In this document: piece by piece, positions 1 to 64,000 of the stretch | Numbering within the stretch: the first letter of the stretch is position 1 | Layout: every line of letters begins with the position of its first letter | DNA from: a virus | Lineage: Duplodnaviria; Caudoviricetes | Virus record (IMG/VR): IMGVR_UViG_2795386114_000004 | Span: 4,641 to 68,640 of that record | DNA: 64,000 nt | Reading direction: 5' to 3' (one strand) | The notes under the pieces: model-generated | The model's input: the letters and a program-made list of their open reading frames with translations, nothing else | Databases searched by the model: none | What the model was told of the DNA's origin: nothing | Position numbers and translations under genes: made by a program

Positions 1-113
1 ACCTCGCTCTTCGTGGCCAAGGCCTACGTCCTCACGGGCGCCGATGCGCTCGCCCACCCCGGCGCCGTCATCCGTGTCTGGCGCCTGAACAACCCCGGCA
101 AGGAGTCCGACTC

Positions 114-623
114 GTGACGCAGTTGAAGTTCGACGCAAAGGTGTCGGCATCCGCTCAGGAGGCGCTGGAGCCACACATCCGTCCCGTGTACTCCGTGCCC
201 GCGTCCCGGCGGCTGTTCATCGGCGAGTTCGCCGCGATCGAGAGGACTGAGCCCGCTCCGGGGACTGAGAAGGAAGCGTCGGTCAAGGTACGCATCGTCT
301 CCCTGGAGCTGCCGAACGAGGCCCAGGAGGGCTACGTGCGGGAGGCGTTGCGGTTCCTGCACCTCCAGCGGACGGCCCGCGGAACCCTCGACGACGACGG
401 CCAGTTGGAGCTGGACGAGTCCACGCTGCGCCTGACCGGCGGCCACCTCGCCTACCTGGAGACCGCACGCCTTCGAGCCGCGATGAGCCACTGGGCGACG
501 TACGCCAGGCGAGTCCTGCACACCTCGAACCTCACGGTCTCCGAGGTCCTGCACGAGCTGAAGACGGTCGCGGACGGGCTGACCGCCGGCCTCGACGGCG
601 CCCGCGCAGACGGAGACGAGTGA
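114..623 (+). CDS. Hypothetical phage protein
   Basis: 169 aa ORF, AAGGAG RBS, strong GC3 bias. Confidence 0.75.
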   Translation: MTQLKFDAKVSASAQEALEPHIRPVYSVPASRRLFIGEFAAIERTEPAPGTEKEASVKVRIVSLELPNEAQEGYVREALRFLHLQRTARGTLDDDGQLELDESTLRLTGGHLAYLETARLRAAMSHWATYARRVLHTSNLTVSEVLHELKTVADGLTAGLDGARADGDE

Positions 624-624
624 C

Positions 625-780
625 ATGGCCGTCTTCTTCGCTGGCCTCTTCCTCGGCGGCCTGTCCGGCGGCGTCACCTACGGACTCACCACGGACAACC
701 ATCTCGCCGCCATCGCGGCAGTCATCGCCGCCGTTCTGACCTGGTTCGGCATAGCCACGCTGCTGATCTTCGACGACTGA
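625..780 (+). CDS. Small two-TM membrane protein
   Basis: Manually read ORF MAVFFAGLFLGGLSGGVTYG...LLIFDD, starts 1 nt after the upstream stop. Confidence 0.7.
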   Translation: MAVFFAGLFLGGLSGGVTYGLTTDNHLAAIAAVIAAVLTWFGIATLLIFDD

Positions 781-820
781 CCCGCTAGCTGACAGCCCGC
801 CCACCCCACCGAGAGAGGAG

Positions 821-2065
821 GTGACCCCCATGCCTCAGCGCGTCCGCGTACCGCTGCGCATCCTCGTCGGCTACTACGCCGACGCCGTACTGCCCGTGTA
901 CGTCAAGATCGCTGCCCTGTCCCGGCGCGAGTCCGGCTGCGAAGCAGGGGTCGCCTACCTCGCCGGGCTGCTGGGCCTGTCCCGCTCCACGGTGGAACGG
1001 GCGCTGACCGAGCTGATGCGCCCGGCCCCCGACGACGACATCGCCGAGGTCACCAGCTACCGGCGCACCCACCGCGGCGGCCGCGGCCACACCGCCGTAC
1101 GGCGTGTCAGGGTGCCCGGCCGAGCCGAGCACGGCGCATGGGTGCCGACCCGGGCCGCCGAGGCGTTGAGCCCGCGCCAGCTGCGTGCGTACGCGGCCGT
1201 CAGCTACGCGGTCGCTCTCGGACACGACCTGACACTCGCCGACCTGGGCCGCGTACTGCGGCACCGGTCCGGAAAGAAGGCCGGCCAGCCCCTCGACCCG
1301 CGCTCGGTACGCCGCATCCTGCACAGCCTGGAGGACCTGGGCTGGATCAGCGTGGACCGGCGAGCCGGGTACCGCGGCCGCCACCACTACACGGTCCACG
1401 ACGAACCGCTTCAGGGCCCGCTGACTGCGGATCTTGATGAGGGATCGGGTGGGGATCTTGGCGGGGGATCCCTCGCGTCTGAGGAAGACCACCTGACTGA
1501 CTCACCCGATGATCCGCCGCCTGCCGCCGTGGACATCCGCCGTAGGCGAGAGCAGGTAGTAGCGCGAGGGCCTGTGGAAAACCCTGCGCTGCCGCCGACG
1601 TTCCAGCGTCCCTACGCCGGGCCCCAGCTGAGTCTCGCTCCGCGGATCTGGCGAGTCCTCGAACCGGTCAAGAGCCTGCTGCCGGGCCTGCCGCCCTACG
1701 TGGTCCGTGCGCTGGCACGGGAGGTCGGCCGCCAGCTCGACGAGGGCCAGGAGCCCCAGAGGCTGCGCAGGCGGCTGGAGTTCCGCCTCGCGTCCGCCGA
1801 CACGATCCGCGCCCCAGGCCGGTGGCTGCTCGGTGCGGCCATCGTGCGGCACGGCTGCGGCCTGGTCGCCTGCGAGTCAGGCCGGATCTGGCCCACCGGG
1901 CACGAGTGCGCCGTCTGCGCCCGACAGCGGGACGCCATAGCCAAGCTGCACCGCATCCAGCGCGAACTCGACGACCGCGAACGCCAACTCGGCATACGCG
2001 CCCCCTACCAACTCCCCGCCGGGAGCCCGCAGCCCACGGCTCTGCCGCCCGGGAGGCCCACGTGA
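821..2065 (+). CDS. Replication initiator-like protein (two winged-HTH segments, C-terminal Cys cluster)
   Basis: HTH-like segments YLAGLLGLSRSTVERALTEL and RSVRRILHSLEDLGWI; GCGLVACESG...CAVC; GAGGAG RBS; early position. Confidence 0.6.
   Translation: MTPMPQRVRVPLRILVGYYADAVLPVYVKIAALSRRESGCEAGVAYLAGLLGLSRSTVERALTELMRPAPDDDIAEVTSYRRTHRGGRGHTAVRRVRVPGRAEHGAWVPTRAAEALSPRQLRAYAAVSYAVALGHDLTLADLGRVLRHRSGKKAGQPLDPRSVRRILHSLEDLGWISVDRRAGYRGRHHYTVHDEPLQGPLTADLDEGSGGDLGGGSLASEEDHLTDSPDDPPPAAVDIRRRREQVVARGPVENPALPPTFQRPYAGPQLSLAPRIWRVLEPVKSLLPGLPPYVVRALAREVGRQLDEGQEPQRLRRRLEFRLASADTIRAPGRWLLGAAIVRHGCGLVACESGRIWPTGHECAVCARQRDAIAKLHRIQRELDDRERQLGIRAPYQLPAGSPQPTALPPGRPT
1428..1475 (+). repeat. Iteron-like GGATC repeats (two imperfect 24-bp units), candidate replication origin
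   Basis: GGATC at 1429, 1442, 1453 and 1466 in the linker of the initiator-like gene. Confidence 0.5.
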
Positions 2066-2376
2066 CCGACGACACCGAACTGCCCCGTCCGGCCACCGTG
2101 CAGATGCTCGCACTCGCCGAGGCCGCCCGGCCGGACTGGTCGATCGATCTCCTGAGGGACGTCCTCGCCCAGATCCGCTGCCGCGAAGACATGAGCTTCG
2201 GCCGCCTGGTCGTGGCTGTCGCGCAGCTGATCGCCGACCCCGAGGCCGAACCCCCAGACCTGCTCGCCGCCGCACCCGAGTTGTGGCGCCGCCGCCGGCG
2301 CCCGCCGGGACCCGAGACCGCACATCGCGGGGCCGCCGCCGTACGCGCGGCCCTGCACCAACCCGACACCGACTGA
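2062..2376 (+). CDS. Hypothetical phage protein
   Basis: GTGA overlap with upstream gene; LAEAARPDW motif. Confidence 0.7.
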   Translation: MTDDTELPRPATVQMLALAEAARPDWSIDLLRDVLAQIRCREDMSFGRLVVAVAQLIADPEAEPPDLLAAAPELWRRRRRPPGPETAHRGAAAVRAALHQPDTD

Positions 2377-2392
2377 ACTCTGAAGGGAGGCG

Positions 2393-2815
2393 ATGGCGAT
2401 GACCGCAACGCTGCACATCGGCCGTCGCACCACCCCACACCAGCCGCTCGCTCGCCTGCGGGAGCGCTGGGCCGCCGTCGCACTGAAGCGCTCGCGCCGT
2501 GTCCAGACGGCCACGTTCCAGCAGTTGCACGACGCGCTGCCGCTCGACGACCCGGACCGTCACGACCTTGAGGCCCCGGCCCTCGAGGCCGCCTTCACGG
2601 CCCTGGCTGTCGACCACCCGGAGTCGGTCACTCCTGCCGACGGCGGCGTTGTGGCACGCAGTGCGGACCGCGAGCAGCTGCTCCTCGCCACGTGCGACTC
2701 CTGGTTCCGCGAGATCCACGGCCCTGAGCACAGCTGGGCACCGCGCACCCTCGCCCGTTACGAGCGGCTGATGGGTGGCGTCCGCGACTGCTTCCACCCC
2801 GGCGGTGAGTCATGA
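2393..2815 (+). CDS. Hypothetical phage protein
   Basis: GGGAGG RBS, 140 aa. Confidence 0.7.
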   Translation: MAMTATLHIGRRTTPHQPLARLRERWAAVALKRSRRVQTATFQQLHDALPLDDPDRHDLEAPALEAAFTALAVDHPESVTPADGGVVARSADREQLLLATCDSWFREIHGPEHSWAPRTLARYERLMGGVRDCFHPGGES

Positions 2816-3147
2816 CCACCGGAACCCGCGAGCTCCAGGCCAACGCCGCCACCCTCGCCGCACTGCACGAGAGGCTGTACGTCCTCTTCGGCCGCACCGT
2901 GCGCGAGGTCCGCATCACCCGCGTCTCCTGGCCCGACGGCAAGCGGTGGGTGGCCATGGTGATCGGCACCCACGGCCGGGAGGTACCCATCTTCGACGGC
3001 GGCCTCCACCACGTGGCCGCGGTCGTCCTGCGGGACGCCTTCCCGGACGCCGACTGGGACGTCGCGCAGGACTACGACGTCGCCACCGGGGTCTTGCGCC
3101 AGCACGTCGTCCGGATGCCCGCCAGTCTGAGGGGTGACGAGCTGTGA
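2812..3147 (+). CDS. Hypothetical phage protein
   Basis: ATGA coupling, GC3 bias. Confidence 0.7.
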   Translation: MTTGTRELQANAATLAALHERLYVLFGRTVREVRITRVSWPDGKRWVAMVIGTHGREVPIFDGGLHHVAAVVLRDAFPDADWDVAQDYDVATGVLRQHVVRMPASLRGDEL

Positions 3148-4019
3148 CGAAGATCGAGTGGACCGACCGCACCTGGAACCCGGTCACCGGCTGCACGAAG
3201 GTCTCGCCGGGCTGCGACCACTGCTACGCCGAGAACATCGCCCGCCGCTTCTCCGGCAGCAAGGCGTTCCCGAACGGCTTCAACGTCACTCTCCACGACG
3301 AGCGACTCAGCCAGCCCTTCCGGTGGAAGAAGCCGGCCCGGGTCTTCGTGAACTCCATGAGCGACCTGTTCCACGACAGCGTCCCGGACCTGTTCATCAC
3401 CCAGGTCTTCGACGTCATGGAGGCTGGACTCAACCGCCGTCACACCTTCCAGATCCTGACCAAGCGGCACGCCCGGATGCGGTCGTTCATGCAGGCCCGG
3501 CAGAAGGCGAAGCAGGAGTACGCGGCGAAGTTCAACGACTGCCCCACCGAGGCGATGCGGAACAGCCCGGCCGCGCAAGACGCCAGGGCTCGGGCCTCGA
3601 AGCCGCCCGCGAACATCTGGCTTGGCGTGTCCGTCGAAAACCAGAAGTGGGCCGACATTCGTGTGCCCGCACTGCTGGAGACGCCGGCGGCCGTGCGGTT
3701 CCTCAGCTGCGAACCGTTGCTCGGGCCTGTCGACCTCACGCGCCTTCGCCCACACGTATGCGGCCACGGCCCCGACGGTGTGTGCGAGCGCTGGATCCAC
3801 GGCATCGACTGGGTCATCGTGGGCGGCGAGTCCGGCCCCCGCGCCCGCGCCATGCACCCCGACTGGGCTCGCTCCCTGCGTGACCAGTGCGCTGCCTCCA
3901 ACGTGCCGTTCTTCGTCAAGCAGCTCGGCTCCTGCTGGGGCAGGCACCACAAGGACATCGACCAGTTCCCGGCCGACCTCCGCGTCCGCGACTTCCCGCA
4001 GGAGGCCGTCAATGCGTGA
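3144..4019 (+). CDS. DUF5131 (phage Gp37/Gp68, radical-SAM-like) protein
   Basis: IEWTDRTWNPVTGCTKVSPGCDHCYA, FVNSMSDLFH, FLSCEPLLG, IDWVIVGGESG, VPFFVKQ. Confidence 0.92.
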   Translation: MTKIEWTDRTWNPVTGCTKVSPGCDHCYAENIARRFSGSKAFPNGFNVTLHDERLSQPFRWKKPARVFVNSMSDLFHDSVPDLFITQVFDVMEAGLNRRHTFQILTKRHARMRSFMQARQKAKQEYAAKFNDCPTEAMRNSPAAQDARARASKPPANIWLGVSVENQKWADIRVPALLETPAAVRFLSCEPLLGPVDLTRLRPHVCGHGPDGVCERWIHGIDWVIVGGESGPRARAMHPDWARSLRDQCAASNVPFFVKQLGSCWGRHHKDIDQFPADLRVRDFPQEAVNA

Positions 4020-4512
4020 CGTCGACCTCGCCTACCTCGCTGGCGTCATCGACAGCGACGGCTACATCAGCGCAGCCAACAGCACCCACAAGGGCCGCCG
4101 CTATTTCGGTGCCGCGGTTGGCATCGCTGGGACCCGTCGAGACCCGCACGATCTCGCCGCTGGCTTCTTCGGCGGGAGCGTCCGGATCTACTACCCGAAG
4201 GACGACCGCGCCCACCACCGGCCTCAGTACCAGTGGCAGCGCTATGGACGCAGCGCTGTGCCCGTGATCAGCGCCGTGCTCCCATACCTCCGCGTCAAGG
4301 CAGAGCAGGCGCGGCTGGCGCTGGAACTTCAGGAGTCGCTCGACGAAGCGCGCCTGATGCGCAGCCACGAGGACCCGTTCCCGTGGTTCGGGCCGGACTA
4401 CGACCCGACAAAGGACCTGGCCGATCTGGCCGACGAGGTACGAGCGCTGAACATCCGCGGCATGACGCGCGCCGACCGCATCCACGATGCCTTCCCTGGG
4501 GGTGCTCGATGA
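4012..4512 (+). CDS. Single-motif LAGLIDADG homing endonuclease-like protein
   Basis: N-terminal LAYLAGVIDSDGYI; later VLPYLRVKAEQA typical of the fold. Confidence 0.8.
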   Translation: MRDVDLAYLAGVIDSDGYISAANSTHKGRRYFGAAVGIAGTRRDPHDLAAGFFGGSVRIYYPKDDRAHHRPQYQWQRYGRSAVPVISAVLPYLRVKAEQARLALELQESLDEARLMRSHEDPFPWFGPDYDPTKDLADLADEVRALNIRGMTRADRIHDAFPGGAR

Positions 4513-4868
4513 GCCGCCCCCAGGCCCGCCCGAGGGCCGACCACCAGCATGCAGCAGACCAGGCCCGGCAGATGCCCGGCCAGTGGGTCCTCGCGGGGAC
4601 GTACGCCAGCAGCGCCAGCGCCGTCGCGGCCGCGCTCCAGGTCCGCACCGGCGAGAAGGCTCCCGGCTACAGGCCCGCCGGAGCGTATGAGTCGCGCACC
4701 GAACTGACGCAGGACGGCGCCGACCTCTGGGTCCGCTACCTCGCGACGAGCGGCGGCCGCGGTCCCCGCGACGACTACCGCGACTCGCTGACCTCAGGAC
4801 TGACCGAAACCTTCGACGCCTTCTCCAGCCGCCTCGACGCGGCCGACCCCTCCCGGAGGACTCGATGA
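4509..4868 (+). CDS. Hypothetical phage protein
   Basis: ATGA coupling; ARQMPGQWVLAGTY...LWVRY. Confidence 0.7.
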   Translation: MSRPQARPRADHQHAADQARQMPGQWVLAGTYASSASAVAAALQVRTGEKAPGYRPAGAYESRTELTQDGADLWVRYLATSGGRGPRDDYRDSLTSGLTETFDAFSSRLDAADPSRRTR

Positions 4869-5098
4869 TCGCCCCCTTCATCCGCCGCTTGCGCACCTGG
4901 CTGAACGACGCCCAGGCCAACCGGCTCCGCGCCCAGCTGGCTGAAGCCCAGGACCGCAACCGCGAGCTGGAGCAGCGCGTGGCCGACCTCCAGGCCGCCA
5001 ACGAGGGCGCCTACCACGAGCTCGCCATCGAGCGCGGCATCGCCTGCCTGAGAACCGGCTGCTCGGTCTGCTCGACCGTCCAAAAGGCGGCCGCGTGA
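4865..5098 (+). CDS. Small coiled-coil protein with terminal Cys motif
   Basis: ATGA coupling, heptad-rich. Confidence 0.65.
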   Translation: MIAPFIRRLRTWLNDAQANRLRAQLAEAQDRNRELEQRVADLQAANEGAYHELAIERGIACLRTGCSVCSTVQKAAA

Positions 5099-5565
5099 TC
5101 GCCTACCTGTTCCTGTCCGCCAGCGCCGTTGGCACCGCGGCCGCCGTCTACTTCGTGGCCCCGGCCGGCCGTGGCCTGCACCGGTACGTAGTGCCCCGGT
5201 CCGTGCTGCGGGCGGAAGCTGCCCGCAGCACGGCGGAGGTCGAAGAGCTCGTGTGCAAGCTGGTCGGCCTCTCGTCCGAGCTGGACACCGTCAGCACCGC
5301 CCGGGACGACGCCCAGGCCGGCCTCGACAAGGCCATGCTGCGCATCGCAGACCTCGAGGAGCAGCTGCGCGAGGCGGACAAGGTGCGCGAGGGCGAACAC
5401 CGCGCTCAAGGCCCAGCTGGCCAACGTCAGCGCTATCCGGCCCCTGCCGCTCAGCGGCAGCGCACCACAACCCGCTGCACAGCCGATGCCACTGAATCGG
5501 GCGCCGTTCGCCCTCGGCCCGGCACAGACGCCGAGCTGACCCCCGACCCGCCCGCCGCCGGGTGA
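5095..5565 (+). CDS. TM plus coiled-coil protein; probable 1-nt insertion near 5391
   Basis: Coiled coil continues as ANTALKAQLANVSAIRPL in the shifted frame after GAGGGCG. Confidence 0.6.
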   Translation: MIAYLFLSASAVGTAAAVYFVAPAGRGLHRYVVPRSVLRAEAARSTAEVEELVCKLVGLSSELDTVSTARDDAQAGLDKAMLRIADLEEQLREADKVREGEHRAQGPAGQRQRYPAPAAQRQRTTTRCTADATESGAVRPRPGTDAELTPDPPAAG

Positions 5566-5630
5566 CACCGGCCTCGGCGGCGGGCGCCCGCACCACCATC
5601 CACCACTGATCCGCCCGCCTGGAGCATCCC

Positions 5631-5996
5631 TTGAAGAAGAAGCCCACCCGCATCACCAGCCGCCTGACCACGACCAAGCTGATCGAGACCGTGGCCGCCG
5701 ACCTCGGCATCCCCACGTCGGACGCCCACGAGACGGTGATGGTCGTCTTCGACGCCATCGCGCGTGCCACCGCATCCGGACACGACGTGGCGATCACCAA
5801 CTTCGGCACCTGGCTGTCGTACCGCACCAAGGCGCGCAGGGCCCGCAACCCGCAGAACGGCGACGTCGTCACGGTGCCCGCCCACCAGAAGGTCCGATTC
5901 CGTGTGTCGCCCACGCTCGCCGACGCCGTGCACCGCCGCGACCGCAAGGCCAGCATCCGCAAGGCACCCAAGGGCACCGCGAAGGCCGCGGAGTGA
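5631..5996 (+). CDS. HU/IHF-family DNA-binding protein
   Basis: KLIETVAADLG...VAITNFGTW...ARRARNPQNG...VRFRVSPTLADAV. Confidence 0.9.
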   Translation: MKKKPTRITSRLTTTKLIETVAADLGIPTSDAHETVMVVFDAIARATASGHDVAITNFGTWLSYRTKARRARNPQNGDVVTVPAHQKVRFRVSPTLADAVHRRDRKASIRKAPKGTAKAAE

Positions 5997-5999
5997 CAC

Positions 6000-6653
6000 A
6001 TGGCCTACACAGGAGCCGTCCCGGACACCGGGCCCCACCGCCTCGACTGGATGGACCACGCGGCATGCCGGGACCAGCAGGAGATCTTCGACGACCCGAG
6101 CCGCGAGCACGAGGCCCGCGTCATCTGCGTCGCACGCTGCCCCGTCCGCTCCCGGTGCCTCGCGTTCACGAAGGAGTCCGAGCGCGGACTGCACCGCGAC
6201 CAGCGTGACAGCGTCGCCGCCGGCCTCACCCACTCCGAGCGGCACCGACTCGACAGCGCAGCGGTCCACCGCGCAGACGACCCGACGCCGATCGTCTTCG
6301 ACGGCACGGAACGGTGTGGTACCCACCACGCCCTGCTTCGGCACCTGTGGAACGACGAGCCCATCGACTCGAAGTGCTGGAGCGGCGAAGTCCGACGCGA
6401 TTGGGACAACCGGACAGTTCCCACACCGGCGGTGTCAGCAGTCCCGCAGCCGGAGCCCCAGGTCCTGAAGCCCGCGCCACCGCGGCAGCGGCCGCCAGCC
6501 AAAGGCGAAACCCCGCACGAACGGCGCCTCTACCGACTATGGGCCGACGGCTGCACCGACCTGCAGATCGCCCGCGCCATGGCCATGAGCGTTCCCGCAG
6601 TGCAGCGCGTCCGTAACCGGCTCGGCCTGCTGCCGAACCGGCACACGGCCTGA
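6000..6653 (+). CDS. WhiB-family regulator with extra Cys/His module and C-terminal HTH
   Basis: WMDHAACRD...ICVARCPVRSRC (four Cys); CGTHHALLRH...C; TDLQIARAMAMSVPAVQRVRNRLGL. Confidence 0.85.
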   Translation: MAYTGAVPDTGPHRLDWMDHAACRDQQEIFDDPSREHEARVICVARCPVRSRCLAFTKESERGLHRDQRDSVAAGLTHSERHRLDSAAVHRADDPTPIVFDGTERCGTHHALLRHLWNDEPIDSKCWSGEVRRDWDNRTVPTPAVSAVPQPEPQVLKPAPPRQRPPAKGETPHERRLYRLWADGCTDLQIARAMAMSVPAVQRVRNRLGLLPNRHTA

Positions 6654-6695
6654 CGGCCCCCTCGACGACACCTCCGAACCGACCCAGGAAGGTCC

Positions 6696-6938
6696 ATGTC
6701 CTTGCTCAGCCTCATCGCCATCGGCGTCACCGTGCTCTCGGTGGTCGGGCTCGCCTTCGGTTTGCCCGACCGGTGGTTCTGCGCCCTGCTCGCCCTGGCC
6801 TGCATGCTCGGCGCCGCCGACGCGGCCTACAGCGAGCTCACGGCCTGGGCGATCGGAGGCCTCGCCGGCGGACTGCTGCTGTGCGGTGCCTCCGCCCACG
6901 CCGCCCTCACGGCCAGCCGAGAGCGGAGCCAGCGGTGA
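6696..6938 (+). CDS. Small membrane protein
   Basis: Three hydrophobic segments, GGAAGG RBS. Confidence 0.7.
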   Translation: MSLLSLIAIGVTVLSVVGLAFGLPDRWFCALLALACMLGAADAAYSELTAWAIGGLAGGLLLCGASAHAALTASRERSQR

Positions 6939-7150
6939 CGCCCCACCAGGTCTTCGCCGTCGCGGCGATCGGAGGCCTCGCTGCCGTGGTCAGCCTGGCC
7001 CTGCTCACCGGCTTGTTCCTCGCCCTCTACGCCGCCGTCACGCGCCTCACCGTGGCCCGGCAGGCCCGACGCGAGCGGCGCCGCCACCTCAAGGCCTGCC
7101 GCGCCATCGACGCGCTCGGCACCACCGAACCCACCCGACACACCCGCTGA
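6935..7150 (+). CDS. Small membrane protein
   Basis: GTGA coupling; one long hydrophobic helix and basic tail. Confidence 0.65.
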   Translation: MTPHQVFAVAAIGGLAAVVSLALLTGLFLALYAAVTRLTVARQARRERRRHLKACRAIDALGTTEPTRHTR

Positions 7151-7159
7151 AAGAGACCC

Positions 7160-7330
7160 ATGTCCGACAACGCACAGCTCGCCCGCACCGGTACCGCCGG
7201 AGCCCTCGTCATCGGCACCACCGTCATCACCGGCTGGTGGCTGCTCGCCGCCGCGGCCGCCGTCGTGGCGCTCGGCGCCATCTGCATCCGCGTAGGCTTC
7301 CGCACCGGCCGGGGAGCAGGCGAGCAGTGA
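7160..7330 (+). CDS. 56-aa micropeptide consisting essentially of a LAXTG-type sortase sorting signal
   Basis: Manual translation MSDNAQLARTGTAGALVIGTTVITGWWLLAAAAAVVALGAICIRVGFRTGRGAGEQ; stop overlaps the GT2 start. Confidence 0.8.
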   Translation: MSDNAQLARTGTAGALVIGTTVITGWWLLAAAAAVVALGAICIRVGFRTGRGAGEQ

Positions 7331-8841
7331 CCAGACCCCTCACCGCCCACCGGCACCGCTCCGGCATCCTCCTCACCGGCGCGATATGCCTGACGCTCGC
7401 CGCCGGATGGGCCGTCCACCACGGCCTCCAAGCCGCCCACTACGGGCACGGCAGCAGCCGCCTGGCCGCCGTGTGGGCCGTAACTTTCCTGCTGCTCGCC
7501 ACCCAGACGGCGATGTACCACGCCGAGCGCCCGCACCGTCTCTCAACGCGGGCCCACCGCCAGCTCGACGCGCTGCACGTCGCGGTGCTGCTGCCCGTCT
7601 ACAACGAGGACGAGGGCTACCTCAGGCTCGGCCTGGAGTCGATGCTCGCCCAGACCCGCCGCCCCGACAGCGTGCACATCGTCGACGACGGCTCCACCCA
7701 CGGCGACTACGCCACCGTGCGCGCCTGGTGGACCCAGGCCGCCACGGAGGCCGGGATCACCACCACATGGAAGCGAACCGCCAACAAGGGCAAGCGGCAC
7801 GCCCAGGCCGCCGCAGTTGGGGCGAGTCCCCAAGCCGACGTGTACGTCACCGTCGACTCGGACTCCTGCCTCGCACCCAACGCCCTCGAGGAACTGCTGC
7901 TGCCATTCGGGGCCCGCTCGCGCCGCACACTCCTCGGCCGCCGACAGAAGCCCGTCCAGTCCGTCGCCGGGCTCGTGCTCGCCACCAACCACCGCACGAA
8001 CCTGCTCACCAGGATCTGCGACCTGTGGCTCACCACCGGGCAGCTCACCGACCGCTCCGCCCTGTCCGCGACGGGCGCCGTCCTCGTCAACTCCGGCCCG
8101 CTGGCCGCGTACCGCGCGCCGATCGTCAGGGACAACCTCGGCTCATACCTCGACGAGTGGTTCATGGGCCGGCTCGTGAACTTCTCCGACGACAGCATGC
8201 TGACCCTGTACGCGCTCCTGCGGGGCCGGACCGTCCAGCAGCCGACCGCGGTCGCGTTCACCGCCCTCCCGGAACGGCCCCAGCACTTCGCCCGCATGTA
8301 CCTGCGCTGGATGCGCGGCTCCACCATCCGGTCCGTGTGGCGCTTCCGCTACCTGCCCCTCACCAGCTGGCCCTACTGGGCGCACCTACTGCGCTGGTTC
8401 CAACTCGCCCTGTCCAGCGCCGTACTCGTCTGGCTGCTCATCGTCGAGCCAGCCGCCTACGACCGCACCCCGCCGGCGAGCTTCCTGATTGTGCCGTTCC
8501 TGATCGGCTGGGCGCAGGGCCTGCGCTACCTGTCCATCACTCGCAACGACGAGACCTTCGCAGACCGCCTCATCACCTGGCTGCTGATGCCGCTCGCCGT
8601 CATCTGCTCCTGGACGGCGCTCCGGGCCATGCGCTGGTACGGCATGGCCACCTGCGCCCGCACCGGCTGGGGCACCCGCCAGAACGGCGCCGAAGTCACC
8701 CTCGACGCCGCCCCGGTGCCGGACAACGACACGGAGCAGCTGCCCGTCATGAAGCTGCTCGACCCCGACTCCGAAACCACCCTCACCGTGCCCATCCCAC
8801 GCCAGCGCACCGCCGTGCCCCAGCCCGAAGGAACGCGATGA
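7327..8841 (+). CDS. Processive membrane GT2 glycosyltransferase, hyaluronan synthase/NodC/chitin synthase-like
   Basis: PVYNED, IVDDGS, NKGKRHAQ, TVDSDS, NSGPLAAYR, SDDSMLT, YLRW, C-terminal WGTR; N- and C-terminal TM helices. Confidence 0.9.
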   Translation: MTRPLTAHRHRSGILLTGAICLTLAAGWAVHHGLQAAHYGHGSSRLAAVWAVTFLLLATQTAMYHAERPHRLSTRAHRQLDALHVAVLLPVYNEDEGYLRLGLESMLAQTRRPDSVHIVDDGSTHGDYATVRAWWTQAATEAGITTTWKRTANKGKRHAQAAAVGASPQADVYVTVDSDSCLAPNALEELLLPFGARSRRTLLGRRQKPVQSVAGLVLATNHRTNLLTRICDLWLTTGQLTDRSALSATGAVLVNSGPLAAYRAPIVRDNLGSYLDEWFMGRLVNFSDDSMLTLYALLRGRTVQQPTAVAFTALPERPQHFARMYLRWMRGSTIRSVWRFRYLPLTSWPYWAHLLRWFQLALSSAVLVWLLIVEPAAYDRTPPASFLIVPFLIGWAQGLRYLSITRNDETFADRLITWLLMPLAVICSWTALRAMRWYGMATCARTGWGTRQNGAEVTLDAAPVPDNDTEQLPVMKLLDPDSETTLTVPIPRQRTAVPQPEGTR

Positions 8842-10502
8842 GCCACCCGACCTTCCCCGAGACGTTCGTCGTGCAGCGCGACGAGGACGTCTCCGGTATC
8901 TCCGGCGAGGGCATCGTCGCCGAAGGCGTCCAGTTCTCCGACGGCTGGGTCGTCACCCACTGGCTCGACCAGCCGCCCATGAACGAGCCGAAGACCGACG
9001 TCTGGCACAACAAGGGCGCCGCCCCCTTCCGAAAGATCCACGGCCACGGCGGCAGCACCCGCATCCTGTGGGCCGACGAAGTCGCCGCAGCACGCCGAAA
9101 GGCCCTCGCCGATATGGTCGAGGCGTTCGACGTGCCGCCGGAGATATGCGGCACGGAGGCCGAAGGGGCCTACTGGCGACAGCAGATCGAGTGCGCCCTA
9201 CGCGGGGCCTCCACCGAGATGCGCGTCGAGCACGTGGAAGACCTGCCGGGCGTGCCGGGGCCGGTCGAGTTGCGGGGCTGGCTGACCAGGTTCACCGACG
9301 CTGTGGTGCCCATCCTCACGGAGGTCCTCGAGCAGAGGAACCGTGCCAAGGGCGCCGCAGGCCGGGCCTACCTACTCGCCGACCGCTGGGAGGCCGCGCA
9401 CGGCTCGTCGATGTTCCTCGTCCGGGCCGCCGGCGCCGAGCTGCGCGACGTCCTGGACGACTCTGGCAGGACGCGCGACAAATTCGTCCACGCGCAGCCG
9501 AAGGCGCAGGACAGCGGGCCGTCGGGGGTGGACTACGCGGCCACCGAGGCGACCGGCTTGCACCGGCCGGACACCAGGGCAGCGACCGAAGCGACCGACG
9601 GCTGCACCAACGCGTGCGAGAGCGCCACAGGCATACGCGGCCTACTGGAGCACGTCGGCATCGACACCACTGGCCGGGACATCACCGTCGCGGGCAACGT
9701 CGTCGACGCCGCCAAGCCCACCGCATGCGACGCCTACCAGCCCCCCACCGAGCCCGCCGACAGCGGATTCTGCGCCCGCTGCGGGATGTACGACTACAAG
9801 CACCACGCCAGGCCGGTCCGACGCCTCGCCGACACCCAACCGACGCCCACCGACGACGCCCAGCGCGCCTCGATCGCCGCCGCCCTCACCGCCGAGCACT
9901 ACCGCCGCGCAGAGGCCCGCATCGTCGCCAGCCCGGAGGAGCACTGCGCGGCGATGGCCGACGCTGTGATGCGGGTGCTAAGAGGCGTCGACACCACCGA
10001 CGACGCCCCGACGACGACCGCCCGACGCCCCGTCGTCAGCGTCCACGGCGCGCGTGACATGAGCCCCGAGGCGCGCGAGGCCGTCGGCGCCCTGGTCGAC
10101 GTGGCCAAGCGGCAGATGACCGAGGCCCCGGCCAGCGACGAGGATGCGCAGCGCACCGCCCGCCGCGACAGCACCCGCAACCTTCTCGACGGCCTCGCAC
10201 ACCGCGGTTACCTCAGCAGCGACGAGACCGCCCTGCTCCGCCAGCACATCGACGCCGAGACCCGCGACGCCGACACCTTCCGTGCCGTCGCCCGAGCGAA
10301 CCTGCGGCACGTCCAAGAGATGTTGCCGGAGCTGGGGAACGCCGAGGCCGCCATCGAGCGCGTGCGCGAGGTGCCGCCCTTCGTCGAGCGGGTCCTCGCA
10401 CTGTCTGGCCCCGGGGTGTCGAGAGTCGCAGTGCAGCGCATCGCCGATCGGCTGCGCGCCGCCCTCGACGGCACCGAGCAGCCCACCAGCACGGAGGCGT
10501 GA
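8838..10502 (+). CDS. Large mosaic hypothetical phage protein
   Basis: ATGA coupling; N-terminal RDEDVSGISGEGIVAEGVQFSDG module; internal CARC motif. Confidence 0.75.
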   Translation: MSHPTFPETFVVQRDEDVSGISGEGIVAEGVQFSDGWVVTHWLDQPPMNEPKTDVWHNKGAAPFRKIHGHGGSTRILWADEVAAARRKALADMVEAFDVPPEICGTEAEGAYWRQQIECALRGASTEMRVEHVEDLPGVPGPVELRGWLTRFTDAVVPILTEVLEQRNRAKGAAGRAYLLADRWEAAHGSSMFLVRAAGAELRDVLDDSGRTRDKFVHAQPKAQDSGPSGVDYAATEATGLHRPDTRAATEATDGCTNACESATGIRGLLEHVGIDTTGRDITVAGNVVDAAKPTACDAYQPPTEPADSGFCARCGMYDYKHHARPVRRLADTQPTPTDDAQRASIAAALTAEHYRRAEARIVASPEEHCAAMADAVMRVLRGVDTTDDAPTTTARRPVVSVHGARDMSPEAREAVGALVDVAKRQMTEAPASDEDAQRTARRDSTRNLLDGLAHRGYLSSDETALLRQHIDAETRDADTFRAVARANLRHVQEMLPELGNAEAAIERVREVPPFVERVLALSGPGVSRVAVQRIADRLRAALDGTEQPTSTEA

Positions 10503-10777
10503 CCATGGCGCGCCGTATCAGGGCAGTGTCGGTTGAGCAGCTCCTCACCGACGCTGGCCACGAGTTCAGCAACTTCGATGCGCAGGCTGCGGAGTGGGAC
10601 CCCGGCGTACGTGTGACGCAGGCCGGTCCTCGCCAGGTGAACGTCTTCTGGGACGGGCCCGGCGAGGCTGACCAGCTCGAAGTCATCACCGTGGAACTGC
10701 GCGGCGAGGGCTACCACGTCGTGCTCAGCCAGCAGGACCGCGGCGGCCGCCGGCGCCTGGAGGTGACCCGGCCATGA
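10499..10777 (+). CDS. Hypothetical phage protein
   Basis: Coupled ORF, GGAGG RBS. Confidence 0.65.
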   Translation: MTMARRIRAVSVEQLLTDAGHEFSNFDAQAAEWDPGVRVTQAGPRQVNVFWDGPGEADQLEVITVELRGEGYHVVLSQQDRGGRRRLEVTRP

Positions 10778-11091
10778 GCGACCGCCGCGTCATCGACTGC
10801 GAACTGCTGTGGGCGCAGACCAGGCGTACTCCCGGGCTGCTGCCCATCGTGCAGCGGTGGTGTCGCCTCAACGGCATCAACCCGAGCCAAGTGCCCGTCG
10901 ACTCGAAGATGATCATCGAGGACAGCGCGTACGGGCTCGTCATCCGCTACGACGCCTACCTGACCACCGAGGACGGATACCGGTACGTCGACCCCAACAA
11001 CCCCGACCAGGCGGCTGTCGAACCGCGCACCGCCGTGCTCGCCGTAGCGCCGCCCGACGCCTGGCTGAACCTCCCGGACGGTGCCCAGTGA
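10774..11091 (+). CDS. Hypothetical phage protein
   Basis: ATGA coupling, GGAGG RBS. Confidence 0.7.
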   Translation: MSDRRVIDCELLWAQTRRTPGLLPIVQRWCRLNGINPSQVPVDSKMIIEDSAYGLVIRYDAYLTTEDGYRYVDPNNPDQAAVEPRTAVLAVAPPDAWLNLPDGAQ

Positions 11092-11408
11092 CCCCCACCG
11101 AAGAACTCCGCGCGGCCGCCGCCCGGCTGCGCGACAACCGCAACTGTGACGGCTTCCGAGTCGACTGCAACAGCCGCGAGTTGCTGGAGATGATCCGCGT
11201 CCTGCTGCGCGCTCGTGAGCCGCTTGCTGAGCTGCTGGAGACAGCCGTCAGCTACTTGGACGGCCACGACGGCATCGCCCACCCCACTCACCTCGCGCGC
11301 GCGGTGACTGTCGCCCGCGCCATCAACTCGGTCGCAGAGCCCGGCCCCGAACAGGACGGCCACATCGAAGACAGCCTCAGCGGACGCTCCTTGTACGAAC
11401 AGCTGTAG
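11088..11408 (+). CDS. Hypothetical phage protein
   Basis: GTGA coupling; TPTEELRAAAARLR. Confidence 0.65.
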   Translation: MTPTEELRAAAARLRDNRNCDGFRVDCNSRELLEMIRVLLRAREPLAELLETAVSYLDGHDGIAHPTHLARAVTVARAINSVAEPGPEQDGHIEDSLSGRSLYEQL

Positions 11409-11428
11409 CGCACCGCAGGCGAAGCGCC

Positions 11429-11629
11429 GTGACCTCGCTCGCACCGGAACCGAAGGCAGCCGCCACCCACGGCGACGCCGACCTCACGCACACGGTGTGC
11501 GACTGCACGCCGGACATCGCACTGTGCGGCACCGACGTCACCGACCAGCCATGGGCGGACGGCTCCGACGAATCGACCTGCGTCGTCTGCCGCGACCTCG
11601 AAGACCTGGACTGCCCGAGGTGCAACTGA
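11429..11629 (+). CDS. Small Cys-rich (zinc-binding) protein
   Basis: HTVCDC..IALCG..CVVC..CPRC. Confidence 0.7.
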   Translation: MTSLAPEPKAAATHGDADLTHTVCDCTPDIALCGTDVTDQPWADGSDESTCVVCRDLEDLDCPRCN

Positions 11630-12063
11630 TGGCCACTACGAACCAAGGACCCACAATGCAGCCCCCCTTTACCCGCGGCTTCCGCCTGCACCTGGCCGGC
11701 GGCCGCATCATCCATGGCGCGGAGTTCCCCACCGGCCACGTTCTCGTCGCCGACGATCCCGAGTACGGCCTCGCCACGGCCGCCACCTCTCTCGACGAGC
11801 TGTTGAAGGGCTACCACGGCGCCCGCGTCGAGTGGCCCGGCGACCAGCTCGTGCCCACCGCACTGTTCCTGGACCTGGTGAACATCGCCAGCCACGTGAT
11901 CTCGGGGAAGCCGCCGACCTACCGGCCGGGCGTGCCGTACCCCGAGCCGCACGCCCGCGCCGTCCTCGCCCAGCTCACTAAGTACTTGGGCTACGACGTA
12001 GCCGAACGCGCGGCCGAGCAGGAAGCCAACCGAGCACTCGCACGAGGGGAGACCCACCTCTGA
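11629..12063 (+). CDS. Hypothetical phage protein
   Basis: TGATG coupling; GFRLHLAGGRIIHGAEFP. Confidence 0.65.
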   Translation: MATTNQGPTMQPPFTRGFRLHLAGGRIIHGAEFPTGHVLVADDPEYGLATAATSLDELLKGYHGARVEWPGDQLVPTALFLDLVNIASHVISGKPPTYRPGVPYPEPHARAVLAQLTKYLGYDVAERAAEQEANRALARGETHL

Positions 12064-12308
12064 TGGATGCCGACAAGCGCGTCATCACCGTCGACCGGCA
12101 CGAGTGGACGCTGAAGAGCCCCGCCCACCACACCGAGGTTGAGAAGGCGGTGACGGTCGCCGAGCACGACCGGGCCCGGCTTGCCTCCAGGGGCGTCCGC
12201 ACCGGCGACGTCCACATCCACGGCGACGACACCGAGCTGGTCGTCTCCTTCGAGGCCGAGCGGCCCAAGAACCCGAAGCGCCACTCCACGGAGATCGCCG
12301 ATGCCTGA
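12063..12308 (+). CDS. Hypothetical phage protein
   Basis: TGATG coupling, GC3 bias. Confidence 0.65.
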   Translation: MDADKRVITVDRHEWTLKSPAHHTEVEKAVTVAEHDRARLASRGVRTGDVHIHGDDTELVVSFEAERPKNPKRHSTEIADA

Positions 12309-12687
12309 ACTGCCTTCCCCCAGCCCGTCCGCAGAGCCTCAGACCTTCGATCTGAAAATCTCCGAAGCTGCTATCAGCGAGGCCCTCGTGAGCATGGTCA
12401 AGCTGGTCTTCCGCCAGCCCGGCACCATGCCGGACCCCGCAGAGGGTCGCGCCTTCATGGACAGCTTGCGGAATGCGCTGCTCGCAGGCTCTCAGGCCTG
12501 CGCGGAGGTCAAGCGCATGCGCGCCGACCTGATCTCCCTGCGCGACAGCCACCGACCGCAGCCTCACGCCGACCCGTCGAAGCCCGGCGCCCTTTGTGCC
12601 GCCTGCTCCATGCACGGGTCGATCGTCGCGTGGCCGTGCGCCACCTGGTCGGCCGCCGAGCGGATCCTCACCCACGGAAAGGCCTGA
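12301..12687 (+). CDS. Hypothetical protein with H..CxxC..WPC zinc motif
   Basis: GGAG RBS; HRP...CAAC...WPCAT. Confidence 0.65.
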   Translation: MPELPSPSPSAEPQTFDLKISEAAISEALVSMVKLVFRQPGTMPDPAEGRAFMDSLRNALLAGSQACAEVKRMRADLISLRDSHRPQPHADPSKPGALCAACSMHGSIVAWPCATWSAAERILTHGKA

Positions 12688-12692
12688 GCACG

Positions 12693-13163
12693 TTGTTCGA
12701 GGCAGAACGCGTCGTGCTGACCTTCAAGCAGTACGCCCAGCAGTTCCTGGTGAACGAGGAGCTCCTCCTGGAGGTGGACGTCCGGGTACAGCGCGAGATC
12801 TTCGGCCAGTACCTGTTCCAGCTGCGGACGCAGCTTCTCGCCGACGACCTGCCGCCCGAGCACCTCACCGAGCGCGCCAGGGTGCCGTACGAGGTGCCCA
12901 CCTCGACCTGGCAGATGTGGAAGAAACGTCACGCCCACCGCTGGTACGCCCGCCGGCTAGTCTCCCGCTGGCCGGTGCGCTACGAACCCGACCCGGACGG
13001 CCGCGGCACCGACGCGGTGTGCACCTTCGACCTGGAGCGGTACCGCATCTACCCGCGGGCCCGCGTGCACTTGCCGCCAGACCGGTTCGGCCGGGCGTAC
13101 CTCGCGCACTCCATCCGGAACATCCGCTGGGACATGGACGGGGGCCCCAGTGCAGACGCTTGA
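12693..13163 (+). CDS. Hypothetical phage protein (start uncertain)
   Basis: Strong GC3 bias; VPTSTWQMWK. Confidence 0.6.
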   Translation: MFEAERVVLTFKQYAQQFLVNEELLLEVDVRVQREIFGQYLFQLRTQLLADDLPPEHLTERARVPYEVPTSTWQMWKKRHAHRWYARRLVSRWPVRYEPDPDGRGTDAVCTFDLERYRIYPRARVHLPPDRFGRAYLAHSIRNIRWDMDGGPSADA

Positions 13164-13746
13164 CGGCCTGGTCGCCGACCTCGTCGATCGCTGGACCGGC
13201 GACGAACAGCACCCCGGCGACGGCGGCCGCGGCCTGATCGAACGTCTCGACGAGCTCGCGCTGCGCACCGCGCAGCCGCGCGAGACGGGAGGCAGGTCTA
13301 CGCCTGGGTCCCGGCCGCCGAGCTCTCTGGACGCTGTGCACTGGTCGACCGCGATCAAGGCGCAGGCCCGGGTCCTCGACATGCAGCTACGGGGTTCGAC
13401 GCACATGCAGCGCTGGGACCGCGCACTGAAGGCGCTTCCGGCCGGGGCGGAGGCCACCGGACGCGTCGGCGAGGTCACTTCCACGGTCGGCCGCTGGCAC
13501 TCGACCGTGCGCACGGTCCTGGGTCTTCAGTCACCGTCGAGGGAGATGCGCGGGGTGCGCTGCCTGGCGTGCGGCACGGGCAGCATCCACTGCCGCCCCG
13601 ACGACGACCGGCCCCGCGCCTGGTGCGTGAACCCGGAGTGCACCGACGAAGAGACCGGCCAGCCCGCCCGCTACGAAGGTCGGCGCCTGTACCTGCTCAC
13701 CACCAACAGCCCAGGGACGGCGGCTTCGGTCAACCCTCGTCAGTGA
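13150..13746 (+). CDS. Phage protein with C-terminal zinc ribbon, possible transcription regulator
   Basis: PGSRPP motif; CLAC...CVNPEC. Confidence 0.65.
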   Translation: MQTLDGLVADLVDRWTGDEQHPGDGGRGLIERLDELALRTAQPRETGGRSTPGSRPPSSLDAVHWSTAIKAQARVLDMQLRGSTHMQRWDRALKALPAGAEATGRVGEVTSTVGRWHSTVRTVLGLQSPSREMRGVRCLACGTGSIHCRPDDDRPRAWCVNPECTDEETGQPARYEGRRLYLLTTNSPGTAASVNPRQ

Positions 13747-13999
13747 GCTGGCCTCGGGTGGGTGGGCGCCGGCGCTCGATGCCCGCCTCACGGGCGACGC
13801 GGCGGAACCACTCGTCGCTGTAGCCGGTGAGGCGGGCGAGGTCGCCGACGGTGGCGCCGTGGTCGCGCATCTCGCGGATGGCCATCTCGCGTACGGGGTC
13901 CTTGAGGTTGGCCAGCGTGGTCACGGCGCGACGGTTGCGGGCGAAGAGCTTCGCCGCGTCGTCGGGCGGGGTGTAGTCGCTGCGGGCCATGGCGCTCAT
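13730..13999 (-). CDS. Small HTH DNA-binding protein (divergent, repressor-like)
   Basis: GATVGDLARLTGYSDEWFRRVAREAGI. Confidence 0.75.
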   Translation of the reverse strand: MSAMARSDYTPPDDAAKLFARNRRAVTTLANLKDPVREMAIREMRDHGATVGDLARLTGYSDEWFRRVAREAGIERRRPPTRGQLTDEG

Positions 14000-14104
14000 G
14001 ATCGCACGCCTGGCAGGCCACAGGGTTGGTCTGCGGAATGGTGTAAGCATGTCTCGTACACCCCTCAAAAGATCTTGTACTTTCTTTGACTTGTACCTTC
14101 CACT

Positions 14105-14120
14105 GGCCAACAGGTTGGCC
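14105..14120. promoter_or_regulatory. Palindromic operator in an AT-rich divergent promoter region
   Basis: GGCCAAC-AG-GTTGGCC perfect inverted repeat next to TAATAT; degenerate copy GGCCACAGGGTTGGTC near 14016. Confidence 0.6.
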
Positions 14121-14165
14121 TAATATTGGAGTTGCAGCAAGGGTCTCAAAACAACCGGGGGAGCC

Positions 14166-14525
14166 GTGAACGCGCAGGTCAACCGCAGGATCACCGTCGC
14201 CGAATATCTCGTGCAGCGCGGTCTTCCGGCTGACTGGCGCTTCGGGTCCCCGCTCGGGCGGATTGCCGCCGAGATCTACCGGCAGACCTACCGGCGCGAG
14301 CCCAGCCGGGCCTTCCGGTGGATCAACGGCCGCTTCCGCCCCGTCATGGCCTACCAGCCGTCCGAGGCGCACGTTCTCACCGCCGCGTGGGACCGGTACG
14401 GATGCACCGCCGACCAGCGGCGCACCCCGGCCGTCCGGACCAGTCGCCCTCGGTCGTACGCCCCGGTCAGCGGCGACGCCATGCGGTGGACGCCGACCGG
14501 CGGCCCCGTCCGTAGCCACCCGTAA
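14166..14525 (+). CDS. Hypothetical protein, antirepressor C-terminal-like DNA-binding domain
   Basis: ITVAEYL...LGRIAAEIYRQTYRREP...INGRFRPVMAY; first gene after the operator. Confidence 0.55.
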   Translation: MNAQVNRRITVAEYLVQRGLPADWRFGSPLGRIAAEIYRQTYRREPSRAFRWINGRFRPVMAYQPSEAHVLTAAWDRYGCTADQRRTPAVRTSRPRSYAPVSGDAMRWTPTGGPVRSHP

Positions 14526-14557
14526 CCGCCCGCCCATCGACCGCCTGAGGGGGAGTC

Positions 14558-14803
14558 ATGTCCGACACGCTGATCCGCTCGCTCGACCTGATCGAGCCCG
14601 GCGACCTGGTGCTCTACCACGGCACGTTCGAGTGTTGCCACGGCCTGTGGCTCGCCGTTCCCTGCCCCTGCGAACTCTGCCGCGTCGCTGACGACCTCGG
14701 AGTCCCCGACGTCCGCTTCGTCCTCGTCGACCCGTGGGGCGAGGAGCCGGGCCCGCACCACGTCCGCCGCCAGTCCATCACCCGCTCCGCCGCCTCCGGC
14801 TGA
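14558..14803 (+). CDS. Hypothetical Cys-containing protein
   Basis: GGGAG RBS; PGDLVLYHG..PCPCELC. Confidence 0.7.
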   Translation: MSDTLIRSLDLIEPGDLVLYHGTFECCHGLWLAVPCPCELCRVADDLGVPDVRFVLVDPWGEEPGPHHVRRQSITRSAASG

Positions 14804-14812
14804 GCACCACCC

Positions 14813-14889
14813 GGGCCCGTAGCTCAGGGGCAGAGCAGGCGCCTTAAAAGCGCGACACGTCGCCGGTTCGAATCCGGTCGGGTCCACCA
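14813..14889 (+). tRNA. tRNA with UAA anticodon (reads the Leu codon TTA) on a short-variable-loop body, CCA encoded
   Basis: Acceptor GGGCCCG/CGGGTCC, D arm GCTC/GAGC, anticodon loop CT-TAA-AA (14845-14847), T arm GCCGG-TTCGAAT-CCGGT, A73, CCA. Confidence 0.85.
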
Positions 14890-14923
14890 CGACAGACATC
14901 AGCCACTCAGCAGGGGGGTCACC

Positions 14924-16132
14924 GTGACCATCGCCACCGACGTCAACACCGCCTTCCACGACGAGAAGACCCGCCAACTCGACGCCGCCCGCTCCCGCGA
15001 GCGCGCCTTCCAGGCCCGCATCGACCGGGGCGAGATCCGCATGGTCAGCGCCAACACCTACGAGGTCCTCACCGGCTGGGACCAGGGCGAGCAGTTCACC
15101 GTCTCCCGCAACCCGCAGGGCGAGATCGATGCGATCATCGCGAACCACGGCCTCGACACCCGCGCCGACGGCACCATCGCCCTGTACGCCTCATCCCCGG
15201 CCTGGCACGACCTCGGGCAGATCATCCCGGGCGGCACCACCGACATCGACACCGTGCTGGAGTTGTCCGGCCTCGACTTCGACGTCACCACCGTCCCCGC
15301 CCTGTACCAGTGGGACGGGAAGCTGCGGGAGCACACCGACCAGCGCCACACCGTCCGCGAGGACACCGGCGCACCCCTCGGCGTCGTCGGCCGCAGGTAC
15401 CAGCCCATCCAGAACAGGGAAGGCTTCGAGTTCCTCCAGGAACTCGTCGGCCGCTACGACGTGGTGTGGGAGTCCGCCGGGGTCATCCGGGGCGGGCGTC
15501 GCGTGTTCATCTCCATCCGCCTTCCGCAGACCGTCACCGTGGACGCCGACGGCATCAACGACCGGATCGTCCCGTACGTCGCCGTGATGAACGACCACAC
15601 CGGCAACGGCACCTTCCAGTGCGTCGTCACCCCCTGGCGGCCCGTCTGCGCCAACACCGAACGCTTCGCCGTCCGCGACGCGCACACCCGCTGGGCCGTC
15701 CGCCACACCAAGGGCGCCACCGACCAGATCAAGGAAGCCCGCCGCACCCTCGGTCTGTCCGTCCAGTACTTCGACCAGTTCGCCGCCGAGGAAACCGCAC
15801 TCTCCCGCACGGACATCGCCGTCGCCGACTTCCACAAGGTCATCGCCGACCTGTGGCCCCTCGACGACGACGCCTCCGACCAGAAGCGCACCAACCACGC
15901 CGCCCGGATCGGCGCCCTCGACGACGTCTTCCGCACAGAGACCGAGCGGGTCGGCCGCACCGCCTACGCCGCCGAACGCGCCATCACCGGCTTCCTCGAC
16001 CACGTCACCCCGCGCCGCCCCCCGAAGACCATGACCGAAGAGATCTTCCGCGCCACCGCCGCCCTCGAAGGCGCCGACGACGACACGAAGACCAAGGCCC
16101 ACAAGCGGCTGATGCTGCTCACCCGGGCCTGA
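14924..16132 (+). CDS. DUF932 (DUF945 / TIGR03299-like) phage/plasmid protein
   Basis: PAWHDLG, PLGVVGRRYQPIQNREGF, ESAGVIRGGRRVFI, TPWRPVCANT, VRHT. Confidence 0.9.
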   Translation: MTIATDVNTAFHDEKTRQLDAARSRERAFQARIDRGEIRMVSANTYEVLTGWDQGEQFTVSRNPQGEIDAIIANHGLDTRADGTIALYASSPAWHDLGQIIPGGTTDIDTVLELSGLDFDVTTVPALYQWDGKLREHTDQRHTVREDTGAPLGVVGRRYQPIQNREGFEFLQELVGRYDVVWESAGVIRGGRRVFISIRLPQTVTVDADGINDRIVPYVAVMNDHTGNGTFQCVVTPWRPVCANTERFAVRDAHTRWAVRHTKGATDQIKEARRTLGLSVQYFDQFAAEETALSRTDIAVADFHKVIADLWPLDDDASDQKRTNHAARIGALDDVFRTETERVGRTAYAAERAITGFLDHVTPRRPPKTMTEEIFRATAALEGADDDTKTKAHKRLMLLTRA

Positions 16133-16237
16133 CCAGACCGGCGGCCGGAGACTCCCCCCTCCAGCCGCCACCCCAGGGCCGCGCCCCGCACTCCCTCCCT
16201 GCCCTGGCGGGGTGCGGCCCGCACAACTCAACACCGA

Positions 16238-16310
16238 AGCGCCGTAGCTCAGTTGGCAGAGCAGTTCCCTTATAAGGTTCAGGTCGCGGGTTCGAGTCCC
16301 GTCGGCGCCA
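16238..16310 (+). tRNA. tRNA-Ile-like with UAU anticodon (reads ATA); partly degenerate, no encoded CCA
   Basis: AGCGCCG/CGGCGCC acceptor (A1:C72 mismatch), GCTC/GAGC D arm, loop CT-TAT-AA (16271-16273), two U-U mismatches in the anticodon stem, GCGGG-TTCGAGT-CCCGT T arm. Confidence 0.7.
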
Positions 16311-16342
16311 CTCAAACACCCACCTTCTACTGGGAGTTGAGC

Positions 16343-16708
16343 ATGCCTGACACGGTCGTTCCCGCCCGCCTGCCGTCGACGCCCGCCGAGGTTGCGGGCG
16401 CCGTCCTCGACATGATCGAGCAGTACCCCGATCAGTTCGACATGAGCACCTGGTTTTACCGCGCCAAGGGCTCCGTCCTTGCCCCGCAGGAGCCGGTCGA
16501 CTGCGGCACGACGATGTGCGTTGCCGGGTGGGCCGCACACCTCACCGGCTGGACCCTGCGCGGTTCTCTCGCCCACAAGGGGAGCCAGGCCGAGTACATC
16601 GAGAACGTGGGGCGTGAGGCCCTCGGACTCGATGCGCACACGGACGGCCTCTTCTGGGCCAGCGCCGACGACGCCATCGAGGTACTCCGCGAGATCGCCG
16701 GACGCTGA
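16343..16708 (+). CDS. Hypothetical phage protein
   Basis: GGGAG RBS; FDMSTW...CGTTMCVAGWA. Confidence 0.75.
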   Translation: MPDTVVPARLPSTPAEVAGAVLDMIEQYPDQFDMSTWFYRAKGSVLAPQEPVDCGTTMCVAGWAAHLTGWTLRGSLAHKGSQAEYIENVGREALGLDAHTDGLFWASADDAIEVLREIAGR

Positions 16709-16771
16709 CCCACCGACCGCCCTGCGCACCGACTCGCTTCCCGCCGCCGGGCCCACACCGGAGAACCGATC

Positions 16772-17365
16772 ATGCCGAAGCCTCGCCGTTCCCGAATGGC
16801 CCGCCCGCCCGCGCGCGCCGCCGCCCTGCCGCGTCACGGCGGACTGGCCATCCCGTGGATCACCGGTTGGTTCGACGGCCGGCCCTACTTCGGGGTCAAC
16901 TTCCCGGTTCGCCGCATCCAGGCCATCACGCACCGGCTGTGTCAGTTCTGCCGTCAGCCGCTGGGGCGCCGCATCGGGCTGATCGTCCGACCCGCAGACA
17001 GCACCGTCGGATACGTCGACGAGCCCGGCATGCACCCCGAATGCCTGGACTACGCCGTCGCTGTCTGCCCGATGCTGAACGGCTCCATGGACCGCTACCG
17101 GGTGAGTCCGCCCGCCGCCGTGGCCGGCCTCATCGCGGTGCAGGCGTCGCGCGCTGGAAAGCCCGCCGAGGCCTACGAGGCCTGGTACATCACCCCGTCC
17201 GGCTACGAGATCGCGTACGGCGCTGGCGGAACGGTGCTCGGTATCCGCCTCGACGTGCCCGTGCTGATGAAGCGGCCCGTGCGTCAGGCAGCCCGGCCCC
17301 GGCTCACCGGCGAACACGCCGAGATGCTGCGCGCCGTGCTCGACCTGGAGCGCGGCGATGGCTGA
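16772..17365 (+). CDS. Hypothetical protein with Cys/His metal-binding motifs
   Basis: LCQFCRQPL; EPGMHPECLDYAVAVCPML. Confidence 0.75.
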   Translation: MPKPRRSRMARPPARAAALPRHGGLAIPWITGWFDGRPYFGVNFPVRRIQAITHRLCQFCRQPLGRRIGLIVRPADSTVGYVDEPGMHPECLDYAVAVCPMLNGSMDRYRVSPPAAVAGLIAVQASRAGKPAEAYEAWYITPSGYEIAYGAGGTVLGIRLDVPVLMKRPVRQAARPRLTGEHAEMLRAVLDLERGDG

Positions 17366-17594
17366 TCCGAAGCGCGAGCGCGCCATCACGGCGGCACAGC
17401 AGTCGGCCAGCGCGAAGTGGCGGCGCCAACAGTTCGCCGACAACCGGGACCCGGCCACCATCCCCCGCCCGCTCATGGTCGGCACACCGGACGACCTCCG
17501 CTGCTGGTGCCTGAAACCGCTCGGCCACGACTGGCCCGGCAAGGACGACGGCGCACCCCACCCACGAGAAGACCGAGGAGACCTCACACCATGA
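17358..17594 (+). CDS. Small hypothetical protein
   Basis: CWCLKPLGHDWPGK..GAPHPR. Confidence 0.6.
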   Translation: MADPKRERAITAAQQSASAKWRRQQFADNRDPATIPRPLMVGTPDDLRCWCLKPLGHDWPGKDDGAPHPREDRGDLTP

Positions 17595-18160
17595 CCGCCA
17601 GCCCGCCCAGCATCCCCACAGGGCCGGTCGACGCCGAGCCCGCCGGCTTCTACGCCCGCGACGCGCAAGCCGCCGTCCTCCGCGAGACCCTGACCGCCGC
17701 CGGAGTCGACCTCGGCGCGTACGACGAGCGCATCATGAACTGGCTGGCCGGTTGGGACTGGTCGACCGTCGCCGTCATCATCGCCTGGGTGGCGCGCGCC
17801 GCCTCGAGCCGCGAGCCGTCGTCCGCCGTCGCCCTGCCCGGCCGGTTCGACGCGACCCCGGCCCAGGTCGACCAGCACCTGCGCCGCATCCTCGCCGACG
17901 ACACGTACCTGCGCTACCAGCAGGCCATCGGCGCCCTGGCCGTCAGCGAGGCCGTCGACGAGGTGCGGACGACGGACCTGCCCATGGACTACATCGACAT
18001 GTTCGACAACGGCGCCAAGTGGGCTGCCGACTTGACCGACCCCGCGAAGGGCGGCGGACCGTACCCGTCGCAGCTTCTGTGCTCTCAGCACGACGGCTTC
18101 ACGCTCTGCCCGGGCGCGCCCGACTGCCCCCCGCGCGACACGATCGAGGACCCGCGATGA
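17591..18160 (+). CDS. Hypothetical phage protein
   Basis: GAGGAG RBS; GVDLGAYDERIMNWLAGWDWST. Confidence 0.7.
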   Translation: MTASPPSIPTGPVDAEPAGFYARDAQAAVLRETLTAAGVDLGAYDERIMNWLAGWDWSTVAVIIAWVARAASSREPSSAVALPGRFDATPAQVDQHLRRILADDTYLRYQQAIGALAVSEAVDEVRTTDLPMDYIDMFDNGAKWAADLTDPAKGGGPYPSQLLCSQHDGFTLCPGAPDCPPRDTIEDPR

Positions 18161-18534
18161 CGAAGCAGCCGACCGAGTCGTCCCCGCGCACGGTGGACTG
18201 CCCGCCGCCCCCACTCGGGTGCGCCGCGACAGCGGGTGAGCCGTGCCTGAGCCACGGCGGTACCCGCGTGCGCCACTCCTTCCACCAGGCCCGCACGGCC
18301 GCGTGGGAGGCCGCACGCATCGCCGCTGTCCCGGCCGCCAGGCTCGTCGCGGACGCCGTGGCCGAGCGGCGCATCCGGCACGCCCAGCACGCCGTCACCC
18401 TGCTCCGTGAGCACGGCCACCAGACCGAGGCCGACAAGTTGCAGAGCGAGGTGCGCGCCCGCAACGGGCTCATGTCCGCCAAGCAGTCCGCCACGTTCCT
18501 GCTCGACGAGGCCGAGAAGGGAGCTGGCTCCTGA
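18157..18534 (+). CDS. Zinc-finger-containing phage protein
   Basis: VDCP..GCAATAGEPC...FHQAR. Confidence 0.7.
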   Translation: MTKQPTESSPRTVDCPPPPLGCAATAGEPCLSHGGTRVRHSFHQARTAAWEAARIAAVPAARLVADAVAERRIRHAQHAVTLLREHGHQTEADKLQSEVRARNGLMSAKQSATFLLDEAEKGAGS

Positions 18535-18962
18535 TGGCGTTCGACCCGAGCGACTACTGCTCGAACCCGAAGTGCGGGGGAGCGGCCAACGCCTGCGCCT
18601 GCCCCGCAGACCACAACACGCAGGACCTGATGCGCTGCTGTACCTGCGGCGGCCAGTGGTGGCGCTCGCACGGCGACACGTCCACCACCTGCGTGCACCC
18701 GCAGTGCCGCCAGGACGGATCCGTCGTCGTCCGAGCCGCCAAGTACCCGCCGGCCTACGACGAAGCCGGCAACCGGCTGGAGACCGGCGAGCCGGACGCC
18801 TCGGAGGACTGCGGCGCCGTGAGCCCCGACACCGAGTGCGGAATCTGTGAGGGCTGCCAGGAAGCCACCGCCGCCGACATCGAGGCCCAGTACGAGTCCG
18901 GATCGATCACGTACGGCGAAGCGGTGTTTAAGCACCACCTGAACGGAACGTGGGGCCGATGA
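18534..18962 (+). CDS. Cys-rich hypothetical protein
   Basis: Multiple CxxC pairs; TGATG coupling. Confidence 0.65.
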   Translation: MAFDPSDYCSNPKCGGAANACACPADHNTQDLMRCCTCGGQWWRSHGDTSTTCVHPQCRQDGSVVVRAAKYPPAYDEAGNRLETGEPDASEDCGAVSPDTECGICEGCQEATAADIEAQYESGSITYGEAVFKHHLNGTWGR

Positions 18963-19513
18963 GCACCAGTGAGGAACTGTCCCCGGAACAGCGGGCCACG
19001 CTTGCCGAGCAACTCGGCAGTACGCTGCCCGCGCGTAACCACCTGCTCCTGTCACTGGGAGAGTCCATCCGCGAGCGTCGCGGGATGGCTCCAGTGCTGC
19101 GACGCCTGCTCGACGCAGAGACCGAAGTCGCCCGTCTCCGCGACGAGCTCGACGAGGTGAGAGCCGAGCGGAGCCCGCTCCTGCGCTGCCTCATCGTGAA
19201 GCCAGAGCGGGACCGGGACCTGTACATCGGCTGGTCGAACATCGCCGAGGGCCCAACCGGCCTGTGGACCCGTGCCGAGGCCCTCGAGTACGGCTTCCCC
19301 CGCTCCCGGCTGGACCGCGCCGACAAGAACGGATCCAGCGATCTGTCCTGCGGGGATGGCCACTGGGACGACGAGGGGTTCATCGCCGAGCAGCGGGGTT
19401 GGCTGCGCCGCGGCCGCCTCGCCGAGTACGCCCGGCTGTACTTCGCTGGCCGACTGGAGGCCGCGTTCGACCTACTGGAGCCCTTCGAGGGCGAGACGGA
19501 GGTGCGCCGGTGA
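18959..19513 (+). CDS. Hypothetical protein (N-terminus paralogous to the next gene)
   Basis: LSPEQRATLAEQLG...APVLRRLLDAETE. Confidence 0.7.
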   Translation: MSTSEELSPEQRATLAEQLGSTLPARNHLLLSLGESIRERRGMAPVLRRLLDAETEVARLRDELDEVRAERSPLLRCLIVKPERDRDLYIGWSNIAEGPTGLWTRAEALEYGFPRSRLDRADKNGSSDLSCGDGHWDDEGFIAEQRGWLRRGRLAEYARLYFAGRLEAAFDLLEPFEGETEVRR

Positions 19514-20154
19514 GTGACGTAGCACCCCTGACGCCGGAGCAGCAGGCGGAGCTCACTCAGCAGCTCGGCGACGCGAAGCCTGCGAGCAGCGGACTTCTCA
19601 TGTCCTTCGGCGCGTCGGTCCAGGACCGGCGCGAGCACGACCACACCACCCAGCGCGAGGACTGGTACTGCCTCAACCTGGCCGCCTACATGGGCGAGCG
19701 GGCTGCCCCGATCCTGCGACGACTGCTCGACGCCGAGACGGAGCTCGCGGCTGCCCGCGCCCGCATCGCCGAGCTGGAGAAGCAACCGGCCGGGCCGTCC
19801 GTGGCGATGACGGACAGGCAGCTCGCCGAGGTGGGTAAGTCGCTGGCCGCCTACCAGAAGTCGCACGACCGTGGCGGCACGCTCGCCTGCTGCTCAGCGC
19901 ACGCCGCCGCCGACCACGTGCCCGCGCTCCTGGCGGCGGTCCAGCGGCTGACTTCCGCACTGGGGCGCGGCGATCGAGCGACCACCCTCAGGGAGGCAGC
20001 CGCCGCCCTGCGGACCGAACGCCAACAGCACTTCACTCGGGACATCTTCTGCGCCGGCCTCGACCACGCCGCGAACCTGGTGCAGCAGTTGGCCGAAGAG
20101 GCCAAGAAGGACGTGCCGGTGCCGTCCGAGGCAAAGAACGAGGTAGAACAGTGA
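19510..20154 (+). CDS. Hypothetical phage protein
   Basis: LTPEQQAELTQQLG...APILRRLLDAETE; GTGA coupling. Confidence 0.7.
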   Translation: MSDVAPLTPEQQAELTQQLGDAKPASSGLLMSFGASVQDRREHDHTTQREDWYCLNLAAYMGERAAPILRRLLDAETELAAARARIAELEKQPAGPSVAMTDRQLAEVGKSLAAYQKSHDRGGTLACCSAHAAADHVPALLAAVQRLTSALGRGDRATTLREAAAALRTERQQHFTRDIFCAGLDHAANLVQQLAEEAKKDVPVPSEAKNEVEQ

Positions 20155-21212
20155 GTGCCCACGAGGACGCCGTCAAATCGCTGGTCAACGGCGGCTACGC
20201 ACAACAGATCGCGCGCGAGATCCTGGCAGCCGTCGTCGCCGAGGACCGTGCCGAAAGCCAGCGGAGGTGGGCGGCGAAAATCCTCGAGGTTGGAACCGCG
20301 AAAGGCTGGTCGACGTGGGCCGCTGCGTTCATGGACCCCGACATCGAGTTCGTCGACACCGGCATGCCGTCGACCGAGACCATCGTCGCTGAGCTCAGGC
20401 GCCTGGACCGCGTCAAGATCCTCCGCGACGCCGCCAGCGCCATCAACAACTTGCCGCAAGACTATGAGTGCGACCCCGGACGGGGCGACGCGGCGAACCT
20501 ACTGCGCCGCATGGCTGACGAAGCCGAGCGGGGGAAGGACACCAGCGGCGGCCGCCAGCTGCGCGAGGGCGAGTCCACGGCCGCTTCCGCCGCTTCGGCA
20601 GGCGACGACGTTGCTGCCGAACGCAACTGCCTCGCTATGGCCGTGATGTTCGCCCTCCAGTGGAAACCGGACGCGCCTATGGGTCTGCGTGAGGGCATCG
20701 AGGAGATCCTCTCGTCGATGCCCACGGTCAGGGAGAAGAGCTACCGCCTGGCAGTCGAACCGCTGGTCGTGGCCCGGTACGACGTGGCGATGGAGCCCGC
20801 GCCGGAGGAAGGGCCGGTGTTCACGATCGGCGCCGTCGCCGAGGACGGGCAGCCCGTGGCGTTGTTCTTCGACCAGGGGGCGCGCGCGAAGGTCGCGGGC
20901 TGGCTCGGCGCGGACCTCATCGCTGCCGACCAGCTCGCGCACTGCGCCAGTTTCGAGATCCCGTGGCCTGGTCAATGGAGGGATCTGCTGGTGCAGCGCA
21001 GCTACGCGGGCGGCGACCGGTGGATGATCTGCGACAGGGAGGGGCGCAGCTGGCACCGCGAGTTCGGCTTCGTGTACGAGCGCCTGGACCTCGACGAGCG
21101 CACCCGCACCGACACCCGGTTCCCCCTCGCTGAGGCATGGCCGTTGGCGCAGCGGATCGCCGCCGGAGAAGCGCCGGTGCGCGCCGAGCACGGTGAGGGA
21201 GAGCAGCCGTGA
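20151..21212 (+). CDS. Mosaic hypothetical phage protein
   Basis: 353 aa, coupled at both ends. Confidence 0.7.
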   Translation: MSAHEDAVKSLVNGGYAQQIAREILAAVVAEDRAESQRRWAAKILEVGTAKGWSTWAAAFMDPDIEFVDTGMPSTETIVAELRRLDRVKILRDAASAINNLPQDYECDPGRGDAANLLRRMADEAERGKDTSGGRQLREGESTAASAASAGDDVAAERNCLAMAVMFALQWKPDAPMGLREGIEEILSSMPTVREKSYRLAVEPLVVARYDVAMEPAPEEGPVFTIGAVAEDGQPVALFFDQGARAKVAGWLGADLIAADQLAHCASFEIPWPGQWRDLLVQRSYAGGDRWMICDREGRSWHREFGFVYERLDLDERTRTDTRFPLAEAWPLAQRIAAGEAPVRAEHGEGEQP

Positions 21213-22786
21213 GCCTCTCCACCCTGCGCGGAGCCGTCGAGTGGTCCACCATGCACCCGGTGCCTGCCGCCCTCGTGGCAGTGCTGGCGCTCGCCCTGGT
21301 GGCCGTACTCGTCTGGACGGCCACCAGGGCCGTACGCGCCGCGCGCCGCCTGCCCGCAGAGGTACGGGTCGCCGCCCTCGGCGCCGCGGTGTGTACCGCG
21401 TACAGCGGGGACACATCCTGGCGGTTCGCTCGCGACCACCTCGGCATGGCCGACCTCACCGAGCGCATCATCATGTTCGGTGCCGGCGAGGGAGCTCTGC
21501 TCGCATGCGCCACGATGGCCCGCGCGAACAAGCAGGCCACCGCCACCAAGGACACCGCCGGTAGCGCAGGAGTTGCCGGCGCCTTGGTCTGGTGCATCAC
21601 CGCGGTGCAGATCGTGCCCGCGTTCGTCGAGTCGGGCTGGGTGGGCGGCATTGTCCGTGCCACGTTCGGCCCGGTCATGGCTGGCCTGCTGTGGCACCTG
21701 GCGATGGGCCTGGAGATCCGCATCGTGCGGCCCGGCGCCCTGTCCACCGGCCTGCTCGCGGTCGTGGGCCGTGAGCTGCGCGAGCGGCTGCTGTCCTACC
21801 TCGGTCTCGCGGCCCGGGACCGTACCGCGGAGCAGATCACCCGCGACCGGGCCATGGCGCGCGCCGTACGGCTCGCATCCCGGCCGAAACGCGGCGCCTG
21901 GGGGCGCCGCCGCCTGGCGAACGCGGTCGCCAACGCCGGCGTCGGCAACGACGGGGAGCAGCGGCACCGGCTCCTCCAGGACCTCGCCGCCCTCCGCAAC
22001 GCCGAAGAGCTGGCGACCGTACCCCTGCCGTCGCCGTGGTCGAGTACACCCGTACTCGCTGAGCCGTACCCGCGGACACTGCACGGCCTCACCGTCGCCC
22101 AGCTGCAAGCCATGGATCCGCTCGACGCCGTGCTTCGAGTACATGCCGCGCACCCCGAAGCGCCCCCGGCCGGACTCGCCAGCCTGTGCACCGAGTACGG
22201 CGTACCCGTCTCCGAGGCCCGGGTACGCGTGGCCCTACACGCCGTACCTAGGCCCACGGCCCCGCGACCGGCCGCCGCACCCGCCCACCCGCACCTCGTA
22301 CCCGTACCCGACTCGGCGGAGGACCCCGTACCCGAGCGCTTCGGGTACGGGTCGCAGATCGGTGGCCTGCACCTCGACGTCGAGACCGAAGCAACGGTGC
22401 GCCGCGAGTTCGCCTGTGCCGTACCCGCCGCGTTGATCCCGGTACTCCGTACCCGGACCGAGGAGGAGGCCCGCGTCCCTGTGGGCACCAGCGCTGGGCC
22501 GGCCAGGGAACGCTCGGAGGCATCCGATGCCGACCGACCGGCAGCACGTACCCGGCCGGGCACCGACGAAGTACCCGGCGACGATCGCGTACCTGACCCC
22601 TCGGGTACGGGCGAGCAGGAGACCGAAGACCTCATTCAGCGCGCCCGGCTCGTCGACGCCGAACACCGCAGGACACACCGAGGACAGCCAGCGCCCATCC
22701 GCGTTCTGAAGAAGCAGCTGCGCATCGGCCAGGCGAAAGCCGAGATCGTGCGCGCCGCACTCAACCTGGAAGGCACCAAGCAGTGA
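21209..22786 (+). CDS. Multi-TM protein with Pro-rich linker and C-terminal HTH (Spd/DUF2637-like)
   Basis: N-terminal TM helices (CTAYSGDTSWRFA, GPVMAGLLWHLAMGLEIR); C-terminal PIRVLKKQLRIGQAKAEIVR. Confidence 0.7.
   Translation: MSLSTLRGAVEWSTMHPVPAALVAVLALALVAVLVWTATRAVRAARRLPAEVRVAALGAAVCTAYSGDTSWRFARDHLGMADLTERIIMFGAGEGALLACATMARANKQATATKDTAGSAGVAGALVWCITAVQIVPAFVESGWVGGIVRATFGPVMAGLLWHLAMGLEIRIVRPGALSTGLLAVVGRELRERLLSYLGLAARDRTAEQITRDRAMARAVRLASRPKRGAWGRRRLANAVANAGVGNDGEQRHRLLQDLAALRNAEELATVPLPSPWSSTPVLAEPYPRTLHGLTVAQLQAMDPLDAVLRVHAAHPEAPPAGLASLCTEYGVPVSEARVRVALHAVPRPTAPRPAAAPAHPHLVPVPDSAEDPVPERFGYGSQIGGLHLDVETEATVRREFACAVPAALIPVLRTRTEEEARVPVGTSAGPARERSEASDADRPAARTRPGTDEVPGDDRVPDPSGTGEQETEDLIQRARLVDAEHRRTHRGQPAPIRVLKKQLRIGQAKAEIVRAALNLEGTKQ
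22019..22610. repeat. Dispersed array of the 8-mer CGTACCCG / CGGGTACG inside a CDS
   Basis: 20 GTAC cores counted in about 590 bp; 8 exact forward and 3 exact reverse 8-mers, in all reading frames. Confidence 0.85.
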
Positions 22787-23406
22787 TCAGCACCGAGACC
22801 GTGGACGCGCTCAAGGACGAGCTCGTAGAACACCTCAGATCGCGTACGGAGTGGGACGAACAGCCCGCCCTGTTCACTCTCCACCAGGAGGGCCAGGGCG
22901 ACGTCCTCCTGGTGCAGATCCCGGTGCCGGAAGCGCTCTGGGATGCCGGCGGGCACCCGCCGACAGTCGTCGCCTCGATCGCGGCGAGTGTGACCGGTTT
23001 GCCGCGCTGGCCCGACGGCTCACATCTGCTCGTCGCTCCCTGGGCGGGGCCGCTCATCGGGGCCGCGTTCCGGTACGAGGCTTACGCGGTCGCCTCCGAC
23101 TCCCCGCACCCGGCGGCCCAGGAGGCCACGCGTCGCCGGACTGCTGGCGGGTCCGTTCCGCGCTTCAAGGACGTTCCTGGCCGGACGGAACAAAGGTGCA
23201 TCACCGCGGTGGATGTGGATGGCGGCCGGTATATGGCGAGCGCCACCCGGATCACCGAGACCGAGCTGGAGGCCGCCGAACCGGTCGTCCACTACCTCGC
23301 GTTCGCTGACCCGAAGCGGGACACGTTGTCCGGCAAGGTCGTAGACGCCACCAATCGCCTCCTCAACGCCGTCAGGCCCGCTCCGACGAAAGGTTCCGCG
23401 CGATGA
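22783..23406 (+). CDS. Hypothetical phage protein
   Basis: GTGA coupling, 207 aa. Confidence 0.7.
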   Translation: MISTETVDALKDELVEHLRSRTEWDEQPALFTLHQEGQGDVLLVQIPVPEALWDAGGHPPTVVASIAASVTGLPRWPDGSHLLVAPWAGPLIGAAFRYEAYAVASDSPHPAAQEATRRRTAGGSVPRFKDVPGRTEQRCITAVDVDGGRYMASATRITETELEAAEPVVHYLAFADPKRDTLSGKVVDATNRLLNAVRPAPTKGSAR

Positions 23407-23753
23407 AGCCCGTCGTGTGCAACTTCTACATCCGCACCCCGGCCGGAGACGGCCAGTTCCACTACGACTCCGTCGACATCAGTAGTCCGCACCACGACGC
23501 CAAGATGCACACCCCTTACCCGCCGCAGGTCGGCGACCTCATCCACCTGTGGGACTTCGTCAAGAAGCAGGGCGGAACCTACGAGGTGATCGCACGGCAG
23601 TGGTTGCACTCCAGCTACGGATCGACGAACTGGCCCGTGCTGGAGCAGCAGCCGACCGTGGGCCCCCTCCTGGATCTCATCGTGGAGCCCGCCGAGGGCG
23701 TTTTCCGTGACGAGGCGCAGCGCCGGGACGGCGAGGAAGGCGGAAGTGAGTGA
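23403..23753 (+). CDS. Hypothetical phage protein
   Basis: ATGA coupling; PPQVGDLI. Confidence 0.7.
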   Translation: MKPVVCNFYIRTPAGDGQFHYDSVDISSPHHDAKMHTPYPPQVGDLIHLWDFVKKQGGTYEVIARQWLHSSYGSTNWPVLEQQPTVGPLLDLIVEPAEGVFRDEAQRRDGEEGGSE

Positions 23754-24301
23754 ACTACCGCCCGTACCCCGACGCCGACCGCGCCCTGGCCCAGGTGGAG
23801 CGCGGCCGACTGCCCAAGACGCCACAGCCGGGGCCGTTGAATCCGTTCACGGCGACCGGTCGCGACCTAGGCGAAGCCTTCCGAGCCGCCTTCGGGCACC
23901 CGCGCCGGGCGGGGAAGTCCGCCATCACCGCGGCGATCGTCGACCAGGCCGTGAAGGCCGGCGAGCACGTTCACGTCGCCACACGGCGCGGTGTCCGCTG
24001 CGCCGGGGGAGCCGAGCAGCTGCTGGTCCTTGCTCGGGTGGTGCGCACCTGCGTGGCTGTGCCGTCGCAGTGGAACGCGTGGACCGTCGACGGCCAGTAC
24101 CTCTACCTGCGGTACCGGTCCGGCATCGGCACCGTCGACGCCTATGACATCGAGGACTCCGACGCCTGGACGCGCATCCCGGACGGCGCGGTCGCACGCT
24201 TCGACACCGGCGACCCCCTGGACGGCGAGATGGACATCGAGGAGTTCTGCCAGCGCGCCAGCCTACAGCTGGCCGACGACGCGGAGGTGACCAGCAAGTG
24301 A
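23750..24301 (+). CDS. Mosaic hypothetical protein
   Basis: YRPYPDADRAL; PRRAGKS; TCVAVPSQWNAWTVDGQYLYLRYRSG. Confidence 0.7.
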   Translation: MNYRPYPDADRALAQVERGRLPKTPQPGPLNPFTATGRDLGEAFRAAFGHPRRAGKSAITAAIVDQAVKAGEHVHVATRRGVRCAGGAEQLLVLARVVRTCVAVPSQWNAWTVDGQYLYLRYRSGIGTVDAYDIEDSDAWTRIPDGAVARFDTGDPLDGEMDIEEFCQRASLQLADDAEVTSK

Positions 24302-24537
24302 TCAAGGCATTGTTGCGTGAGGCCACTGGCGCCCCCGTCGTGGTCCTCGGCCTGTCCGGCGAGAACATGGCTCGCCTCATGGCCGACGAACCCATCGTGG
24401 TCCAGGTCGCCGAGCTCGGCCTGAAGCCCATGAAAATCCTCATCGTGGGCGGGCGCACCGAGGAAGCCATCGCGGCGAAGCTCGCCGAGCAGTTGGGGCA
24501 GCGACGAACGACCGTGCGCCAGGAGCCGGACCGGTGA
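24298..24537 (+). CDS. Small hypothetical protein
   Basis: VLGLSGENMARLMADEPI. Confidence 0.75.
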   Translation: MIKALLREATGAPVVVLGLSGENMARLMADEPIVVQVAELGLKPMKILIVGGRTEEAIAAKLAEQLGQRRTTVRQEPDR

Positions 24538-24941
24538 GCGCGCCGCAGCAGCCCCGGCACCCGGTGCCGGACCACATCCCCGAGCATCTGCGCGAGGCCT
24601 TCGCGACGACGAGGGGCAGCGAGATCCCACCCCACAGCCCGTACCAGCGGGGCGACGCGGTCCAGCTGCACGGCTTCGGCGGTGAGCAGCCCGGCCATCG
24701 CCGTACCGGCTTCCGGGGCTGGGCCGTCGCCACCGTCGGCGCGACGATCCTCACGGGCATCACCACCGACGGCGAAGAGTGGTGGGAGTACTGGGGCCGT
24801 CTCCACCCGGACGGCCAACCGGTCGACCTCTGGCGCTGGTGCACCTGTTGCCGCGACGAACGCCGTGAGCTCCTTCAAGCTCAGCACGCCAAGCAGCGCG
24901 CACGCGGCGAACAACTCGACCTGTTCGGAGCCGCCTCGTGA
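24534..24941 (+). CDS. Hypothetical phage protein
   Basis: Coupled ORF ending EQLDLF. Confidence 0.7.
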   Translation: MSAPQQPRHPVPDHIPEHLREAFATTRGSEIPPHSPYQRGDAVQLHGFGGEQPGHRRTGFRGWAVATVGATILTGITTDGEEWWEYWGRLHPDGQPVDLWRWCTCCRDERRELLQAQHAKQRARGEQLDLFGAAS

Positions 24942-25159
24942 CCGCACCCCTTCAGGTCCGTCCCGCGACCTTCCCGCCCGTCGGCTTCAGCACCGCCCCG
25001 CCAGGCCGTGCGTGGGGCACCACATGCCGCCCCTGCGGCAGCGGCGGCGTGCCGATGCTCATCGCCCGCTCATCGACCCTCGACCGTGCCGGATGGCAGG
25101 CCTGCATGGCGGCCGCGCAGGCCCACATCACCCAGCACAAGAACGGCGGTCGGCTGTGA
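24938..25159 (+). CDS. Small C2H2-like protein
   Basis: CRPC...AQAHITQH. Confidence 0.55.
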   Translation: MTAPLQVRPATFPPVGFSTAPPGRAWGTTCRPCGSGGVPMLIARSSTLDRAGWQACMAAAQAHITQHKNGGRL

Positions 25160-25563
25160 ACCTCATCGAGGCCCCGGAGACCGACCTGTTGTGGCAGGGT
25201 CTGGTCATCGCCCACGAATCCGGCTGCCGGTGGATCGCGGTCCGCATGCTGTTCAACCACCGCCTCGTCTGCGTACCCGACGACGGCTCCGGCGCCGCGG
25301 CGTACGGCTGGTGCTACCGCACCCTGGCCGCGCTCATCGCTTCCGCCGCCGTGTTCGAGCCGAGCACGCAGGACGAGCCGCTCGGCTGGCACAAGCGCGC
25401 CGGCGCCGACGTCCGCCGGGCACCGAACCGCGACAACGACCCGGAGTACAACCGGCCGCGCTGCGTCCACGGCAGCTACCTCGGCGCCGACCTCTGCGAC
25501 CATGCCGACGTCTGCCCCGAGATCCTCGGGCACGCCCCACGCAGCCCGGCGAGCCCGCGATGA
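25156..25563 (+). CDS. Hypothetical phage protein
   Basis: GTGA coupling; MLFNHRL..YGWCY..EPLGWHK. Confidence 0.7.
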   Translation: MNLIEAPETDLLWQGLVIAHESGCRWIAVRMLFNHRLVCVPDDGSGAAAYGWCYRTLAALIASAAVFEPSTQDEPLGWHKRAGADVRRAPNRDNDPEYNRPRCVHGSYLGADLCDHADVCPEILGHAPRSPASPR

Positions 25564-25874
25564 GCGCCCAGGGAACGGAGGTCGCCGACTGGCGCACAGG
25601 CGTGGTGCGCCAGTGCGCCGACCTGTGCGACACCTGCATCTACCGGCCCGGCAACCTGGCACTCCTGGCGCCCGGCCGCGTCCAGGAGATGACCCGTGCG
25701 GCCGTCGCTGCTGAAGGGCACGTCGTCTGCCACGCCACCATCGGCAGCCCCGCTCCCGCCATCTGTGCCGGGTTCGCACGTCACCCGATCGGCGCCCACC
25801 GCTCCCTGGCACTGCGCATGGTGCGTGCAGGCGGCGCCGTACTCCAGCTCGTCACCCCACCCGGTAAGACCTGA
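25560..25874 (+). CDS. Cys-rich hypothetical protein
   Basis: CDTCIYRPGN...VVCHAT...AICAGF. Confidence 0.7.
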   Translation: MSAQGTEVADWRTGVVRQCADLCDTCIYRPGNLALLAPGRVQEMTRAAVAAEGHVVCHATIGSPAPAICAGFARHPIGAHRSLALRMVRAGGAVLQLVTPPGKT

Positions 25875-25946
25875 TATCCACTGATCCATTACGAACTCGT
25901 GCGTAACTCCGTACTATCCAGCCACACTTATTGCCTTGGGGGCCCC

Positions 25947-26432
25947 ATGAACCGCACCCTGTCCGCCGTAGCGGCTCTGCTGCTTGCCGTCGGCGTCGGT
26001 GCCTGCTCAAGCGGCAAAGCAGACGAGAAGCCAGCCACGCAGGCTGCCACAGTCCAGGAGACACCAGCGGCCGACACTGAACAGAAGAAGCTGGGGGACG
26101 CCTACACCGACAAGCTGGAAGCAGTGTCGGACGGGGCCGTTGCTGACTGCCAGTCGCCCAGCAGCACGTCGTGTTCCAACGACCTCGGCGCCATCATGAC
26201 CGTCGTCGGCGACCTGGAGGCCGACATCGAGGCCAACGGTGGCGCGGGGGAGTACCCGAAGACCACACAACAGATCGCCAAGATGCGCGCCGCTCAGCAG
26301 GAGTACGAGGACAACGCCTGTGAGGGCGATCCCACTGCCGACGACCCGAACTCCGACTGCTGGGGCGTCACGACTGCGACCGTCGGAGCCACAACTCTCA
26401 CGATGACGCTGCTCACCGACGAGGCGTCCTGA
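25947..26432 (+). CDS. Lipoprotein
   Basis: Signal MNRTLSAVAALLLAVGVGAC with lipobox Cys; four further Cys. Confidence 0.8.
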   Translation: MNRTLSAVAALLLAVGVGACSSGKADEKPATQAATVQETPAADTEQKKLGDAYTDKLEAVSDGAVADCQSPSSTSCSNDLGAIMTVVGDLEADIEANGGAGEYPKTTQQIAKMRAAQQEYEDNACEGDPTADDPNSDCWGVTTATVGATTLTMTLLTDEAS

Positions 26433-26464
26433 AGCTCGACGCCTGCACCAGAGAGGATGAACCC

Positions 26465-26683
26465 ATGACCGCAGAGCGAGTTCGTGTTCGTGTGCTGCTG
26501 TTGTTCGGGGACCAGGCTGAGATCGTCGCCGACGTCCCGCCGGAGGAGCGCGGTGAGCCGGAGCGCTACCCGGCCGCCGAGATCGCCGCGGCGGTCGGCG
26601 TGCCGGTCAGCGACCTGCCCGGCGTACGGCTGACCGCTGAGGCCGGCGAAGACGAGCGCCTGTCCGGATGGCAGCTCGCCTGA
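26465..26683 (+). CDS. Small hypothetical protein
   Basis: GAGG RBS; YPAAEIAAAVGVPVSDLPG. Confidence 0.7.
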   Translation: MTAERVRVRVLLLFGDQAEIVADVPPEERGEPERYPAAEIAAAVGVPVSDLPGVRLTAEAGEDERLSGWQLA

Positions 26684-26739
26684 CTGCTGAAAGGCCCTGA
26701 TTTCACCGGAAGTCGGGACCAATTCCTCGCCCAGAAGTG

Positions 26740-26769
26740 TTGTAAATCAGTGCACGAAGGGGCCATAAT
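26740..26769 (+). promoter_or_regulatory. Sigma70-like promoter
   Basis: TTGTAA-N18-CATAAT upstream of 26845. Confidence 0.5.
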
Positions 26770-26844
26770 AGAGACAGAAGGAACGAGGGGCCGGAAACCC
26801 CGAAACCTTCACCAACCATCACAACTCAAGAGAGGACGGACACT

Positions 26845-27225
26845 ATGTCTGATGAGCGCGAGCGGGAGACCCAGGAACTGGGTAACGCGATCCTCACGAT
26901 CTACACCCTGATCACCCGGGTCTGCGGACTCCTCCCCATCCCGATCAGCCTCCCCGACTTCGAGGAAGACCACCTGGACGGGGCGCAGATGATCGAAGCG
27001 GTCACCCGGATCACAGACCTCGTCGAGGACGAGCCGATCAGCGAAGACCTCCAGGCGGGGATCTGGGGAGGCTGCCTCCACTGGCTCTCAGCGGCCCACC
27101 TGTTCACCCGGTACATGGACACCGGAGAGCGGATCGTGGCCATGGAGATCAGGCTCAACCTGGTGACCGGCGGTGAGGTACTCCACGCAGTGGCTCACAC
27201 GCTGATCGACCAGCAGGACGAGTGA
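26845..27225 (+). CDS. Hypothetical moron protein
   Basis: GAGGA RBS, own promoter and terminator. Confidence 0.7.
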   Translation: MSDERERETQELGNAILTIYTLITRVCGLLPIPISLPDFEEDHLDGAQMIEAVTRITDLVEDEPISEDLQAGIWGGCLHWLSAAHLFTRYMDTGERIVAMEIRLNLVTGGEVLHAVAHTLIDQQDE

Positions 27226-27231
27226 CACACC

Positions 27232-27260
27232 GAGCCCCCCGGCAACCAGCCGGGGGGCTC
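27232..27260 (+). terminator. GC-rich hairpin terminator
   Basis: GAGCCCCCCGGC-AACCA-GCCGGGGGGCTC, perfect 12-bp stem. Confidence 0.7.
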
Positions 27261-27370
27261 ACCCGCAAGACCAAGACGACCGGCAGGGGCCGGGCCGAAG
27301 CCCACAGGCGCCTGCGCCCGCCGGAAAACCCCCACCGGTCACCAACCATCCACGAAGGACGGACACCACC

Positions 27371-27766
27371 ATGGTAGACAGACCGACGGGCGAGACGTAC
27401 GCGGAGATCGCCGCCCGACACGGCCGCGCCGAGACCACCATCCGCAACCAGTGGGCCCGCCACCCCGAATGGCCGAAGCCAATCGGCAAGCGCGGCCGAA
27501 ACCTGATCTTCGATCCGGCCGCCGTCGACAAGGCTATCGCCGAGCACATCGAACGACCCGCCGCCCAGCTGGAGGCGCGCCGCCTCTACACCGCCCGCGA
27601 GATCGAAGCCCTCACGGGGGTCACGGCCGGGACCATCCGCGCCGACCGCAACCGGAGCCGCTGGCCAGCCCCCGACGACGACAGCGGACGCGCGCACCGC
27701 TGGTACGGCGCTACTGTGACCAAGGCTCTCACCGGACGGCGTGGATACCACAAAACGATTCCGTAG
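27371..27766 (+). CDS. Tandem winged-HTH (excisionase/AlpA-like) DNA-binding protein
   Basis: TYAEIAARHGRAETTIRNQW..WPKP and YTAREIEALTGVTAGTIR..WPAP. Confidence 0.75.
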   Translation: MVDRPTGETYAEIAARHGRAETTIRNQWARHPEWPKPIGKRGRNLIFDPAAVDKAIAEHIERPAAQLEARRLYTAREIEALTGVTAGTIRADRNRSRWPAPDDDSGRAHRWYGATVTKALTGRRGYHKTIP

Positions 27767-27927
27767 TCGTGATCGACAAAGCGGACCGCCGAAAGTGTGT
27801 AGCAGCCCCATCGACCCTGCCTCGGGCACCCCTGGCAAGGGCGGCACGGGATCCGAGGGTGTCACCGTTCGGAGGCATCGTCCGCGCGCTGACCGGTTAA
27901 GCCCGGCTTCTTCCCTAATGTGGGGGC

Positions 27928-28149
27928 ATGTTCCTCGCTGTCGAGTATCTCGCTGGCGGTTGCACTGCTCCTGGCTGGTGGACGGCCCTTGGTGCCTTCT
28001 TCATGCTTGCCGGGATCGGCGGACTTGTCGGCGCCTTCATAGAAGGTGATCAGCCCTGGTGTGCCGGTTGCTTTGGGCTGGTGCTCGCCGTGGCAGGCGT
28101 GCTGATGCTGATCAAAACCGTTCCGATCCTGGCCGACGGATGCCCATGA
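27928..28149 (+). CDS. Small membrane protein
   Basis: Two hydrophobic helices; weaker codon bias. Confidence 0.5.
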   Translation: MFLAVEYLAGGCTAPGWWTALGAFFMLAGIGGLVGAFIEGDQPWCAGCFGLVLAVAGVLMLIKTVPILADGCP

Positions 28150-28314
28150 GCAAGTCGGTTACGGGGTCAAGGCGAACCACGCTGCTGCCGAGCTTTCCGG
28201 CCAGACGTACCAGGGGGACGTACACCGCTGGCTGTTAGACGGGGAAGAGGTGACGCCGGTGGGGCCGAAGCGTGCCGCTCTAGGCAGTGTCCTGTCGATC
28301 TCGGCTGTCAGCGG

Positions 28315-28998
28315 TCACACTCCGATGAAGCTCACCGTTTCCGTCATGGCCGCCCGCCCGGTACGCAGCCTCGGCACGCCTTCCTTCTCAAATCCCACTG
28401 AGATGCCGCAGAAGAGCACGAGCCCGTCATCGGCTCCGACTATCTGGCTGACAGTCTTGCGGTACATGGTCCACATCACCTGGGGGCAGCTGTGCAACCC
28501 TTCCGCCCTCAGCAACAGCATGACCGTCTGCAAGTACATCCCCGCATCACCCCACTGGCCGGGCCCCATCGTCCGGTCGAGGTAGCAGAACAAGACGACC
28601 GGCGCCCCGAACGCCTCCGAGTTCAAGGCGGCGATCTTCTGGGGCCGGTCGGGGTCGTTGCGCTCGATTCCCAGGGCTTTGTACCGCTGGGCGGCCGCGG
28701 CGGAGAAACGGTCCAGATACGGCGAGGTCAGTTCGTCCGGGTACATCGGGTACTCCCGCTCATCACCCGGGTCTCCAGCCAGTGCCCTGGCGGTTGCGCG
28801 TCTCTTCAGTTCGGCCAAGGGTTCGCCAGTCACGACATAGACATGCCACGGTTGGAGGTTCCCACTGGACGGAGCCCGCGTCGCTGCGGTCAGCACTCGT
28901 TCGAGTACCTCCCTGGGCACCGGCTCATCGCTGAACGCCCGTACGGCCCGGCGACTGTCCACGGCCTCATACACATCCACGTCTTCGCGTCCTCTCAT
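28315..28998 (-). CDS. Nitroreductase family protein
   Basis: SRRAVRAF, RAPSSGNLQPW, DAGMYLQTVML..GLHSCPQ. Confidence 0.92.
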   Translation of the reverse strand: MRGREDVDVYEAVDSRRAVRAFSDEPVPREVLERVLTAATRAPSSGNLQPWHVYVVTGEPLAELKRRATARALAGDPGDEREYPMYPDELTSPYLDRFSAAAAQRYKALGIERNDPDRPQKIAALNSEAFGAPVVLFCYLDRTMGPGQWGDAGMYLQTVMLLLRAEGLHSCPQVMWTMYRKTVSQIVGADDGLVLFCGISVGFEKEGVPRLRTGRAAMTETVSFIGV

Positions 28999-29093
28999 TC
29001 AACCGGGCCCCTCCACCGTATTCAGCGGTCAGCACCGAGCATCGCCAGAGGCTGGAAGATGTCCCGACGATCAGTCCAGTCGTTGATGGGACT

Positions 29094-29216
29094 GTGGGAG
29101 ACAGAGGTGACTTGACGGATGCTCAGTGGGAATGGCTGGAGCCGCTTCTAGCAGTGAGCAACGGGCGTTGCGGTCGGTGGCGGGGTCACCGCCAGGTCGT
29201 AAACGGGGTGCTTTAG
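29094..29216 (+). pseudogene. IS5-family transposase N-terminal remnant (DUF4096-like)
   Basis: Manual translation RGDLTDAQWEWLEPLLAVSNGRCGRWRGHRQVVNGVL then TAG. Confidence 0.75.
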
Positions 29217-29405
29217 ATGGTGCCTCCGTCACGCTGACGATCGACGTACCGGGCGCCGTACTGCCGAGACCAGTGACGCCGCCCGGATCCTTCGGCCTCC
29301 GGTAAGAATTCCCACCGGGGGTGACGCGCCGGGAATGAAGCCGGAGTACCCGGCGAGTCAGCCGTGAGCCTGAAGAGCGGACCCTGTCACCCCGCCCACC
29401 GAGAG

Positions 29406-29431
29406 GAGCCCCGCCCCTCATGGCGGGGCTC
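29406..29431. terminator. Hairpin terminator downstream of the minus-strand lipoprotein gene
   Basis: GAGCCCCGCC-CCTCAT-GGCGGGGCTC. Confidence 0.65.
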
Positions 29432-29438
29432 GCTCGGG

Positions 29439-29969
29439 TCAGGCCGCGTCAGGGCAGAACGTTGTGCCGGCGTCCACCCACTCCGCATACGCGTCGCCGT
29501 CCTTGCCGTTCCACAGGTCGGTGCCAGCGTTGCCCTTCACGAAGCCCTGCTGGGTGATCGTCCCGGTGAGCAGGTAGTTCTCGCCGTCGGCCGCGTTCAG
29601 GAGCGCGCCGCCGCCGACCGCGTCGCTGCACTCCATCACCACGTCGGACGTCTTCCACGGCCAGCCCTTGCCGTACGACTCGCGGTTCGCGATGACGCTT
29701 TCGTCCAACTGCTTCACCGTGTGACCGGGGAACAGCGCCTTCGCCGTGGTCGAGGGCGTCGCCGCTGGCTCGCTCGGCTCTGTGGTGGTCGGTGCTGCGG
29801 TGGGTGGCTCGACGGTCGGTGTCGGCGGGGCTGGCCTAGGTGAGCTCGGCGAGGGGCTGCTCGCTGGCGAAGTGGTCGGCTTGCCGTCCCCACTGTCGGA
29901 GTTGGAGCCGCAGGCCGCGCACACCGCGGCAACCAAGGCTGTGGCAAGGAGGGTTCTGAGGGGCTTCAC
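29439..29969 (-). CDS. Lipoprotein with Pro/Thr/Ser-rich linker
   Basis: MKPLRTLLATALVAAVCAAC lipobox; C-terminal WPW...C...LLTG domain. Confidence 0.8.
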   Translation of the reverse strand: MKPLRTLLATALVAAVCAACGSNSDSGDGKPTTSPASSPSPSSPRPAPPTPTVEPPTAAPTTTEPSEPAATPSTTAKALFPGHTVKQLDESVIANRESYGKGWPWKTSDVVMECSDAVGGGALLNAADGENYLLTGTITQQGFVKGNAGTDLWNGKDGDAYAEWVDAGTTFCPDAA

Positions 29970-30049
29970 AGCAGCACCATGGCAGCCGCATCACCGGGCG
30001 AACGTGATGTGACCCACCTGTGACGGCACGATCACCGATCTGGAACCAG

Positions 30050-30661
30050 TCAGGGGAGCAGAGGCTTCCGCAACAACCGGCGCACCCACCGCTTGCTCGA
30101 CCACCAGGCGCCCCGATACACCTGCCACCACCTCGGCAGGTACCAGAGGTCATCCCGACAGAGGTCGCCGAATTCCCGCTGGGCATCGGCAACCCTGCTG
30201 ACTGCTGCCTCCACCTCGGCGGGTCTAACGCCCATGTTGAGTTCGAGCACCTTGTTCAGGCGGTCCAGTACGTGATCGGCGGCCTGGAGGGGCGCAGGGT
30301 TGGCGACAAGCCGTAGGTCCAGGTAAGCCCGAAGCACGTCGCTCTGGGCGCTCTGCAGGGCGGCCACCGCTGCGCGCGCGGACTTGTTCGCGGCCCACGG
30401 GCGGTACGAGAGAGACCACCGCCCGTTGCCGAACCAGACGGTGTGCAGATGTTGCTCCAGGTGCACGACGGTGATCGCGCTGTAGGCCTCCGTCACCGCC
30501 TCTTGAAACCGCGCGTACACCTGACGCCGCTCGTCCCTACTCCCAAGCCGAACACCGGACTTGGACTGGAGCTGCTTCGTGACGACGCTCCCGACTGTCT
30601 TCGCCAGAGAGGAAACGCCTACGCTCAATGGATCAACCACATCGCCAGTCTGCACCCTCAA
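30050..30661 (-). CDS. Hypothetical moron protein
   Basis: About 200 aa helical ORF, ERRQVYARF..LRLVAN..CRDDLWY. Confidence 0.7.
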   Translation of the reverse strand: MRVQTGDVVDPLSVGVSSLAKTVGSVVTKQLQSKSGVRLGSRDERRQVYARFQEAVTEAYSAITVVHLEQHLHTVWFGNGRWSLSYRPWAANKSARAAVAALQSAQSDVLRAYLDLRLVANPAPLQAADHVLDRLNKVLELNMGVRPAEVEAAVSRVADAQREFGDLCRDDLWYLPRWWQVYRGAWWSSKRWVRRLLRKPLLP

Positions 30662-30766
30662 CGCCGCCGATACCCCGCACAGTTGCCGATGCCGCAGGAT
30701 GATCTACCAATCTGGGACGAAGTAGTAGGCCACTGGTAGTTCTGGGAGATCGCGCACACTGGCCCA

Positions 30767-30961
30767 GTGAAGACCGAGATCCTGCGCCGTGTCGCCCGTC
30801 GCTGCTCCACGCACGACACCCCCTCGCAGAAGAAGATCCGCGACCTGGAGGTGGAGCTGGGCCTGGAGCCCAGTGCACCCAGCGGAGACCTTGTCGACCA
30901 GTTGGCCGATCCCAACCTCATCGACTGCGGGAAATCCTGGTGCAAGATGCGGCGCGCCTGA
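30767..30961 (+). CDS. Small hypothetical protein (possibly truncated)
   Basis: KIRDLEVELGL; GC3 bias. Confidence 0.4.
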   Translation: MKTEILRRVARRCSTHDTPSQKKIRDLEVELGLEPSAPSGDLVDQLADPNLIDCGKSWCKMRRA

Positions 30962-31024
30962 GAACCGTAGACGGTTGCCCGCTTTCACGCTTTCGAATCC
31001 AAGGCAACCAGGCACACTGAACAC

Positions 31025-31318
31025 GTGAGCACCACCATTCTTGCCCCGCTCGACGACCCCGCCTACACCCCGCAGCACCCGCCCCTCGAGAGCCAGGTGC
31101 CCGACGTCATCACCAACTGGGGGCCCCGCTCGCAGCTCCGCTGGTTCCGGCGCTTCGGCCAGCAGCTCGGCCCACGCAAGGACTGGGACCGCTACTACTG
31201 CCAGTCCGAACACCACCCTGGCCTGTGCTGCTCGTCCTGCGACGACGAGTACGAGGCCGCCACCGGCGTCCGCTTGGACGGCTGGTGCTGCTGCCGAGAC
31301 CAGCGGAGCGCACCATGA
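31025..31318 (+). CDS. Small Cys-rich protein
   Basis: YYCQSEHHPGLCCSSC...WCCC. Confidence 0.6.
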   Translation: MSTTILAPLDDPAYTPQHPPLESQVPDVITNWGPRSQLRWFRRFGQQLGPRKDWDRYYCQSEHHPGLCCSSCDDEYEAATGVRLDGWCCCRDQRSAP

Positions 31319-31533
31319 ACACCCCGCTCGGCCGGGACGGCCGCCCCCTCATCACCACCGACATGGCCGCCTACTCCCTCGGTAAGACCCCCAAGCAGTA
31401 CCGCGACTGGGCACGCCGGCACCGACTCACCCCGGCCGGCTCCCGACCCAACCCCGTGCGCGGCCAGGCCCTCGCCCTGTGGGACCTCGCCGACATTGCT
31501 CAGGCCGTACGCCCCACCACCCCCGCAGCCTGA
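31315..31533 (+). CDS. Small MerR-like HTH protein, candidate late-gene regulator
   Basis: LITTDMAAYSLGKTPKQYRDWARR..LWDLADI; directly before the late promoter. Confidence 0.7.
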   Translation: MNTPLGRDGRPLITTDMAAYSLGKTPKQYRDWARRHRLTPAGSRPNPVRGQALALWDLADIAQAVRPTTPAA

Positions 31534-31561
31534 TCTGTCAACACCCCTGACCAGCAGGTGC

Positions 31562-31590
31562 TTGACAGAAGATCACTGCGCGCTCATTCT
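31562..31590 (+). promoter_or_regulatory. Candidate late-operon promoter
   Basis: TTGACA-N17-CATTCT; the -35 box lies in one arm of the inverted repeat TCTGTCAA...TTGACAGA. Confidence 0.6.
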
Positions 31591-31691
31591 GTGAGACGGT
31601 GGCACCGCTGTCGCGAAGGTCTCAGACCCCCACCATGCCACCCCATCCAGCCCGGCCGCCGCGCCGGGCTTCGCCATGTCGGGAGGTCGGC

Positions 31692-31820
31692 GTGCAGCAG
31701 GCCCGGATCATCCGCTACGCGGCCCTCTTCGGGAAGCACTACGTCTGGGTGCGCCTGCCTGACGGGACACTCGCCCTCCACCCCGACCCACAGCCCCCTG
31801 GCCAGCGCCCCACCCACTGA
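31692..31820 (+). CDS. Small hypothetical protein
   Basis: GGGAGG RBS, 42 aa. Confidence 0.5.
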   Translation: MQQARIIRYAALFGKHYVWVRLPDGTLALHPDPQPPGQRPTH

Positions 31821-31826
31821 CCAGCC

Positions 31827-32153
31827 ATGCCCCAGCTCACCCCGCAGGACATCGCCCGCCGCACCAAGCAGGCCCGCAGCGGCCGCCCCTGGCTACGCCT
31901 CCAGGCCCAGGTCTACGCAGAAGAGACCCACTGCTGGATCTGCCACCGCTGGGTAGACCAGTCCCTGCCCGGCACCACCCACCCCATGGCACGCACCGTG
32001 GACCACGTCCACCCGCTCTGGCTCGGTGGTGACCCACTCGACCGGTCGAACTGCCGACTCGCACACCGACGGTGCAACACCGCGCGAAATAATCAGCTGC
32101 GCGCCGCGCAGCGGCCGCGCCCCACCTTCACCGTCGACGTCTCGGCCCTCTGA
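31827..32153 (+). CDS. Terminase-associated HNH endonuclease
   Basis: CWIC...TVDHVHP...NCRLAHRRCN; upstream of terS. Confidence 0.9.
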   Translation: MPQLTPQDIARRTKQARSGRPWLRLQAQVYAEETHCWICHRWVDQSLPGTTHPMARTVDHVHPLWLGGDPLDRSNCRLAHRRCNTARNNQLRAAQRPRPTFTVDVSAL

Positions 32154-32259
32154 CCCCTGGCCGGCCCCCTGGCCGGCCGCGCTGCGCCCAGACCGCCCCG
32201 CTCATCCTCCCGGCCATGCCCCGCGGCCACCGCTCAGCCGGGCCCACAGGGCCAGCCGG

Positions 32260-32420
32260 AATGTGATCAAGGCTCTGAGCTGCGGAAACGCGTGAAGTTG
32301 ATCAAATGCGGGTTCAAGATCCACTTTTTTTGATCAAGGGGTGGCTGACCCCGCGCCCAACTCAAAAAAATATCCCCCCGCAGAAAAACGGCAGCCGTCT
32401 TCCCGGGGTGGTGATCAAGA
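32260..32420. other. Candidate cos / packaging-initiation region
   Basis: Between HNH and terS; T7 and A7 tracts flank a GC-rich core; four TGATCAA motifs. Confidence 0.55.
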
Positions 32421-32791
32421 TGGAGGTACCCCCTGGACTGGGGGAGCGAGGCCGGCGGATGTGGGAGGAGTCCCTGGCGATCTGGTCTCTGACTCCGGCG
32501 CATCTGGTGCTGCTGGAGGAGGCTTGTCGGGTCGCTGACCGGCTTGACCTTCTGAACACCATGTTGCTCGCGCTCTCCGGGGATGTCAACCCGGATGTCG
32601 CGCAATTCGCTGATATTTCGGGACTGTTGGCGGAGTCTCGGCAGCAATCCAGTGCTCTCAAGTTGCTGTTGGCGGAGATTCGCCAAGGTCAGACGGGTTC
32701 TGTCCCGGCCAAGGAAGAGCCGGCGGGGGGTGTGGGTGTCTCCGACCTCACCAAGCGAATCGCTGACCGCCGCCGCCAGGCCGAGGGTTGA
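32420..32791 (+). CDS. Terminase small subunit
   Basis: PPGLGERGRRMW..LLEEACRVADRLD..LLAESRQQ..LLAEIR; position. Confidence 0.8.
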   Translation: MEVPPGLGERGRRMWEESLAIWSLTPAHLVLLEEACRVADRLDLLNTMLLALSGDVNPDVAQFADISGLLAESRQQSSALKLLLAEIRQGQTGSVPAKEEPAGGVGVSDLTKRIADRRRQAEG

Positions 32792-34265
32792 GGTCCACCC
32801 GCCGTACGCGTACACGCTCGGCGCGGAGGCCTGCACCCTCGCCGCGCGCGCCGGCCTCATCGCGGATCCGTGGCAGCGCGACGCCGTAGACCTGCTGCTG
32901 GCCTGCCGGGACGACGGCAAGTGGGCGTGCTACGAGTACGCCGAGCTCGTAGCACGCCAGAACGGCAAGGGCGGCATCCTCGAAATCCGTGTGCTCGCCG
33001 GGTTCCTGCTCCTGGAAGAGCAGCTGATCCTGTGGTCGGCCCACGAGTACAAGACCTCGATGGAGGCCTTCCGGCGCGTCCGGGCGCTCTTGCGGAAGCT
33101 CGGCAAGCAGGTCGGGAACAACGAGAACCTCATCGAGGTCGACGGTGTCCTGATCAAGATCTCGAACACCAACGGCGAAGAGGGCTTCGAGCGCCTGGAC
33201 ACGGGCGCCCGCATCAAGTTCGTCGCCCGGTCGAAGGGCAGCGGCCGCGGCTTCAGCGGTGATTTGATCATCATTGACGAGGCGTTCGCTTACACGCTGC
33301 TCCAGCAGGACGCGCTCACCCCGACCCTGAGGGCCCGCCCGAACCCGCAGATCATCTACACGTCGTCGCCGCCCCTCGACGGCGCCAGCGGGGACGTGCT
33401 GTACGCGCTGCGCGCGCGAGCCGAAGCAGGCGGGGACGACTCGCTCGGGTACCGCGACTGGGGGGCCGAGGGCGACCTGGACCATCTGGAGAAGGTGGAC
33501 CTTGACGACCGGTGCCTGTGGGCGGCGACCAACCCGGCCTGGGGGCGACGCGTCACCGAGGAAGCCACGCTGCGCGACCGGCGAGGCATGAGCCCAAAGG
33601 GCTTCGCCCGGGAGATCCTCGGCATCTGGCCGCGCCGTTCGCAGGGCAACGCCGTCATCGACCCGCGGCTGTGGGCCACGATGGCCGACGAACACTCCCA
33701 GCGAACGGCCGCCGGCGGCGTTGCGCTCGGCGTCGACATCAGCCCCCTGAGGGACTACGCCGCGGTGTGCGTGTACGGCGTCCGCGCCGACGGCCTCGGT
33801 CACGTGCAGCTCGCCGACTACCGCTCCGGCACGAAGTGGCTGATCCCGCGTCTCGTCGAACTACGCGATGCTCTCGGCCCGATCGCGCTGGCCATGGGCC
33901 GCGGCACCCACGCCTTCCTCGACACCGACCTCAAAGAGGCCGGGTTTCAGTTGCCGGAGGACAAGGATGCGCCCGAGGCTGGCGACCTCGCGGTGACCGG
34001 AGCGATCGAGATGGCGGCCGCCGCGGGCCAGGTCCTCGAAGGCGTACGCGAGCAGGCGTTCCGGTACGTGCCGAACGAGCACCTCGACACCGCGGTGGCC
34101 GGCGCGAAGACCAAGCAGAGCGGGGACACCATCGCGTGGGCGCCGGCCGGATCCGACGTCGAGATCAGTCCGCTGGTCGCCATGTCCGTGGCCCGCTGGG
34201 TCTACGTCAGCCGCTCCTTCCTCCTGGCGGGCCAGCAGTACGACGTCCTCGCCTCGATCTTCTGA
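32736..34265 (+). CDS. Terminase large subunit (start approximate)
   Basis: PWQ, VARQNGK (Walker A), LIIIDEA (Walker B), ALGVDISP nuclease motif. Confidence 0.95.
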   Translation: MSPTSPSESLTAAARPRVEVHPPYAYTLGAEACTLAARAGLIADPWQRDAVDLLLACRDDGKWACYEYAELVARQNGKGGILEIRVLAGFLLLEEQLILWSAHEYKTSMEAFRRVRALLRKLGKQVGNNENLIEVDGVLIKISNTNGEEGFERLDTGARIKFVARSKGSGRGFSGDLIIIDEAFAYTLLQQDALTPTLRARPNPQIIYTSSPPLDGASGDVLYALRARAEAGGDDSLGYRDWGAEGDLDHLEKVDLDDRCLWAATNPAWGRRVTEEATLRDRRGMSPKGFAREILGIWPRRSQGNAVIDPRLWATMADEHSQRTAAGGVALGVDISPLRDYAAVCVYGVRADGLGHVQLADYRSGTKWLIPRLVELRDALGPIALAMGRGTHAFLDTDLKEAGFQLPEDKDAPEAGDLAVTGAIEMAAAAGQVLEGVREQAFRYVPNEHLDTAVAGAKTKQSGDTIAWAPAGSDVEISPLVAMSVARWVYVSRSFLLAGQQYDVLASIF

Positions 34266-34337
34266 CCCCGCAGAACCACAACGGCTCAGCTCCCCAGAAC
34301 ACGGCCAGAGCCACAACGACGCCTGGGAGGGAGCCGC

Positions 34338-35621
34338 ATGCGTAACCCCTTCCGGCGCTTGGGCTGGACACGCGGCGGCAACGGAGCGGCCCGGGCGGCC
34401 GCCGAGCAGCGGGACCTGGGTCCCGGTGACGTCTCATGGCCGGTGGATGACCTGGCGGCGCCAGCCGCGGTGTCCGAGCACGGCGCGCTGCGGCTCACCC
34501 CGGTGTTCGCCGCAGGGCGCCTGCTGTCGACCTCAGTGTCATCGCTGCCGATTCAGCAGTACCGGCGTGTCGGGGATGCCACGGCGAAGTTGCCGCTCAA
34601 CTCGCTGTTCCAGTCACCCTCGTCGCAGGGCACCATTGACGACTGGCTGAAGCGGGCCATGACCTCGCTGGTCTACCGGGGCAATGCGGTCGGCTTGGTG
34701 ACGGAGCGGGACTGGCTGGAGTTCCCGACCCGGATCGAGTGGCTGAACCCGGCCCACGTGTTCGTGCAGGACAGCATGCCGTTGGGCCAGCGCGGCTCGT
34801 TCACGGATCCGGTGTGGTCGTACTGCGGGGTCGAGATCCCGGCGTACGACATCGTGCACATCCCCTGGATGACCATGCCGGGCCGCGTGTGGGGCCTCTC
34901 GCCCATCGCCGCCTACGCGGTCACCGTATCGACGGGCCTCGCGGCGCAGCAGTTCGTCGACGACTACTTCCGGGCCGGCGGCCAGCCGCCCGGCCACTTC
35001 CGCAACACCCAGCAGACCGTGGACCAGAAGGACGCCCGCATCATCAAGCGGCGCCTGGTGCAGTCGATCCGGTCGCACGAGCCGATCGTGTACGGCAAGG
35101 ACTGGGACTACACGCCGATCACGATCAGCATCCAGGAAGCCCAGTTCTGCGAGACGCAGCGGCTGACCGCGACGCAGATCGCCGCGATTTACGGCATCCC
35201 GCCCGAGAAGATCGGCGGCGAGACCGGCGGCTCCTACACCTACAGCTCGCCCGAGCAGCGGCAGATCGAGTTCATCCAGGACGCCCTGCTGCCCTACCTG
35301 GTGAGCCTGGAGAACCACCTGAGCGCGCTGCTGCCGCGCGGCCAGTACATCAAGTTCAACGCCGACGCCCTGATCCGCGTGGACATCCTCACCCGGCACT
35401 CCGTGTACGAGAAGCAGCGCCTCATCGGCTCGGCCAACCTCGACGAGATCCGCGCCCTCGAGGACCAGGCTCCGCTGCCCGACGGCAAGGGCCAGGACTA
35501 CACGCCGCTGCCCATCCAGGCCGGCGCCAACATCACCGTCCCACAGATCCGCGGCGACCGTCCGCCCCACGATCCGGGGCTTCGCCTCGTCACCACCCCG
35601 AGGGGGAGGAACCATGGTTGA
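34338..35621 (+). CDS. HK97-family portal protein
   Basis: VSSLPI..LVYRGNA..GLSPI..QFCETQRLTATQIAAIYGIPP..NLDEIRALED. Confidence 0.95.
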   Translation: MRNPFRRLGWTRGGNGAARAAAEQRDLGPGDVSWPVDDLAAPAAVSEHGALRLTPVFAAGRLLSTSVSSLPIQQYRRVGDATAKLPLNSLFQSPSSQGTIDDWLKRAMTSLVYRGNAVGLVTERDWLEFPTRIEWLNPAHVFVQDSMPLGQRGSFTDPVWSYCGVEIPAYDIVHIPWMTMPGRVWGLSPIAAYAVTVSTGLAAQQFVDDYFRAGGQPPGHFRNTQQTVDQKDARIIKRRLVQSIRSHEPIVYGKDWDYTPITISIQEAQFCETQRLTATQIAAIYGIPPEKIGGETGGSYTYSSPEQRQIEFIQDALLPYLVSLENHLSALLPRGQYIKFNADALIRVDILTRHSVYEKQRLIGSANLDEIRALEDQAPLPDGKGQDYTPLPIQAGANITVPQIRGDRPPHDPGLRLVTTPRGRNHG

Positions 35622-36678
35622 CCGTCTACAGCTGCGGGACTCGCCGGAGCGCCGCGGTATCGCGTCCGGGCAGTTCGAGCTGCGCGCGCAGGGCGGGCAG
35701 TTGCTGCTCACCGGCTACGCCAGCGTGTTCAACAAGCCGTACGACGTGTACGGCGGCCCTCCGTACGGCTGGACGGAAGACGTCGACCCGCACGCGTTCG
35801 ACGTCACCCTCGGGGCCCGTGCGGACGCGCACCTGCTCATCAACCACGAGGGCATGCCGTTGGCCCGCACCAAGTCCGGAACGCTGAAGCTGTCGACGGA
35901 CACGACCGGCCTGCACGTGGAAGCCGGCCTGGACCCGTCCGACCCGGACGTGCAGCGGCTCGTGCCGAAGATGGGCCGCGGCGACATGGACGAAATGAGC
36001 TTCGGCTTCCGCGTCAAGAACGACGAGTGGAATGAGGACTACACCCAGCGCCGCCTGCTGGAGGTCTCCCTCCACAAGGGCGACGTGTCCGTGGTCAACT
36101 TCGGCGCCAACCCGGCCACTTCGGTGCAGCTCAACAGTCTCCGTGGCGCGCTCGAAGTGCTGAACGGCATGGAGTACGACGCAGCAGTCGGTGAGGTTCG
36201 GTCGGTGGGTGGCCAGGACGTCTTCGCCGAGGTCAGCCAGGCTCGCGACGTGCTAGTGAAGCTACTCCGCGAGATCGCACCGAAGAAGGTCTCGGGAGAT
36301 CGTCTCTCTCTCGTTCAGGCACGCGCCATCGCCGAGGCAGGGGGCGACCTCGATGTGAAGACCGCGCCGCAGATCCCGTCGCACAGCACATCCGTCACCA
36401 ACGACGCCTTCGACCGCAGGGACGCCGCCGCCGGCGCGGCGAGCGCGGCCGGCCGGCCGGTCGTCCTGCGCTACATGCACGCCTGGGTCGACCCCGACGG
36501 CGACGAGAACGACCCCTCCAGCTACCGGTTCGCACACCACGAGCCGCGCATCGGGGCCCCGGCGCACCTGCCCGCCGTCCGGCACGCGCTGTCGCTGCTC
36601 CCGCAGTCCGACATGCCCGCGGAGCAGAAGGCCGCCATCGAACGGCATCTGCGCCGCCACCTCGACGACGCCGACTGA
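35614..36678 (+). CDS. HK97-family prohead protease with C-terminal extension
   Basis: GYASVFN, LLINH, EMSFGF, DVSVVNFGANPAT. Confidence 0.92.
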   Translation: MVDRLQLRDSPERRGIASGQFELRAQGGQLLLTGYASVFNKPYDVYGGPPYGWTEDVDPHAFDVTLGARADAHLLINHEGMPLARTKSGTLKLSTDTTGLHVEAGLDPSDPDVQRLVPKMGRGDMDEMSFGFRVKNDEWNEDYTQRRLLEVSLHKGDVSVVNFGANPATSVQLNSLRGALEVLNGMEYDAAVGEVRSVGGQDVFAEVSQARDVLVKLLREIAPKKVSGDRLSLVQARAIAEAGGDLDVKTAPQIPSHSTSVTNDAFDRRDAAAGAASAAGRPVVLRYMHAWVDPDGDENDPSSYRFAHHEPRIGAPAHLPAVRHALSLLPQSDMPAEQKAAIERHLRRHLDDAD

Positions 36679-36812
36679 CCGGCGCCACCTGAGTTTCCCG
36701 TGACCCAGCTCGGGTCACGGCCGCTGTCGCCCGCCTGGCACTGGCGCTCGACGGCTCATCACGGCCTGGCACTGGCCGCCGTCATGATCCGTAACGCCAG
36801 AAAGGCACGCTC

Positions 36813-38204
36813 ATGGATGAGCGATTCCGGCGGCTTGTCGCCCGGCGCGAGCAGACCGCCCGCGAGCGCGAGGAGATCCTCGCCAAGCGCAAGGCCATCA
36901 CCGACCTCGCTGAGGAGGAGGCCCGCGAGGACCTCCTCCCGGAAGAGGACGCCGAGTTCCGAGAGCTGACCTCTCAGGTCGCGGCGAAGGACGACGAGCT
37001 GCGTCAGCTCGACGAGCGCATCTCGGAGCTGTCAGAGGAGGCCGAGCGCAACCGGACCGTCACTGAAGGCGCGAAGGCCGTCCAGCGGGCCAAGGCCCGC
37101 GTCACCTCCGTCAACGAGGCCCGCATCTACGAGAAGGGCAACGGCCGTTCCTACCTCCAGGACCTGGCCCGAGTCCAGCTCAACATGGACGCCGACGGCG
37201 GCGCCCGCGACCGGCTCGTCCGGCACGCCCAGGACGTCGCGACCGACCCGGAGTACCGCGACCTCAACCGCACCGACGGCAACGGCGGCTACTTCGTCCC
37301 GCCGCTGTGGCTGATGGATCAGTACATCGAGCTCGCCCGCGCCGGACGCGCGTACGCGAACGTCGTGAACAACCAGCCCCTGCCCGGCGGCACCGACTCG
37401 ATCAACATCCCGAAGGTCGCCACCGGCACGGCCACCGGGACCCAGACGGCAGACAACGGTGCCGTTCAGGAGACTGACGCCACCGACACGTTCATCAACG
37501 CCCCGGTCCGCACAATCGCCGGCCAGCAGGACGTCGCCATCCAGCTCCTGGACCAGAGCCCCGTCTCCTTCGACGAGGTCATCTTCCGCGACCTGGTCGC
37601 CGACTACGCCACGAAGACCGACCTCCAGGTCATCTCCGGCTCCGGTTCTTCCGGCCAGGTCACCGGCGTGCGCGCCACGTCCGGCATCACCACCATCACG
37701 TACACCGACGCGACGCCCACCGTCGCCAAGCTGTACTCGAAGATCGCTGACGCGGTGCAGCGGGTCCACACCCTCCGCTTCATGGCTCCGACTGCGATCG
37801 TGATGCACCCTCGCCGGTGGGCGTCCCTGCTCGCCGCGTCCGACTCCAACGGGCGCCCCCTGGTCGTCCCCGAGGCGGGCAACCCGCAGAACGCGGTCGC
37901 CACCCTCGGCGTCGTCGGCTCCCAGCAGGTCGTCGGCCAGATGCACGGCCTGCCCGTCATCACCGACCCGTCCATGCCGACCAACCTCGGCGCCGGCACC
38001 AACGAGGACGTCGTCCACGTCATCCGGGCCAGCGACATCCTCCTGTACGAGTCGGGCATCCGCTCCCGCGTCCTGCCAGAGGTCGGCTCCGGCAACCTCA
38101 CCGTGCGCCTCCAGATCTACGGCTACCTCGCCTTCACCGCGGCCCGCTACCCGGCGTCCGTGGTGGAGATCGGCGGCACCGGCCTGGTCGCGCCGTCGTT
38201 CTGA
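36813..38204 (+). CDS. HK97-fold major capsid protein with N-terminal coiled-coil (delta) domain
   Basis: Coiled-coil N-terminus; GGYFVPP; IVMHPRRW..DSNGRP. Confidence 0.95.
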   Translation: MDERFRRLVARREQTAREREEILAKRKAITDLAEEEAREDLLPEEDAEFRELTSQVAAKDDELRQLDERISELSEEAERNRTVTEGAKAVQRAKARVTSVNEARIYEKGNGRSYLQDLARVQLNMDADGGARDRLVRHAQDVATDPEYRDLNRTDGNGGYFVPPLWLMDQYIELARAGRAYANVVNNQPLPGGTDSINIPKVATGTATGTQTADNGAVQETDATDTFINAPVRTIAGQQDVAIQLLDQSPVSFDEVIFRDLVADYATKTDLQVISGSGSSGQVTGVRATSGITTITYTDATPTVAKLYSKIADAVQRVHTLRFMAPTAIVMHPRRWASLLAASDSNGRPLVVPEAGNPQNAVATLGVVGSQQVVGQMHGLPVITDPSMPTNLGAGTNEDVVHVIRASDILLYESGIRSRVLPEVGSGNLTVRLQIYGYLAFTAARYPASVVEIGGTGLVAPSF

Positions 38205-38213
38205 TCCACTCCG

Positions 38214-38237
38214 GGGGCCGGGCTGGCGCCCGGCCCC
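38214..38237 (+). terminator. Hairpin after the capsid gene
   Basis: GGGGCCGGGC-TGGC-GCCCGGCCCC. Confidence 0.6.
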
Positions 38238-38255
38238 TTCCAGGACAGGAGCTCC

Positions 38256-38756
38256 ATGCACGACGAGCAGCAGTTCACACGGCACGCCGACCCCGGCTGG
38301 TTGTCGTGGGACGAGTGGTCGCCCGAGCAGGACTTCTGCCGGTTCGTCGGCATGCTCCAACGCATGCTCCAGCCCCACACCGTTCTGGAGACCGGTGTGG
38401 GCATCGGCCGGGTCACCAGCCACCTCGACCTGACGGCCTGCGAGTACCTCGGCTTCGAATCGAACCCGCAGTGGCGCCAGCCGCCTGCCAGCTGCGATGC
38501 GCCGGGACCGGCGGCCGCGCAGATGGCGGCCGCCGACCTGGTCATCCTCGACAGCGACATCGAGGTCCGGTTCGCGGAGATCGCACTGTGGGCCGAGCAC
38601 GGCAAGCCCGGCTCGGTGGTCCTCGTGCACGACGCCGGGAACGGCCACCACGCGGCGACCGTGCACGCGCAGATCGGGTTCGCGTGTGCGCAGACCAACC
38701 AGCCCGGAATGATCCTCCGTAACCCGCGGGGCGCGTGGCTGGGGATCCACTCGTGA
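38256..38756 (+). CDS. Class I SAM-dependent methyltransferase-like protein
   Basis: QPHTVLETGVGIG, DLVILDS, KPGSVVLVHD. Confidence 0.75.
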   Translation: MHDEQQFTRHADPGWLSWDEWSPEQDFCRFVGMLQRMLQPHTVLETGVGIGRVTSHLDLTACEYLGFESNPQWRQPPASCDAPGPAAAQMAAADLVILDSDIEVRFAEIALWAEHGKPGSVVLVHDAGNGHHAATVHAQIGFACAQTNQPGMILRNPRGAWLGIHS

Positions 38757-38800
38757 CTGATTTTCCGCGCCAGACTTATGCTGCGTCTCCCACTGCCACG

Positions 38801-39100
38801 ATGGGCAGCATGACAACGAAGTGGCAGTACGGCGAGCTCAAGGTCAACTACCCACCAGACGGGACCGCCACCGGCACCTGGGGAGACGGCACGAACGCCG
38901 AGTCGTTCGACGGTCTCCTGTACCTGGCCAAGCTCAACGAGCTCGGCCATGAAGGTTGGGAGCTGGTGAGCACCTCGGCGGACCGTTGGACAGTCAACCT
39001 GACACCGCCCCCCGACACGATGTACGGGCCATCCCCGGTTCAGCCGCCGCTCGAATTTCGCTCTCTTACTTACACCCTGAAGCGCTCCTACATCGCGTAG
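38801..39100 (+). CDS. DUF4177-like small protein (moron)
   Basis: KWQY...LNELGHEGWELVS...YTLKR. Confidence 0.7.
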   Translation: MGSMTTKWQYGELKVNYPPDGTATGTWGDGTNAESFDGLLYLAKLNELGHEGWELVSTSADRWTVNLTPPPDTMYGPSPVQPPLEFRSLTYTLKRSYIA

Positions 39101-39145
39101 TCCCTGCCCAGTCCGCACGTGCGGCCCGACCTTTGGGGGGCCGCC

Positions 39146-39847
39146 GTGCGCGTAATCGGCCTGCTGTCCTGGTACGAGGAACCAGCCTCCTGGCTCGCCG
39201 AGTGCGTGGCCGGTCTGGCCCAGCTCTGCGATCACCTCATTGCCGTTGACGGCCCCTACGCCCAGTTCCCCGGCGCGATCCGCAAGCCTGCATCCGGATC
39301 CGAGCAGGCCGACACGATCGCCCGGGCCGCGGCGGGCGCAGGCGTCGGCTGCACCATCCACGTCCCCCGTCAGCCGTGGTGGGGCAACGAGGTCGAGAAG
39401 CGGGACTACATGTTCCGCCTGGCGATGACGATGGCGCAGCCCGGCGTGGACTGGCTGCTGCGGGTCGACGCCGACGAGGTGTTCACCCGGGTGCCGTCCG
39501 ACACCCGGGCGCTACTCGCCGGGACGGACCGCGACGTCGCCGAGGTCACGATGTGGGAGCGCGGGGTCGACGACGGCCAGGACTCACAGTTCCCGATCCG
39601 CGTCGCCTTCCGGGCCCTACCCGGCATCCGCATCCAGCAGGCCCACTACGTCGTCACCGTGCCCGGCCTCGACGGCGGCACGCGGGTCCTGGTCGGCAAC
39701 GACACCGTGCACAAGGCCGAACTGGCGCTGCCGTTGTGGGACGTCCGCCTGGAGCACCGCACCCGGCAGAGGCCCGCGATGCGCCGGGCTGCGAAGGACC
39801 AGTACTACGCCCAACTCCCCGAGATTGAGCAGGTGAGCCAGCTGTGA
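39146..39847 (+). CDS. GT-A fold (family 2-like) glycosyltransferase
   Basis: LLSWYEE..LCDHLIAVDG..DWLLRVDADE (DxD)..LEH. Confidence 0.8.
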   Translation: MRVIGLLSWYEEPASWLAECVAGLAQLCDHLIAVDGPYAQFPGAIRKPASGSEQADTIARAAAGAGVGCTIHVPRQPWWGNEVEKRDYMFRLAMTMAQPGVDWLLRVDADEVFTRVPSDTRALLAGTDRDVAEVTMWERGVDDGQDSQFPIRVAFRALPGIRIQQAHYVVTVPGLDGGTRVLVGNDTVHKAELALPLWDVRLEHRTRQRPAMRRAAKDQYYAQLPEIEQVSQL

Positions 39848-40164
39848 AGGCCATCGACGACCGCTACAAGGCAGCGATGATCGACGAGTACGAGTCGTAC
39901 ATGCGCGCCAAGCGCACCAAGGACGCCCAGCACGTCGCGAAGACGCTGCTCGACACCTACGGCTACGACGTCACCGCGCAGGAAGAGCCCGAGAAGGAGC
40001 AGGCCGCCGAGCCGTCGGTGGCTCCGGAGACCACCGCCGCCGCTCCGCCGCCGGAGGCCGCGGTGGAGCCAAAGGCGCAGGCCCCCCAGCCGAAGACCAA
40101 CCAGCCCCGCACCGCGGCGAAGAAGGCGGCCCCGTCGAAGCCCGCCGCGTCGAAGAACAACTGA
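39844..40164 (+). CDS. Small virion-region protein with Ala/Pro/Lys-rich tail
   Basis: GTGA coupling to the glycosyltransferase; APETTAAAPPPE..AAKKAAP. Confidence 0.7.
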   Translation: MKAIDDRYKAAMIDEYESYMRAKRTKDAQHVAKTLLDTYGYDVTAQEEPEKEQAAEPSVAPETTAAAPPPEAAVEPKAQAPQPKTNQPRTAAKKAAPSKPAASKNN

Positions 40165-40214
40165 CCCCACCCACTGATGACGGCCTGGCCCTCGACCCCT
40201 TCTGGAGGTGGCCC

Positions 40215-40760
40215 GTGGGCGTGGTGAGCCTCGCTGACGTCAAGAAGCAGCTGAACATCGCGGCCGACGACACCAGCGACGACGTCGAGCTTCAGGGATA
40301 CATCGACGCTGCGACCGTCCCGATCGAGGATCAGCTCGGCCAGGCCGTCGAGCAGCGGACGTTCACCGACCGGCTGACGCTGCCCAGCGGCGGCGTGCGT
40401 CACTTCCTCCTGGAGACCGTGCCCGTGGTGTCCCTGACGTCGGTGGCGTCCGTCGACGGAACCACCACGTGGGACGTCTCCGGCCTGGACGTCGACGGGC
40501 CGTCCGGGGAAGTCACCGTGGTCAGCGGCTCGTTCGTACGCGGCCAAGTCGACGTGACCTACGTGGCTGGTCCCTCGACCGTCCAGCCGAACGTCCGGCT
40601 CGCCGGGCTGATCATCATTCAGCACCTGTGGGAGACGCAGCGCGGAGCCATGGGTGTCCAGCTGGGCGGCGACAACGAACCGTGGATGCCCGGCCGGGGC
40701 TTCGCGATCCCACGCCGCGCACTCGAACTGCTCGGCCCACCACTCCCTGGAGTTGCCTGA
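40215..40760 (+). CDS. Head-tail connector (gp6-like adaptor)
   Basis: VSLADVKKQLNI..DDVELQGYIDAAT..VTYVAG..IIQHLWETQR. Confidence 0.85.
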   Translation: MGVVSLADVKKQLNIAADDTSDDVELQGYIDAATVPIEDQLGQAVEQRTFTDRLTLPSGGVRHFLLETVPVVSLTSVASVDGTTTWDVSGLDVDGPSGEVTVVSGSFVRGQVDVTYVAGPSTVQPNVRLAGLIIIQHLWETQRGAMGVQLGGDNEPWMPGRGFAIPRRALELLGPPLPGVA

Positions 40761-41218
40761 TGCCCTGGACCTCGAAGGTGCCTGACGCCGTCGATGCCCT
40801 CTTTGCCGCCCTGAAGATCGCCAGCGAGCTGCAGGGCGTCACCGTCCGGGACGGGGCCTCCACCTCGCAGGCGAAGGTCATGGAGATCGTGTCCGTCGGC
40901 TACACCGGTGAAGAGGCCCAGACCGACGTCGAAGCCACCCTGACCCCCGAGGGTCTCGCGCGGGCAACAGACCGGGAGCGGTTCACGATCCGCTGCGCGG
41001 TCGCCGTCCTCAAGGGCAGCACCGACCTCCCGGCCGCGCGTCGGCGCGCCTACGAGCTGCTCGCCGCGGTCGGCGACGTGCTGGCCCGTGACCGCACCCT
41101 CGGTGGAACCGTGCTCCGAGCGATGATCGGCACGCATTCCCTCAACCAGGACCAGACCGACGGCGGCGCCCAGGCCGTCATCGTGTTCGGCGTCGACTGC
41201 GAAGCCTTCAGCCGCTAG
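40760..41218 (+). CDS. Putative tail completion/terminator protein
   Basis: TGATG coupling; position; DRTLGGTV. Confidence 0.65.
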   Translation: MPWTSKVPDAVDALFAALKIASELQGVTVRDGASTSQAKVMEIVSVGYTGEEAQTDVEATLTPEGLARATDRERFTIRCAVAVLKGSTDLPAARRRAYELLAAVGDVLARDRTLGGTVLRAMIGTHSLNQDQTDGGAQAVIVFGVDCEAFSR

Positions 41219-41433
41219 GACTTGGCCCAGCCCCGGCGGAAGCCTGCGGCGAAGCGCCGGCCGAGGACGACGAGTACGCGGACGATGCCGGCCACAACCG
41301 CGAGCGTGACCGCGGCGTAGAGGACGGCGAGGACGGCGAGCACCACGAGCCCGGCGAAGCCGTGGCCCTCATGTGCGACGTCGTGCCAGCCCCAAGACGG
41401 GGCCGTGACGAACCAGAAGCGAAGAACCCCCAT
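41215..41433 (-). CDS. Small antisense membrane protein inserted in the late operon
   Basis: 72 aa, long hydrophobic helix, basic tail; convergent stop overlap. Confidence 0.55.
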   Translation of the reverse strand: MGVLRFWFVTAPSWGWHDVAHEGHGFAGLVVLAVLAVLYAAVTLAVVAGIVRVLVVLGRRFAAGFRRGWAKS

Positions 41434-41486
41434 GGCGGGATGGTCCCGTGCGGCTGAGGAGCCGTCAACCAGAACAGGAGCAGTGA

Positions 41487-41840
41487 ATGGCCACGCTCAC
41501 AACGCGGGTCGTCCCGCACGCGGGTCTCGTCGTTGACCGAACCACCGACTATGCGTCCGCGTCCGGGGGCGGTGACGCGTGCGCGACCGGATCCGGTGTC
41601 GTCCTGCACGTGATCAACGGGGACGCGGCGTCGAAGACAGTCACGCTGAACGTGCCGACCGCGACGAAGATCGACGGTGACCTGAGCATCAGCAACCGGG
41701 CGGTGGTGATCGCGGCGGGCAAGGACGCGCTCATCCCGGTCGGGGATCTGTTTGCCGATCCGACGACTGGCCTGGCGTCCATCACGTACTCGGCCGTCAC
41801 CAGCGTGAAGGTCGCCGTCCTCAGGATCCCGGCGTCATGA
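41487..41840 (+). CDS. Virion-region beta-rich protein
   Basis: AGGAG RBS; LHVINGDAASKTVT..ITYSAVTSV. Confidence 0.75.
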   Translation: MATLTTRVVPHAGLVVDRTTDYASASGGGDACATGSGVVLHVINGDAASKTVTLNVPTATKIDGDLSISNRAVVIAAGKDALIPVGDLFADPTTGLASITYSAVTSVKVAVLRIPAS

Positions 41841-42169
41841 ACGGCACCGTGTGGATGCGGCATCCCGAACTGCCGGAACACCAGCTCATCGAGGTGGCCG
41901 AGGAAGCCATCCCGCACCACTCGCGCAGCGGCTGGCAGGTCGTCGACCCGGAAACCGCTCAGGCCGCCGTCGCCGAGCGGCAGGCCACGTTCTCCCAGCC
42001 CGAGCCGGACAGCGTGGACGAGCCGGCCGTCGCTGGCCCCCGCGAGGCCCCAGAGGAAGAAGCGGCCGCCAAGGAGCCGGAGGCCGAGCCGAACCAGGAG
42101 GCGGAGCCCCAGGCCGAGGCCGCGCCCCCGAAGCGCCGCCGCCGCGCGGCCACCGCCGACCCCGAGTAG
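41837..42169 (+). CDS. Small acidic virion-region protein
   Basis: ATGA coupling; WMRHPELP..SGWQ; E/A/P-rich tail. Confidence 0.7.
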   Translation: MNGTVWMRHPELPEHQLIEVAEEAIPHHSRSGWQVVDPETAQAAVAERQATFSQPEPDSVDEPAVAGPREAPEEEAAAKEPEAEPNQEAEPQAEAAPPKRRRRAATADPE

Positions 42170-42189
42170 TCCCGCCCGCCCGAACCGCC

Positions 42190-42213
42190 AAGGCCCCGCA
42201 TCTGCGGGGCCTT
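42190..42213 (+). terminator. Hairpin upstream of the major tail gene
   Basis: AAGGCCCCGCA-TC-TGCGGGGCCTT. Confidence 0.5.
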
Positions 42214-42238
42214 TCGCATGACCACGAAAGGCCAGGCC

Positions 42239-42718
42239 ATGGTTGCCACCCCGATCGCGGCGACGAGCCGCTACATCCCGCCGGGCACCACGCACTACTA
42301 CTACGTCGCCAGCATCTCCAACAAGAACGCGCCGACCCGTCCCGAGCTCGACGCCGGCGTGGACCTCACCTCGGAGATCGCCGACGTGTCCGGTTTCTCG
42401 ACGACCTCGGAGCAGAAGGAAACCCCCGACCTCGGCTCGCGCTTCGTCAGCAAGATCCCCGGCCGGATCAGCGCCGACGACAGCTCGATCACGATGTACA
42501 TGTCGTCGACGTCCAGCGACGTGCGGACCCTTCTGCCCCGCGACACCGCCGGGTTCATCGTCGCGTTCTCCGAAGGGGACGTGGCCGGCCGGAAGATGGA
42601 CGTCTTCCCGATCAAGGTGTCCGCGCAGCCGAAGAAGCGCGACATCGAGGACGTCGCCACGATCGAGATCCAGTTCTCGATCACGTCGGTGCCCGCCGAG
42701 AACGTCACGGTGCCGTAG
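42239..42718 (+). CDS. Major tail (tube) protein
   Basis: APTRPELDAGVDLT..ETPDLGSRFVSKIPGR; position. Confidence 0.85.
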   Translation: MVATPIAATSRYIPPGTTHYYYVASISNKNAPTRPELDAGVDLTSEIADVSGFSTTSEQKETPDLGSRFVSKIPGRISADDSSITMYMSSTSSDVRTLLPRDTAGFIVAFSEGDVAGRKMDVFPIKVSAQPKKRDIEDVATIEIQFSITSVPAENVTVP

Positions 42719-42720
42719 CC

Positions 42721-43200
42721 GTGGCCGTGGACGTGGAGCTGCGGCGCGGCAGCGAGCTCGCGCGGATCTCCCGCGCGCTGAACCGTATGGACAACCCGGA
42801 GCTGAAGAAGCGGTTCCGAGGCGAACTGCGTGCCGCTGCGCAGCCGCTCGTGCCCCTCGTCCGCAACTCCATCAAGTCGATCCCGTCCCAGCGGCCCTAC
42901 AGCAGCGAGGGCCTGCGCGGCCGCATGGTCAAGGCCACCCGCCTCGAGGTCCGCACTGTGGGGCGGGACGCCGGTGTGGCGATCCGGGTCGACGGCCGCA
43001 AGATGCCCACCAAGATGAAGGCCCTGCCGAAGGGCATGGAGGGCACGAAGCGGTGGCGGCACCCCGTCTTCGGCAACCGCGAGGTGTGGGTCACCCAGCC
43101 GCCCCGCCCCTACTTCTTCCGCGTCGTACGCCCCGCCGGTGCCGCCTCACGCCGCGCCGCGAGCCGGGTCGTCGACTCCATCACCCGAGACATCACGTAG
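42721..43200 (+). CDS. HK97 gp10-like tail protein
   Basis: Basic; WRHPVFGNREVWVTQ..PYF. Confidence 0.75.
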   Translation: MAVDVELRRGSELARISRALNRMDNPELKKRFRGELRAAAQPLVPLVRNSIKSIPSQRPYSSEGLRGRMVKATRLEVRTVGRDAGVAIRVDGRKMPTKMKALPKGMEGTKRWRHPVFGNREVWVTQPPRPYFFRVVRPAGAASRRAASRVVDSITRDIT

Positions 43201-43207
43201 GAGACCC

Positions 43208-43651
43208 ATGTCCCTGACCGGAGCCCAGATCCTCGACGCCGACGACGTCCAGATCAAGCCGGTGCCCGTCCCCGAGTGGGGTGGCGACGTCCTCGTGCGC
43301 GGCCTGACGGGCATCGAACGCGACGCGTACGAGGCGTCCATCCAGCAGATCCGGCCCAAGCCGGACGGCACGAAGGAAGTCGTGTTCGTCCGCGACAACG
43401 CGCGCGCCCGCCTCCTGGTGAAGTGCCTCGTCGACGACCAGGGCGAGCGGCTCTTCAAGGACAGCGACGCCCCCGCGCTCGGCAAGAAGAACGGCGCGAT
43501 CATCGACAAGCTGTACGACGTCGCAGCTGAGCTGTCCGGCCTGTCCGACCAGGCACGTGAAGAGATCGAGGGAAACTCCGACGCCGCCCCGAGCGGCGAT
43601 TCCAGCTCCAGCTCGCCCGAGACCTCGGACGAACCCGAGCCGAGCTCCTGA
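43208..43651 (+). CDS. Tail assembly chaperone (G product)
   Basis: VPVPEWGGDVLVRGLTG..EEIEGN before the slippery site. Confidence 0.88.
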   Translation: MSLTGAQILDADDVQIKPVPVPEWGGDVLVRGLTGIERDAYEASIQQIRPKPDGTKEVVFVRDNARARLLVKCLVDDQGERLFKDSDAPALGKKNGAIIDKLYDVAAELSGLSDQAREEIEGNSDAAPSGDSSSSSPETSDEPEPSS

Positions 43652-43773
43652 GGAGCATCAGCTCCTACGAGCTGAGCGAGTGGATGGAGCTCTACCGCAT
43701 CGAAGCGGAAGAGCGCGCCGAGGAAGAACGCCGGGCCGTCGACGGCGACCAGCGCAAACCCCGAAGTCTGTGA
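43570..43773 (+). CDS. Tail assembly chaperone -1 frameshift extension (GT product)
   Basis: Slippery GGGAAAC at 43570-43576; -1 frame KLRRRPERRFQLQLARDLGRTRAELLRSISSYELSEW... to TGA at 43773. Confidence 0.85.
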   Translation, partial: GKLRRRPERRFQLQLARDLGRTRAELLRSISSYELSEWMELYRIEAEERAEEERRAVDGDQRKPRSL

Positions 43774-43833
43774 ACCACGCACCGGCCAACCGGCCCTGAC
43801 CCGCGCGCAGGCGCGAGAAAGGGGGCGGCGGGC

Positions 43834-46800
43834 GTGGCCACGACAGCGATCGTCTACAGCCTCATCGGCCGCGACCGGGCCAGCGCGGTGTTCCGACAGG
43901 TCGGCCGCTCGGCCAGCCGCCTGGAGTCCACCACGGCGAAGGTCGGCGCCGCCCTGAAGGCCAGCATGGCCGTGGGAGCGATCGCCACGGCCGGACTCGG
44001 AGCCTCCGCCATCAAGGCGGCCGGTGACTTCGAGAAGAACATGAACCGGGTCGAGGCCCTCTCCGGAGCGACCGGCAAGCAGCTGAAGATGCTGCGCGAC
44101 CAGGCGAAGGACTTCGGCCGCACGACCCAGTACGGGGCCGCTCAGTCCGCGGACGCCATGGCGCAGCTGGCGACCGCTGGCCTGAATGTCACCCAGATCT
44201 ACGGCGCCATGCCGAGCGTGCTGTCCCTCGCGGCCTCCGAGCAGCTGAACCTGACCAGGGCTGCGGAGATCGCGACGAACGTGCTCACCGGCTACGGCAT
44301 GAAGATCGGGGAGATCCCGCACGCCGTCGACGCCATGGTCAAGGCCTCCGTCAAGGCCAACACGAGCGTCGACGATCTCGGCGAGGCTTTCAAGTACAGC
44401 GGCCCCATCGCCCACCAGGCCGGGATCCAGTTCGAGGAGGCCGTCGCCGCGACAGCCCTCATGGGCAACGCCGGCATCAAGGCGTCCATGGCAGGCACCG
44501 CGCTGCGCGGCGCCATCACTCGGCTCCTGTCTCCCACCGAGAAGATCTCGACCACGCTCGAGGACCTGGGCGTGAACGTGGCGACGTCGGACGGGAAGCT
44601 GCGCCCCCTGACGCAGATCGTCGGCGACTTGGCCAAGAAGGGCGCCAAGACCGGAGACATCATGACGATCTTCGGTCAGCGTGCGGGCCCCGGTATGGCG
44701 GCGCTGATCCAGCAGGGCTCGGACAAGCTCGCCGGGCTGACCAAGGAGCTGGAGAACTCCGGAGGCACCGCCGACCGCATCTCGAAGATCCAGATGAAGG
44801 GCTGGAGAGGCGAAGTCACCAGGCTGAAGAACGCTTGGGAAGGCCTGATGATCGAGATCGGCGACACCGGTCTCCTCACCGGCGCCACCAAGGCCCTCAC
44901 CGGGGTCACCACAGGAGTGCGTGGCCTCGCCGACTGGGTCAATACCGACGGCATCCCCGCAGTGAAGAACTTCAGCACCACGGTCGCGGGCATGGTGCCC
45001 GTCGAGTCGATCAAAGAGAAGATCGGCACGGCGAAGGCCACCGTCACCGACTTCTTCGCAGGGCTGTCCGGCAAGGGCATGGTCAACGTGTCGATGCCCC
45101 GCGTCGACGCGGCGCCGGAGCTCATCCCCAAGTCGAGCGCGGCGAAGGTCGGCCAGCAGATCCGTGACGCCTTCTCCGGCGGCCTCCGCGGCATCGACTG
45201 GACGAAGATCGGCGGCGCTCTCGGCTTCGGCCTCGCCAAGGCCATCGGAGCCGCGGCGAAGGGAGCCGCCCAGCTCGCCACAGCGTTCGGGTCTCTCCTG
45301 GCCAAAATCGACTGGGTGGGCATCGGCATCGCCCTCGGCAAATTCGTGCCCAGCCTGCTCATCGGTCTGGTTGTCGGCCTGCTCAACTTCGACTTCGGCA
45401 ACCTACTCAAGGGCCTCGCCGACCACTGGCAGGACGTGCTCCTGGCCGTCGTGTTCGTGGCGTTCCTGCCCGCCAAGTGGGTCGGCGCGATCGGCAAGGC
45501 CCTCGCGAAGATCCCATTCCTGGGCAAGCTGCTGTCCTGGGCGTTCGAGATCTTCGCGCGGTTCTCGAAGAACATCGTCGGCTGGGCCGGGAAGCTGCTC
45601 GGCGGGTTCGGCCGCGGCTTCCTCAACGGGCTCAAGTCGGTCTTCCCGGGGCTCGGCAGGTTCCTCACCGAGGGCCTCGGCAACCTCGCCCTGAACATCC
45701 TCGCTTACACCGGCCGCCTGGGGGAGTTCGGCGTCCGCCTGATCAAGGGCCTCGGCTCCGGAATCATCAAGGGCGCTGAAGGGCTGGGCAACTTCATCGC
45801 CCGCATCATCGGCCCCATCCTGAAGCCCTTCGTACGGGTCGGCTCCTGGCTGCTCACCAAGGGCATCGAGCTCGTGCGGGGCTTCGGCTCCGGCATCGCC
45901 ACCGGCGCCCGCGCGATGTGGGGCTTCGCCAAGCGGTGGATCATCGACCCGATCGTCAACGTCTTCAGGGGCGCCGGATCGTGGCTTTGGTCGAGGGGCT
46001 CTGCTGTCGTCTCCGGCCTGAAGAACGGGATCGTCAACGGGGTCAAGGCGCTCGGCTCCTGGGCCAACCGCACGATCGTCTTCCCGATCATCAACCGGTT
46101 CGCCAGGGCCGGATCGTGGCTGTGGACGAAGGGCTCGGCCGTCGTCTCCGGTCTGAAGAACGGGATCGTCAACGGCGTCAAGGCGCTCGGCTCGTGGGCG
46201 AACCGCGTCATCGTCCAGCCGATCGTCTCCCGCTTCACCGGCGCGGGCTCCTGGCTGCTCTCACGCGGCCGGTCCGTTGTCTCTGGCCTGAAGAACGGCG
46301 TCGTCAACGGCGTCAAGGCGCTCGGGGCCTGGACGAACCGCACCATCGTCCTGCCGATGGTCAACACCTTCCTCAAGGCCAACTCGTGGCTCGTGTCGAA
46401 GGGCTCAGCGCTGATCACGGGCCTGAAGAACGGCATCGTGGGCGCGGTCAAGGGCATCGGCTCGTGGATTAAGAAGAGCCTGATCGACCCCGTCGTGAAC
46501 GCGGTCAAGCACTTCTTCGGGATCCACAGTCCATCGCGAGTCTTCGCGGGCATCGGCGGCCACCTGGTCTCCGGCCTGATGAAGGGCATGGCCACCACCT
46601 CCGGGTCGGCGATCGCCAAGACCGTGTTCGGCGATCTCCCTTCGGCACTCGGCGCCATCGTCAAGAAGGGACTGGTGTCGGTCGCGAGCCTGCCCAGCAA
46701 GGCCCTCAGCGCCCTGGGCGGCCTCGGCTCCAAGCTGGGCGGTTTCTTCAAGGGCCTCTTCGGCGGGGGAGGGGGCGGCAAGGGTGTCAGCCAGTGGGCA

Positions 46801-48501
46801 CCGCTGGTCTCCCAGGTGCTGGCGATGCTCGGCGCCCCGGCGTCCGCGCTCGGGCCCGTGCTCAGGAGGATCCAGATCGAGAGCGGCGGCAACCCCAACG
46901 CGATCAACCTCTGGGACAGCAACGCGCAGGCAGGACACCCCAGCCAGGGCCTCATGCAGACGATCCCGAGCACCTTCGCGGCCTACGCCGGCCCGTTCCG
47001 CTCCCGGGGCATCACCGACCCGCTCGCCTCGATCTACGCAGGCGTCAACTACGCGATGCACCGGTACGGCGGCAACTGGATCTCGGTGATGACGAGGCCC
47101 GGCGGCTACGCCAAGGGCACCGGCGGCGCGAAGCCGGGCTGGGCCTGGGTGGGGGAGAAGGGCCCGGAGCTCATCAACCTCAAGGGCGGCGAGGACATCA
47201 TGAGCCACCCGGACTCGATGGCCTTTGCCAAGACGCACGGCATCAAGCTGCCCGGCTACGCCTCCGGCACCATCTCCAACGCAGCGGACCGGCAGCGGCG
47301 CGCCCGGCAGAAGGTGGAGGACGCCAAGGACGACGTGGCCCGGGCCAAGCGCCGGCACAAGGGGCTCGCGGCCGCGCAGAAGCGGCTCGATGCCGCGGAG
47401 AAGGAACTCAAGGCCGCGAACATCGCGCTGGCCAACGCCAAACGGTCCGCGAAGACTTCGATCTCGAACACGATCAAGACGGGACTGCTGAAGACCCTTC
47501 AGACCGGCTCGGCGTCGAAGATCGAGTCGGCGATCAAGAGCCTGGCGACGAAGCTCCTCAACGCGGGCGTCGACAAGACCGCGGCGAGCATCCAGAAGAA
47601 GGGCGACAAGCTCCAGTCGCTCGCCAACCAGCGGGCCAGCATCCACAGCCAGATCGCGGCCGCCAACAGCTACGCCTCCGACCAGGCCGGGAAGATCACC
47701 GACTTCCTCAGCATCAGCGGCACCTCCGCGACGAGCGTCAGCCAGCTCATCACCCAGATGGGCAGCCAGCAGAAAACCGCCAGCTCATTCGTCGCACTGA
47801 CCAAGTCGCTGAAGGCCCGCGGCGCTTCGAAGGAGCTGCTTGATCAGCTGTCCGAGGCCGGGCCGGGCAGCCAGCTCGCCACGATCCTCGGCGACAAGGG
47901 CGTCACCACCCAGGACATCTCCAAGCTCAACAGCCTGGTCGCGTCCGGCGGGAAACTTGCCACCAGCTTCGGCCGCGACATGGCCGACTTGATGTTCGAC
48001 ACCGGCAAGCACGCCGGGGAAGGGTTCCTTGCCGGCCTGAAGGCCACCGAGAAGGACCTCCAGAAGCAGATCAACAAGCTGGCCACAGATCTGGTCAACC
48101 AGATCAAGAAGGCACTGAAGATCAAGAGCCCGTCGGTCGTCATGCGGGACCAGGTCGGTAAGAACGTCGCCCTCGGCATGGCGAAGGGCATCGACGTCCA
48201 CGTCCCGCACGTCCTCGCCAGCGCGCAGCGGATGGCCGACGCTGCGGCCGGTGTGTCGACCCGCCGCGTGGTCATCCCCAGCCCTGCCAATGCCGCGTCC
48301 GTCCAGCAGGCCGCGGCCGTGCGGGAGCTCGCGGCCGCCGTACAGGCCGGGACGTCCGGGGGCGGTGACGGCCAGTTCGTCGGTGAGCTCCGCCTCGACA
48401 GCGGCGAACTGATGGGCCTGATCAGGGGCACCGTCCGACCGATGATCACGGCCAGCGAGAAAAAGCAGGCCTACCAGGCGAAGGTGGGGCCGCGCGGATG
48501 A
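43834..48501 (+). CDS. Tape measure protein (TP901-type core) with lytic transglycosylase (SLT) domain
   Basis: 1555 aa; AGTALRGAITRL core; 45-aa Trp-periodic repeats; IQIESGGNPNAINLWDSN..GLMQTIPSTF. Confidence 0.95.
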   Translation: MATTAIVYSLIGRDRASAVFRQVGRSASRLESTTAKVGAALKASMAVGAIATAGLGASAIKAAGDFEKNMNRVEALSGATGKQLKMLRDQAKDFGRTTQYGAAQSADAMAQLATAGLNVTQIYGAMPSVLSLAASEQLNLTRAAEIATNVLTGYGMKIGEIPHAVDAMVKASVKANTSVDDLGEAFKYSGPIAHQAGIQFEEAVAATALMGNAGIKASMAGTALRGAITRLLSPTEKISTTLEDLGVNVATSDGKLRPLTQIVGDLAKKGAKTGDIMTIFGQRAGPGMAALIQQGSDKLAGLTKELENSGGTADRISKIQMKGWRGEVTRLKNAWEGLMIEIGDTGLLTGATKALTGVTTGVRGLADWVNTDGIPAVKNFSTTVAGMVPVESIKEKIGTAKATVTDFFAGLSGKGMVNVSMPRVDAAPELIPKSSAAKVGQQIRDAFSGGLRGIDWTKIGGALGFGLAKAIGAAAKGAAQLATAFGSLLAKIDWVGIGIALGKFVPSLLIGLVVGLLNFDFGNLLKGLADHWQDVLLAVVFVAFLPAKWVGAIGKALAKIPFLGKLLSWAFEIFARFSKNIVGWAGKLLGGFGRGFLNGLKSVFPGLGRFLTEGLGNLALNILAYTGRLGEFGVRLIKGLGSGIIKGAEGLGNFIARIIGPILKPFVRVGSWLLTKGIELVRGFGSGIATGARAMWGFAKRWIIDPIVNVFRGAGSWLWSRGSAVVSGLKNGIVNGVKALGSWANRTIVFPIINRFARAGSWLWTKGSAVVSGLKNGIVNGVKALGSWANRVIVQPIVSRFTGAGSWLLSRGRSVVSGLKNGVVNGVKALGAWTNRTIVLPMVNTFLKANSWLVSKGSALITGLKNGIVGAVKGIGSWIKKSLIDPVVNAVKHFFGIHSPSRVFAGIGGHLVSGLMKGMATTSGSAIAKTVFGDLPSALGAIVKKGLVSVASLPSKALSALGGLGSKLGGFFKGLFGGGGGGKGVSQWAPLVSQVLAMLGAPASALGPVLRRIQIESGGNPNAINLWDSNAQAGHPSQGLMQTIPSTFAAYAGPFRSRGITDPLASIYAGVNYAMHRYGGNWISVMTRPGGYAKGTGGAKPGWAWVGEKGPELINLKGGEDIMSHPDSMAFAKTHGIKLPGYASGTISNAADRQRRARQKVEDAKDDVARAKRRHKGLAAAQKRLDAAEKELKAANIALANAKRSAKTSISNTIKTGLLKTLQTGSASKIESAIKSLATKLLNAGVDKTAASIQKKGDKLQSLANQRASIHSQIAAANSYASDQAGKITDFLSISGTSATSVSQLITQMGSQQKTASSFVALTKSLKARGASKELLDQLSEAGPGSQLATILGDKGVTTQDISKLNSLVASGGKLATSFGRDMADLMFDTGKHAGEGFLAGLKATEKDLQKQINKLATDLVNQIKKALKIKSPSVVMRDQVGKNVALGMAKGIDVHVPHVLASAQRMADAAAGVSTRRVVIPSPANAASVQQAAAVRELAAAVQAGTSGGGDGQFVGELRLDSGELMGLIRGTVRPMITASEKKQAYQAKVGPRG
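45832..46506 (+). repeat. 135-bp (45-aa) tandem repeats in the tape measure gene
   Basis: GSWLWSRGSAVVSGLKNGIVNGVKALGSWANR recurs; GGATCGTGGCT at 45976 and 46111. Confidence 0.85.
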
Positions 48502-49970
48502 GCATCTCGTACGTGTCGGCCGGGACGGTCGTCGAGCACGCCAACACGATCACACCGCCTCTGCCGGGCGGGTTCGCGGCGGGACAGCTCGCGATCCTCC
48601 AGGTCGTCTCCGGTCACCCCAGCGACCCCACTCCCTCGGCCCCTTCCGGCTGGGCCCTGGTCGGCTCGTTCGCCGGCGGCGGCGGCACCTTCGCCAGCGG
48701 CGCCGGTCCGCGGCGGCTGACCTGGTTCGCGCGGGTACTGCTCAGCAGCGACACCGCGCCCACCACCACGATCCCCTCCGGCGGCACCGGCTCCGTCATC
48801 GGCGGCTTCGTCTTCACACTGTCCCGCACCGGAGGAACCGGCTGGAGGTGGGCGGCCACCTTCGGCGAGGACACCACGTCGGGCACCGCCTTCAGCGCGG
48901 CCTGCACTCCCTCGATCACCTTCACGCCCGGTGACTTCGTCGCGCTCGGCTGGGGGCTCGCCAACTCCAGCGCCGGGCCAGGCTCCCCGGCCGTCACCGC
49001 CACCGGTATCACCTTCGCCACCGTCGACACCCGCCCCAACGCGGCCCACACCACCGGGTTCGGCGCGCGCAACGCACTGCGCTCCACCTCCGTCACCGCC
49101 GGATCAGCAACGCAGGCCCCGACGGTGACCGCCACGCTGACCGCCGCGTCCGTCGGTGTCGGCGCGGTGCTGCGCGTCCGGCAGGCCGGCACCGACATGG
49201 AGGCCTTCCCGCAGACCGTGTTCCCGCCCAGGAACCTGATCAGCACCACCGGATTGCTGGCGGACGACATCGTCACCGTGAGCCTGTACCGACAAGTCGA
49301 CAACAAGCTCAGCCCGGTGCGCGCGGCCGTCGACGTCAACGTAACCGGCAGCGATGTCCTGTTGCGCGTGGACGCCGAGCAGCCCTTCGGAGTCGCGCAC
49401 GAGTACCTGGCCATCCTCACCGACGTCAACGGCGCCCAGTGGAGCATCTACTCGAGCACCATCACCTCGACCGTCGACTCCGACGTCATCTCCGACGCCA
49501 TCCGTGGCATCGGCGCCGCGGTGAAGGTCGAGTCGCCGCTGGAGTGGCAGCGCACCCGGGACGCCACGAAGTTGAACGCGGGCGGCCGCATCATCGTGGT
49601 GGGCAAGAAGCGGTCCTCGCCGTCGACGACGATGACCGTGCGCACCGTGACCGACGCTGATGGGGACGCCCTCAACCAGGTCCTCGACGACCTCAGCGAG
49701 GGCGTCCTGATGTTCCGCAAGCAGAACTCCCTGCCCCGCCTCGACGGCTACTTCGCGCTCACCGACGACCGCGAGGCACCGAACTGGTACGACGAGGTCC
49801 GCTGGTTCGAGCTGGAGGTGCAGAAGACCGAGGCGTGGCCGTCGATCCTGGAGGCCGCCGGCTTCACGCTCCAGGACATCGCCGACAACTACCTCACCCT
49901 CCAGGACATCGCCGACGACTTCACGCCCGGCACCCTGCTCGACATCGCGCTGTTCGACTTCGGGGCCTGA
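48498..49970 (+). CDS. Minor tail protein (beta-rich N-terminal domain fused to a distal-tail-like domain)
   Basis: Immediately after the tape measure; Thr/Gly/Ala-rich N half. Confidence 0.7.
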   Translation: MSISYVSAGTVVEHANTITPPLPGGFAAGQLAILQVVSGHPSDPTPSAPSGWALVGSFAGGGGTFASGAGPRRLTWFARVLLSSDTAPTTTIPSGGTGSVIGGFVFTLSRTGGTGWRWAATFGEDTTSGTAFSAACTPSITFTPGDFVALGWGLANSSAGPGSPAVTATGITFATVDTRPNAAHTTGFGARNALRSTSVTAGSATQAPTVTATLTAASVGVGAVLRVRQAGTDMEAFPQTVFPPRNLISTTGLLADDIVTVSLYRQVDNKLSPVRAAVDVNVTGSDVLLRVDAEQPFGVAHEYLAILTDVNGAQWSIYSSTITSTVDSDVISDAIRGIGAAVKVESPLEWQRTRDATKLNAGGRIIVVGKKRSSPSTTMTVRTVTDADGDALNQVLDDLSEGVLMFRKQNSLPRLDGYFALTDDREAPNWYDEVRWFELEVQKTEAWPSILEAAGFTLQDIADNYLTLQDIADDFTPGTLLDIALFDFGA

Positions 49971-49971
49971 C

Positions 49972-51060
49972 GTGCTGGACATGTCGGATGAGGCGCTCGC
50001 GGTCGTCGAGAGCAGCTTCACAATGGACGTGCGCGCCGAGTCCTGGCTCGGCGGTGACCTGCTCGCCGACTCGATCCCGATCAGTGACGGCGGCGAAGAC
50101 CGGGACCGGTCGATGGCGATCCCCGAGCGCATCAGCCTGACGGTGCCGCGCCGCGACCGCGGCTACGACTGGGACCCCGGCACCGACCCGTCCCACCCGC
50201 TCGCCGCCTACGGGCAGCAGCTGCGGATCGACTACGGCGTGAACCTCGGCACCCACACCGAGTGGATCAACCGCGGCTGGTTCCTCATCACCGGCTGCGA
50301 AGCCGAGGGCGACACAGTGTCCGTCGAGCTCCAGGGCCTGCTCACCCTCATCGATGAGGCCAAGCTCGTCGCACCCTTCCAGCCGAGCTCGACCGACACG
50401 CTCGCCTCCACCGCGCGCGCCCTCGTCGAGCCCGCCCTCACCTGCCAGTTCGACGGGGCGCTCACCGACCGCCTCGCGTCGTCGTCGATGCAATGGGACT
50501 CCGACCGGATGGAGGCACTCAGCGACATCGCCTCCGCATGGGCCGCCGACTACCGGGTCACCGAGGACGCGCTGCTGCTGTGGGAGCCCCTCGACGACAG
50601 CGGCACCCCCGTCCTCAGCCTCACCGACGGCCAGGGCGGCACCGTCATCCGCTGGCAGGCAACCACCGGCCGCGACGGCGCGTTCAACGTCGTCGTCTCC
50701 CAGGGCGAGGACGCCAACGGCAACCAGATCCAGGGCGTCGCCTACGACTCGGACCCCAACAGTCCGTTCGTGTACGGCGGCGCGTTCAACCCGCTGCCCG
50801 TGCCGTACACGGAGTTCAGCCCGCTGCTGAGCACCGTCGCCCAATGCCGCAAGGCCGCACGGACGACCCTGCTGCGGCTACGCCGATCAAATTCCCGAAG
50901 ACTGGGGGTGACGATGGTGCCGCACCCGGGCCTGATGACCGGCGACATCGTGTCCGTGACCGGACAAGGCCTGCGAAACCAGCCCTGCGTGATCGAGACA
51001 CTGCACCTGCCGTACTCGCCCGACGCGATGGCCCTCACCGTGCGGGTCCTGTCCTCATGA
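49972..51060 (+). CDS. Minor tail protein (tail-tip hub-like)
   Basis: Position; PLAAYGQQLRI..VPHPGLMTGDIVSV. Confidence 0.75.
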   Translation: MLDMSDEALAVVESSFTMDVRAESWLGGDLLADSIPISDGGEDRDRSMAIPERISLTVPRRDRGYDWDPGTDPSHPLAAYGQQLRIDYGVNLGTHTEWINRGWFLITGCEAEGDTVSVELQGLLTLIDEAKLVAPFQPSSTDTLASTARALVEPALTCQFDGALTDRLASSSMQWDSDRMEALSDIASAWAADYRVTEDALLLWEPLDDSGTPVLSLTDGQGGTVIRWQATTGRDGAFNVVVSQGEDANGNQIQGVAYDSDPNSPFVYGGAFNPLPVPYTEFSPLLSTVAQCRKAARTTLLRLRRSNSRRLGVTMVPHPGLMTGDIVSVTGQGLRNQPCVIETLHLPYSPDAMALTVRVLSS

Positions 51061-51884
51061 GCCTCACATGGGGGCGCGGCACAGTCGGCACCCAGGGCAA
51101 GCTCACCACCCAGAACGCTCTCGTCGGCGTCGCCAAGTCGGCGAGCTCCAGCGGCGCCTGCCTGGCCGCCATCGCGGGGCTGTCTGTGGTCGTACGCGTA
51201 CCCGTTGGCCTCACCGTCGCCAATGGCGACAAGCTCCTCGTGCTGCGCCGCGGCAGCGTCTACTACGCCGTCACCGTCCTCCAGGCCGCGCCCGTCGTCA
51301 CCCCGACGCCAGCGCCGCCGACAGATTCGACCCCCGACCCGGGCGACAGCCCGCCCCCCACCAAGCCGACAGTCACGACTGGCACCCTCGTGTGCGTCCC
51401 CGTCGCGACCTCCACCTACCGGGACGGCTCCTGGCGATCCGACGGCGACCCCATCAACAGCTACGACACCTACCAGGGCCGCTACGCCGGCTCGTCCTTC
51501 GGCCGCATGACGGGCTGCGCCTTCTACGGCAGCAAGCCGAGAAGCATCGCGGGCGCCACCGTCACCAAGGCGGTCATCAAGGCGAAGCGGCTGTCCGGCG
51601 GCGACTTCGCGGCCCGCACCCCCACCCTCCGCCTCGTGTCCCAGTCCACCCGGCCCGGCGGCGCCCCCACCCTCAACGAATCGACCAGCGGTCCAGCGCT
51701 GGCCGTGGGCGCCACTGCCAACGCCTTCACGATCCCCAACTCGTGGGCCCAGGCCATGGTCGACGGCACCCGCGGCGGCCTCGCCATCTCCATCGGCTCC
51801 GACAACCCCTACATCCACTTCGCCGGGCGCGGCTCCTGGTCCGCCGCCTGGACGCTCACGATCTCCTGGAGGCGCACCTCATGA
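51057..51884 (+). CDS. Minor tail protein
   Basis: ATGA coupling; TYQG..GCAFYG..FTIPNSWAQAMVDG. Confidence 0.75.
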   Translation: MSLTWGRGTVGTQGKLTTQNALVGVAKSASSSGACLAAIAGLSVVVRVPVGLTVANGDKLLVLRRGSVYYAVTVLQAAPVVTPTPAPPTDSTPDPGDSPPPTKPTVTTGTLVCVPVATSTYRDGSWRSDGDPINSYDTYQGRYAGSSFGRMTGCAFYGSKPRSIAGATVTKAVIKAKRLSGGDFAARTPTLRLVSQSTRPGGAPTLNESTSGPALAVGATANAFTIPNSWAQAMVDGTRGGLAISIGSDNPYIHFAGRGSWSAAWTLTISWRRTS

Positions 51885-52639
51885 GCGACCAGACGACCAA
51901 GGGCATCGTCTTCCCGGAAAACAACGACCACACCCGCCTGTGGGAGCACTTCCAGACCCTCGCCACCACCGCCGACGCGATCATCCCCGGCAGCGTCGAC
52001 GTCCAACTCTTCACGAGCTCCGGCACCTGGACCCGCCCGGCGGGCGCCCTCTGGGTCGAAGTCCACGTGCAAGCCGGCGGCGGCGGATCCGGCGGCGTCG
52101 GCGCCACCAGCTCCGGACAAGCAGCCTGCGGACCCGGCGGCGGGGGAGGCGAGTACGCGCGCGGCTTCTACTCAGCCTCGGCCGCAGGGTCCAGCCAGTC
52201 CGTCACCGTCGGAGCCGGAGGCACCCCCGGCGCCACCGGAGCCAACGCCGGTGGCACCGGCGGCACCAGCAGCTTCGGCGCCCTCATCACCGCCATCGGC
52301 GGCAGCGGCGGCCAAGGCGCGACCGCCACCTCCGCAGCCAGCCTCGGCGGCGCGAACGGCGGCACCGGCGGCACCGGCGGAAACTTCCGCATCGCGGGCG
52401 GCGACGGCGGCAACGGCCAGGTCATCTCAGCAGTGCCCGTCAAGTACAACAACGGCGGCAACAGCTTCTTCGCCGGGACCCGCCGCGCCACCGGTGTGGC
52501 CGCCACCTCGTCCGGCGGCCTCGACGGCTACGTCTACGGCGGCGGCGCCTCCGGCCCCTCCCTCGGAGCGAGCCAGTCCGCCCTCGGCGGCAATGCCGGC
52601 GGCGCTGGCGCCGTCCTCGTCATCACCTACAAGGCCTAA
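51881..52639 (+). CDS. Glycine-rich tail fibre-like protein
   Basis: FTSSGTWTRPAGA..AGGGG..GGTGGTSSFG..GAVLVI. Confidence 0.8.
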   Translation: MSDQTTKGIVFPENNDHTRLWEHFQTLATTADAIIPGSVDVQLFTSSGTWTRPAGALWVEVHVQAGGGGSGGVGATSSGQAACGPGGGGGEYARGFYSASAAGSSQSVTVGAGGTPGATGANAGGTGGTSSFGALITAIGGSGGQGATATSAASLGGANGGTGGTGGNFRIAGGDGGNGQVISAVPVKYNNGGNSFFAGTRRATGVAATSSGGLDGYVYGGGASGPSLGASQSALGGNAGGAGAVLVITYKA

Positions 52640-52650
52640 GGAGAACCCCC

Positions 52651-52902
52651 ATGTCCCTCGACGCGCCCGTCGAGTCCGCAGGAGAAACGACCTGGACGGT
52701 GTCGGCCCGCCACGGCACCGCAGAGGCCGTCAGCCTCATGGTCAAGGTCACGGTCGAGGGCTCGGCCACCGAGCTCGACGGTGACGCAGCCCTCCAGGAC
52801 ATCGTCGACGCCTTGGTCTCGAAGCCGAAGTTCAACGGCGTCAACGGCACGAAGAGCTACACGAAGTACGCCACGCGGACGATGCGGCCCACCTCGTCCT
52901 GA
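52651..52902 (+). CDS. Small hypothetical protein
   Basis: AAGGAG RBS. Confidence 0.7.
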   Translation: MSLDAPVESAGETTWTVSARHGTAEAVSLMVKVTVEGSATELDGDAALQDIVDALVSKPKFNGVNGTKSYTKYATRTMRPTSS

Positions 52903-52923
52903 ACCATCTCAAGGAGAATCACC

Positions 52924-53196
52924 ATGCCTCAGGTCACTCCCGGCCGCACCGTCCTCTACCGGCTCACCGAGGACGACGCGCGGCAGATCACCCGGCGCCG
53001 CACTGACAGCGGTGTGACCGGCAACTTTGTCAGCGAAGGCGACCGGTACCCGGCCGTCGTCGTCCGCATCTTCGCCGGGAATCCCGCCGACGTCTGCAAC
53101 CTCAAGGTGCTCCTGGACGGCGACGACACCTACTGGGCGACCTCCCGCCATGAGGGCACCGAGCCCGGCACGTGGGCGTGGCCGGAGCGCGTGTGA
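52924..53196 (+). CDS. Hypothetical phage protein
   Basis: AAGGAG RBS; GRTVLYRL..PAVVVR..NLKVLLDG..WAWPERV. Confidence 0.8.
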   Translation: MPQVTPGRTVLYRLTEDDARQITRRRTDSGVTGNFVSEGDRYPAVVVRIFAGNPADVCNLKVLLDGDDTYWATSRHEGTEPGTWAWPERV

Positions 53197-53390
53197 TGGC
53201 CGACCACGATTCCGCCCAGCTCGCCCGGGCCGCCTACGCCGCGTACGGCGAAACGACCGGCGGCCGCAACTACCAGGGCCAGCCCATGCCCGCCTGGGAG
53301 GACCTCGGCGAAGTGATCCAGCAGGCGTGGACCGTGGCCGCGACCACCGTCGCCCGGATCGTCACCACCCCACAGAGACCGGAGAACTGA
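53196..53390 (+). CDS. Small hypothetical phage protein
   Basis: AAYAAYG..NYQGQPMPAWEDL. Confidence 0.75.
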   Translation: MADHDSAQLARAAYAAYGETTGGRNYQGQPMPAWEDLGEVIQQAWTVAATTVARIVTTPQRPEN

Positions 53391-53392
53391 CC

Positions 53393-54472
53393 ATGGCCAC
53401 ACCGCTCACCGCGGACCAGCTGGTCGCCGCGCTGCTCGCTGAGGGCTGCACCGTGCACCAGGTCAGCAACTGGCGGACCCACAATCGCAACAGCCGCGGA
53501 GCGTGGGGGCCGGTCAATGGCGTGATGAACCACCACACCGCCACCGGCCCCAACGTCGACATCGTCGACATGATCTACGGCGGTCGCAGCGACCTTCCCG
53601 GGCCGCTGGCAACCGGCTGCATCACCAAGAACGGCGTCGTCCACCTCGTCGCCAATGGCCGCGCTAACCACGCCGGTGGCGGCGACCCGAACGTGCTGGC
53701 CGCCGTGCGCAACGAGTCGTACGGCGACCGGCCGCCCGCCACCCACCAGCACGAGGGCTCCGCCGGAGCGGTCGACGGCAACAGCCACTTCTACGGCTTC
53801 GAGTGCGAGAACGAGGGCGACGGCAAGGACCCGTGGCCCCGGGTGCAGTACGTGGCCATGGTCAAGGCCAACGCCGGGATCTGCCGCGCGCACGGCTGGA
53901 GCCACAAGAGCGCGATCGGCCACCTGGAGTGGAGCGACTGGAAGCCCGACCCGCGCGGCTTCGACATGAAGAACTTCCGCCAGGACCTCGCCGACTGCCT
54001 CGCGCTCCCGCCAGGCCAGTGGGCAAGCACGCAAGGAGGCGACGACCACATGCCCCTCTACGTCAACCTCGGCCTCGACGACCCCGTGACGCTACAGCCC
54101 GGCGCGGACTGGGACGCCATCGAGTTCACCGCCGAGTGGACCGACGAACCCGGCGACCACGCCACCGACGGCTCCGTCTTCGTCCGTGGCCCGGCCCGCT
54201 TCACCGGCGAACTCACCCTCGCCATCACCGGGCTCCCGACCGGGCGCGAGCTCCAGGTTCGCCAGTCCGAGTGCGACTCCGCCGGCGCCTACGTCCAGGA
54301 CCACCCCGTCGGCGAGGTCATCGGCACCGGCGGCACCAGCTTCGCGAAGGTCCCCGTCACCGGCCGCGTCGACTCCGGCCGCCAGATGCGGATCCGCGTG
54401 AAGGCCTTCGAGACCACACCGGTGACGATCACGAGCGCCGTGCTGAAGGTGCTCGTCTGGAAGGAGAGCTGA
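53393..54472 (+). CDS. Endolysin, N-acetylmuramoyl-L-alanine amidase (Amidase_2) plus C-terminal domain
   Basis: VMNHHTA, GRANHAG, FYGFECEN, IGHLEW..KPDP. Confidence 0.92.
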   Translation: MATPLTADQLVAALLAEGCTVHQVSNWRTHNRNSRGAWGPVNGVMNHHTATGPNVDIVDMIYGGRSDLPGPLATGCITKNGVVHLVANGRANHAGGGDPNVLAAVRNESYGDRPPATHQHEGSAGAVDGNSHFYGFECENEGDGKDPWPRVQYVAMVKANAGICRAHGWSHKSAIGHLEWSDWKPDPRGFDMKNFRQDLADCLALPPGQWASTQGGDDHMPLYVNLGLDDPVTLQPGADWDAIEFTAEWTDEPGDHATDGSVFVRGPARFTGELTLAITGLPTGRELQVRQSECDSAGAYVQDHPVGEVIGTGGTSFAKVPVTGRVDSGRQMRIRVKAFETTPVTITSAVLKVLVWKES

Positions 54473-54475
54473 CCC

Positions 54476-54682
54476 ATGAAGGTGTCCCGCTACTGGAAGG
54501 CCATCGTCTCCGGCATGGCGGCCGGTACCGCTTCGCTGGCGACCGCGCTGAACGACGGCACCGTGACGGCCGGCGAAGGCGTCACCGTTGCCCTGGCCGT
54601 GCTCGGTGCGCTGGGCGTCACCTGGGCTGTGCCGAACCGGCCGAAGCAGCAGCCTCCGATCGCCGTCACTCCGGAGGCCTGA
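54476..54682 (+). CDS. Holin
   Basis: 68 aa, two TM, YWKAIV..GVTWAVPN; after the lysin. Confidence 0.8.
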   Translation: MKVSRYWKAIVSGMAAGTASLATALNDGTVTAGEGVTVALAVLGALGVTWAVPNRPKQQPPIAVTPEA

Positions 54683-54719
54683 CGCTGCCCCATGAGCGCG
54701 CTGGCGGGGAGGTGGGGGC

Positions 54720-55007
54720 GTGGACGCGGCCATGGTGACGGCGATCGCGGCGCTGATCGCTGGGCCCGTGGCCGCGGTCGCCGCCATGTACGGCTCGCGC
54801 GGCGCGACCAGGGCAGCCCGGGAGGGCACCGTCGTGACCGGATTTAACTCACTCACCGACCAGCTCCAAGAAGAGCGCGCCAACCTGCGTAGCGAAAACG
54901 CGACGCTGAGCAGCGAAAACGCGACTCTGCGCACTGAGCTCGCCGCGAAGGACCTGGAAATCGCACGCTTGCGGCTCCTGCTGGAGCAACGGGGGAGTAC
55001 GCCGTGA
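54720..55007 (+). CDS. Lysis-region TM plus coiled-coil protein
   Basis: GGGGAGG RBS; N-terminal TM, heptads (SENATL twice). Confidence 0.75.
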
Positions 55008-55690
55008 CGCGCACGCAGAACGTGCTGTACCGGGCTCGGCATCTCCTGTGGGCTCTGGCGATCCTGCTGTTCCTGGGCGGCGCGGCCGCCGTGTCGTGGC
55101 TGCTCGTCGACCGGGCGCAGCTCGCCGACCAGCTGGCGCGCGAGGCGGACCTGCGCGGGACCGCAGTATCGACGTTGGCCGGGGACGTGCGGGCCCTCAG
55201 GGAGCAGGTCCGGCAGGAAGGCGCGACGCCGGTCGCGCCGGACCCCACGAAGGCAGTCGAGGACCTCCCGGCCCGCAGCGAGGTACCGGTACCGATCCCC
55301 GGACCTCCCGGACCGCCCGGCCCTTCGGGTTCAGCCGGTCCGTCAGGTGTCCCCGGTCAGCGGGGCGCCGACGGCAAGACCGGGGCGAGTGGCGTGCCGG
55401 GGGCCGTTGGACCCTCAGGCCCCGCAGGACCGTCGGGGGCTCCCGGCGAGAGGGGCCTCGCTGGGCCGCCCGGGCCCGCCGGCCAGGATGGCGCGGACGG
55501 CGCGGACGGCCGAGACGGAACCAACGGCCGGGATGGACAGACGTGCCCTGACGGGTATTCCCTCCAGGCGCCCGACTACGACCCGGCCGCCCTGGTCTGC
55601 CGCAAGGACGGTGCCCCGCAGCCCGGGGACAGCGAGTCCCCCTCTCCACTCGCCCTCGCTCTGGACCCGCAGCGCCGCCAGTACGCCTGA
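55004..55690 (+). CDS. Membrane-anchored collagen-like protein
   Basis: N-terminal TM; long Gly-X-Y run; TCPDGY..LVCR. Confidence 0.85.
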
Positions 55691-55705
55691 CCCAGCGACA
55701 ATGCA

Positions 55706-55735
55706 CCCCACCGCCTTCGGGCGGCGGGGATTTTT
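55706..55735 (+). terminator. Rho-independent terminator ending the late operon
   Basis: CCCCACCGCC-TTCG(G)-GGCGGCGGGG followed by ATTTTT. Confidence 0.8.
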
Positions 55736-55825
55736 CGTTTCTCCGGTACGACATACCACTCACACGGGCGGCGCATCCGGGGAAACCCCTGATCACGCCC
55801 CGCCACGTGCAGCTATCAACAGCAC

Positions 55826-56485
55826 ATGCTCAACGCCATGTTGCGCGGCCTGGCTGCCGCCGCCCTCGCCGTCCTGCCCTTCACCGCCTCCCCGCCCGCC
55901 CATGCCGCAGAGACCCTGCCGCTGAGCGAAGCCGTCGCAAGCCTGCCCCTCGGGATCGAGTCCCGCGACGGCTACAGCCGCGACAGCTTCCGCCACTGGA
56001 ACGCCGGCGACAACCCGTCCGACGGCTGCAACACCCGAGCCGAGGTGCTGAGCCACGAGGCTGTCGAACCGCCCACCGTTGGCCCCGGCTGCCGTCTGAC
56101 GGGCGGAAGCTGGTGGTCCTACTACGACGCGACCTGGGTGACGTCCGCCTCAGGCCTCGACATCGACCACATGGTGCCCCTCGCCGAGGCGTGGGACAGC
56201 GGCGCATCGGCCTGGACCCCACAGCGCCGCGAGCGGTACGCCAACGACCAGGGCGCCGAACAGTCCCTGGTCGCCGTCACCGCCAGATCGAACCGAAGCA
56301 AGTCCGACCAGGACCCCGCCGAATGGTTGCCGCCGGCCGCCGACGTGCACTGCCGCTATGTGGCTGAGTGGGTGGGCACGAAGCTCCGCTGGGGCCTGGC
56401 TGCCGACGAAGTTGAGCTGGGCGCCCTGGAGAACGTGGCCGCGGCCTGCCCGGACCAGACAGTGACGTACGAGCCCGCCACGTAG
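55826..56485 (+). CDS. Secreted HNH nuclease (DUF1524 family)
   Basis: Signal peptide ..PAHA; GYSRDSF, CNTR, LDIDHMVPLAEAW, LVAVTARSNRSKSDQDPAEWLP. Confidence 0.9.
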   Translation: MLNAMLRGLAAAALAVLPFTASPPAHAAETLPLSEAVASLPLGIESRDGYSRDSFRHWNAGDNPSDGCNTRAEVLSHEAVEPPTVGPGCRLTGGSWWSYYDATWVTSASGLDIDHMVPLAEAWDSGASAWTPQRRERYANDQGAEQSLVAVTARSNRSKSDQDPAEWLPPAADVHCRYVAEWVGTKLRWGLAADEVELGALENVAAACPDQTVTYEPAT

Positions 56486-56495
56486 GAGAACCGCC

Positions 56496-56531
56496 ATGCC
56501 CCCGCCGCCCGAAGGCGGCGGGGGCATTTTT
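56496..56531. terminator. Rho-independent terminator
   Basis: ATGCCCCCGCCGCC-CGAA-GGCGGCGGGGGCAT then TTTT. Confidence 0.8.
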
Positions 56532-57240
56532 CACGTCCCAGGGGTTGCGCGCTCTGGACGCTATGAGGGAAGGTGACGGCCCTGCCCCCTTCAACTCCCC
56601 AGGTGGAAGCGGTGGCGCTGCCCCTGCTGACTCCCGAGCAGCAGGGGCTTAACCGTGCGCGCTCAGCCTGCCCAGCCGACGTCGTGCACCTCGATCCCAG
56701 CGGCGCTGCGCGCTGGCCATCGCCCACCCCGGACAGTCCGTCCCGCCCAGGTTCAGTTGAGGAAGGCGGCGACGGCACTGGCCACGGCGGTGGCGAGGGT
56801 GATGACTGCGGCGAAGGTGGTGGCGGCGCGAGTGAGGGCAGGGTAGATGGCGCCGCCCAGGGCTTGATGCCGAGAAGCTGCGGCTCCCGGGCCTACGTCG
56901 CTCTTTTTTCGGCGAGAACTGCTGGGACCCCGTTATGGGTGGGGAGATCACGGAGCAGGTGTGGGGTCACCTCGAGCAAGGGGTGGCCGTTCACAACAAG
57001 CCCCATCAGCATCCCGCGAAGCCGAGCGGGACTGATCGTTCGGAAGGTCAGGACCACCACCTTGGCCTTGCCCGGCCGGAATCGCGGCCCTGAGCGCGAC
57101 TCGCCCACCGCCAACGGCAGTGTCACCCGAACGGCCTACATGCTCCCGCATCCAGCAAGCGCCGTTCGCCCGCCCGGACCAGTCTGGCCAGGAGTCTGCG
57201 CCACCGCATTCCCGTGATCACTGCTCCATCGGGAGGCGTC

Positions 57241-57378
57241 ATGGTCGTGATTGTTCTGCTCCTGCCGGTGATGCTCGTGCTCATGCTGTTCGGGCTGGAT
57301 GCCCTGGAGAACTTCTTGTTCCCCCAGCTCCCCGACCGATCCCCAACCGACGCAGGAGAACATTCGAAACCGCTCTGA
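57241..57378 (+). CDS. Small single-TM protein (45 aa)
   Basis: GGGAGG RBS; MVVIVLLLPVMLVLMLFGLDALENFLFP.. Confidence 0.55.
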   Translation: MVVIVLLLPVMLVLMLFGLDALENFLFPQLPDRSPTDAGEHSKPL

Positions 57379-57433
57379 CCTGCGTCATCAACCCTGCTGG
57401 GTAAACGCGCAGCGCAACCCTTGAAACAGGCAT

Positions 57434-57937
57434 TCAAGCCTCGTCTGCTTCCTGATCTGGGTGAACGTTGCCGAGGTCAACTGACTCGACGGTGATCTGA
57501 GCAAGGGCGTCCTGGAGTCGGCGGACGGCATCCTCCGCCTCCGCGTATTCCTCAGGACTGGAGAGGACAGTGCCGAAGGTGCCGCCGCCCTCAGATGGCA
57601 GGGCGCGCCAGCGCAGGACCGGTTCGAGCCCGTTGAGAGCACCGGAGAGAAACCAGGCCAGGCGGCCGTGAGTGCGCGCGAGCGAGATGGCCAGCACGGC
57701 GAGAGTCTCCCGCAGGTGTTCGAGCCGCTTGATCTGCGGCAGGGCCTCCTGGACGTCCTGTGGGCCGACAACGTCGCGCAGGCGGGCCTCGGTCTCAAGA
57801 GCGAGTACGCGGTCGCTCGGCGCGAGTTTCCACACCTGGTCTTGGATCTGCTGTTCGGCTTCCTCCGCCAGTACTGCGACGATTCTCCGCATGTCCATGC
57901 GGATCACTCTAAATGAATGGATCCCGCCGCCCGACAC
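57434..57937 (-). CDS. Hypothetical protein (start may be at MDMRR, about 57898)
   Basis: Helical ORF with good codon bias. Confidence 0.65.
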   Translation of the reverse strand: MSGGGIHSFRVIRMDMRRIVAVLAEEAEQQIQDQVWKLAPSDRVLALETEARLRDVVGPQDVQEALPQIKRLEHLRETLAVLAISLARTHGRLAWFLSGALNGLEPVLRWRALPSEGGGTFGTVLSSPEEYAEAEDAVRRLQDALAQITVESVDLGNVHPDQEADEA

Positions 57938-58052
57938 GACCGTGTTCGACTTCTGACCTGGGCTAACAATGTGCCACGGATTCGAAACAGGTGTGCACGG
58001 TTCTCCCAGGGTGTGTGCTGGGCGGCAATGTAGCGGGCTGACCGCTGGGTCG

Positions 58053-58391
58053 CTACCCGTCGAGGTAGCCGAGCTTGCTGTCCGGTCGGCATGCCCCGCA
58101 GGCCTTCACGCCGTCAGCGAGGGCCCGTAGTGCGTCGTCACGGCTGATGTCCCGGCGCCGCTTTCCGGAGTTCCAGCAGTCGCCGACGTGAAGCTGCACC
58201 GGTGGCGCGGACCGGTTGAGGCCGAGTTCGAGGAGCCAGTCGGGCGGTGCTGGCCGGGCTTGCTCGCCGCGCTGCCGCTCGGCCTCCCGGCGCTCTGCGT
58301 CCGCGATCTGCCGCTGGACCCGGTCGAGGGTGTAGAGGAGCCAGGTCTCCAGGGTGCGGAGACGCGGCAGATCCGGCGGCAAGTCGTTCAC
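58053..58391 (-). CDS. DUF6233-like protein
   Basis: DLPPDLPRLRTLETWL..PPDWLLE..HVGDCW..ACGACRPD. Confidence 0.8.
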   Translation of the reverse strand: MNDLPPDLPRLRTLETWLLYTLDRVQRQIADAERREAERQRGEQARPAPPDWLLELGLNRSAPPVQLHVGDCWNSGKRRRDISRDDALRALADGVKACGACRPDSKLGYLDG

Positions 58392-58399
58392 ATGTTCGA
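58384..58399. promoter_or_regulatory. Degenerate actinobacterial LexA (SOS) box overlapping the DUF6233 start
   Basis: TCGTTC-ACAT-GTTCGA versus TCGAAC-N4-GTTCGA; minus-strand TACAAT -10 adjacent. Confidence 0.5.
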
Positions 58400-58510
58400 T
58401 TGTATGAGGTGGGCTGCGGCGGCGGAGTGCGGGGACGGGCGCACTGTGCCAGTGGATCTTGAACGGGTAGTCGGTTAGCGGGTGGCCCGTCGTTGCGCTT
58501 GCATACCAGG

Positions 58511-59065
58511 TCACGCCGCAGTGCCATGGGGTGACGACTCCATGGGTGCGGTCGTGAGGTCGGCCAGCTGCCATGTGGGGTGCACCGTGAGGCGCGGGGC
58601 AGAGCCATGCTCGACCGTCTGGAGGTCAACCGCACCGTCGGCCTGCGGGACGCTGCCCTTGGTTCGAAGCGCGCCCTCTTGTGGCGGCAGAAAGTCCGTG
58701 TTGATCTCGCGGGCAAGGGCCTGGGACATCATGTCCCGGCGGATACAGAAGGTGTAGTGCTTACGGTCCCGGCTTACCTTGACAGCGAAGGTGCGGAGCG
58801 GCAGCAAGGCAGGTTCCACGAGTTCATACTGGGTGCGGAATTCTGGCTCAGCGGCCGCCAGCTCGGGGCGCAACTCGAACGCGTCCGTGCTGGACAGGTG
58901 CCGAAAGTACTCGTCCAGATCCCGCAGCAGCTCGGGGTGAATGTGGCCAGCGAGGATCAGCTGGTCGGTGCGGATACTGCTGGAAGCGTGTGTCCAAGAC
59001 GTGAGTATCAGGTGCGCATCCGGCAGTTTATCGGCGATCGCCCACGAGGCCCTGAATCTTGGCAT
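58511..59065 (-). CDS. Hypothetical protein
   Basis: MPRFRASWAIADKLP.., 184 aa. Confidence 0.55.
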   Translation of the reverse strand: MPRFRASWAIADKLPDAHLILTSWTHASSSIRTDQLILAGHIHPELLRDLDEYFRHLSSTDAFELRPELAAAEPEFRTQYELVEPALLPLRTFAVKVSRDRKHYTFCIRRDMMSQALAREINTDFLPPQEGALRTKGSVPQADGAVDLQTVEHGSAPRLTVHPTWQLADLTTAPMESSPHGTAA

Positions 59066-59188
59066 ACGCCTCACATTGCGCCACTCGGGGCGGCTTGTCC
59101 AGGTGGGCGCCACCCGGGCGAAACCTCTCGCTTCCGCCGTAGGCACTCCACAGATCTAAGCGCAGGGCCGACCCCCTAGGCTGCCAGG

Positions 59189-59830
59189 GTGATTGAGACC
59201 ATCGTGTTCGACGTCGGCGAGACGATCACCAGGGACGACCGCTACTGGGCGTCCTGGGCCGACTGGCTGGAAGTCCCCCGACACACCATCTCCGCGCTGG
59301 TTGGGGCGGTCGTGGCCCGAGGCCAGGACAATGCGGAGGCGCTGCGCCTCGCTCGCCCAGGCCTCGATGTGGCCTCCGAGTACCACGCCCGGGAGGCCGC
59401 CGGCCGGGGCGAGCAACTCGAAGAGAGCGACCTCTACGAAGACGTGCGCCCGGCCCTTTCTGAGCTTCGCGAGCTCAGCATTCGCGTGATCATCGCCGGG
59501 AACCAGACAGCGCGCGCCGGTGAGCTGCTGAGGGATCTGGATCTGCCCGCCGACCTGATCGTGACCTCCGGGGACTGGGGCGTTGCGAAGCCGCAGCCGG
59601 AGTTCTTCGAGCGCGTTCTGGAGGTGGCGCAGGCCGCGCCACGACACACGCTGTACGTCGGTGACCACCCCGCGAACGACATCTTCCCGGCGCGGGCGGC
59701 CGGGCTGCGTGTCGCGCACATCCGGCGAGGCCCGTGGGGGCACCTCTGGGCAGAGGACCCGGATGTCGTGGCGGCGGCGGACTGGCGGATCGACACTCTC
59801 ATGCAACTCGCGTCGATCGCCGGGAGCTGA
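59189..59830 (+). CDS. HAD-superfamily hydrolase
   Basis: FDVGET, AGN, AKPQPEFF, YVGDHPAND. Confidence 0.92.
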   Translation: MIETIVFDVGETITRDDRYWASWADWLEVPRHTISALVGAVVARGQDNAEALRLARPGLDVASEYHAREAAGRGEQLEESDLYEDVRPALSELRELSIRVIIAGNQTARAGELLRDLDLPADLIVTSGDWGVAKPQPEFFERVLEVAQAAPRHTLYVGDHPANDIFPARAAGLRVAHIRRGPWGHLWAEDPDVVAAADWRIDTLMQLASIAGS

Positions 59831-59929
59831 CACGGAGGAGGCCCCGCCGTCAACCAGTGGGGCCCTTTGCATACACACAGCGTCTCGGCGCCGGTACCGT
59901 TCGGAGTGGACGCCCGAACTGGAGCCAGC

Positions 59930-61117
59930 ATGCCTGCACTTGCCAGCGGTGGAGTAGGCAGAAGGATCGCCTACTACCGCAGCGTCGTCCGCCCGAAGAT
60001 GACGCAACAGGAACTCGCCGACGCCGCCTGTGTAGCGCTTGGCACCATCCGCAAGGTCGAGCGTGGTGAGCGTGGTGTCAGCGAGACCACGCTCGAAGCC
60101 ATCGCTGGCGCCCTCGGCGTCGACCCTGCGCGCCTTCGGGCGGATCGGGGCCCCGCCCACACCGCCGTCCACGATGCGCTGCCCGCCCTGTCTGCCGCCA
60201 TCGCCGCGTACGACATGCCAGCGGACGGTCCGATTCGCCCCCTGCACGAACTCCGGGCGGCCGTCGACCAGGCGGTCGGCTGGCGACTGGCGGCGATGTA
60301 CACGCACATCGTTCAAACGCTCCCCGATCTTCTGGAAGAACTCGGCCGCGCCTACCACGAGGCCGCCTCCCACGAGCGTCCCGAGCTCGCTCAGCTGCTG
60401 GTAAGCGCCTACCGCTCAGCGGATGCAGTCGCCTACAAGTTCGGCGCCCGGGATCTGTCCGCGCGCTTGGTCGAACTCATGCGGTGGGCCACCCCAGAGG
60501 CCGGTGATCCGCTTCTTGCCGCGGCCGTCGCGTACGTACGCACCGAAACCTTCTTCGCGGCACGCGCCCACACGGCCGGACTGCGCGCCCTGGAAGAAGC
60601 CATCGACGCTGCCCCAGCGCCTCTCACAGCCTCAGAGATTGCTGCGAGAGGCGCCCTCCACATGAGGGCAGCAGTCATCGCCGGCCGCGCTCGCGATGCA
60701 GATGCGGCGGACACTCATCTCGCTGAGGCGCTGACCCTCGGGGAGCAGGTAACGGAAGGCGTCTACAACGGCACGGCCTTCGGCCCCGACTCCGTGCGCA
60801 TTCACGAGGTGTCAGTCGCCGTGAGCCTCGGCAACGAACACGTGGGGCGCGCCCTCGACGTCGCCGCAGAGTGGAAGCCGCCACTCAATTTGCCCGCCGA
60901 GCGGCGATCCTCCTTCTACATCGAACTGGCCCGCGCCCAACTCTGGTCCGGGCTCGCAGACGACGCCTTCGAGTCCTTGAAGGTCGCCCGTAGCATCGCC
61001 CCGCAGCACACCCGGGAGCACCGATGGGTTCGCGAGGACTCGGGCACACTGCGCCGACTCAAGCGCGCCGACGTTGAATCGCTCACCAACTTCGCGGAGT
61101 GGTGCGCCGCTACCTGA
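59930..61117 (+). CDS. XRE-family HTH regulator with TPR-like C-terminal domain
   Basis: MTQQELADAACVALGTIRKVERG; TAFGP..VRIHEVS; IELARA..APQHTR. Confidence 0.88.
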   Translation: MPALASGGVGRRIAYYRSVVRPKMTQQELADAACVALGTIRKVERGERGVSETTLEAIAGALGVDPARLRADRGPAHTAVHDALPALSAAIAAYDMPADGPIRPLHELRAAVDQAVGWRLAAMYTHIVQTLPDLLEELGRAYHEAASHERPELAQLLVSAYRSADAVAYKFGARDLSARLVELMRWATPEAGDPLLAAAVAYVRTETFFAARAHTAGLRALEEAIDAAPAPLTASEIAARGALHMRAAVIAGRARDADAADTHLAEALTLGEQVTEGVYNGTAFGPDSVRIHEVSVAVSLGNEHVGRALDVAAEWKPPLNLPAERRSSFYIELARAQLWSGLADDAFESLKVARSIAPQHTREHRWVREDSGTLRRLKRADVESLTNFAEWCAAT

Positions 61118-61199
61118 GCCAACACCCCGACTACCCCTGGCTGGGGTACTTGTGGGGTTCGTTTGCCCCCACCATCTGTCACACGCGTAGGACCAGCAG

Positions 61200-61403
61200 A
61201 TGGGACCGGGGATGCCAGACGCACTCCCGCTCACGCCGACAGTCATCGACGGCCGCGTGAGCATCGCTCGACTGCACGGCGAGGCCTGCTTCGACTGTGG
61301 CGCCGTCGCCAAGAACCTGCGCGTGGCCGGACACATCGTCGTCCGTGGCAGTACCCGCGTGTGGGAGATCGTCACGTGCGGATGCCGAAGGACGGCGGCA
61401 TAA
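61200..61403 (+). CDS. Small zinc-ribbon protein
   Basis: GEACFDCG...TCGC. Confidence 0.6.
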   Translation: MGPGMPDALPLTPTVIDGRVSIARLHGEACFDCGAVAKNLRVAGHIVVRGSTRVWEIVTCGCRRTAA

Positions 61404-61480
61404 ATGCCACGCCGAAGCAGACCCCCGCGATCGTGCGACCGATCCGGGGGCGTGGCCAACGCTGCTGAGGAGCGTCAACA

Positions 61481-61651
61481 ATGACGAACGCTACAGGCCT
61501 CGCCGAACAGCGCCCACCCGGCGCGAAGATGACTATCAGGGTGTACACGGTCACGCGCGAGGGCATTGTGACCGCCCCGCGCGCCACGGTGACCGTGCCG
61601 TACAGGACTGTTCCCGCGTGGGAGCCTTTCCGGGCGGGTGCTGCCCGGTGA
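61481..61651 (+). CDS. Small hypothetical protein
   Basis: GAGGAG RBS; MTIRVYTVTREGIVT; stop overlaps the next start. Confidence 0.6.
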   Translation: MTNATGLAEQRPPGAKMTIRVYTVTREGIVTAPRATVTVPYRTVPAWEPFRAGAAR

Positions 61652-62025
61652 GCTGCACGGTGATGACGAGCAACGACACACACCCTCTCGACATCAAGGT
61701 GATGCGGGAGACCGCCGCGATCCTCCTCGAACCCGACGCGGCTCCGGAGGTCCTCGCGCCGCCCCCGACCGAGCTGGAGACGCTCATTCCCCTGCTCCGC
61801 AGTCAGCTGGAGTGGCTCGCCCCGGAAGTCGAGCACGCCGCCGGGAAGCTCGACAAGAACAGCGTCCCCCGCTACTGCGCCCTCGCCTGCGTCGGTGAAG
61901 CCCGCGGGAAGCTCCGTGCCAAGCCGAACCCCGGCCCGGGCGGCGACGCCGCCTACGCCCGCAAGCTCGCGCGCGTCCTCCACGCCCTGTGCGACCACTA
62001 CGAGAACTTCGGCGGTCCGGCATGA
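61648..62025 (+). CDS. DUF6415-like protein
   Basis: PLDIKVMRETA..PRYCALACVGEARGKL..ARKLARVLHALCDHYE. Confidence 0.7.
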   Translation: MSCTVMTSNDTHPLDIKVMRETAAILLEPDAAPEVLAPPPTELETLIPLLRSQLEWLAPEVEHAAGKLDKNSVPRYCALACVGEARGKLRAKPNPGPGGDAAYARKLARVLHALCDHYENFGGPA

Positions 62026-62222
62026 CGGCTCTTCCTTCCGGGTGCCAAGTGGTGAACCCGGATGCTTCCAGCGGCATGCCAGAGGCCCTCGTGTCGGAGA
62101 ACCCGAAACGGCGGGCATGGGCACGCTGGTGCATCCATGCCACGGCCTGCCGGGTTTGCCAGACCAACAGCGCCTTCTGCGAGCGTGGCTAACGGCTGAG
62201 CCGGGTCTACTGGCAGGCCTAG
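62022..62222 (+). pseudogene. Small His/Cys zinc-binding ORF with a probable premature stop at 62190
   Basis: AWARWCIHATACRVC..CERG*RLSRVYWQA; frame continues after TAA. Confidence 0.4.
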
Positions 62223-62459
62223 CTCACCCGGTCCTGAACCACCATCCCAGCCCCGGCTGAGGGGCCCCACGGCGGCCGCTTCGGGTCAGGGCCGCACCCC
62301 ACGACCCCCGCCTTGCCTGTGTCCAAGACCCGGCGAGGCGGGTACGCCCGCCCCGTCGATGGCTCCGGAAGACCGCGGCGGGGCGGGTTCCAGGACGCTC
62401 CCTTCCCTTCGAGGTAGAGGGGCGAGCACGATGAATCCGCAAGAGACAGGGAGAACACC

Positions 62460-62603
62460 ATGAGGGCGGACGTGAACTGCCGGACGGCTGGCGGCGGTGG
62501 CGGGGGCGGTGGAGGTGAAGGCGGCGACGGCCTGCCTGGCCAGCCGTGGCCCGGGCCGCCGGTGCCCCCGTCCCCCGACGGCGGACCGAGGGTCGTCGGC
62601 TGA
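62460..62603 (+). CDS. Putative RiPP precursor peptide (47 aa, Gly-rich, two Asp-Gly motifs)
   Basis: AGGGAG RBS; MRADVNCRTAGGGGGGGGGEGGDGLPGQPWPGPPVPPSPDGGPRVVG; stop 1 nt before the PIMT start. Confidence 0.7.
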   Translation: MRADVNCRTAGGGGGGGGGEGGDGLPGQPWPGPPVPPSPDGGPRVVG

Positions 62604-62604
62604 C

Positions 62605-63777
62605 ATGACGCTCCACGAAGTGGAGGACGGGCGGTCCGCGCTGGGCCGCTCGCTCCTTGAGCGCAACGACCTCACACCCGACTGGGCCCCGTCCTTCGAG
62701 GCTGTACCGCGATCCGCGTTCCTGCCGGAGCAGATCTGGCCGTACGACATGGACTCAGGCACATCCGTCTCCGTACGCCTCGAGGACGAGCCGGGGCTGT
62801 GGTTCTCGTACGCCAACGCCAACGTGCCGATCGTGACCCAGTGGGACGACGGCGCGAGCGACGGGCCCGGCGGCCAGTCCACGTCGTCCGCGTCCATGCC
62901 GTCCGTCGTCTTCCGCATGCTGCGCGACCTGGACGTCGAGGCCGGACACCGCGTGCTGGAGATCGGCACCGGCACCGGCTGGAACGCCGCCCTCCTGGCC
63001 CACAGGCTGGGAGTGGAAAACGTCACGAGCATCGAGATCGACGCGGGCGTGGCGAACGCGGCCCGCGACCGTCTCGGAGCAGCTGGACTGCTCGGCGTGG
63101 TCCTCACCCGTGACGGGGCACTCGGCGATCCATCGGGGGCGCCGTACGACCGCCTCATCGCCACCGCCGGCTTGCGCCAGATTCCTGGGGCGTGGGTCGA
63201 ACAAGTCCGGCCTGGTGGGCTGATCCTGGCGCCGTGGGGCACGCACTACAGCAACGGGGACGCCACCGTTCGGCTGACCGTCGCCGAAGACGGATCCAGC
63301 GCCTCGGGGAGCTTCACGGGACCAGTGGAGTTCATGAAGCTGCGGGCCCAGCGGCTGCCGTTCGCCAGCCACGACGAGTACGTGCCTGATGGGGTGGGAT
63401 CCGCGCGGCGGTCGACGGCACGGGTGACCGAGGACGAGCTGCTCGGCGAGGGCCGCTTCGATCCCCGGACGTTCGCGATCGGGTTGCGGGTCCGCGACTG
63501 CTACCACGTGGCCGCGGAGAAGCGGGACGGCGCGCGTCCCGTGTGGTTCTACGGCCTCGGCGAGGACCGCTCCTGGGCGTGCGTCATGTTCCGCGACGAG
63601 GGCCCGACCTCCGTGTGGCAGTCGGGGCAGCGGAAGCTGTTCGACGAGGTGTCTGAGGCGCTGAGCTGGTGGCGGGATGCCGGCCAGCCGGGCTTTGAGC
63701 GTTTCGGGCTGACCGTGACCGCCGCAGGTGAGCACAGCGTGTGGCTCGATGCGCCGGAGTCCGCTTGGGCGGTGTGA
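62605..63777 (+). CDS. Protein L-isoaspartyl O-methyltransferase (PIMT) homolog with C-terminal extension
   Basis: VPRSAF, TSSASMP, VLEIGTGTGWNAALL, YDRLIAT, PGGLI, FMKLR, WWRDAGQP..RFGLTV..VWLD. Confidence 0.92.
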   Translation: MTLHEVEDGRSALGRSLLERNDLTPDWAPSFEAVPRSAFLPEQIWPYDMDSGTSVSVRLEDEPGLWFSYANANVPIVTQWDDGASDGPGGQSTSSASMPSVVFRMLRDLDVEAGHRVLEIGTGTGWNAALLAHRLGVENVTSIEIDAGVANAARDRLGAAGLLGVVLTRDGALGDPSGAPYDRLIATAGLRQIPGAWVEQVRPGGLILAPWGTHYSNGDATVRLTVAEDGSSASGSFTGPVEFMKLRAQRLPFASHDEYVPDGVGSARRSTARVTEDELLGEGRFDPRTFAIGLRVRDCYHVAAEKRDGARPVWFYGLGEDRSWACVMFRDEGPTSVWQSGQRKLFDEVSEALSWWRDAGQPGFERFGLTVTAAGEHSVWLDAPESAWAV

Positions 63778-63790
63778 GCGGCCCGTGACC

Positions 63791-63832
63791 GGCCCCGTCT
63801 GTCCGTTACCCCCGTGGCGGATGGGCGGGGCC
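63791..63832 (+). terminator. Long hairpin between convergent genes
   Basis: GGCCCCGTCTGTCCGTTAC / GTGGCGGATGGGCGGGGCC pairs fully using G-U wobbles on the plus strand. Confidence 0.6.
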
Positions 63833-63835
63833 TTC

Positions 63836-64000
63836 TCAGTCCACCAAGACGGAGACGCGAAGGTCGAGAACGGCGGCAATCCTCAGCAGATCTCCGTAGC
63901 GGACATCGACTTCGCCGCGCTCGATGCGCTGGAGATTGCGCCGGCTGATCCCGGTGGCCTCGCACAGGGACTCTTGGGTGTGGTGCGCCGCGGTCCGTAA
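63836..64000 (-). CDS. XRE-family HTH protein, 5' end beyond the window; contains a TTA codon
   Basis: Manual translation LRTAAHHTQESLCEATGISRRNLQRIERGEVDVRYGDLLRIAAVLD..; first visible codon is TTA. Confidence 0.8.
   Translation of the reverse strand, partial: LRTAAHHTQESLCEATGISRRNLQRIERGEVDVRYGDLLRIAAVLDLRVSVLVD

Follow-up and report, generated by a model that had tools for sequence, protein, structure and literature searches.

A micro-protein gene upstream of a processive glycosyltransferase gene

The window, a stretch of 64,000 nucleotides from a Caudoviricetes virus record (IMGVR_UViG_2795386114_000004), belongs to a Streptomyces prophage and carries a gene for a micro-protein of 56 amino acids (P0005), followed directly by a gene for a GT2 glycosyltransferase (P0004). 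The features of the locus are listed in Table 1. The micro-protein ORF starts with an ATG at 7160, ends with a stop codon at 7328-7330 and translates as MSDNAQ-LARTG-TAGALVIGTTVIT-GWWLLAAAAAVVALGAICI-RVGFRTGRGAGEQ. Only six residues precede LARTG, the tail contains three Arg residues and no signal peptide is present in the 56 residues. An earlier note on this DNA had described the ORF in the same way, with a hydrophobic helix and an Arg tail after LARTG, and had stated that its stop overlaps the start of GT2; the sequence bears out both points. The micro-protein is predicted to cross the membrane once, its N-terminus lying outside and its C-terminus inside.

Table 1. Features of the micro-protein and GT2 locus, with positions in the window.
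Position	Strand	Feature	Basis
6696..6938 and 6935..7150	+	Two small membrane ORFs, 80 and 71 aa	Lineage-specific prophage genes
7160..7330	+	56-aa micro-protein gene (P0005)	ORF, translation, homologues upstream of GT2
7178..7192	+	LARTG codons, residues 7-11, class E sortase-type motif; predicted cleavage T10/G11	Conservation
7193..7231	+	Gly-rich juxtamembrane stretch, 13 residues, TAGALVIGTTVIT	Alignment of 50 members
7232..7288	+	Predicted transmembrane helix GWWLLAAAAAVVALGAICI	Alignment of 50 members
7289..7327	+	Arg-rich tail RVGFRTGRGAGEQ, predicted cytoplasmic	Conservation, charge
7327..7330	+	GTGA stop/start overlap, micro-protein TGA with GT2 GTG (7327)	Sequence
7327..8841	+	Membrane-integrated processive GT2, 504 aa (P0004), class I hyaluronan synthase-like	Pfam, sequence, fold
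7855..7863	+	DSD (D177-S178-D179), DxD-type metal/UDP-binding motif of GT-A domain	Alignment
8092..8115	+	SGPLAAYR, residues 256-263	Aligned to GPLGAY of CvHAS
8665..8679	+	GWGTR, residues 447-451, C-terminal conserved motif	Conservation

The GC content of the micro-protein ORF at codon positions 1, 2 and 3 was 0.68, 0.63 and 0.88, values as expected for a coding frame in the surrounding DNA of 69.5% GC. The Shine-Dalgarno sequence found in the window is weak (AAAGAG); strong ribosome sites of the GGGGGAG type precede the micro-protein in most homologous loci.

The two small membrane ORFs that the earlier note had placed before the micro-protein are indeed present, but they do not belong to the conserved unit: homologues were found in only 4 and 3 loci, all of the same prophage lineage (clusters c13 and c23), and there is no counterpart in phage Kromp. 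Neither ORF matched a Pfam, NCBIfam or PADLOC family over its cut-off.

GT2 matched two Pfam families over their cut-offs, PF00535 (45.8 bits) and PF13641 (37.9 bits), and its closest solved relatives by sequence were the Chlorella virus hyaluronan synthase (HAS; CvHAS; E 4e-18) and Xenopus HAS1. The GKR, DSD, GPLxAY, (S/G)DD and RW motifs align to those of CvHAS; GT2 has the D, DxD, (G/S)DD and Q/RxxRW motifs of a GT2 domain with GT-A fold. Among 55 homologues, DSD, SDD and RW were invariant, as were G257, Y262 and R263 of SGPLAAYR and W448, T450 and R451 of GWGTR; SGPLxxYR and WGTR, named in the earlier note as HAS/NodC/chitin-synthase motifs, are present. An identity as NodC chitooligosaccharide synthase (NCBIfam TIGR04242) was rejected, the score being 105.1 bits against a cut-off of 550.

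The AF2 model of GT2 (pLDDT 87.6, pTM 0.86) resembled HAS in its overall fold, with transmembrane helices flanking the catalytic domain on either side. In a Foldseek search of the PDB, ranks 1-13 were all HAS (E 6e-18 to 8e-15, TM 0.49-0.62), followed by BcsA and chitin synthases at about 1e-11. Like class I HAS, which gave the best matches in both sequence and fold and whose catalytic motifs it shares in alignment, GT2 would be a membrane-integrated enzyme with two N-terminal helices plus C-terminal helices, although identity in the Foldseek structural alignments was just about 16-17% and the TM-scores were about 0.55-0.62. By sequence and predicted fold, GT2 is HAS-like.

Conservation and genomic contexts of the peptide-GT2 pair

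A homologous peptide was found directly upstream of GT2 in 79 of 86 loci, namely phage Kromp, five IMG/VR proviruses, the record of the window itself and 72 of 79 genome contigs. The earlier note had proposed conservation of LAXTG in this position as a test of its reading, and LAxTG was present at the aligned position in 76 of the 79 peptides. The residues of the L-A-x-T-G motif formed the most strongly conserved part of the upstream peptides that accompany GT2 homologues: in an alignment of 50 diverse members G11 was invariant and L7, A8 and T10 were at least 90% conserved. Position x varied freely (Q, R, A, H, K, S, N, Y, L), and Asp or Glu never occurred there in 77 plus 102 peptides.

The same 50 members showed at least 90% conservation of G19 in the Gly-rich stretch and of R44 and R48 in the tail. 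The helix is fixed in length, and its small residues G25, A32 and G39, at intervals of 7, are conserved. Since neither the spacing nor the fixed length is needed by a generic sorting signal, a specific partner for the helix can be argued. The N-terminal part had a net charge of -1 to +1 and the C-terminal tail, in 76 of 77 unique peptides, one of +2 to +10, and this distribution predicts that the motif lies outside the membrane. Between 4 and 8 residues precede the motif across the family. The distance from the motif Gly to the first Arg or Lys was 31-33 residues in 75 of 77 peptides, as a result of the Gly-rich stretch.

The stop codon of the peptide and the start codon of GT2 overlap by 4 nt in 73 of 78 loci (GTGA in 58, ATGA in 15), and three of the five remaining loci have a broken GT2. 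This overlap couples the translation of the two genes. The peptide was never seen without GT2 in the loci examined.

Database homologues of the micro-protein fell into 92 clusters, with lengths of 30-98 aa. When 1.84 billion protein representatives were searched with a profile, 214 matches were obtained at E<=1e-3, nearly all of them stand-alone proteins of about 47-75 aa; the family counts 214 clusters at 50% identity, of which 149 were inspected for the motif. Among these divergent stand-alone peptides LAxTG was found in 78, LPxTG in 45 and neither of these two canonical sortase motifs in 26 (L[AP]xTG in 123/149). Peptides with LPRTG (L094), LPTTG (L126/L133) and LPFTG (L138) were confirmed upstream of GT2 homologues. 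The stub before the motif, analyzed in 102 divergent peptides, had a composition of 23% G, 14% S, 14% Y and 10% D; Tyr was present in 73 and at least one of Ser, Thr and Tyr in 101.

In some lineages the peptide was kept and the motif lost (L114, L124/L125, L139), and the plasmid copy (L060) has NAATG. More distant GT2s (L095, L096) were preceded by an unrelated-looking small peptide without motif. The lineages that keep the peptide without its motif indicate that it can work without sortase.

A short ORF with a weak Shine-Dalgarno sequence could be a chance open frame upstream of GT2, as high-GC genomes are rich in spurious ORFs. Against this stand the 92 database clusters and 214 distant representatives, the conserved length and start, the strong ribosome sites in most loci, the GC content at third positions and the conserved stop/start overlap. 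The recurrence of ORF, length, motif and overlap in 79 of 86 related loci is far beyond chance. We give the chance reading practically no credence and consider it ruled out by conservation; as judged from its sequence, the 56-aa ORF is a real gene.

The earlier note had proposed a surface-remodelling system of phages. The peptide-GT2 unit is not phage-specific, since bacterial genome contigs contain 72 peptide-bearing copies, of which half have an NDP-sugar dehydrogenase nearby, and there is one plasmid-borne copy; in phages the pair is cargo. An NDP-sugar 6-dehydrogenase gene was located within 6 kb in 36 of the 72 peptide-bearing genome loci. The product was UDP-glucose-dehydrogenase-like in 25 of these, which is consistent with hyaluronan as the GT2 product, and UDP-ManNAc/GlcNAc-dehydrogenase-like in 11, which suggests other uronic sugars for some copies.

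Sortase genes and known systems

A class E sortase gene (NCBIfam NF033747, cut-off 160 bits) adjoins the pair in three Pseudonocardiaceae genomes. In L068 (176.6 bits) the sortase gene overlaps the GT2 stop by ATGA; in L067 (200.8 bits) and L131 (201.6 bits) it is divergent and located upstream of the peptide. In the latter two loci no ORF within 6 kb other than the peptide combined L[AP]xTG with a helix and tail. For the remaining 84 of the first 86 loci, including all Streptomyces copies, no sortase gene was found within 6 kb, nor was one found near the pair in the further loci apart from the Pseudonocardia locus L115, a repeat entry. The provirus itself encodes no sortase; the host genomes gave 6-13 sortase matches each in 5 of 5 tested.

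The micro-protein was compared with 14 canonical LAxTG signals from two host genomes. Both have, in the same host genera, the L-[PA]-x-T-G type of pentapeptide followed by a hydrophobic segment and a positively charged tail. Canonical signals, however, end secreted proteins that carry a signal peptide, whereas the micro-protein has neither signal peptide nor passenger domain. The spacing from motif to Arg/Lys was 23-27 residues in the canonical signals versus 31-33 here, 12 of the 14 were LAETG whereas x is never Glu in the micro-protein family, and the conserved positions of the micro-protein helix are also unlike canonical signals. The PF00746 anchor HMM matched none of 50 members at E<=1, and neither it nor TIGR01167 matched P0005 at E<=0.1; an LPKTG member scored 13 bits with TIGR01167 (cut-off 15.9).

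Streptococcal HasA is paired with HasB, and the sugar-nucleotide 6-dehydrogenase gene beside half of the chromosomal peptide-GT2 copies recalls this arrangement. We know of no HAS with a co-translated sortase-motif peptide. In IcaA-IcaD and PgaC-PgaD a small membrane protein is likewise encoded beside a processive GT2. IcaD and PgaD are expected to be made in step with their synthases, and the micro-protein is co-encoded with its own through the 4-nt overlap. IcaD and PgaD differ in that their genes lie 3' of the synthase and that they have two helices and no sortase motif; no IcaD or PgaD family match was obtained in Pfam or NCBIfam for P0005 or the 50 members. The exosortase/PEP-CTERM and XrtG systems also tie a sorting transpeptidase genomically to GT2 and exopolysaccharide production, through another enzyme superfamily, other signals and full-protein substrates. 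NCBIfam gave a match to TIGR03111 (XrtG-associated GT2) at E 1.9e-4.

In Actinomyces oris, GspA, a glycoprotein of the LAXTG type, receives its glycan at the membrane, after which the housekeeping class E sortase attaches it to peptidoglycan (PMC6381275). This GspA-LcpA-SrtA pathway resembles the present case in its LAXTG-type substrate and in the LCP gene of the L067 cluster. GspA is a full-size secreted protein with a glycan from a separate pathway (PMC6381275), whereas the micro-protein has 56 aa. LCP homologues were found within 6 kb in just one peptide-bearing locus (L067) and in L099, which has no peptide.

In Mediterraneibacter gnavus, srtB4, a sortase gene in a polysaccharide locus, is needed for surface display of an acidic capsule (PMC13121745), an experimental precedent for tying a sortase to a polysaccharide. 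That sortase is class B-like and belongs to a Firmicute cluster of the Wzy/LCP/BY-kinase type, and the portions of the article consulted describe no synthase-type GT2 or micro-protein (PMC13121745). SafA is another small single-pass transmembrane protein tied to the actinobacterial housekeeping class E sortase (PMC9282373). It differs from the micro-protein in that an FPW motif mediates its binding to the sortase, which it shields from signal peptidase, and in having, as far as the sections consulted describe it, no sorting motif and no GT2 partner (PMC9282373).

No published description of an LAxTG peptide paired with a HAS-like GT2 was found in the literature, in agreement with the earlier note, which knew of none; small LAXTG-only proteins as such, however, are already named, as a different family, NF058583 'LAXTG_small_WW' in NCBIfam. 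These are proteins of about 54 aa consisting of LAXTG, a Trp-containing helix and a tail. Weak matches to this model were obtained for 16 of 50 members of the present family (best E 1.5e-4) and none for P0005, and the cut-off of 65 bits was reached by none of the 50 members and none of 148 representatives (best 28 bits). In the two best sub-threshold examples found, L173 and L174 (39 bits), the motif comes after 15-25 residues, and the next gene encodes not a GT2 but a membrane protein of about 200 aa that contains several hydrophobic stretches.

Proposed function and alternative explanations

The micro-protein would be a dedicated, co-translated partner of a HAS-like processive glycosyltransferase. 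The half made up of its Gly-rich stretch, helix and tail is most likely bound to the synthase as a small subunit, and the G25/A32/G39 face of the helix may pack against the enzyme; that the micro-protein is a synthase subunit is, in our estimation, probable. The N-terminus, of 10 residues and predicted to be extracellular, would end in the sortase motif, which is LAxTG here but LPxTG in other actinomycetes. Cleavage by a class E sortase may take place between Thr10 and Gly11 and leave the N-terminal stub attached to lipid II or peptidoglycan, and we likewise think it probable that a sortase really acts on the micro-protein. The enzyme would be the host housekeeping sortase in Streptomyces and a dedicated one, encoded next door, in Pseudonocardiaceae; a candidate SrtE1 substrate peptide from the micro-protein is MSDNAQLARTGTAG. 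That both hold, the micro-protein being a synthase partner and also a true sortase substrate, we regard as an even chance.

The most likely purpose would be the coupling of the synthase product, probably a uronic-acid-containing polymer, to the wall, with A. oris GspA as the model; our confidence that the sortase step serves this coupling is limited. A more specific version, which seems unlikely, makes the micro-protein a peptide carrier: the Tyr/Ser/Gly-rich stub would take the reducing end of the acidic glycan, and sortase would move stub and glycan onto lipid II. The glycan could be attached by priming at the synthase with the stub threaded out, or by an extracellular transferase.

Several observations could also be due to a peptide that is an accessory synthase subunit only, like IcaD or PgaD, with an L[AP]xTG that has a structural role or touches the glycan where it leaves the channel, and that sortase never recognises. 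The 4-nt overlap, the fixed helix length with its conserved small-residue face, the lack of matches to both anchor HMMs, the spacing above that of canonical signals, the exclusion of Asp and Glu from x, the motif-less peptides that persist upstream of related GT2s and the absence of a sortase gene near any Streptomyces copy all fit such a subunit. It does not explain why motif position 2 alternates just between Ala and Pro, as known sortase classes use, with L, T and G fixed while x drifts. Nor does it account for a class E sortase gene that adjoins the pair in three genomes and in two arrangements with the peptide as the sole nearby candidate substrate, or for a motif predicted outside and followed by helix and basic tail, exactly the order of elements in a sorting signal. 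We think it rather improbable that the peptide is a subunit and nothing else.

All the evidence for sortase recognition, and the subunit-like helix half, would equally suit a cleavage that merely activates, releases or localises the synthase, for instance at sites of wall growth with lipid II and sortase, leaving a stub without glycan. The stub of 4-8 residues is constrained in its Tyr and Ser/Thr/Tyr content, which would be unexpected if it were discarded, and such a switch has in our view only a small chance of being correct. The earlier note had also considered a sortase decoy, by which the phage peptide would saturate or inhibit the host sortase and disturb chaplin or receptor display. The peptide is little beyond a sorting signal and occurs on prophages and phage Kromp, as a decoy might; yet its translational coupling to the synthase in all contexts and its constant company of GT2 in the loci examined fit a decoy poorly, 72 of the copies belong to bacterial genome contigs and half of these have a sugar-nucleotide dehydrogenase neighbour, and the adjoining dedicated sortases would make no sense for an inhibitor. 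We hold the decoy to be very improbable.

Sortases anchor proteins and pili. Polysaccharides made by synthases, among them hyaluronan, cellulose and PNAG, are usually regarded as released or as retained without a covalent bond. A large family of peptides that are nearly all sortase signal at the N-terminus and are tied to a HAS-like enzyme would join these two fields. The two-gene unit of peptide and GT2 is widespread, occurring in prophages, a plasmid and chromosomes, and it suggests a candidate mechanism by which an exported sugar polymer could be tethered to the wall of the bacterium. It offers a testable candidate for the attachment of an acidic glycan to the actinomycete wall, and a candidate basis for the recently reported dependence of a capsule on sortase.

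If the micro-protein were a glycan carrier, the pair would be a protein-free sortase route that covalently fixes a synthase-dependent polymer to Gram-positive peptidoglycan, and a two-gene surface-conversion cassette, mobile on prophages and plasmids. If it were a subunit only, it would still define a new class of small subunits for HAS-like synthases. In the window, the pair would be prophage cargo that alters the lysogen surface; for Streptomyces prophages it is a candidate route of surface remodelling with possible effects on phage adsorption, development and the hyphal matrix, and with a presumed benefit to the phage.

Genes of this kind, of 50-60 aa, escape current family models. Named homologues of the micro-protein are almost always annotated 'hypothetical protein' in their sources.

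The micro-protein gene and its coupling to the GT2 gene

All elements described in the earlier note are present in the window, including the two small hydrophobic ORFs that precede the micro-protein gene. The TGA stop codon of this gene overlaps the GTG start codon of the 504-aa GT2 ORF in the sequence GTGA, and the pair is located in the early/regulatory arm, 3' of the HU-like and WhiB-like genes. The window (GC content 69.5%) comprises 64,000 of the 68,640 bases of an IMG/VR provirus record rated complete, and carries siphovirus-like genes, all on the + strand.

Features of the window and candidate substrate sequence
Feature	Position	Strand	Remarks
HU-like DNA-binding gene	5631-5996	
WhiB-like gene	6000-6653		217 aa
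Small hydrophobic ORF	6696-6938	+
Small hydrophobic ORF	6935-7150	+
Micro-protein ORF	7160-7330	+	ATG start, 56 codons; MSDNAQ-LARTG-TAGALVIGTTVIT-GWWLLAAAAAVVALGAICI-RVGFRTGRGAGEQ
GT2 ORF	7327-8841		504 aa
ORF 3' of GT2	8838-10502		554 aa
Large terminase	32583-34265	+
Portal	34338-35621	+
Major head protein	36813-38204	+
Tape measure	43834-48501	+
Endolysin	53027-54472	+
Methyltransferase	62497-63777		426 aa; phrog_13505, E 1.5e-108
Candidate SrtE1 substrate sequence			MSDNAQLARTGTAG

A scan of positions 5500-11000 gave no promoter-like and one terminator-like site, which is the chance level. In the WhiB-like protein the WhiB domain is confined to residues 17-84, and the C-terminal part (…LYRLWADGCTDLQIARAMAMSVPAVQRVRNRLGL) resembles an added helix-turn-helix. 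The start of the 554-aa ORF overlaps the GT2 stop codon in the sequence ATGA; its PHROG match (phrog_7499, unknown function) is limited to the first ~80 residues, and homologues were found 3' of GT2 in four loci of the same prophage lineage as the window. The methyltransferase gene lies close to the right end of the provirus.

The same layout occurs in Kromp, a Streptomyces phage, in which gp78 (56 aa, LASTG) has a stop codon overlapping gp79, annotated 'glycosyltransferase'. A word-indexed search yielded 92 peptide clusters of 30-98 aa, from Streptomyces wherever an organism was named; 90 contained LAxTG (LARTG 80, LAQTG 5, LASTG 3, LAHTG 2) and two IARTG.

GT2-homologue loci were fetched from five viral contigs and from 79 one-genome-per-species contigs, mostly of Streptomyces but also of Kitasatospora, Actinomycetospora, Pseudonocardia and Actinospica, with one plasmid. 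A peptide HMM run on six-frame translations gave matches in 82 of 86 loci (79 genome contigs and seven viral). Three of these, in L076, L077 and L083, were dropped as wrong-frame artefacts (GC3 about 0.5), and the peptide was found directly upstream of GT2 in 79/86 loci. The seven loci without it comprise three distant GT2s (42-43% identity), three truncated or fragmentary GT2s (L043, L078, L086) and L042, which has no peptide although its GT2 is intact. In L076, L077 and L083 a conserved 246-aa multi-pass membrane protein (~5100-5850 in each) replaces the micro-protein upstream, and a UDP-ManNAc/GlcNAc-dehydrogenase-like gene is nearby.

The 4-nt overlap between peptide stop and GT2 start was conserved in 73 of 78 loci (GTGA 58, ATGA 15), and GT2 was broken in three of the remaining five. 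In most homologous loci the ribosome site is of the strong GGGGGAG type. Differences from 26 same-length homologues numbered 496, 430 and 560 at codon positions 1, 2 and 3, too saturated to be informative. The micro-protein gene is genuine, conserved and tied to GT2. One database protein (P0272, 367 aa) carries the first ~41 residues of the peptide fused in frame to GT2 from about residue 43; its C-terminal part is out of frame, and it probably arose by decay and internal deletion of a copy rather than as a natural fusion.

Conservation of the sorting motif and architecture of the peptide

The earlier note would have abandoned its proposal had LAxTG not been conserved upstream of homologous GT2s; the motif is kept, at the aligned position, in 76 of 79 locus peptides. 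The other three carry LAKSG, IASTG and, on a plasmid, NAATG. In this last case (L060:5804-5971, Streptomyces plasmid pRLB1-9.1) NAATG occupies the canonical position and a second motif, LAATG, follows eight residues on, so that the motif may be shifted or decaying.

When 50 diverse members, sharing 36-89% identity with the window peptide, were aligned, the only invariant column was G11; ten further columns were at least 90% conserved (M1, L7, A8, T10, G19, G25, A32, G39, R44 and R48). No other part of the peptide is as constrained as the motif. Its x position drifts: among 77 unique peptides it was Q in 27, R in 18, A in 12, H in 7, K in 5, S in 4, N in 2, and Y and L in one each.

Run against 1.84 billion representative proteins, the 50-member profile had 214 matches at E<=1e-3, nearly all stand-alone proteins of ~47-75 aa. 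Among the 149 inspected, 78 had LAxTG, 45 LPxTG and 26 neither; several of these 26 were N-terminally truncated calls or near-variants (LPFAG, LSATG). LP-type peptides were confirmed upstream of GT2 homologues in L094 (LPRTG), L126 and L133 (LPTTG) and L138 (LPFTG). A published account (PMC5148588) states that LAXTG is preferred by class E sortases and LPXTG by most other classes. The restriction of the second position to Ala or Pro, with L, T and G fixed and x drifting, is characteristic of the two canonical sortase motifs.

A detectable peptide was found only beside the closer GT2 relatives. Some lineages (L114, L124/L125, L139) retain the peptide and lack the motif, and GT2s of ~38% identity (L095, L096) are accompanied by a different small N-out peptide without it. 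The latter peptide (L095:5356-5742, L096:5482-5811; ~52 aa, MSDETGENLSVIDLLGEALQ...helix...SRIFKGGSL) lacks L[AP]xTG and is acidic at its N-terminus. GT2s of this clade may generally be partnered by a small N-out peptide.

Four to eight residues precede the motif, and in 75 of 77 peptides the first Arg or Lys lies 31-33 residues beyond it. The net charge of the C-terminal tail is +2 to +10 in 76/77; that of the N-terminal part is -1 to +1. According to the positive-inside rule the basic segment is cytoplasmic, and the N-terminus and motif are accordingly predicted to face outward, the side on which a sorting signal must be.

Two host genomes contain 14 canonical signals detected by TIGR01167 (LAETG 12, LAHTG 1, LAATG 1), with 23-27 residues between motif and first basic residue. 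The micro-protein has the same grammar, but differs in an extra conserved 13-residue Gly-rich stretch, in a helix with conserved small residues seven apart (G25, A32, G39), and in an x that is never Asp or Glu (0/77 unique and 0/102 divergent peptides), while 12 of the 14 host signals are LAETG. The lack of an acidic x in these 179 peptides could reflect recognition by another sortase paralogue, or processing that is slow by design. The window peptide had no match to PF00746 or TIGR01167 at E<=0.1, and PF00746 matched none of the 50 family members at E<=1.

The stub before the motif contained Tyr in 73 of the 102 divergent peptides and Ser, Thr or Tyr in 101; its composition (G 23%, S 14%, Y 14%, D 10%) is non-random, which argues that the piece a sortase would transfer matters. 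Ser or Tyr at residue 2 is common but not universal (exceptions are, for example, MNDYG and MPSDYG); residue 2 was therefore rejected as a general glycan acceptor and is kept only within a peptide-carrier reading.

The GT2 enzyme and the sortase neighbourhood

GT2 matched PF00535 and PF13641 and scored 105 bits against the NodC equivalog, far under its 550-bit cut-off. The best solved relatives of a profile of 15 homologues were CvHAS (E 4e-18) and Xenopus HAS1, and the motifs GKR, DSD, GPLxAY, (S/G)DD and RW aligned with those of CvHAS. An AlphaFold2 model built from 15 close homologues (pLDDT 43) was discarded; one from a 55-sequence alignment reached pLDDT 87.6 and pTM 0.86. In the Foldseek search against the PDB, ranks 1-13 were all hyaluronan synthases (E 6e-18 to 8e-15, TM 0.49-0.62), followed by an archaeal mannosyltransferase, BcsA and chitin synthases. 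Profile, motifs and these 13 matches support the HAS-like assignment.

An NDP-sugar 6-dehydrogenase gene lies within 6 kb in 40 of the 79 genome loci, 36 of them among the 72 that bear the peptide, and in none of the seven viral loci. At those 36 loci, 25 dehydrogenases are closer to UDP-glucose dehydrogenase and the other 11 to UDP-ManNAc/GlcNAc dehydrogenases. Given the HAS-like enzyme and these neighbours, the polymer made is probably acidic and contains uronic acid; hyaluronan itself is one candidate.

A RiPP/glycocin reading of the pair, with a SunS-like GT2 acting on the peptide as its substrate, was rejected: the enzyme here is HAS-like, membrane-integrated and equipped with the processive RW motif, and the peptide, too, belongs to the membrane.

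No sortase gene was found in the provirus; five host genomes have 6-13 sortase matches each. In L068 (Pseudonocardia) the peptide (5843-6010), GT2 (6007-7404) and a sortase (7401-8087) follow one another with ATGA overlaps at both junctions. In L067 (Actinomycetospora) the order is UDP-glucose dehydrogenase, LCP transferase, sortase on the opposite strand, peptide and GT2. All 84 remaining loci of the initial 86 lacked a sortase within 6 kb, and further loci added only L115, which is the same Pseudonocardia genome again. In a family sample GT2 was present in 5/401 genomes, with a sortase adjoining in three of the five; a third Pseudonocardiaceae genome (L131) has the divergent sortase-peptide-GT2 layout of L067. 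The three adjoining sortases scored 176.6, 200.8 and 201.6 bits, all above the 160-bit cut-off that NCBIfam sets for class E, and no ORF within 6 kb in L067 or L131 other than the peptide combines L[AP]xTG with a helix and tail.

The compact L067 cluster (2256-7404), with a TuaD-like UDP-glucose 6-dehydrogenase, LCP glycopolymer transferase, class E sortase, LAYTG micro-protein and HAS-like GT2, brings together all components that a sortase- and LCP-linked acidic glycan would require.

Possible function, distribution and known families

The results are consistent with a dual role for the peptide. Its juxtamembrane stretch, helix and tail have the properties of a small subunit dedicated to the synthase, as judged from co-translation, fixed length, conservation along one helix face and survival where the motif is lost; this survival, together with the motif-less peptide of L095 and L096, indicates that the membrane part has its own role. 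A serious rival is that the peptide is a synthase subunit only, its motif not being used by sortase. The lack of any match to the anchor HMMs, the longer than canonical motif-to-tail spacing, the never acidic x and the absence of a sortase close to any Streptomyces copy all favour it. The L[AP]xTG at the N-terminus looks like a genuine sortase signal, given the motif grammar, the A/P alternation, the outward topology and, in one family, a class E sortase in the operon.

Our preferred reading, in which cleavage, binding, glycan attachment and polymer identity are inferred, is that sortase processes this synthase partner and that the partner links the glycan to the wall. It draws on the evidence for a dual role, on the stub composition and on two precedents. 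The sortase would carry the 10-residue N-terminal stub to lipid II, the segment from Gly11 to the end would remain with the synthase, and the glycan would be coupled to the wall through the processed partner. The closest working model for such coupling is GspA of A. oris, an LAXTG protein that is glycosylated by LcpA and then anchored by the housekeeping sortase (PMC6381275). In M. gnavus a sortase within the capsule locus is needed for capsule display (PMC13121745). In the prophage, the pair is most plausibly a conversion cassette drawing on the sortase and sugar-nucleotide pool of the host; it may benefit the prophage through exclusion of other phages, a matrix or developmental effects.

The earlier note proposed a phage surface-remodelling system; the pair is not confined to phages, chromosomal and plasmid copies being found. 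One group of loci shares the prophage context of the window (HU-like, WhiB-like, small membrane ORFs, peptide, GT2 and the homologue of the 554-aa ORF), a second that of Kromp and a third another mobile-looking context; the remaining loci are chromosomal with varied flanks. In 401-genome samples taken at order, class and phylum level for one host, genomes with a GT2 match numbered 7 (E<=1e-40), 13 (E<=1e-50) and 31 (E<=1e-40), the last tally taking in two unpublished genomes left out elsewhere.

No family for the peptide was found in Pfam, NCBIfam, PHROGs or PADLOC; PHROGs also had no match for GT2, nor PADLOC for GT2 or the neighbours. Homologues are named 'hypothetical protein' in their sources, except for 'peptidase' (P0183, P0192) and 'acyl dehydratase' (P0194). 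The openly accessible articles searched held no account of a LAXTG peptide-GT2 pairing, in agreement with the earlier note, which knew of none. Within this scope, the GT2-coupled family and its sortase synteny are absent from the libraries and literature searched. The NCBIfam entry NF058583, 'LAXTG motif-containing small protein', indicates that curators are already aware of signal-only LAXTG mini-proteins. It matched 16 of the 50 family members weakly; its 65-bit cut-off was reached by 0/50 members and 0/148 representatives, and five hosts and 376 class-level genomes contained no true member. The two best sub-threshold examples (L173:1489-1695, L174:1483-1707; 39 bits) are small proteins with LAFTG or LAMTG, have no GT2 next to them and are each followed by a ~200-aa membrane protein with several hydrophobic stretches. 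They represent a further type of signal-only mini-protein, with different gene neighbours.

Follow-up and report, generated by a model that had tools for sequence, protein, structure and literature searches.

A prophage tRNA with the anticodon UAA and an alanine identity set: a candidate missense tRNA for UUA on mobile elements of Streptomyces

Results and discussion

The prophage analysed here encodes a tRNA with the anticodon UAA whose acceptor helix carries the identity set for alanine, including a G3·U70 wobble pair. The best explanation for the sequence pattern described below is that this tRNA gene is functional and selectively maintained, on prophages and on one linear plasmid, and we give a probability of about one half to the reading that it is a selected, alanine-charged missense tRNA for UUA on Streptomyces mobile elements. 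According to this reading, the tRNA(UAA) would be cut out of the transcript of the early and replication gene block in which it lies, and its acceptor helix would present the alanine set to the alanyl-tRNA synthetase (AlaRS) of the host, which, following the known rules for this anticodon-blind enzyme, would load alanine. The UAA anticodon would then read UUA, and possibly also UUG by wobble, as alanine, and UUA decoding would become independent of the developmentally limited bldA tRNA of the host; a sister allele with the anticodon UAU would act likewise at AUA. Expression, alanylation, the decoding outcome and the benefit to the element are steps that we infer from the sequence. All positions given here refer to the window, i.e. 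the whole stretch of 64,000 nucleotides that was analysed.

The prophage and the neighbourhood of the tRNA gene

The window was taken from a 68,640-bp IMG/VR provirus record (completeness listed as 100, 69.6% G+C) and codes for terminase, portal, major head, tape-measure and endolysin proteins; the element is a prophage. The tRNA(UAA) gene is located within a co-oriented block of early and replication genes, where it is preceded by an ORF of 81 aa without family match (14558-14803, plus strand), which ends with a stop codon 9 nt ahead of the tRNA, and followed, 34 nt past its end, by the start of a DUF932/phrog_1221 gene (14924-16132, plus strand; Pfam 1.8e-60, PHROG 3e-72), whose close relatives are all found in Streptomyces genomes. 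A promoter and terminator scan detected neither a promoter on the strand of the tRNA nor a terminator in its vicinity; the single promoter-like site near the gene is on the opposite strand.

The DUF932 gene recurs near members of the tRNA clade in two other carriers (L217 and L222, with proteins 27% and 25% identical to that of the window, respectively) and is annotated in a third (L226). A role of the DUF932 protein as a tRNA enzyme was considered and dropped: there was no match among PDB sequences (best E value 0.36), and the predicted model (mean pLDDT 69) had no clear fold match, the best Foldseek hit reaching an E value of 8.5e-3 at a TM score of 0.15 and the best VIA hit a Z score of 7.1. 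The neighbours of the tRNA are a DUF932 gene without an informative structural relative and ORFs without family match.

Two regions of the window, at about 27,700-30,700 and 56,500-62,300, are characterized by lower third-position G+C and ORFs on both strands. Situated between the phage modules and beyond them, they resemble accessory or cargo genes, or host DNA at the edge of the provirus. Most in-frame TTA triplets of the window fall in these two regions, none of them in a convincing gene.

Anatomy of the tRNA(UAA)

ARAGORN predicted a tRNA gene with the anticodon taa at 14813-14889 on the plus strand, and the Rfam model RF00005 matched 14813-14886 (model positions 1-71) with 56.1 bits, compared with a gathering score of 29, and an E value of 2.1e-9. 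The minimum-free-energy structure is a cloverleaf as well. Its folding energy (z = -1.29, equalled in 21 of 200 shuffles) is ordinary for the composition, so that the evidence for the gene is carried by the covariance model and not by the energy.

The segment and pairing tables derived from the sequence describe a type-I scaffold with a 7-nt variable loop (14855-14861) and an encoded CCA end. The 5' strand of the acceptor stem comprises 14813-14819, with G3 at 14815; its 3' strand (positions 66-72) and the discriminator base A73 comprise 14879-14886, with U70 at 14883 opposite G3. The anticodon arm (14838-14854) contains the loop C32-U33-U34-A35-A36-A37-A38, in which the anticodon UAA occupies 14845-14847, and G27 (14838) faces G43 (14854), a mismatch flagged by cmscan that leaves an anticodon stem of 4 bp. 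All four stems, U8, A14, G18-G19, the T-loop and U33 are otherwise intact; the D-loop has 7 nt, with G15, and the variable loop ends with C48. An initial annotation made from the letters of the sequence had listed a 77-nt cloverleaf with TAA anticodon, A73, CCA, the G27·G43 mismatch and a 7-nt variable loop. Each of these features could be verified, but G3 opposite U70 and a second tRNA gene at 16238-16311 had been overlooked.

This second tRNA gene (plus strand; predicted by ARAGORN and matched by RF00005 with 58.3 bits, the gathering score being 29) has the anticodon UAU and a different scaffold, here referred to as family B. In the window copy, the third acceptor pair is C3:G70, A1 and C72 are mismatched, and the anticodon stem contains two U·U mismatches. 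A family-B tRNA(UAU) is present about 100 nt downstream of the DUF932 gene in 9 of 15 close DUF932 loci (L003, L008, L010-L012, L014-L016 and L019, one copy having an irregular loop), two of the 15 loci ending right after the DUF932 gene; at a further locus, L004, the family-B tRNA is found upstream of the DUF932 gene instead. Most family-B copies have a mismatch at the top of the anticodon stem according to an automatic split of the stems, which is wrong for 3 of the 12 copies.

The alanine identity set

The acceptor helix of the tRNA(UAA) starts with the pairs G1:C72, G2:C71, G3·U70, C4:G69 and C5:G68; G1:C72, G2:C71 and G3·U70 together with the discriminator A73 make up the identity set for alanine. 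The first five pairs and A73 are the same as in the tRNA-Ala(CGC) of a complete Streptomyces genome, and pairs 1-6 are the same as in the tRNA-Ala(UGC) of Streptomyces phage BRock. A G3:U70 pair alone is reported to be sufficient for recognition by AlaRS (PMC11415595), an enzyme described as making no contact with the anticodon (PMC6055181), and a C70U change that creates G3:U70 in yeast tRNAPro leads to mistranslation with alanine (PMC5389508).

Several control sets were used to see how specific this pair is. In a complete Streptomyces genome that carries a related prophage, G3·U70 is present in all four tRNA-Ala genes and in none of the 69 other tRNA genes. Among 65 tRNAs of three tRNA-rich actinophages, it occurs in both tRNA-Ala genes and in one of 63 others. 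U70 is absent from all 112 isotype-assigned metagenome tRNAs whose 5' 24 nt are identical to those of the tRNA(UAA) (113 tRNAs were retrieved, one irregular 90-nt call giving an ambiguous match), and G3·U70 is absent from all 12 family-B tRNA(UAU) genes of the same elements. In these control sets, G3·U70 is diagnostic of tRNA-Ala. The sole exception among the actinophages is an 84-nt gene of BRock (L224, 16302-16385) annotated as tRNA-Ile gat; we regard this call as doubtful, its length suggesting a mis-bounded or an unusual gene.

The anticodon of the tRNA(UAA) is not an alanine anticodon (NGC), which rules out a cognate tRNA-Ala and leaves alanylation possible. The body of the molecule is not similar to tRNA-Ala either: it shares 54 to 59 of 71 positions with many type-I tRNAs, compared with 45 to 51 of 71 with host tRNA-Ala. 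Descent from a tRNA-Ala was rejected, as there is no signal of such ancestry.

Two further observations concern tRNA calls encountered during this comparison. In the related prophage L014, ARAGORN placed a 'tRNA-Ala (cgc)' of 90 nt, its anticodon being at position 39, some 1.6 kb upstream of the slot for the tRNA (708-797, minus strand); this is probably a false or aberrant call. In the complete Streptomyces genome G002, the locus L180 (G002:C1:1875650-1882130) contains a cluster of atypical tRNA calls, namely a Gly-GCC with an unusual acceptor stem, a Glu-CUC that ranks among the tRNAs most similar to the tRNA(UAA) of the window, and a 78-nt Trp-CCA; this locus is probably another mobile element with its own tRNAs.

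Distribution and carrier lineages

Ten homologs were compared: the window copy, those of the prophages L003 and L014, which share synteny with the window across 2-2.7 kb at 79-80% identity, six copies (L020-L025) retrieved by a BLAST search of the tRNA(UAA) against 401 Streptomyces genomes, and L226, whose carrier is a 264-kb linear Streptomyces plasmid. A member of the clade was present in 6 of the 401 genomes of this genus-level sample and in none of 401 genomes, most of them new, of a family-level sample at an E value of at most 1e-10; the clade is thus rare. A repeated genus-level search of the same fixed 400-genome sample added just one family-B tRNA.

The carriers can be assigned to three lineages, the first consisting of the window prophage, L003 and L014, the second of L217, L221 and, in part, L222, and the third of L218, L219, L220 and, placed by gene arrangement alone, the plasmid L226. 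L217 and L218, which represent different lineages, have essentially nothing but the tRNA in common, and the flanks of L020-L025 align with the window only in short pieces around the second tRNA.

A megablast search of a phage collection with the 3 kb around the tRNA(UAA) gave no match, and a sensitive search of this collection with the tRNA alone, which also counted a few short pieces of higher identity, revealed generic similarity, the best full-length matches being 77-79% identical and annotated as Met, Phe, Lys or Arg tRNAs. In IMG/VR, a pattern of the 5' half occurred at five unrelated loci and a gapped clade pattern had no matches; a metagenome scan with this half picked up ordinary tRNAs for Met and Lys, which served as the background set mentioned above.

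Conservation of the wobble pair and switching of the anticodon

G3·U70 is kept in 8 of the 10 homologs, which represent three lineages and not eight independent samples (L023 and L226, for example, differ by a single base). The two exceptions are found in the prophages most similar to that of the window: L003 has A3·C70 and is otherwise a plausible UAA tRNA, and L014 has G3:C70 combined with a defective anticodon loop, called with 6 nt.

Among the six closest members, all seven columns of the variable loop alignment vary (3 to 6 of 7 in pairwise comparisons), with only the last base, C48, being constant. Outside this loop, 10 of 67 columns vary (2 to 8 of 67 in pairwise comparisons), and the 5' strand of the acceptor stem, the D stem and the 5' strand of the T stem are invariant. 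Position 65, opposite G49, alternates between U and C in these six members; position 70, opposite G3, is always U, as it is in L025 and L226. This conservation pattern fits a functional tRNA that would retain the wobble pair itself. The variable loop and the adjoining positions 26, 27 and 43 diverge far more than even the syntenic flanks (10-16%), and the loop also changes in length (window copy, L020-L024, L226); relaxed constraint, indel turnover and diversifying selection are candidate causes.

With respect to the anticodon, the ten homologs comprise seven copies with UAA, one with UAU and two degenerate copies (L014, with its 6-nt loop call, and L025, with a broken anticodon arm). Freely drifting anticodons, which according to the initial annotation would have spoken for a merely structural role, were not found. 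The UAU allele (L024, in L221) occupies the site orthologous to that of a UAA allele (L020, in L217) in regions that are syntenic over 11.2 kb with about 87-90% identity. The change is a restricted switching between the readers of the two rarest A-ending codons. For a synthetase that reads the anticodon, as IleRS does, a switch between UAA and UAU should disturb charging, and an anticodon-blind synthetase would tolerate it.

In each of the seven UAA members, a single terminal pair of the anticodon stem is open. The bases involved are G·G or A·A where the open pair is 27:43 and C·A or C·C where it is 31:39, which makes four combinations; the stem of the UAU allele is perfect. Anticodon stems of 4 bp occur in 5.6% of bacterial tRNAs and are described as a recognised functional variant, and those that were tested experimentally decode more loosely (PMC13092985). 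By analogy, the 4-bp stem of the UAA members probably tunes their decoding.

Charging with leucine

The initial annotation had taken the short variable arm as a sign of a non-leucine scaffold. This premise is weak in Streptomyces: in S. coelicolor, a native type-I tRNALeu(CAA) whose variable loop measures 5 nt is charged by the single LeuRS of this organism. This enzyme is unusually permissive; A73 does not belong to its identity elements, and the requirements named for it comprise U8:A14, C74 and at least 5 nt in the variable loop (PMC6614811). A 76-nt tRNA-Leu(CAA) is also encoded in the complete genome that carries the related prophage. Since a native type-I tRNALeu is charged in this genus, a leucine-charged bypass of bldA, the first of three options offered by the initial annotation, has to be weighed. 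In such a scenario, LeuRS would load leucine, and possibly some alanine, onto the tRNA(UAA), which would act as a surrogate of bldA and free TTA-containing genes from its timing.

With U8, A14, an encoded C74 and a loop of 7 nt, the tRNA(UAA) agrees with the requirements of the S. coelicolor enzyme; L003 retains the UAA anticodon without G3·U70; and a type-I tRNALeu(CAA) with swapped anticodon is reported to be able to replace bldA (PMC6614811, citing its reference 38). These requirements, however, are generic to almost all tRNAs, so that leucylation is not specifically predicted by them, and the leucine elements described for E. coli, A15-U48 and A20a (PMC9976931), are both absent from the tRNA(UAA). 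The molecule is also unrelated to the host type-I tRNALeu(CAA), which differs in its acceptor stem and has A14-A15 within a large D-loop and U48 at the end of its variable loop; descent from this tRNA was rejected, no signal of ancestry having been found. Nor is there a relationship by sequence with the bldA tRNA of the host, which has 84 nt and an acceptor stem and D arm unlike those of the tRNA(UAA), which itself lacks a long variable arm. Charging with leucine furthermore leaves unexplained why three diverged lineages retain G·U, and not G:C, as their 3:70 pair, and why UAU is found on the same scaffold. We regard leucine charging as unlikely, yet as an explanation that deserves serious attention.

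Of the other two options of the initial annotation, the insertion of a residue other than leucine at TTA is the one favoured by G3·U70; an uncharged decoy lacks positive support. That the phage could manipulate host development, as suggested there, is a further inference.

Decay, decoy functions and codon demand

The tRNA might also be non-translating or decaying, i.e. a relic, a decoy for anticodon nucleases, a trigger of the stringent response or a processing signal. The slot is indeed patchy, with a tRNA upstream of the DUF932 gene in 4 of the 15 close DUF932 loci, L014 and L025 are clearly degenerate, the anticodon stem is imperfect in every UAA member, no promoter was detected on the strand of the tRNA near the gene, and the prophage shows no visible demand for a reader of TTA. 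Against this, the body of the tRNA is strongly conserved compared with saturated variable-loop sites and flanks that cannot be aligned, the elements listed above for a working tRNA are intact in the window copy, and no more than one terminal pair of the anticodon stem is open in each case, which corresponds to the recognised 4-bp variant (PMC13092985). Taken together, a non-translating or decaying tRNA appears improbable to us.

Codon usage contributes little to this question. Among the 16,447 codons of the 75 confidently called ORFs of the window, there is no TTA (and there are six ATA); in-frame TTA triplets of the window are confined to antisense frames or frames with low third-position G+C. 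Given the 145 UUA codons per genome reported for S. coelicolor (PMC6614811), about one TTA would be expected at this rate, so that the count of zero says little either way. The neighbourhoods of the tRNA in the carriers contain zero or one TTA per 1.8 to 4.2 thousand codons, one of these counts being an artefact that overlaps the tRNA. An explanation based on codon supply was dropped; the TTA counts are too small to be informative. Loss of bldA by the host was rejected, as bldA is present in all five carrier genomes tested.

It is very improbable that the tRNA is an alanine donor for a non-ribosomal transferase acting on the cell wall, on lipids or on natural products: an alanine set on a scaffold whose anticodon, UAA or UAU, reads one of the two rarest codons and would thereby limit a role in translation would agree with such a function, and dedicated tRNAs for aminoacyl-tRNA-dependent transferases exist in Gram-positive bacteria, but no aminoacyl-tRNA transferase was found beside the tRNA, where the DUF932 protein is without an informative fold match, and the T stem, with four or five G:C pairs and in some copies an additional G·U pair, has none of the weakening that marks tRNAs evading the elongation factor.

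Comparison with known systems

The bldA tRNALeu(UAA) shares with the prophage tRNA the anticodon, the codon UUA and the A36-A37-A38 context. It differs in being chromosomal, with the presence in carrier genomes noted above, whereas the prophage tRNA is of type I and has G3·U70.

The closest parallel in terms of recognition is known from the mitochondria of Ashbya gossypii, where CUU and CUA are read as alanine by a tRNA that is recognised via G3:U70 (PMC3874161). Like the prophage tRNA, it combines an anticodon of the leucine box with G3:U70, and a G3A exchange abolishes its recognition, which parallels the A3·C70 of L003 (PMC3874161). In Ashbya, this is a fixed change of the organellar code that was confirmed by mass spectrometry (PMC3874161), whereas the prophage tRNA is mobile, is known from its sequence and coexists with the cognate leucine tRNA of the host.

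The tRNAProX molecules of Streptomyces and Kitasatospora (tRNAProA, tRNAProN and tRNAProT) are likewise naturally encoded tRNAs whose identity elements specify one amino acid and whose anticodon belongs to a different one (PMC11415595). Their identity is that of proline; the prophage tRNA has that of alanine, no synthetase gene was recognised nearby, and its carriers are prophages and a plasmid. A dedicated ProRS isoform accompanies tRNAProX.

The type-I tRNALeu(CAA) of S. coelicolor resembles the prophage tRNA in its short variable loop, U8:A14 and C74 (PMC6614811) and differs in the acceptor stem, the D-loop, the 15:48 pair and the absence of G3·U70. Other tRNAs with 4-bp anticodon stems have one terminal stem pair open, as do the UAA members, but the tested cases are tRNATrp(CCA) molecules reading UGA, and neither a sense tRNA with a UAA anticodon nor a case from a phage or from Streptomyces is mentioned in that study (PMC13092985).

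A phage-borne tRNA(UAA) with alanine identity was not found to be described in the literature searched. The words 'phage' and 'Streptomyces' do not appear in the study on 4-bp stems (PMC13092985), and 'phage' does not appear in a review on mistranslation from 2024 (PMC11415595). Streptomyces phages have been proposed to sense the availability of the bldA tRNA via UUA codons (PMC10732093).

Implications for Streptomyces and its mobile elements

UUA is the rarest codon in Streptomyces and, together with bldA as the single corresponding tRNA, gates morphological development and antibiotic production. Going beyond the charging of the tRNA, we tentatively propose that, during expression of the element, a selected tRNA family gives UUA, or AUA in case of the sister allele, the temporary meaning of alanine. 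TTA genes under the control of bldA would be opened in this way, or stalled TTA messages released, without a supply of leucine, and the 4-bp stem would tune the breadth of decoding; as a whole, this scenario is somewhat less probable in our opinion than its individual premise of a selected, alanine-charged tRNA.

If the tRNA(UAA) were charged with leucine instead, it would still represent a portable bypass of bldA. If the reassignment to alanine is true, this tRNA would be the first sense-codon missense tRNA borne by a phage or plasmid, and it would act on a classic developmental switch. It would constitute a new way to override the bldA gate and a natural case of encoded mistranslation carried by a virus.

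Follow-up and report, generated by a model that had tools for sequence, protein, structure and literature searches.

An array of a short DNA word within the gene of a predicted membrane-anchored protein of a Streptomyces prophage, and its candidate reader

The gene, its protein and the array

The window, i.e., the whole stretch of 64,000 bases that was analysed, belongs to a tailed prophage and contains a gene for a 525-aa protein, whose parts are listed in Table 1. The gene begins with a GTG that overlaps the stop codon of the preceding gene, and it ends in a stop codon overlapped by the GTG with which the following gene starts. AF2 predicted helices with pLDDT 80-96 for residues 1-270, and hydrophobic segments were found at residues 18-36 and 122-140. 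The AF2 architecture, the hydropathy and the domain model agree with the sequence-only reading, in which a membrane-anchored protein with a C-terminal HTH had been proposed. The feature search of the membrane domain in the ESM Atlas gave DUF2637 (0.93) and SpdB_N (0.85) as the nearest clusters, and one homologue carries the UniRef name DUF2637. A gene on a 17-kb Streptomyces canus plasmid, which lies two genes downstream of traA-traB, shares 40% identity with this domain over 138 residues. Given this traB-linked plasmid gene and the Atlas clusters, the earlier comparison with Spd proteins appears apt. The membrane domain had no match in the local Pfam even at an E-value of 10, the 525-aa protein had none in NCBIfam, and pairwise comparison with SpdB of pIJ101 revealed no similarity. 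The fold search with the full 525-residue model returned no match at E<=0.001. Neither Pfam nor the AF2 model shows an ATPase domain in the protein, no Rep family matched it, and tblastn against the INPHARED phage collection found no match. The middle four-helix domain (residues 290-346) contains the conserved EYGVPVSE, in which the V-P codons make up one copy of the word described below; no relative was found in the PDB, and it shows no relation to the C-terminal domain.

The profile of the C-terminal domain matched FtsK gamma chains first in the PDB (2j5p, 0.0035; 2ve8/2ve9, 0.0052; 2j5o, 0.0061; 5dcf, 0.015), with FtsK chains being six of the eight PDB matches listed, and a smaller profile gave FtsK gamma E-values of 0.0058-0.019. 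The Pfam family FtsK_gamma (PF09397) matched 8 of 40 family members (best 1.7e-4), and the C-terminal 61 residues of the window's own protein matched no Pfam family. The hhalign comparison with Streptomyces FtsK gamma gave a P of 4e-4 and a probability of 34%, and Foldseek with the 61-residue model gave generic HTH matches only, all at E>=1, FtsK gamma ranking 36th. Helices 2 and 3 can be aligned (LKKQLRIGQAKAEIV in the window, LQRKLRVGFAKAGRL in Streptomyces FtsK), and the wing after helix 3 is absent, as the protein ends about 7 residues later and the models show no strand. Among the proteins whose genes carry CGTACCCG, the residues of helix 3 at the positions equivalent to the base-reading ones of E. 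coli FtsK are freely variable. The assignment of the C-terminal domain to the FtsK gamma type thus appears marginal. FtsK gamma and the winged helix of TraB are readers of 8-base words. The same is stated in two reports (PMC3583192, PMC4447253).

Our recount gave the same figures as the sequence-only reading, namely 20 GTAC cores at 22019-22608 and 11 exact copies of the 8-base word in both orientations and all frames. GTAC occurs 241 times in the 64,000 bases (3.8 per kb), so that about 2.2 would be expected in 590 bases. Exact copies of CGTACCCG or its complement CGGGTACG within 22019-22609 are 8 on the forward strand and 3 on the complementary strand, as compared to 4 in the remaining 62.4 kb (18060, 25272 and 51197 forward; 62339 reverse), which bears out the k-mer enrichment proposed earlier as a check. 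When one mismatch was allowed, CGTACCCG had 20 sites in the 1,578-base gene versus 146 in the other 62,422 bases. Five of the forward copies read V-P (xxC GTA CCC G), one Y-P and two R-T-R, and those on the complementary strand read R-V-R, G-Y-G and G-T once each; the frame check agrees with the readings VP, PYP, RTR and GYG given before. No known RNA family matched at 20500-23500 at E<=0.1.

Table 1. Coordinates of the gene, the parts of its protein and the copies of the word in the window
Feature	Position	Strand	Basis or remark
Gene of 525-aa membrane protein	21209..22786	+	ORF list; GC3 0.84; 851 homologues at E<=0.001; alignment from residue 1
Residues 1-270, helical DUF2637/SpdB_N-like membrane domain with conserved helices 207-270	21209..22018	+	AF2, hydropathy, Atlas
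Residues 290-346, small four-helix domain, no family found	22076..22246	+	pLDDT 95-97
Residues 347-467, disordered linker rich in Pro, Ala and Arg, with most of the array	22247..22609	+	pLDDT <50 over most; composition
Residues 468-525, C-terminal three-helix HTH, FtsK-gamma-like, wingless; proposed reader of the word	22610..22783	+	pLDDT 95-98
Whole array	22018..22609	.	11 exact and 6 one-mismatch CGTACCCG; irregular spacing, 6-127 bases
CGTACCCG, exact	22065..22072	+	Y-P
CGTACCCG, exact	22201..22208	+	V-P of EYGVPV
CGTACCCG, exact, on complementary strand (CGGGTACG)	22220..22227	-	R-V-R
CGTACCCG, exact	22297..22304	+	V-P; 2-base overlap with the copy at 22303
CGTACCCG, exact	22303..22310	+	V-P
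CGTACCCG, exact	22327..22334	+	V-P
CGTACCCG, exact, on complementary strand	22342..22349	-	G-Y-G
CGTACCCG, exact	22420..22427	+	V-P
CGTACCCG, exact	22448..22455	+	R-T-R
CGTACCCG, exact	22547..22554	+	R-T-R
CGTACCCG, exact, on complementary strand	22602..22609	-	G-T

Selection on the word at the DNA level

The 8-base word CGTACCCG is under selection at the DNA level, because the same protein redrawn with the codon usage of the window gave a mean of 0.60 copies and a maximum of 4 in 3,000 draws, none of which reached the 10 copies observed by the non-overlapping count used for this resampling. When synonymous codons were instead permuted within the gene, the mean was 1.27 copies and the maximum 6. 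GTA accounts for 13 of the 21 Val codons in residues 271-470, as compared to 62 of 1,195 in the rest of the genes called in the window. Both the selection on the DNA and the use of the uncommon GTA codon had been suspected from the letters alone, and the resampling and the Val codon counts bear them out. The homologous genes, which are classed below by residue 501 of the protein (K/R or Q), provided a codon control. The V-P of the conserved [YH]GVPV is encoded by GTACCC in 48 of 49 K/R-class genes and in none of 3 Q-class genes. After residue 250, 501 of the 614 V-P in the K/R class are GTACCC, and the Q class has 8 V-P in all, one of them GTACCC. The codons follow the word, not the peptide. 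Amino-acid repeats alone, which the sequence-only reading had named as the possible undoing of its own inference, do not account for the enrichment, and the peptide-only explanation is ruled out by the synonymous resampling together with the control on GVPV. Tandem duplication or a longer repeat unit was rejected as the source of the array, as no tandem unit was found, and repeat finders detected no shared unit around the core longer than about 12-21 bases. An array without function as DNA, left by a Val-Pro-rich peptide repeat or by replication slippage, would fit the proline-rich linker and the V-P reading of most coding-strand copies, but we give it practically no chance in view of the resampling, the rarity of the GTA codon used, the copies in the other two frames and on the opposite strand, the missing tandem unit and the Q-class genes, which keep GVPV with other codons and have linkers nearly devoid of V-P.

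The array word and the C-terminal domain among homologues

Arrays of this kind occupy the equivalent place in about 100 homologous genes, which belong to Streptomyces prophages and some plasmids. Thirty-six of 45 genes (44 genome loci and the window) have an enriched 8-mer at an uncorrected Poisson P<1e-6, and it is always in the 3' half. In 63 K/R-class genes the frequency of GTACCCG is 6.52 per kb versus 0.205 per kb in 839 kb of flanks, and 55 of them contain at least 5 copies. The pooled copies of these 63 genes lie mostly in one direction (554 versus 93), and 466 of the 554 on the coding strand (84%) read V-P. Dense arrays in the host genomes are confined to the homologous gene, with 13 of 24 close pairs in G001 and 9 of 25 in G005. 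No clear array was seen in the homologues L001, L054, L055, L022, L034, L082 and L090.

The word of the array changes with the type of C-terminal domain. Proteins with K or R at residue 501 have [GC]TACCC arrays in their genes in 53 of 53 classified cases, and those with Q have GCGCA[GT]C-type arrays in 14 of 14. Two unrelated types of C-terminal domain are paired with other words, i.e., the excisionase-like type with AGGACGC (6 of 7 genes) and the 'RVQLREI' type with [GC]GGGACCG (3 of 3 genes). The word class changes once on the tree of the C-terminal domain and 4 times on that of the membrane domain. The expectation that homologues carry different arrays co-varying with the HTH type was thus borne out by the 36 genes with an enriched 8-mer, the two residue-501 classes and the tree. 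Independent-contrast tests of word against domain, which were underpowered, had 2-3 supported pairs with a sign test p of 0.25-0.5. Being neighbours in the DNA, the array and the C-terminal domain could be inherited together through plain linkage. A finer rule, R515 with T at word position 3, held in 28 of 28 and 8 of 10 cases on 38 genes and was rejected when it broke on addition of viral loci.

About 60 prophages of many species, which differ in their remaining genes, share the word of the window, and the genes neighbouring the array gene in the window recur in only 0-3 of 96 related loci. The earlier statement that no traB is present in the window was supported by the Pfam scan of its ORFs, and it extends to the whole 68,640-base provirus record, in which the FtsK_SpoIIIE/TraB domain (PF01580) had no match; the FtsK_SpoIIIE domain was likewise found in none of the 77 large ORFs within 7 kb at the genome loci. 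TraB was searched for by Pfam because phmmer was dropped after three TraB/Tra queries missed each other. The module travels without conserved neighbours and without TraB. No ParB or ParA family was found among the window ORFs, and two plasmid homologues sit divergently from a parA operon.

Possible functions of the array

We consider it probable, if only by a little, that the gene is a self-contained module, in which the membrane protein reads candidate docking words in the codons of its own linker and so tethers or hands over the phage DNA. The array would be a cis-acting cluster of docking words for the putative FtsK-gamma-like HTH of the same protein, and the DUF2637/SpdB-like helical domain would place the protein in the membrane. 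The protein is probably oligomeric, as SpdB2 is reported to be, and the reader domains on their 120-residue disordered linkers could bind the irregularly spaced GTACCCG cores by avidity. The phage DNA would then be marked and held at the membrane while it is replicated, segregated or passed from one mycelial compartment to another, hyphal cross-walls or septa being the likely place, and the host's own DNA pumps may help. We infer the binder of the word, the oligomeric avidity and the biological role of the array from the features described above, and a 'centromere' role or a movement across cross-walls may be supposed on the same grounds.

To our knowledge, among the proteins concerned with the passage of DNA through the Streptomyces mycelium, only TraB-clt and SpdA2-sps are defined protein-site pairs. 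The clt loci of pSVH1, pJV1 and pWTY27, with their 8-bp repeats recognised by TraB, likewise consist of short, mostly direct words of 7-9 bases on a mobile element of mycelial actinomycetes, and the candidate reader here appears related to the FtsK-gamma type of HTH, as there. They differ in having 4-9 copies in 50-175 bases, whereas 11-28 copies spread over about 600 bases of disordered-linker coding DNA here, and in lying on conjugative plasmids, whereas the array is carried by a tailed prophage; this element is without a TraB/FtsK motor, and the putative reader is part of a motor-less membrane protein. According to PMC3583192, the clt of pWTY27 includes 16 bp of traA, so that a clt may overlap coding DNA, and the clt repeat of pJV1, CCGCACA[C/G][C/G], is resembled by the sub-class word CGCACCCG here. 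SpdB2/SpdB is likewise integral to the membrane and has a C-terminal part that binds DNA (as predicted for the present protein), plasmid homologues of the window protein adjoin traB, and its Atlas neighbours include SpdB_N and HTH_SpdB_C clusters. PMC4447253 notes that actinophages have homologues of SpdB2, with the speculation that phage DNA is spread by them. It also reports that SpdB2 of pSVH1 binds DNA non-specifically, which weakens the docking-site reading (PMC4447253), and the accessible parts of the papers describe no cognate site array for SpdB2, unlike the array here. For pIJ101, SpdA2 is reported to bind a site inside its own gene, with an effect on stable inheritance (PMC4170104). 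This system resembles the present one in that the site of a DNA-binding protein lies within its own coding region; it differs in that sps has one to three 12-bp palindromes, SpdA2 is soluble and the word is conserved between plasmids. FtsK gamma with KOPS and SpoIIIE with SRS likewise have a small C-terminal HTH of a membrane protein behind a long linker, but the present protein has no motor domain and no wing. The 8-base word read by FtsK gamma is polar, and KOPS and SRS are skewed along the chromosome, whereas the words here are concentrated in one 600-base array. The phage phi29 p16.7 is likewise a membrane-anchored DNA-binding protein that tethers replicating or segregating DNA, though it binds without sequence specificity, and RacA of B. 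subtilis acts as a pole-anchored tether of such DNA, using a cluster of about 25 ram sites; we take both to be of different protein families, with sites not written into their own genes. No description of such arrays was found in the literature covered, which included few of the subscription journals.

The array may instead be a clt- or KOPS-like loading site for a pump supplied in trans, either a resident TraB or a host FtsK-family translocase, which would pump the phage genome capsid-free between hyphae or compartments; the membrane protein may then be no more than a helper, in the way that SpdB2 helps TraB. We regard this as unlikely. In its favour, the predominance of one orientation of the word is like that of clt repeats as given in two reports (PMC4447253, PMC3583192), and the arrays of two plasmid homologues are close to a motor gene. 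On the small plasmid L050, a stretch of 700 bases that follows traB at 1.3 kb contains 20 copies of CCGCGACA, and L051 carries 12 copies of AGGTTCCG directly before a DUF87 ATPase gene. Several genes of the FtsK family are also present in the hosts (11 matches in G001, 9 in G002), and a 477-aa FtsK-like ORF is about 40 kb from the L032 array in G002. Against this stand the absence of an FtsK/TraB domain from the complete provirus and from the ORFs around the genome loci, and the distance in G001, where the nearest FtsK-family gene is 126 kb from the array and each of the 11 scattered CGTACCCG pairs is more than 100 kb away from all genes of this family. The Pfam FtsK_gamma model found only chromosomal FtsK in three host genomes, and this gamma domain is nearly invariant across them, so that it cannot explain several word classes. 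Plasmid clt words differ between plasmids (PMC3583192), whereas the present word is constant in the prophages and switches together with the protein's own C-terminal domain. As the same word is found in about 60 prophages and tracks this domain, the comparison leans towards a self-binding membrane tether, and the clt for a TraB in trans seems the less likely of the two possibilities raised in the sequence-only reading.

A regulatory or titration site (autoregulation, a transcription roadblock or a sink for a host transcription factor), unrelated to DNA positioning, appears improbable. PMC5859096 describes BldC as a small HTH protein on clustered short direct repeats that regulates Streptomyces genes, and the early operon that contains the array has overlapping start and stop codons; but 11 to 28 sites within coding DNA far exceed the regulatory need, the proposed reader is predicted to be membrane-anchored, and the word varies among phages of the same hosts. 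About equally improbable, in our view, is a phage replication origin whose iterons would be part of the initiator gene itself, like the ori of phage lambda within gene O. The repeated words are in the linker-coding part of the gene of a presumed DNA-binding protein, and Pfam finds no recognisable replication initiator, helicase or polymerase in the window. On the other hand, no AT-rich unwinding stretch is present, the lowest GC in any 60-base stretch of the gene being 63% and the window minima (40-52%) lying elsewhere; the protein appears to be an integral membrane protein without a Rep family match; array plasmids have the array in transfer or partition regions, and these replicons have other candidate replication genes; and a 414-aa HTH_36 protein encoded at 821-2065 is a better candidate for the initiator.

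The preferred reading, a membrane protein docking on words in its own gene, can be carried further to a two-part 'address label' of tailed Streptomyces prophages, and this extension we hold to be quite doubtful. A motor-less FtsK-gamma-like reader fused to an SpdB-like membrane pore protein, and the array in the reader's own linker codons, would together dock the genome at cross-walls and feed it to host FtsK-type pumps, and naked DNA would spread through the mycelium without capsids or TraB. If true, the linker would have a double use, as a flexible arm when protein and as a binding platform when DNA, the linker and the reader would co-evolve as one exchangeable cassette, and the spreading form would be the phage or its episomal prophage. 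The family bears on the cross-wall passage of DNA in the Streptomyces mycelium after conjugation, on the role of Spd proteins and on the use of the same route by phages. It offers a simple testable pair of a 58-residue domain and a 7-8-base word, with natural specificity variants (K/R501 with GTACCCG, Q501 with GCGCATC-type words) in roughly 100 natural examples. For genome annotation, such arrays may point to cis sites in coding sequence that gene calling conceals. The gene clearly shows that the amino-acid composition of a disordered linker can be set by a signal at the DNA level; only in genes with the word GTACCC is the linker rich in V-P.

An array of repeated words under selection as DNA

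Between window positions 22019 and 22608, in the membrane protein gene, GTAC occurs 20 times, as compared to about 2.2 predicted from the window average of 3.8 per kb, and the 8-base word CGTACCCG is found in 11 exact copies, eight on the coding strand and three on the opposite strand. This recount agrees with the sequence-only reading, which had reported 20 GTAC against about 2 and 11 exact words, on both strands and in all frames. The other 62.4 kb of the window hold only four copies, and sites with at most one mismatch numbered 20 in the gene versus 146 in the remaining window. The array spans the DNA coding for residues 271-467, chiefly a disordered linker, and the distance from copy to copy is uneven (6-127 bases). 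The base immediately 5' of the word was C in 66% of 218 pooled copies, whose flanks showed no signal beyond this preference. No tandem unit or longer repeat was found under the array pattern, and an Rfam search of the array region gave no family match.

Features of the array, the encoded protein and the provirus (window coordinates or residues)
Feature	Position	Strand	Remark
Exact CGTACCCG	22065, 22201, 22297, 22303, 22327, 22420, 22448, 22547	coding	
Exact CGTACCCG	22220, 22342, 22602	opposite	
N-terminal part	residues 1-200, more helices to 270		all-helical, confident (AlphaFold2)
Small four-helix domain	residues 290-346		pLDDT 95-97 (AlphaFold2)
Disordered stretch	residues 347-467		pLDDT mostly <50 (AlphaFold2)
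C-terminal three-helix domain	residues 468-525		pLDDT 95-98 (AlphaFold2)
tRNA-Leu(UAA)	14813-14889		reads TTA
tRNA-Ile(UAU)	16238-16311		reads ATA
Nitroreductase-family gene	28315-28998	-	in a stretch of GC 66%
560-aa ORF	32583-34265		
Collagen-repeat protein	55004-55690		
GmrSD_C-type endonuclease domain protein	55826-56485		

Selection acts on the array as DNA. In 3,000 synonymous versions of the 525-residue protein, with codons sampled as the other genes of the window use them, the word averaged 0.60 copies and never exceeded 4, as compared to 10 in the actual gene when counted in the same non-overlapping way; with synonymous codons permuted within the gene, the average was 1.27 copies and no permutation had more than 6. 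Valine is encoded by GTA at 13 of 21 positions in residues 271-470 versus 62 of 1,195 elsewhere in the window, and word copies occupy all three frames and both strands. Amino-acid repeats alone therefore fail as the cause, and the earlier claim of DNA-level selection with uncommon GTA use is upheld. Among the homologues, 48 of 49 main-class genes (K or R at residue 501) use GTACCC for the conserved peptide [YH]GVPV versus none of three GCGCA-class genes (Q at 501), and the linkers hold 614 V-P in the main class versus 8 in the GCGCA class; the word determines the V-P peptide and not the reverse. The two tRNAs of the window read TTA and ATA, which are among the rarest codons of high-GC Streptomyces, TTA being the bldA-dependent codon; a tRNA-Val that would read the array's GTA codons is absent from the phage.

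Arrays of the homologues and the candidate reader

The open reading frame (21209-22786) overlaps with its ends the stop codon of the upstream gene and the start codon of the downstream gene. Its product was modelled by AlphaFold2 with 120 homologues. Clear membrane segments at residues 18-36 and 122-140, the remaining helices being moderately hydrophobic, together with the C-terminal three-helix domain bear out the description as a membrane-anchored protein with a C-terminal HTH. Pfam, PHROGs and NCBIfam searches of the protein gave no match. In the ESM Atlas the nearest clusters to residues 40-285 were DUF2637 (0.93, 0.92) and then SpdB_N (0.85), with HTH_SpdB_C clusters also listed, all of which are leads rather than tests.

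Homologues numbered 851 at E<=0.001 among 8,000 candidates scored, and the best 120 of them were 405-580 residues long, 50-65% identical and nearly all from Streptomyces. We fetched 48 genome loci and 65 viral contigs and analysed 44 and 62, respectively; the short loci L006, L033, L045, L048 and L049, the cut genes of L092 and L122, and L114, whose ORF extends past the end of its locus, were left out. One 8-mer was enriched in 36 of 45 genes, window included (uncorrected Poisson P<1e-6), and every time it was concentrated in the 3' half. The window's word was present in most genes (for example 19+1 copies in L019, 14+3 in L014, 14+0 in L021), and other words were GGTACCCG, CCTACCC, TGTACCTG, CGCACCCG, CGCAGCCG, CGCATCCG/GCGCATC and GGGGACCG, of which L047 has 25+3 copies. 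Counts of the core GTACCCG were pooled over 63 main-class genes: 554 copies lie on the coding strand, of which 466 read as V-P, and 93 on the opposite strand, a density of 6.52 per kb versus 0.205 per kb in flanking DNA totalling 839 kb. The homologues of L080, L041 and L091 are shortened or read the array in another frame, with 'YP'-rich tails, for which frameshifts or sequencing errors at the repeats are the probable cause.

The word varies with the type of the C-terminal domain, a co-variation that the sequence-only reading had proposed to test. A C-terminus fitting the domain pattern was present in 78 of 107 genes, of which 7 were unclassified and 4, without a membrane-domain landmark, were dropped. 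K or R at residue 501 in helix 2 went with [GC]TACCC arrays in 53 of 53 classified genes and Q with GCGCA[GT]C-type arrays in 14 of 14; the excisionase-like type had AGGACGC in 6 of 7 genes and the 'RVQLREI' type [GC]GGGACCG in 3 of 3. An earlier rule relating R515 to the word failed on the larger set. Six viral contigs (L104, L106, L109, L112, L118, L119) join the membrane domain to an excisionase/MerR-like C-terminus ('STVRxWVAAGRI...') and have 4-7 copies of (C)AGGACGC per gene; in five of the six the word is confined to the coding strand, and L104 has it 2+2. Word class changes once on the tree of the C-terminal domain versus four times on that of the membrane domain (two on supported branches); a 3' cassette of array and candidate reader has therefore moved between membrane-domain backbones. 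As array and reader adjoin in the DNA, the pair could stay together by linkage alone, and the sign tests of word against C-terminal domain (p 0.25 and 0.5) were unable to reach significance.

A profile of 73 C-terminal domains, run against all PDB sequences, had FtsK gamma as its top matches (2j5p 0.0035, 2ve8/2ve9 0.0052, 2j5o 0.0061, 5dcf 0.015), FtsK chains being six of the eight matches listed, and a 40-sequence profile reached FtsK gamma at 0.0058-0.019. Pfam FtsK_gamma was matched by 8 of 40 members, the most of any family (best 1.7e-4), the window's own domain not being among the eight. With the gamma domain of three Streptomyces FtsK, hhalign aligned helices 2 and 3 (P 4e-4, probability 34%). 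Foldseek returned generic HTH only, and the window's domain lacks the wing that FtsK gamma has; on these comparisons we call it FtsK-gamma-like with moderate confidence.

Possible role of the array and its alternatives

We propose that the membrane protein would recognise the word copies of its own gene by means of C-terminal domains carried on long, flexible linkers, and that an oligomer would bind the array by avidity, which many sites and irregular spacing would suit. SpdB2 is a DNA-binding membrane protein with phage homologues that oligomerises (PMC4447253), and by analogy the window protein may act as an oligomer; SpdA2 binds inside its own gene (PMC4170104). Such reading would attach the phage genome to the membrane, so as to anchor it while it replicates, to keep an episomal form stably inherited or to pass it through cross-walls, perhaps with host pumps. 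These candidate aims are suggested by the Spd literature, by plasmid homologues beside traB or parA, and by the phage having no partition genes (no ParA or ParB family among the called ORFs). In the openly readable main texts we found no description of word arrays in linker codons of SpdB/DUF2637-like genes or of a gamma-like reader on such proteins.

The main rival, in which a pump provided in trans would use the array as its clt, is less likely and could coexist with self-binding; TraB-clt recognition with 8-bp repeats is already published (PMC3583192, PMC4447253). By tblastn, the membrane domain was found in 20 actinobacterial plasmids and the whole protein in none. On the S. canus 17-kb plasmid (L050) the homologue (40% identity, E 1e-15) lies two genes after traA-traB, and about 20 copies of CCGCGACA/TGTCGCGG, yielding a 'DRDT' peptide repeat, fall within 700 bases (7865-8565) in the 3' half of the SpdB-like gene and just past it, 1.3 kb after traB; this array could serve as clt of the plasmid or as a site for the membrane protein itself. 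Plasmid homologues L051 and L057 have 12 copies of AGGTTCCG and 9 of TGTCGCCC, respectively, and no array was seen in L001, L054 and L055. The homologue immediately precedes a DUF87 ATPase gene on an S. goshikiensis 18-kb plasmid and is divergent from the parA operon on a Kitasatospora and a Mycobacterium plasmid. Gene 7437-8657 of L054, a Prauserella coralliicola plasmid, encodes an N-terminal gamma-like HTH ('RRAGIGAGRASRLLKQW'), a long linker and then the membrane domain, a reversed order suggesting that reader and membrane part are shuffled as modules.

The FtsK_SpoIIIE domain is absent from the whole 68,640-base record, which extends the earlier remark that the window has no traB. None of the 77 large ORFs within 7 kb at the genome loci was FtsK/TraB; many were terminases, portals and capsids, so these loci are prophages. 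The window's neighbouring genes recur in 0-3 of 96 related loci and the best-shared early genes in 14-18. Five host genomes contained 5-26 word pairs at most 30 bases apart versus 2-4 for the reversed control (both strands summed), and this gene was the sole place with dense clusters (13 of 24 pairs in G001, 9 of 25 in G005). In G001 the closest FtsK-family gene, the chromosomal ftsK, lies 126 kb off, and no scattered word pairs lie within 100 kb of any FtsK-family gene; G002 has a 477-aa FtsK-like ORF about 40 kb from the array. The chromosomes of G001, G002, G004 and G005 also carry short (GTACCC)n hexamer runs such as CGTACCCGTACCCGTACCCG at scattered places, and outside the prophage close word pairs are several times commoner than the reversed control. 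That the array is an origin of replication is unlikely because no AT-rich element was found.

The provirus record (IMG/VR; rated complete by CheckV) encodes HNH endonuclease, portal, prohead protease, capsid, tape measure and amidase, and the 560-aa ORF, without a Pfam match, occupies the expected place of the large terminase. Genes for HTH_36, DUF5131, HU, WhiB and DUF932 proteins lie in the early region, as do two tRNA genes, and the record as a whole has no recognisable integrase. Many homologues are carried by contigs of 43-80 kb and L011 (40.8-kb 'plasmid unnamed2') was deposited as a complete plasmid, so some members of the phage family may be episomal prophages (phage-plasmids). The collagen-repeat and GmrSD_C-type genes lie 3' of the lysis and tail genes, followed beyond about 56 kb of the window by a HAD hydrolase, a DUF6415 protein and a PCMT-like methyltransferase. 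The nitroreductase-family gene, in a stretch of lower GC, lies between the early and late regions and looks like a moron or cargo gene.
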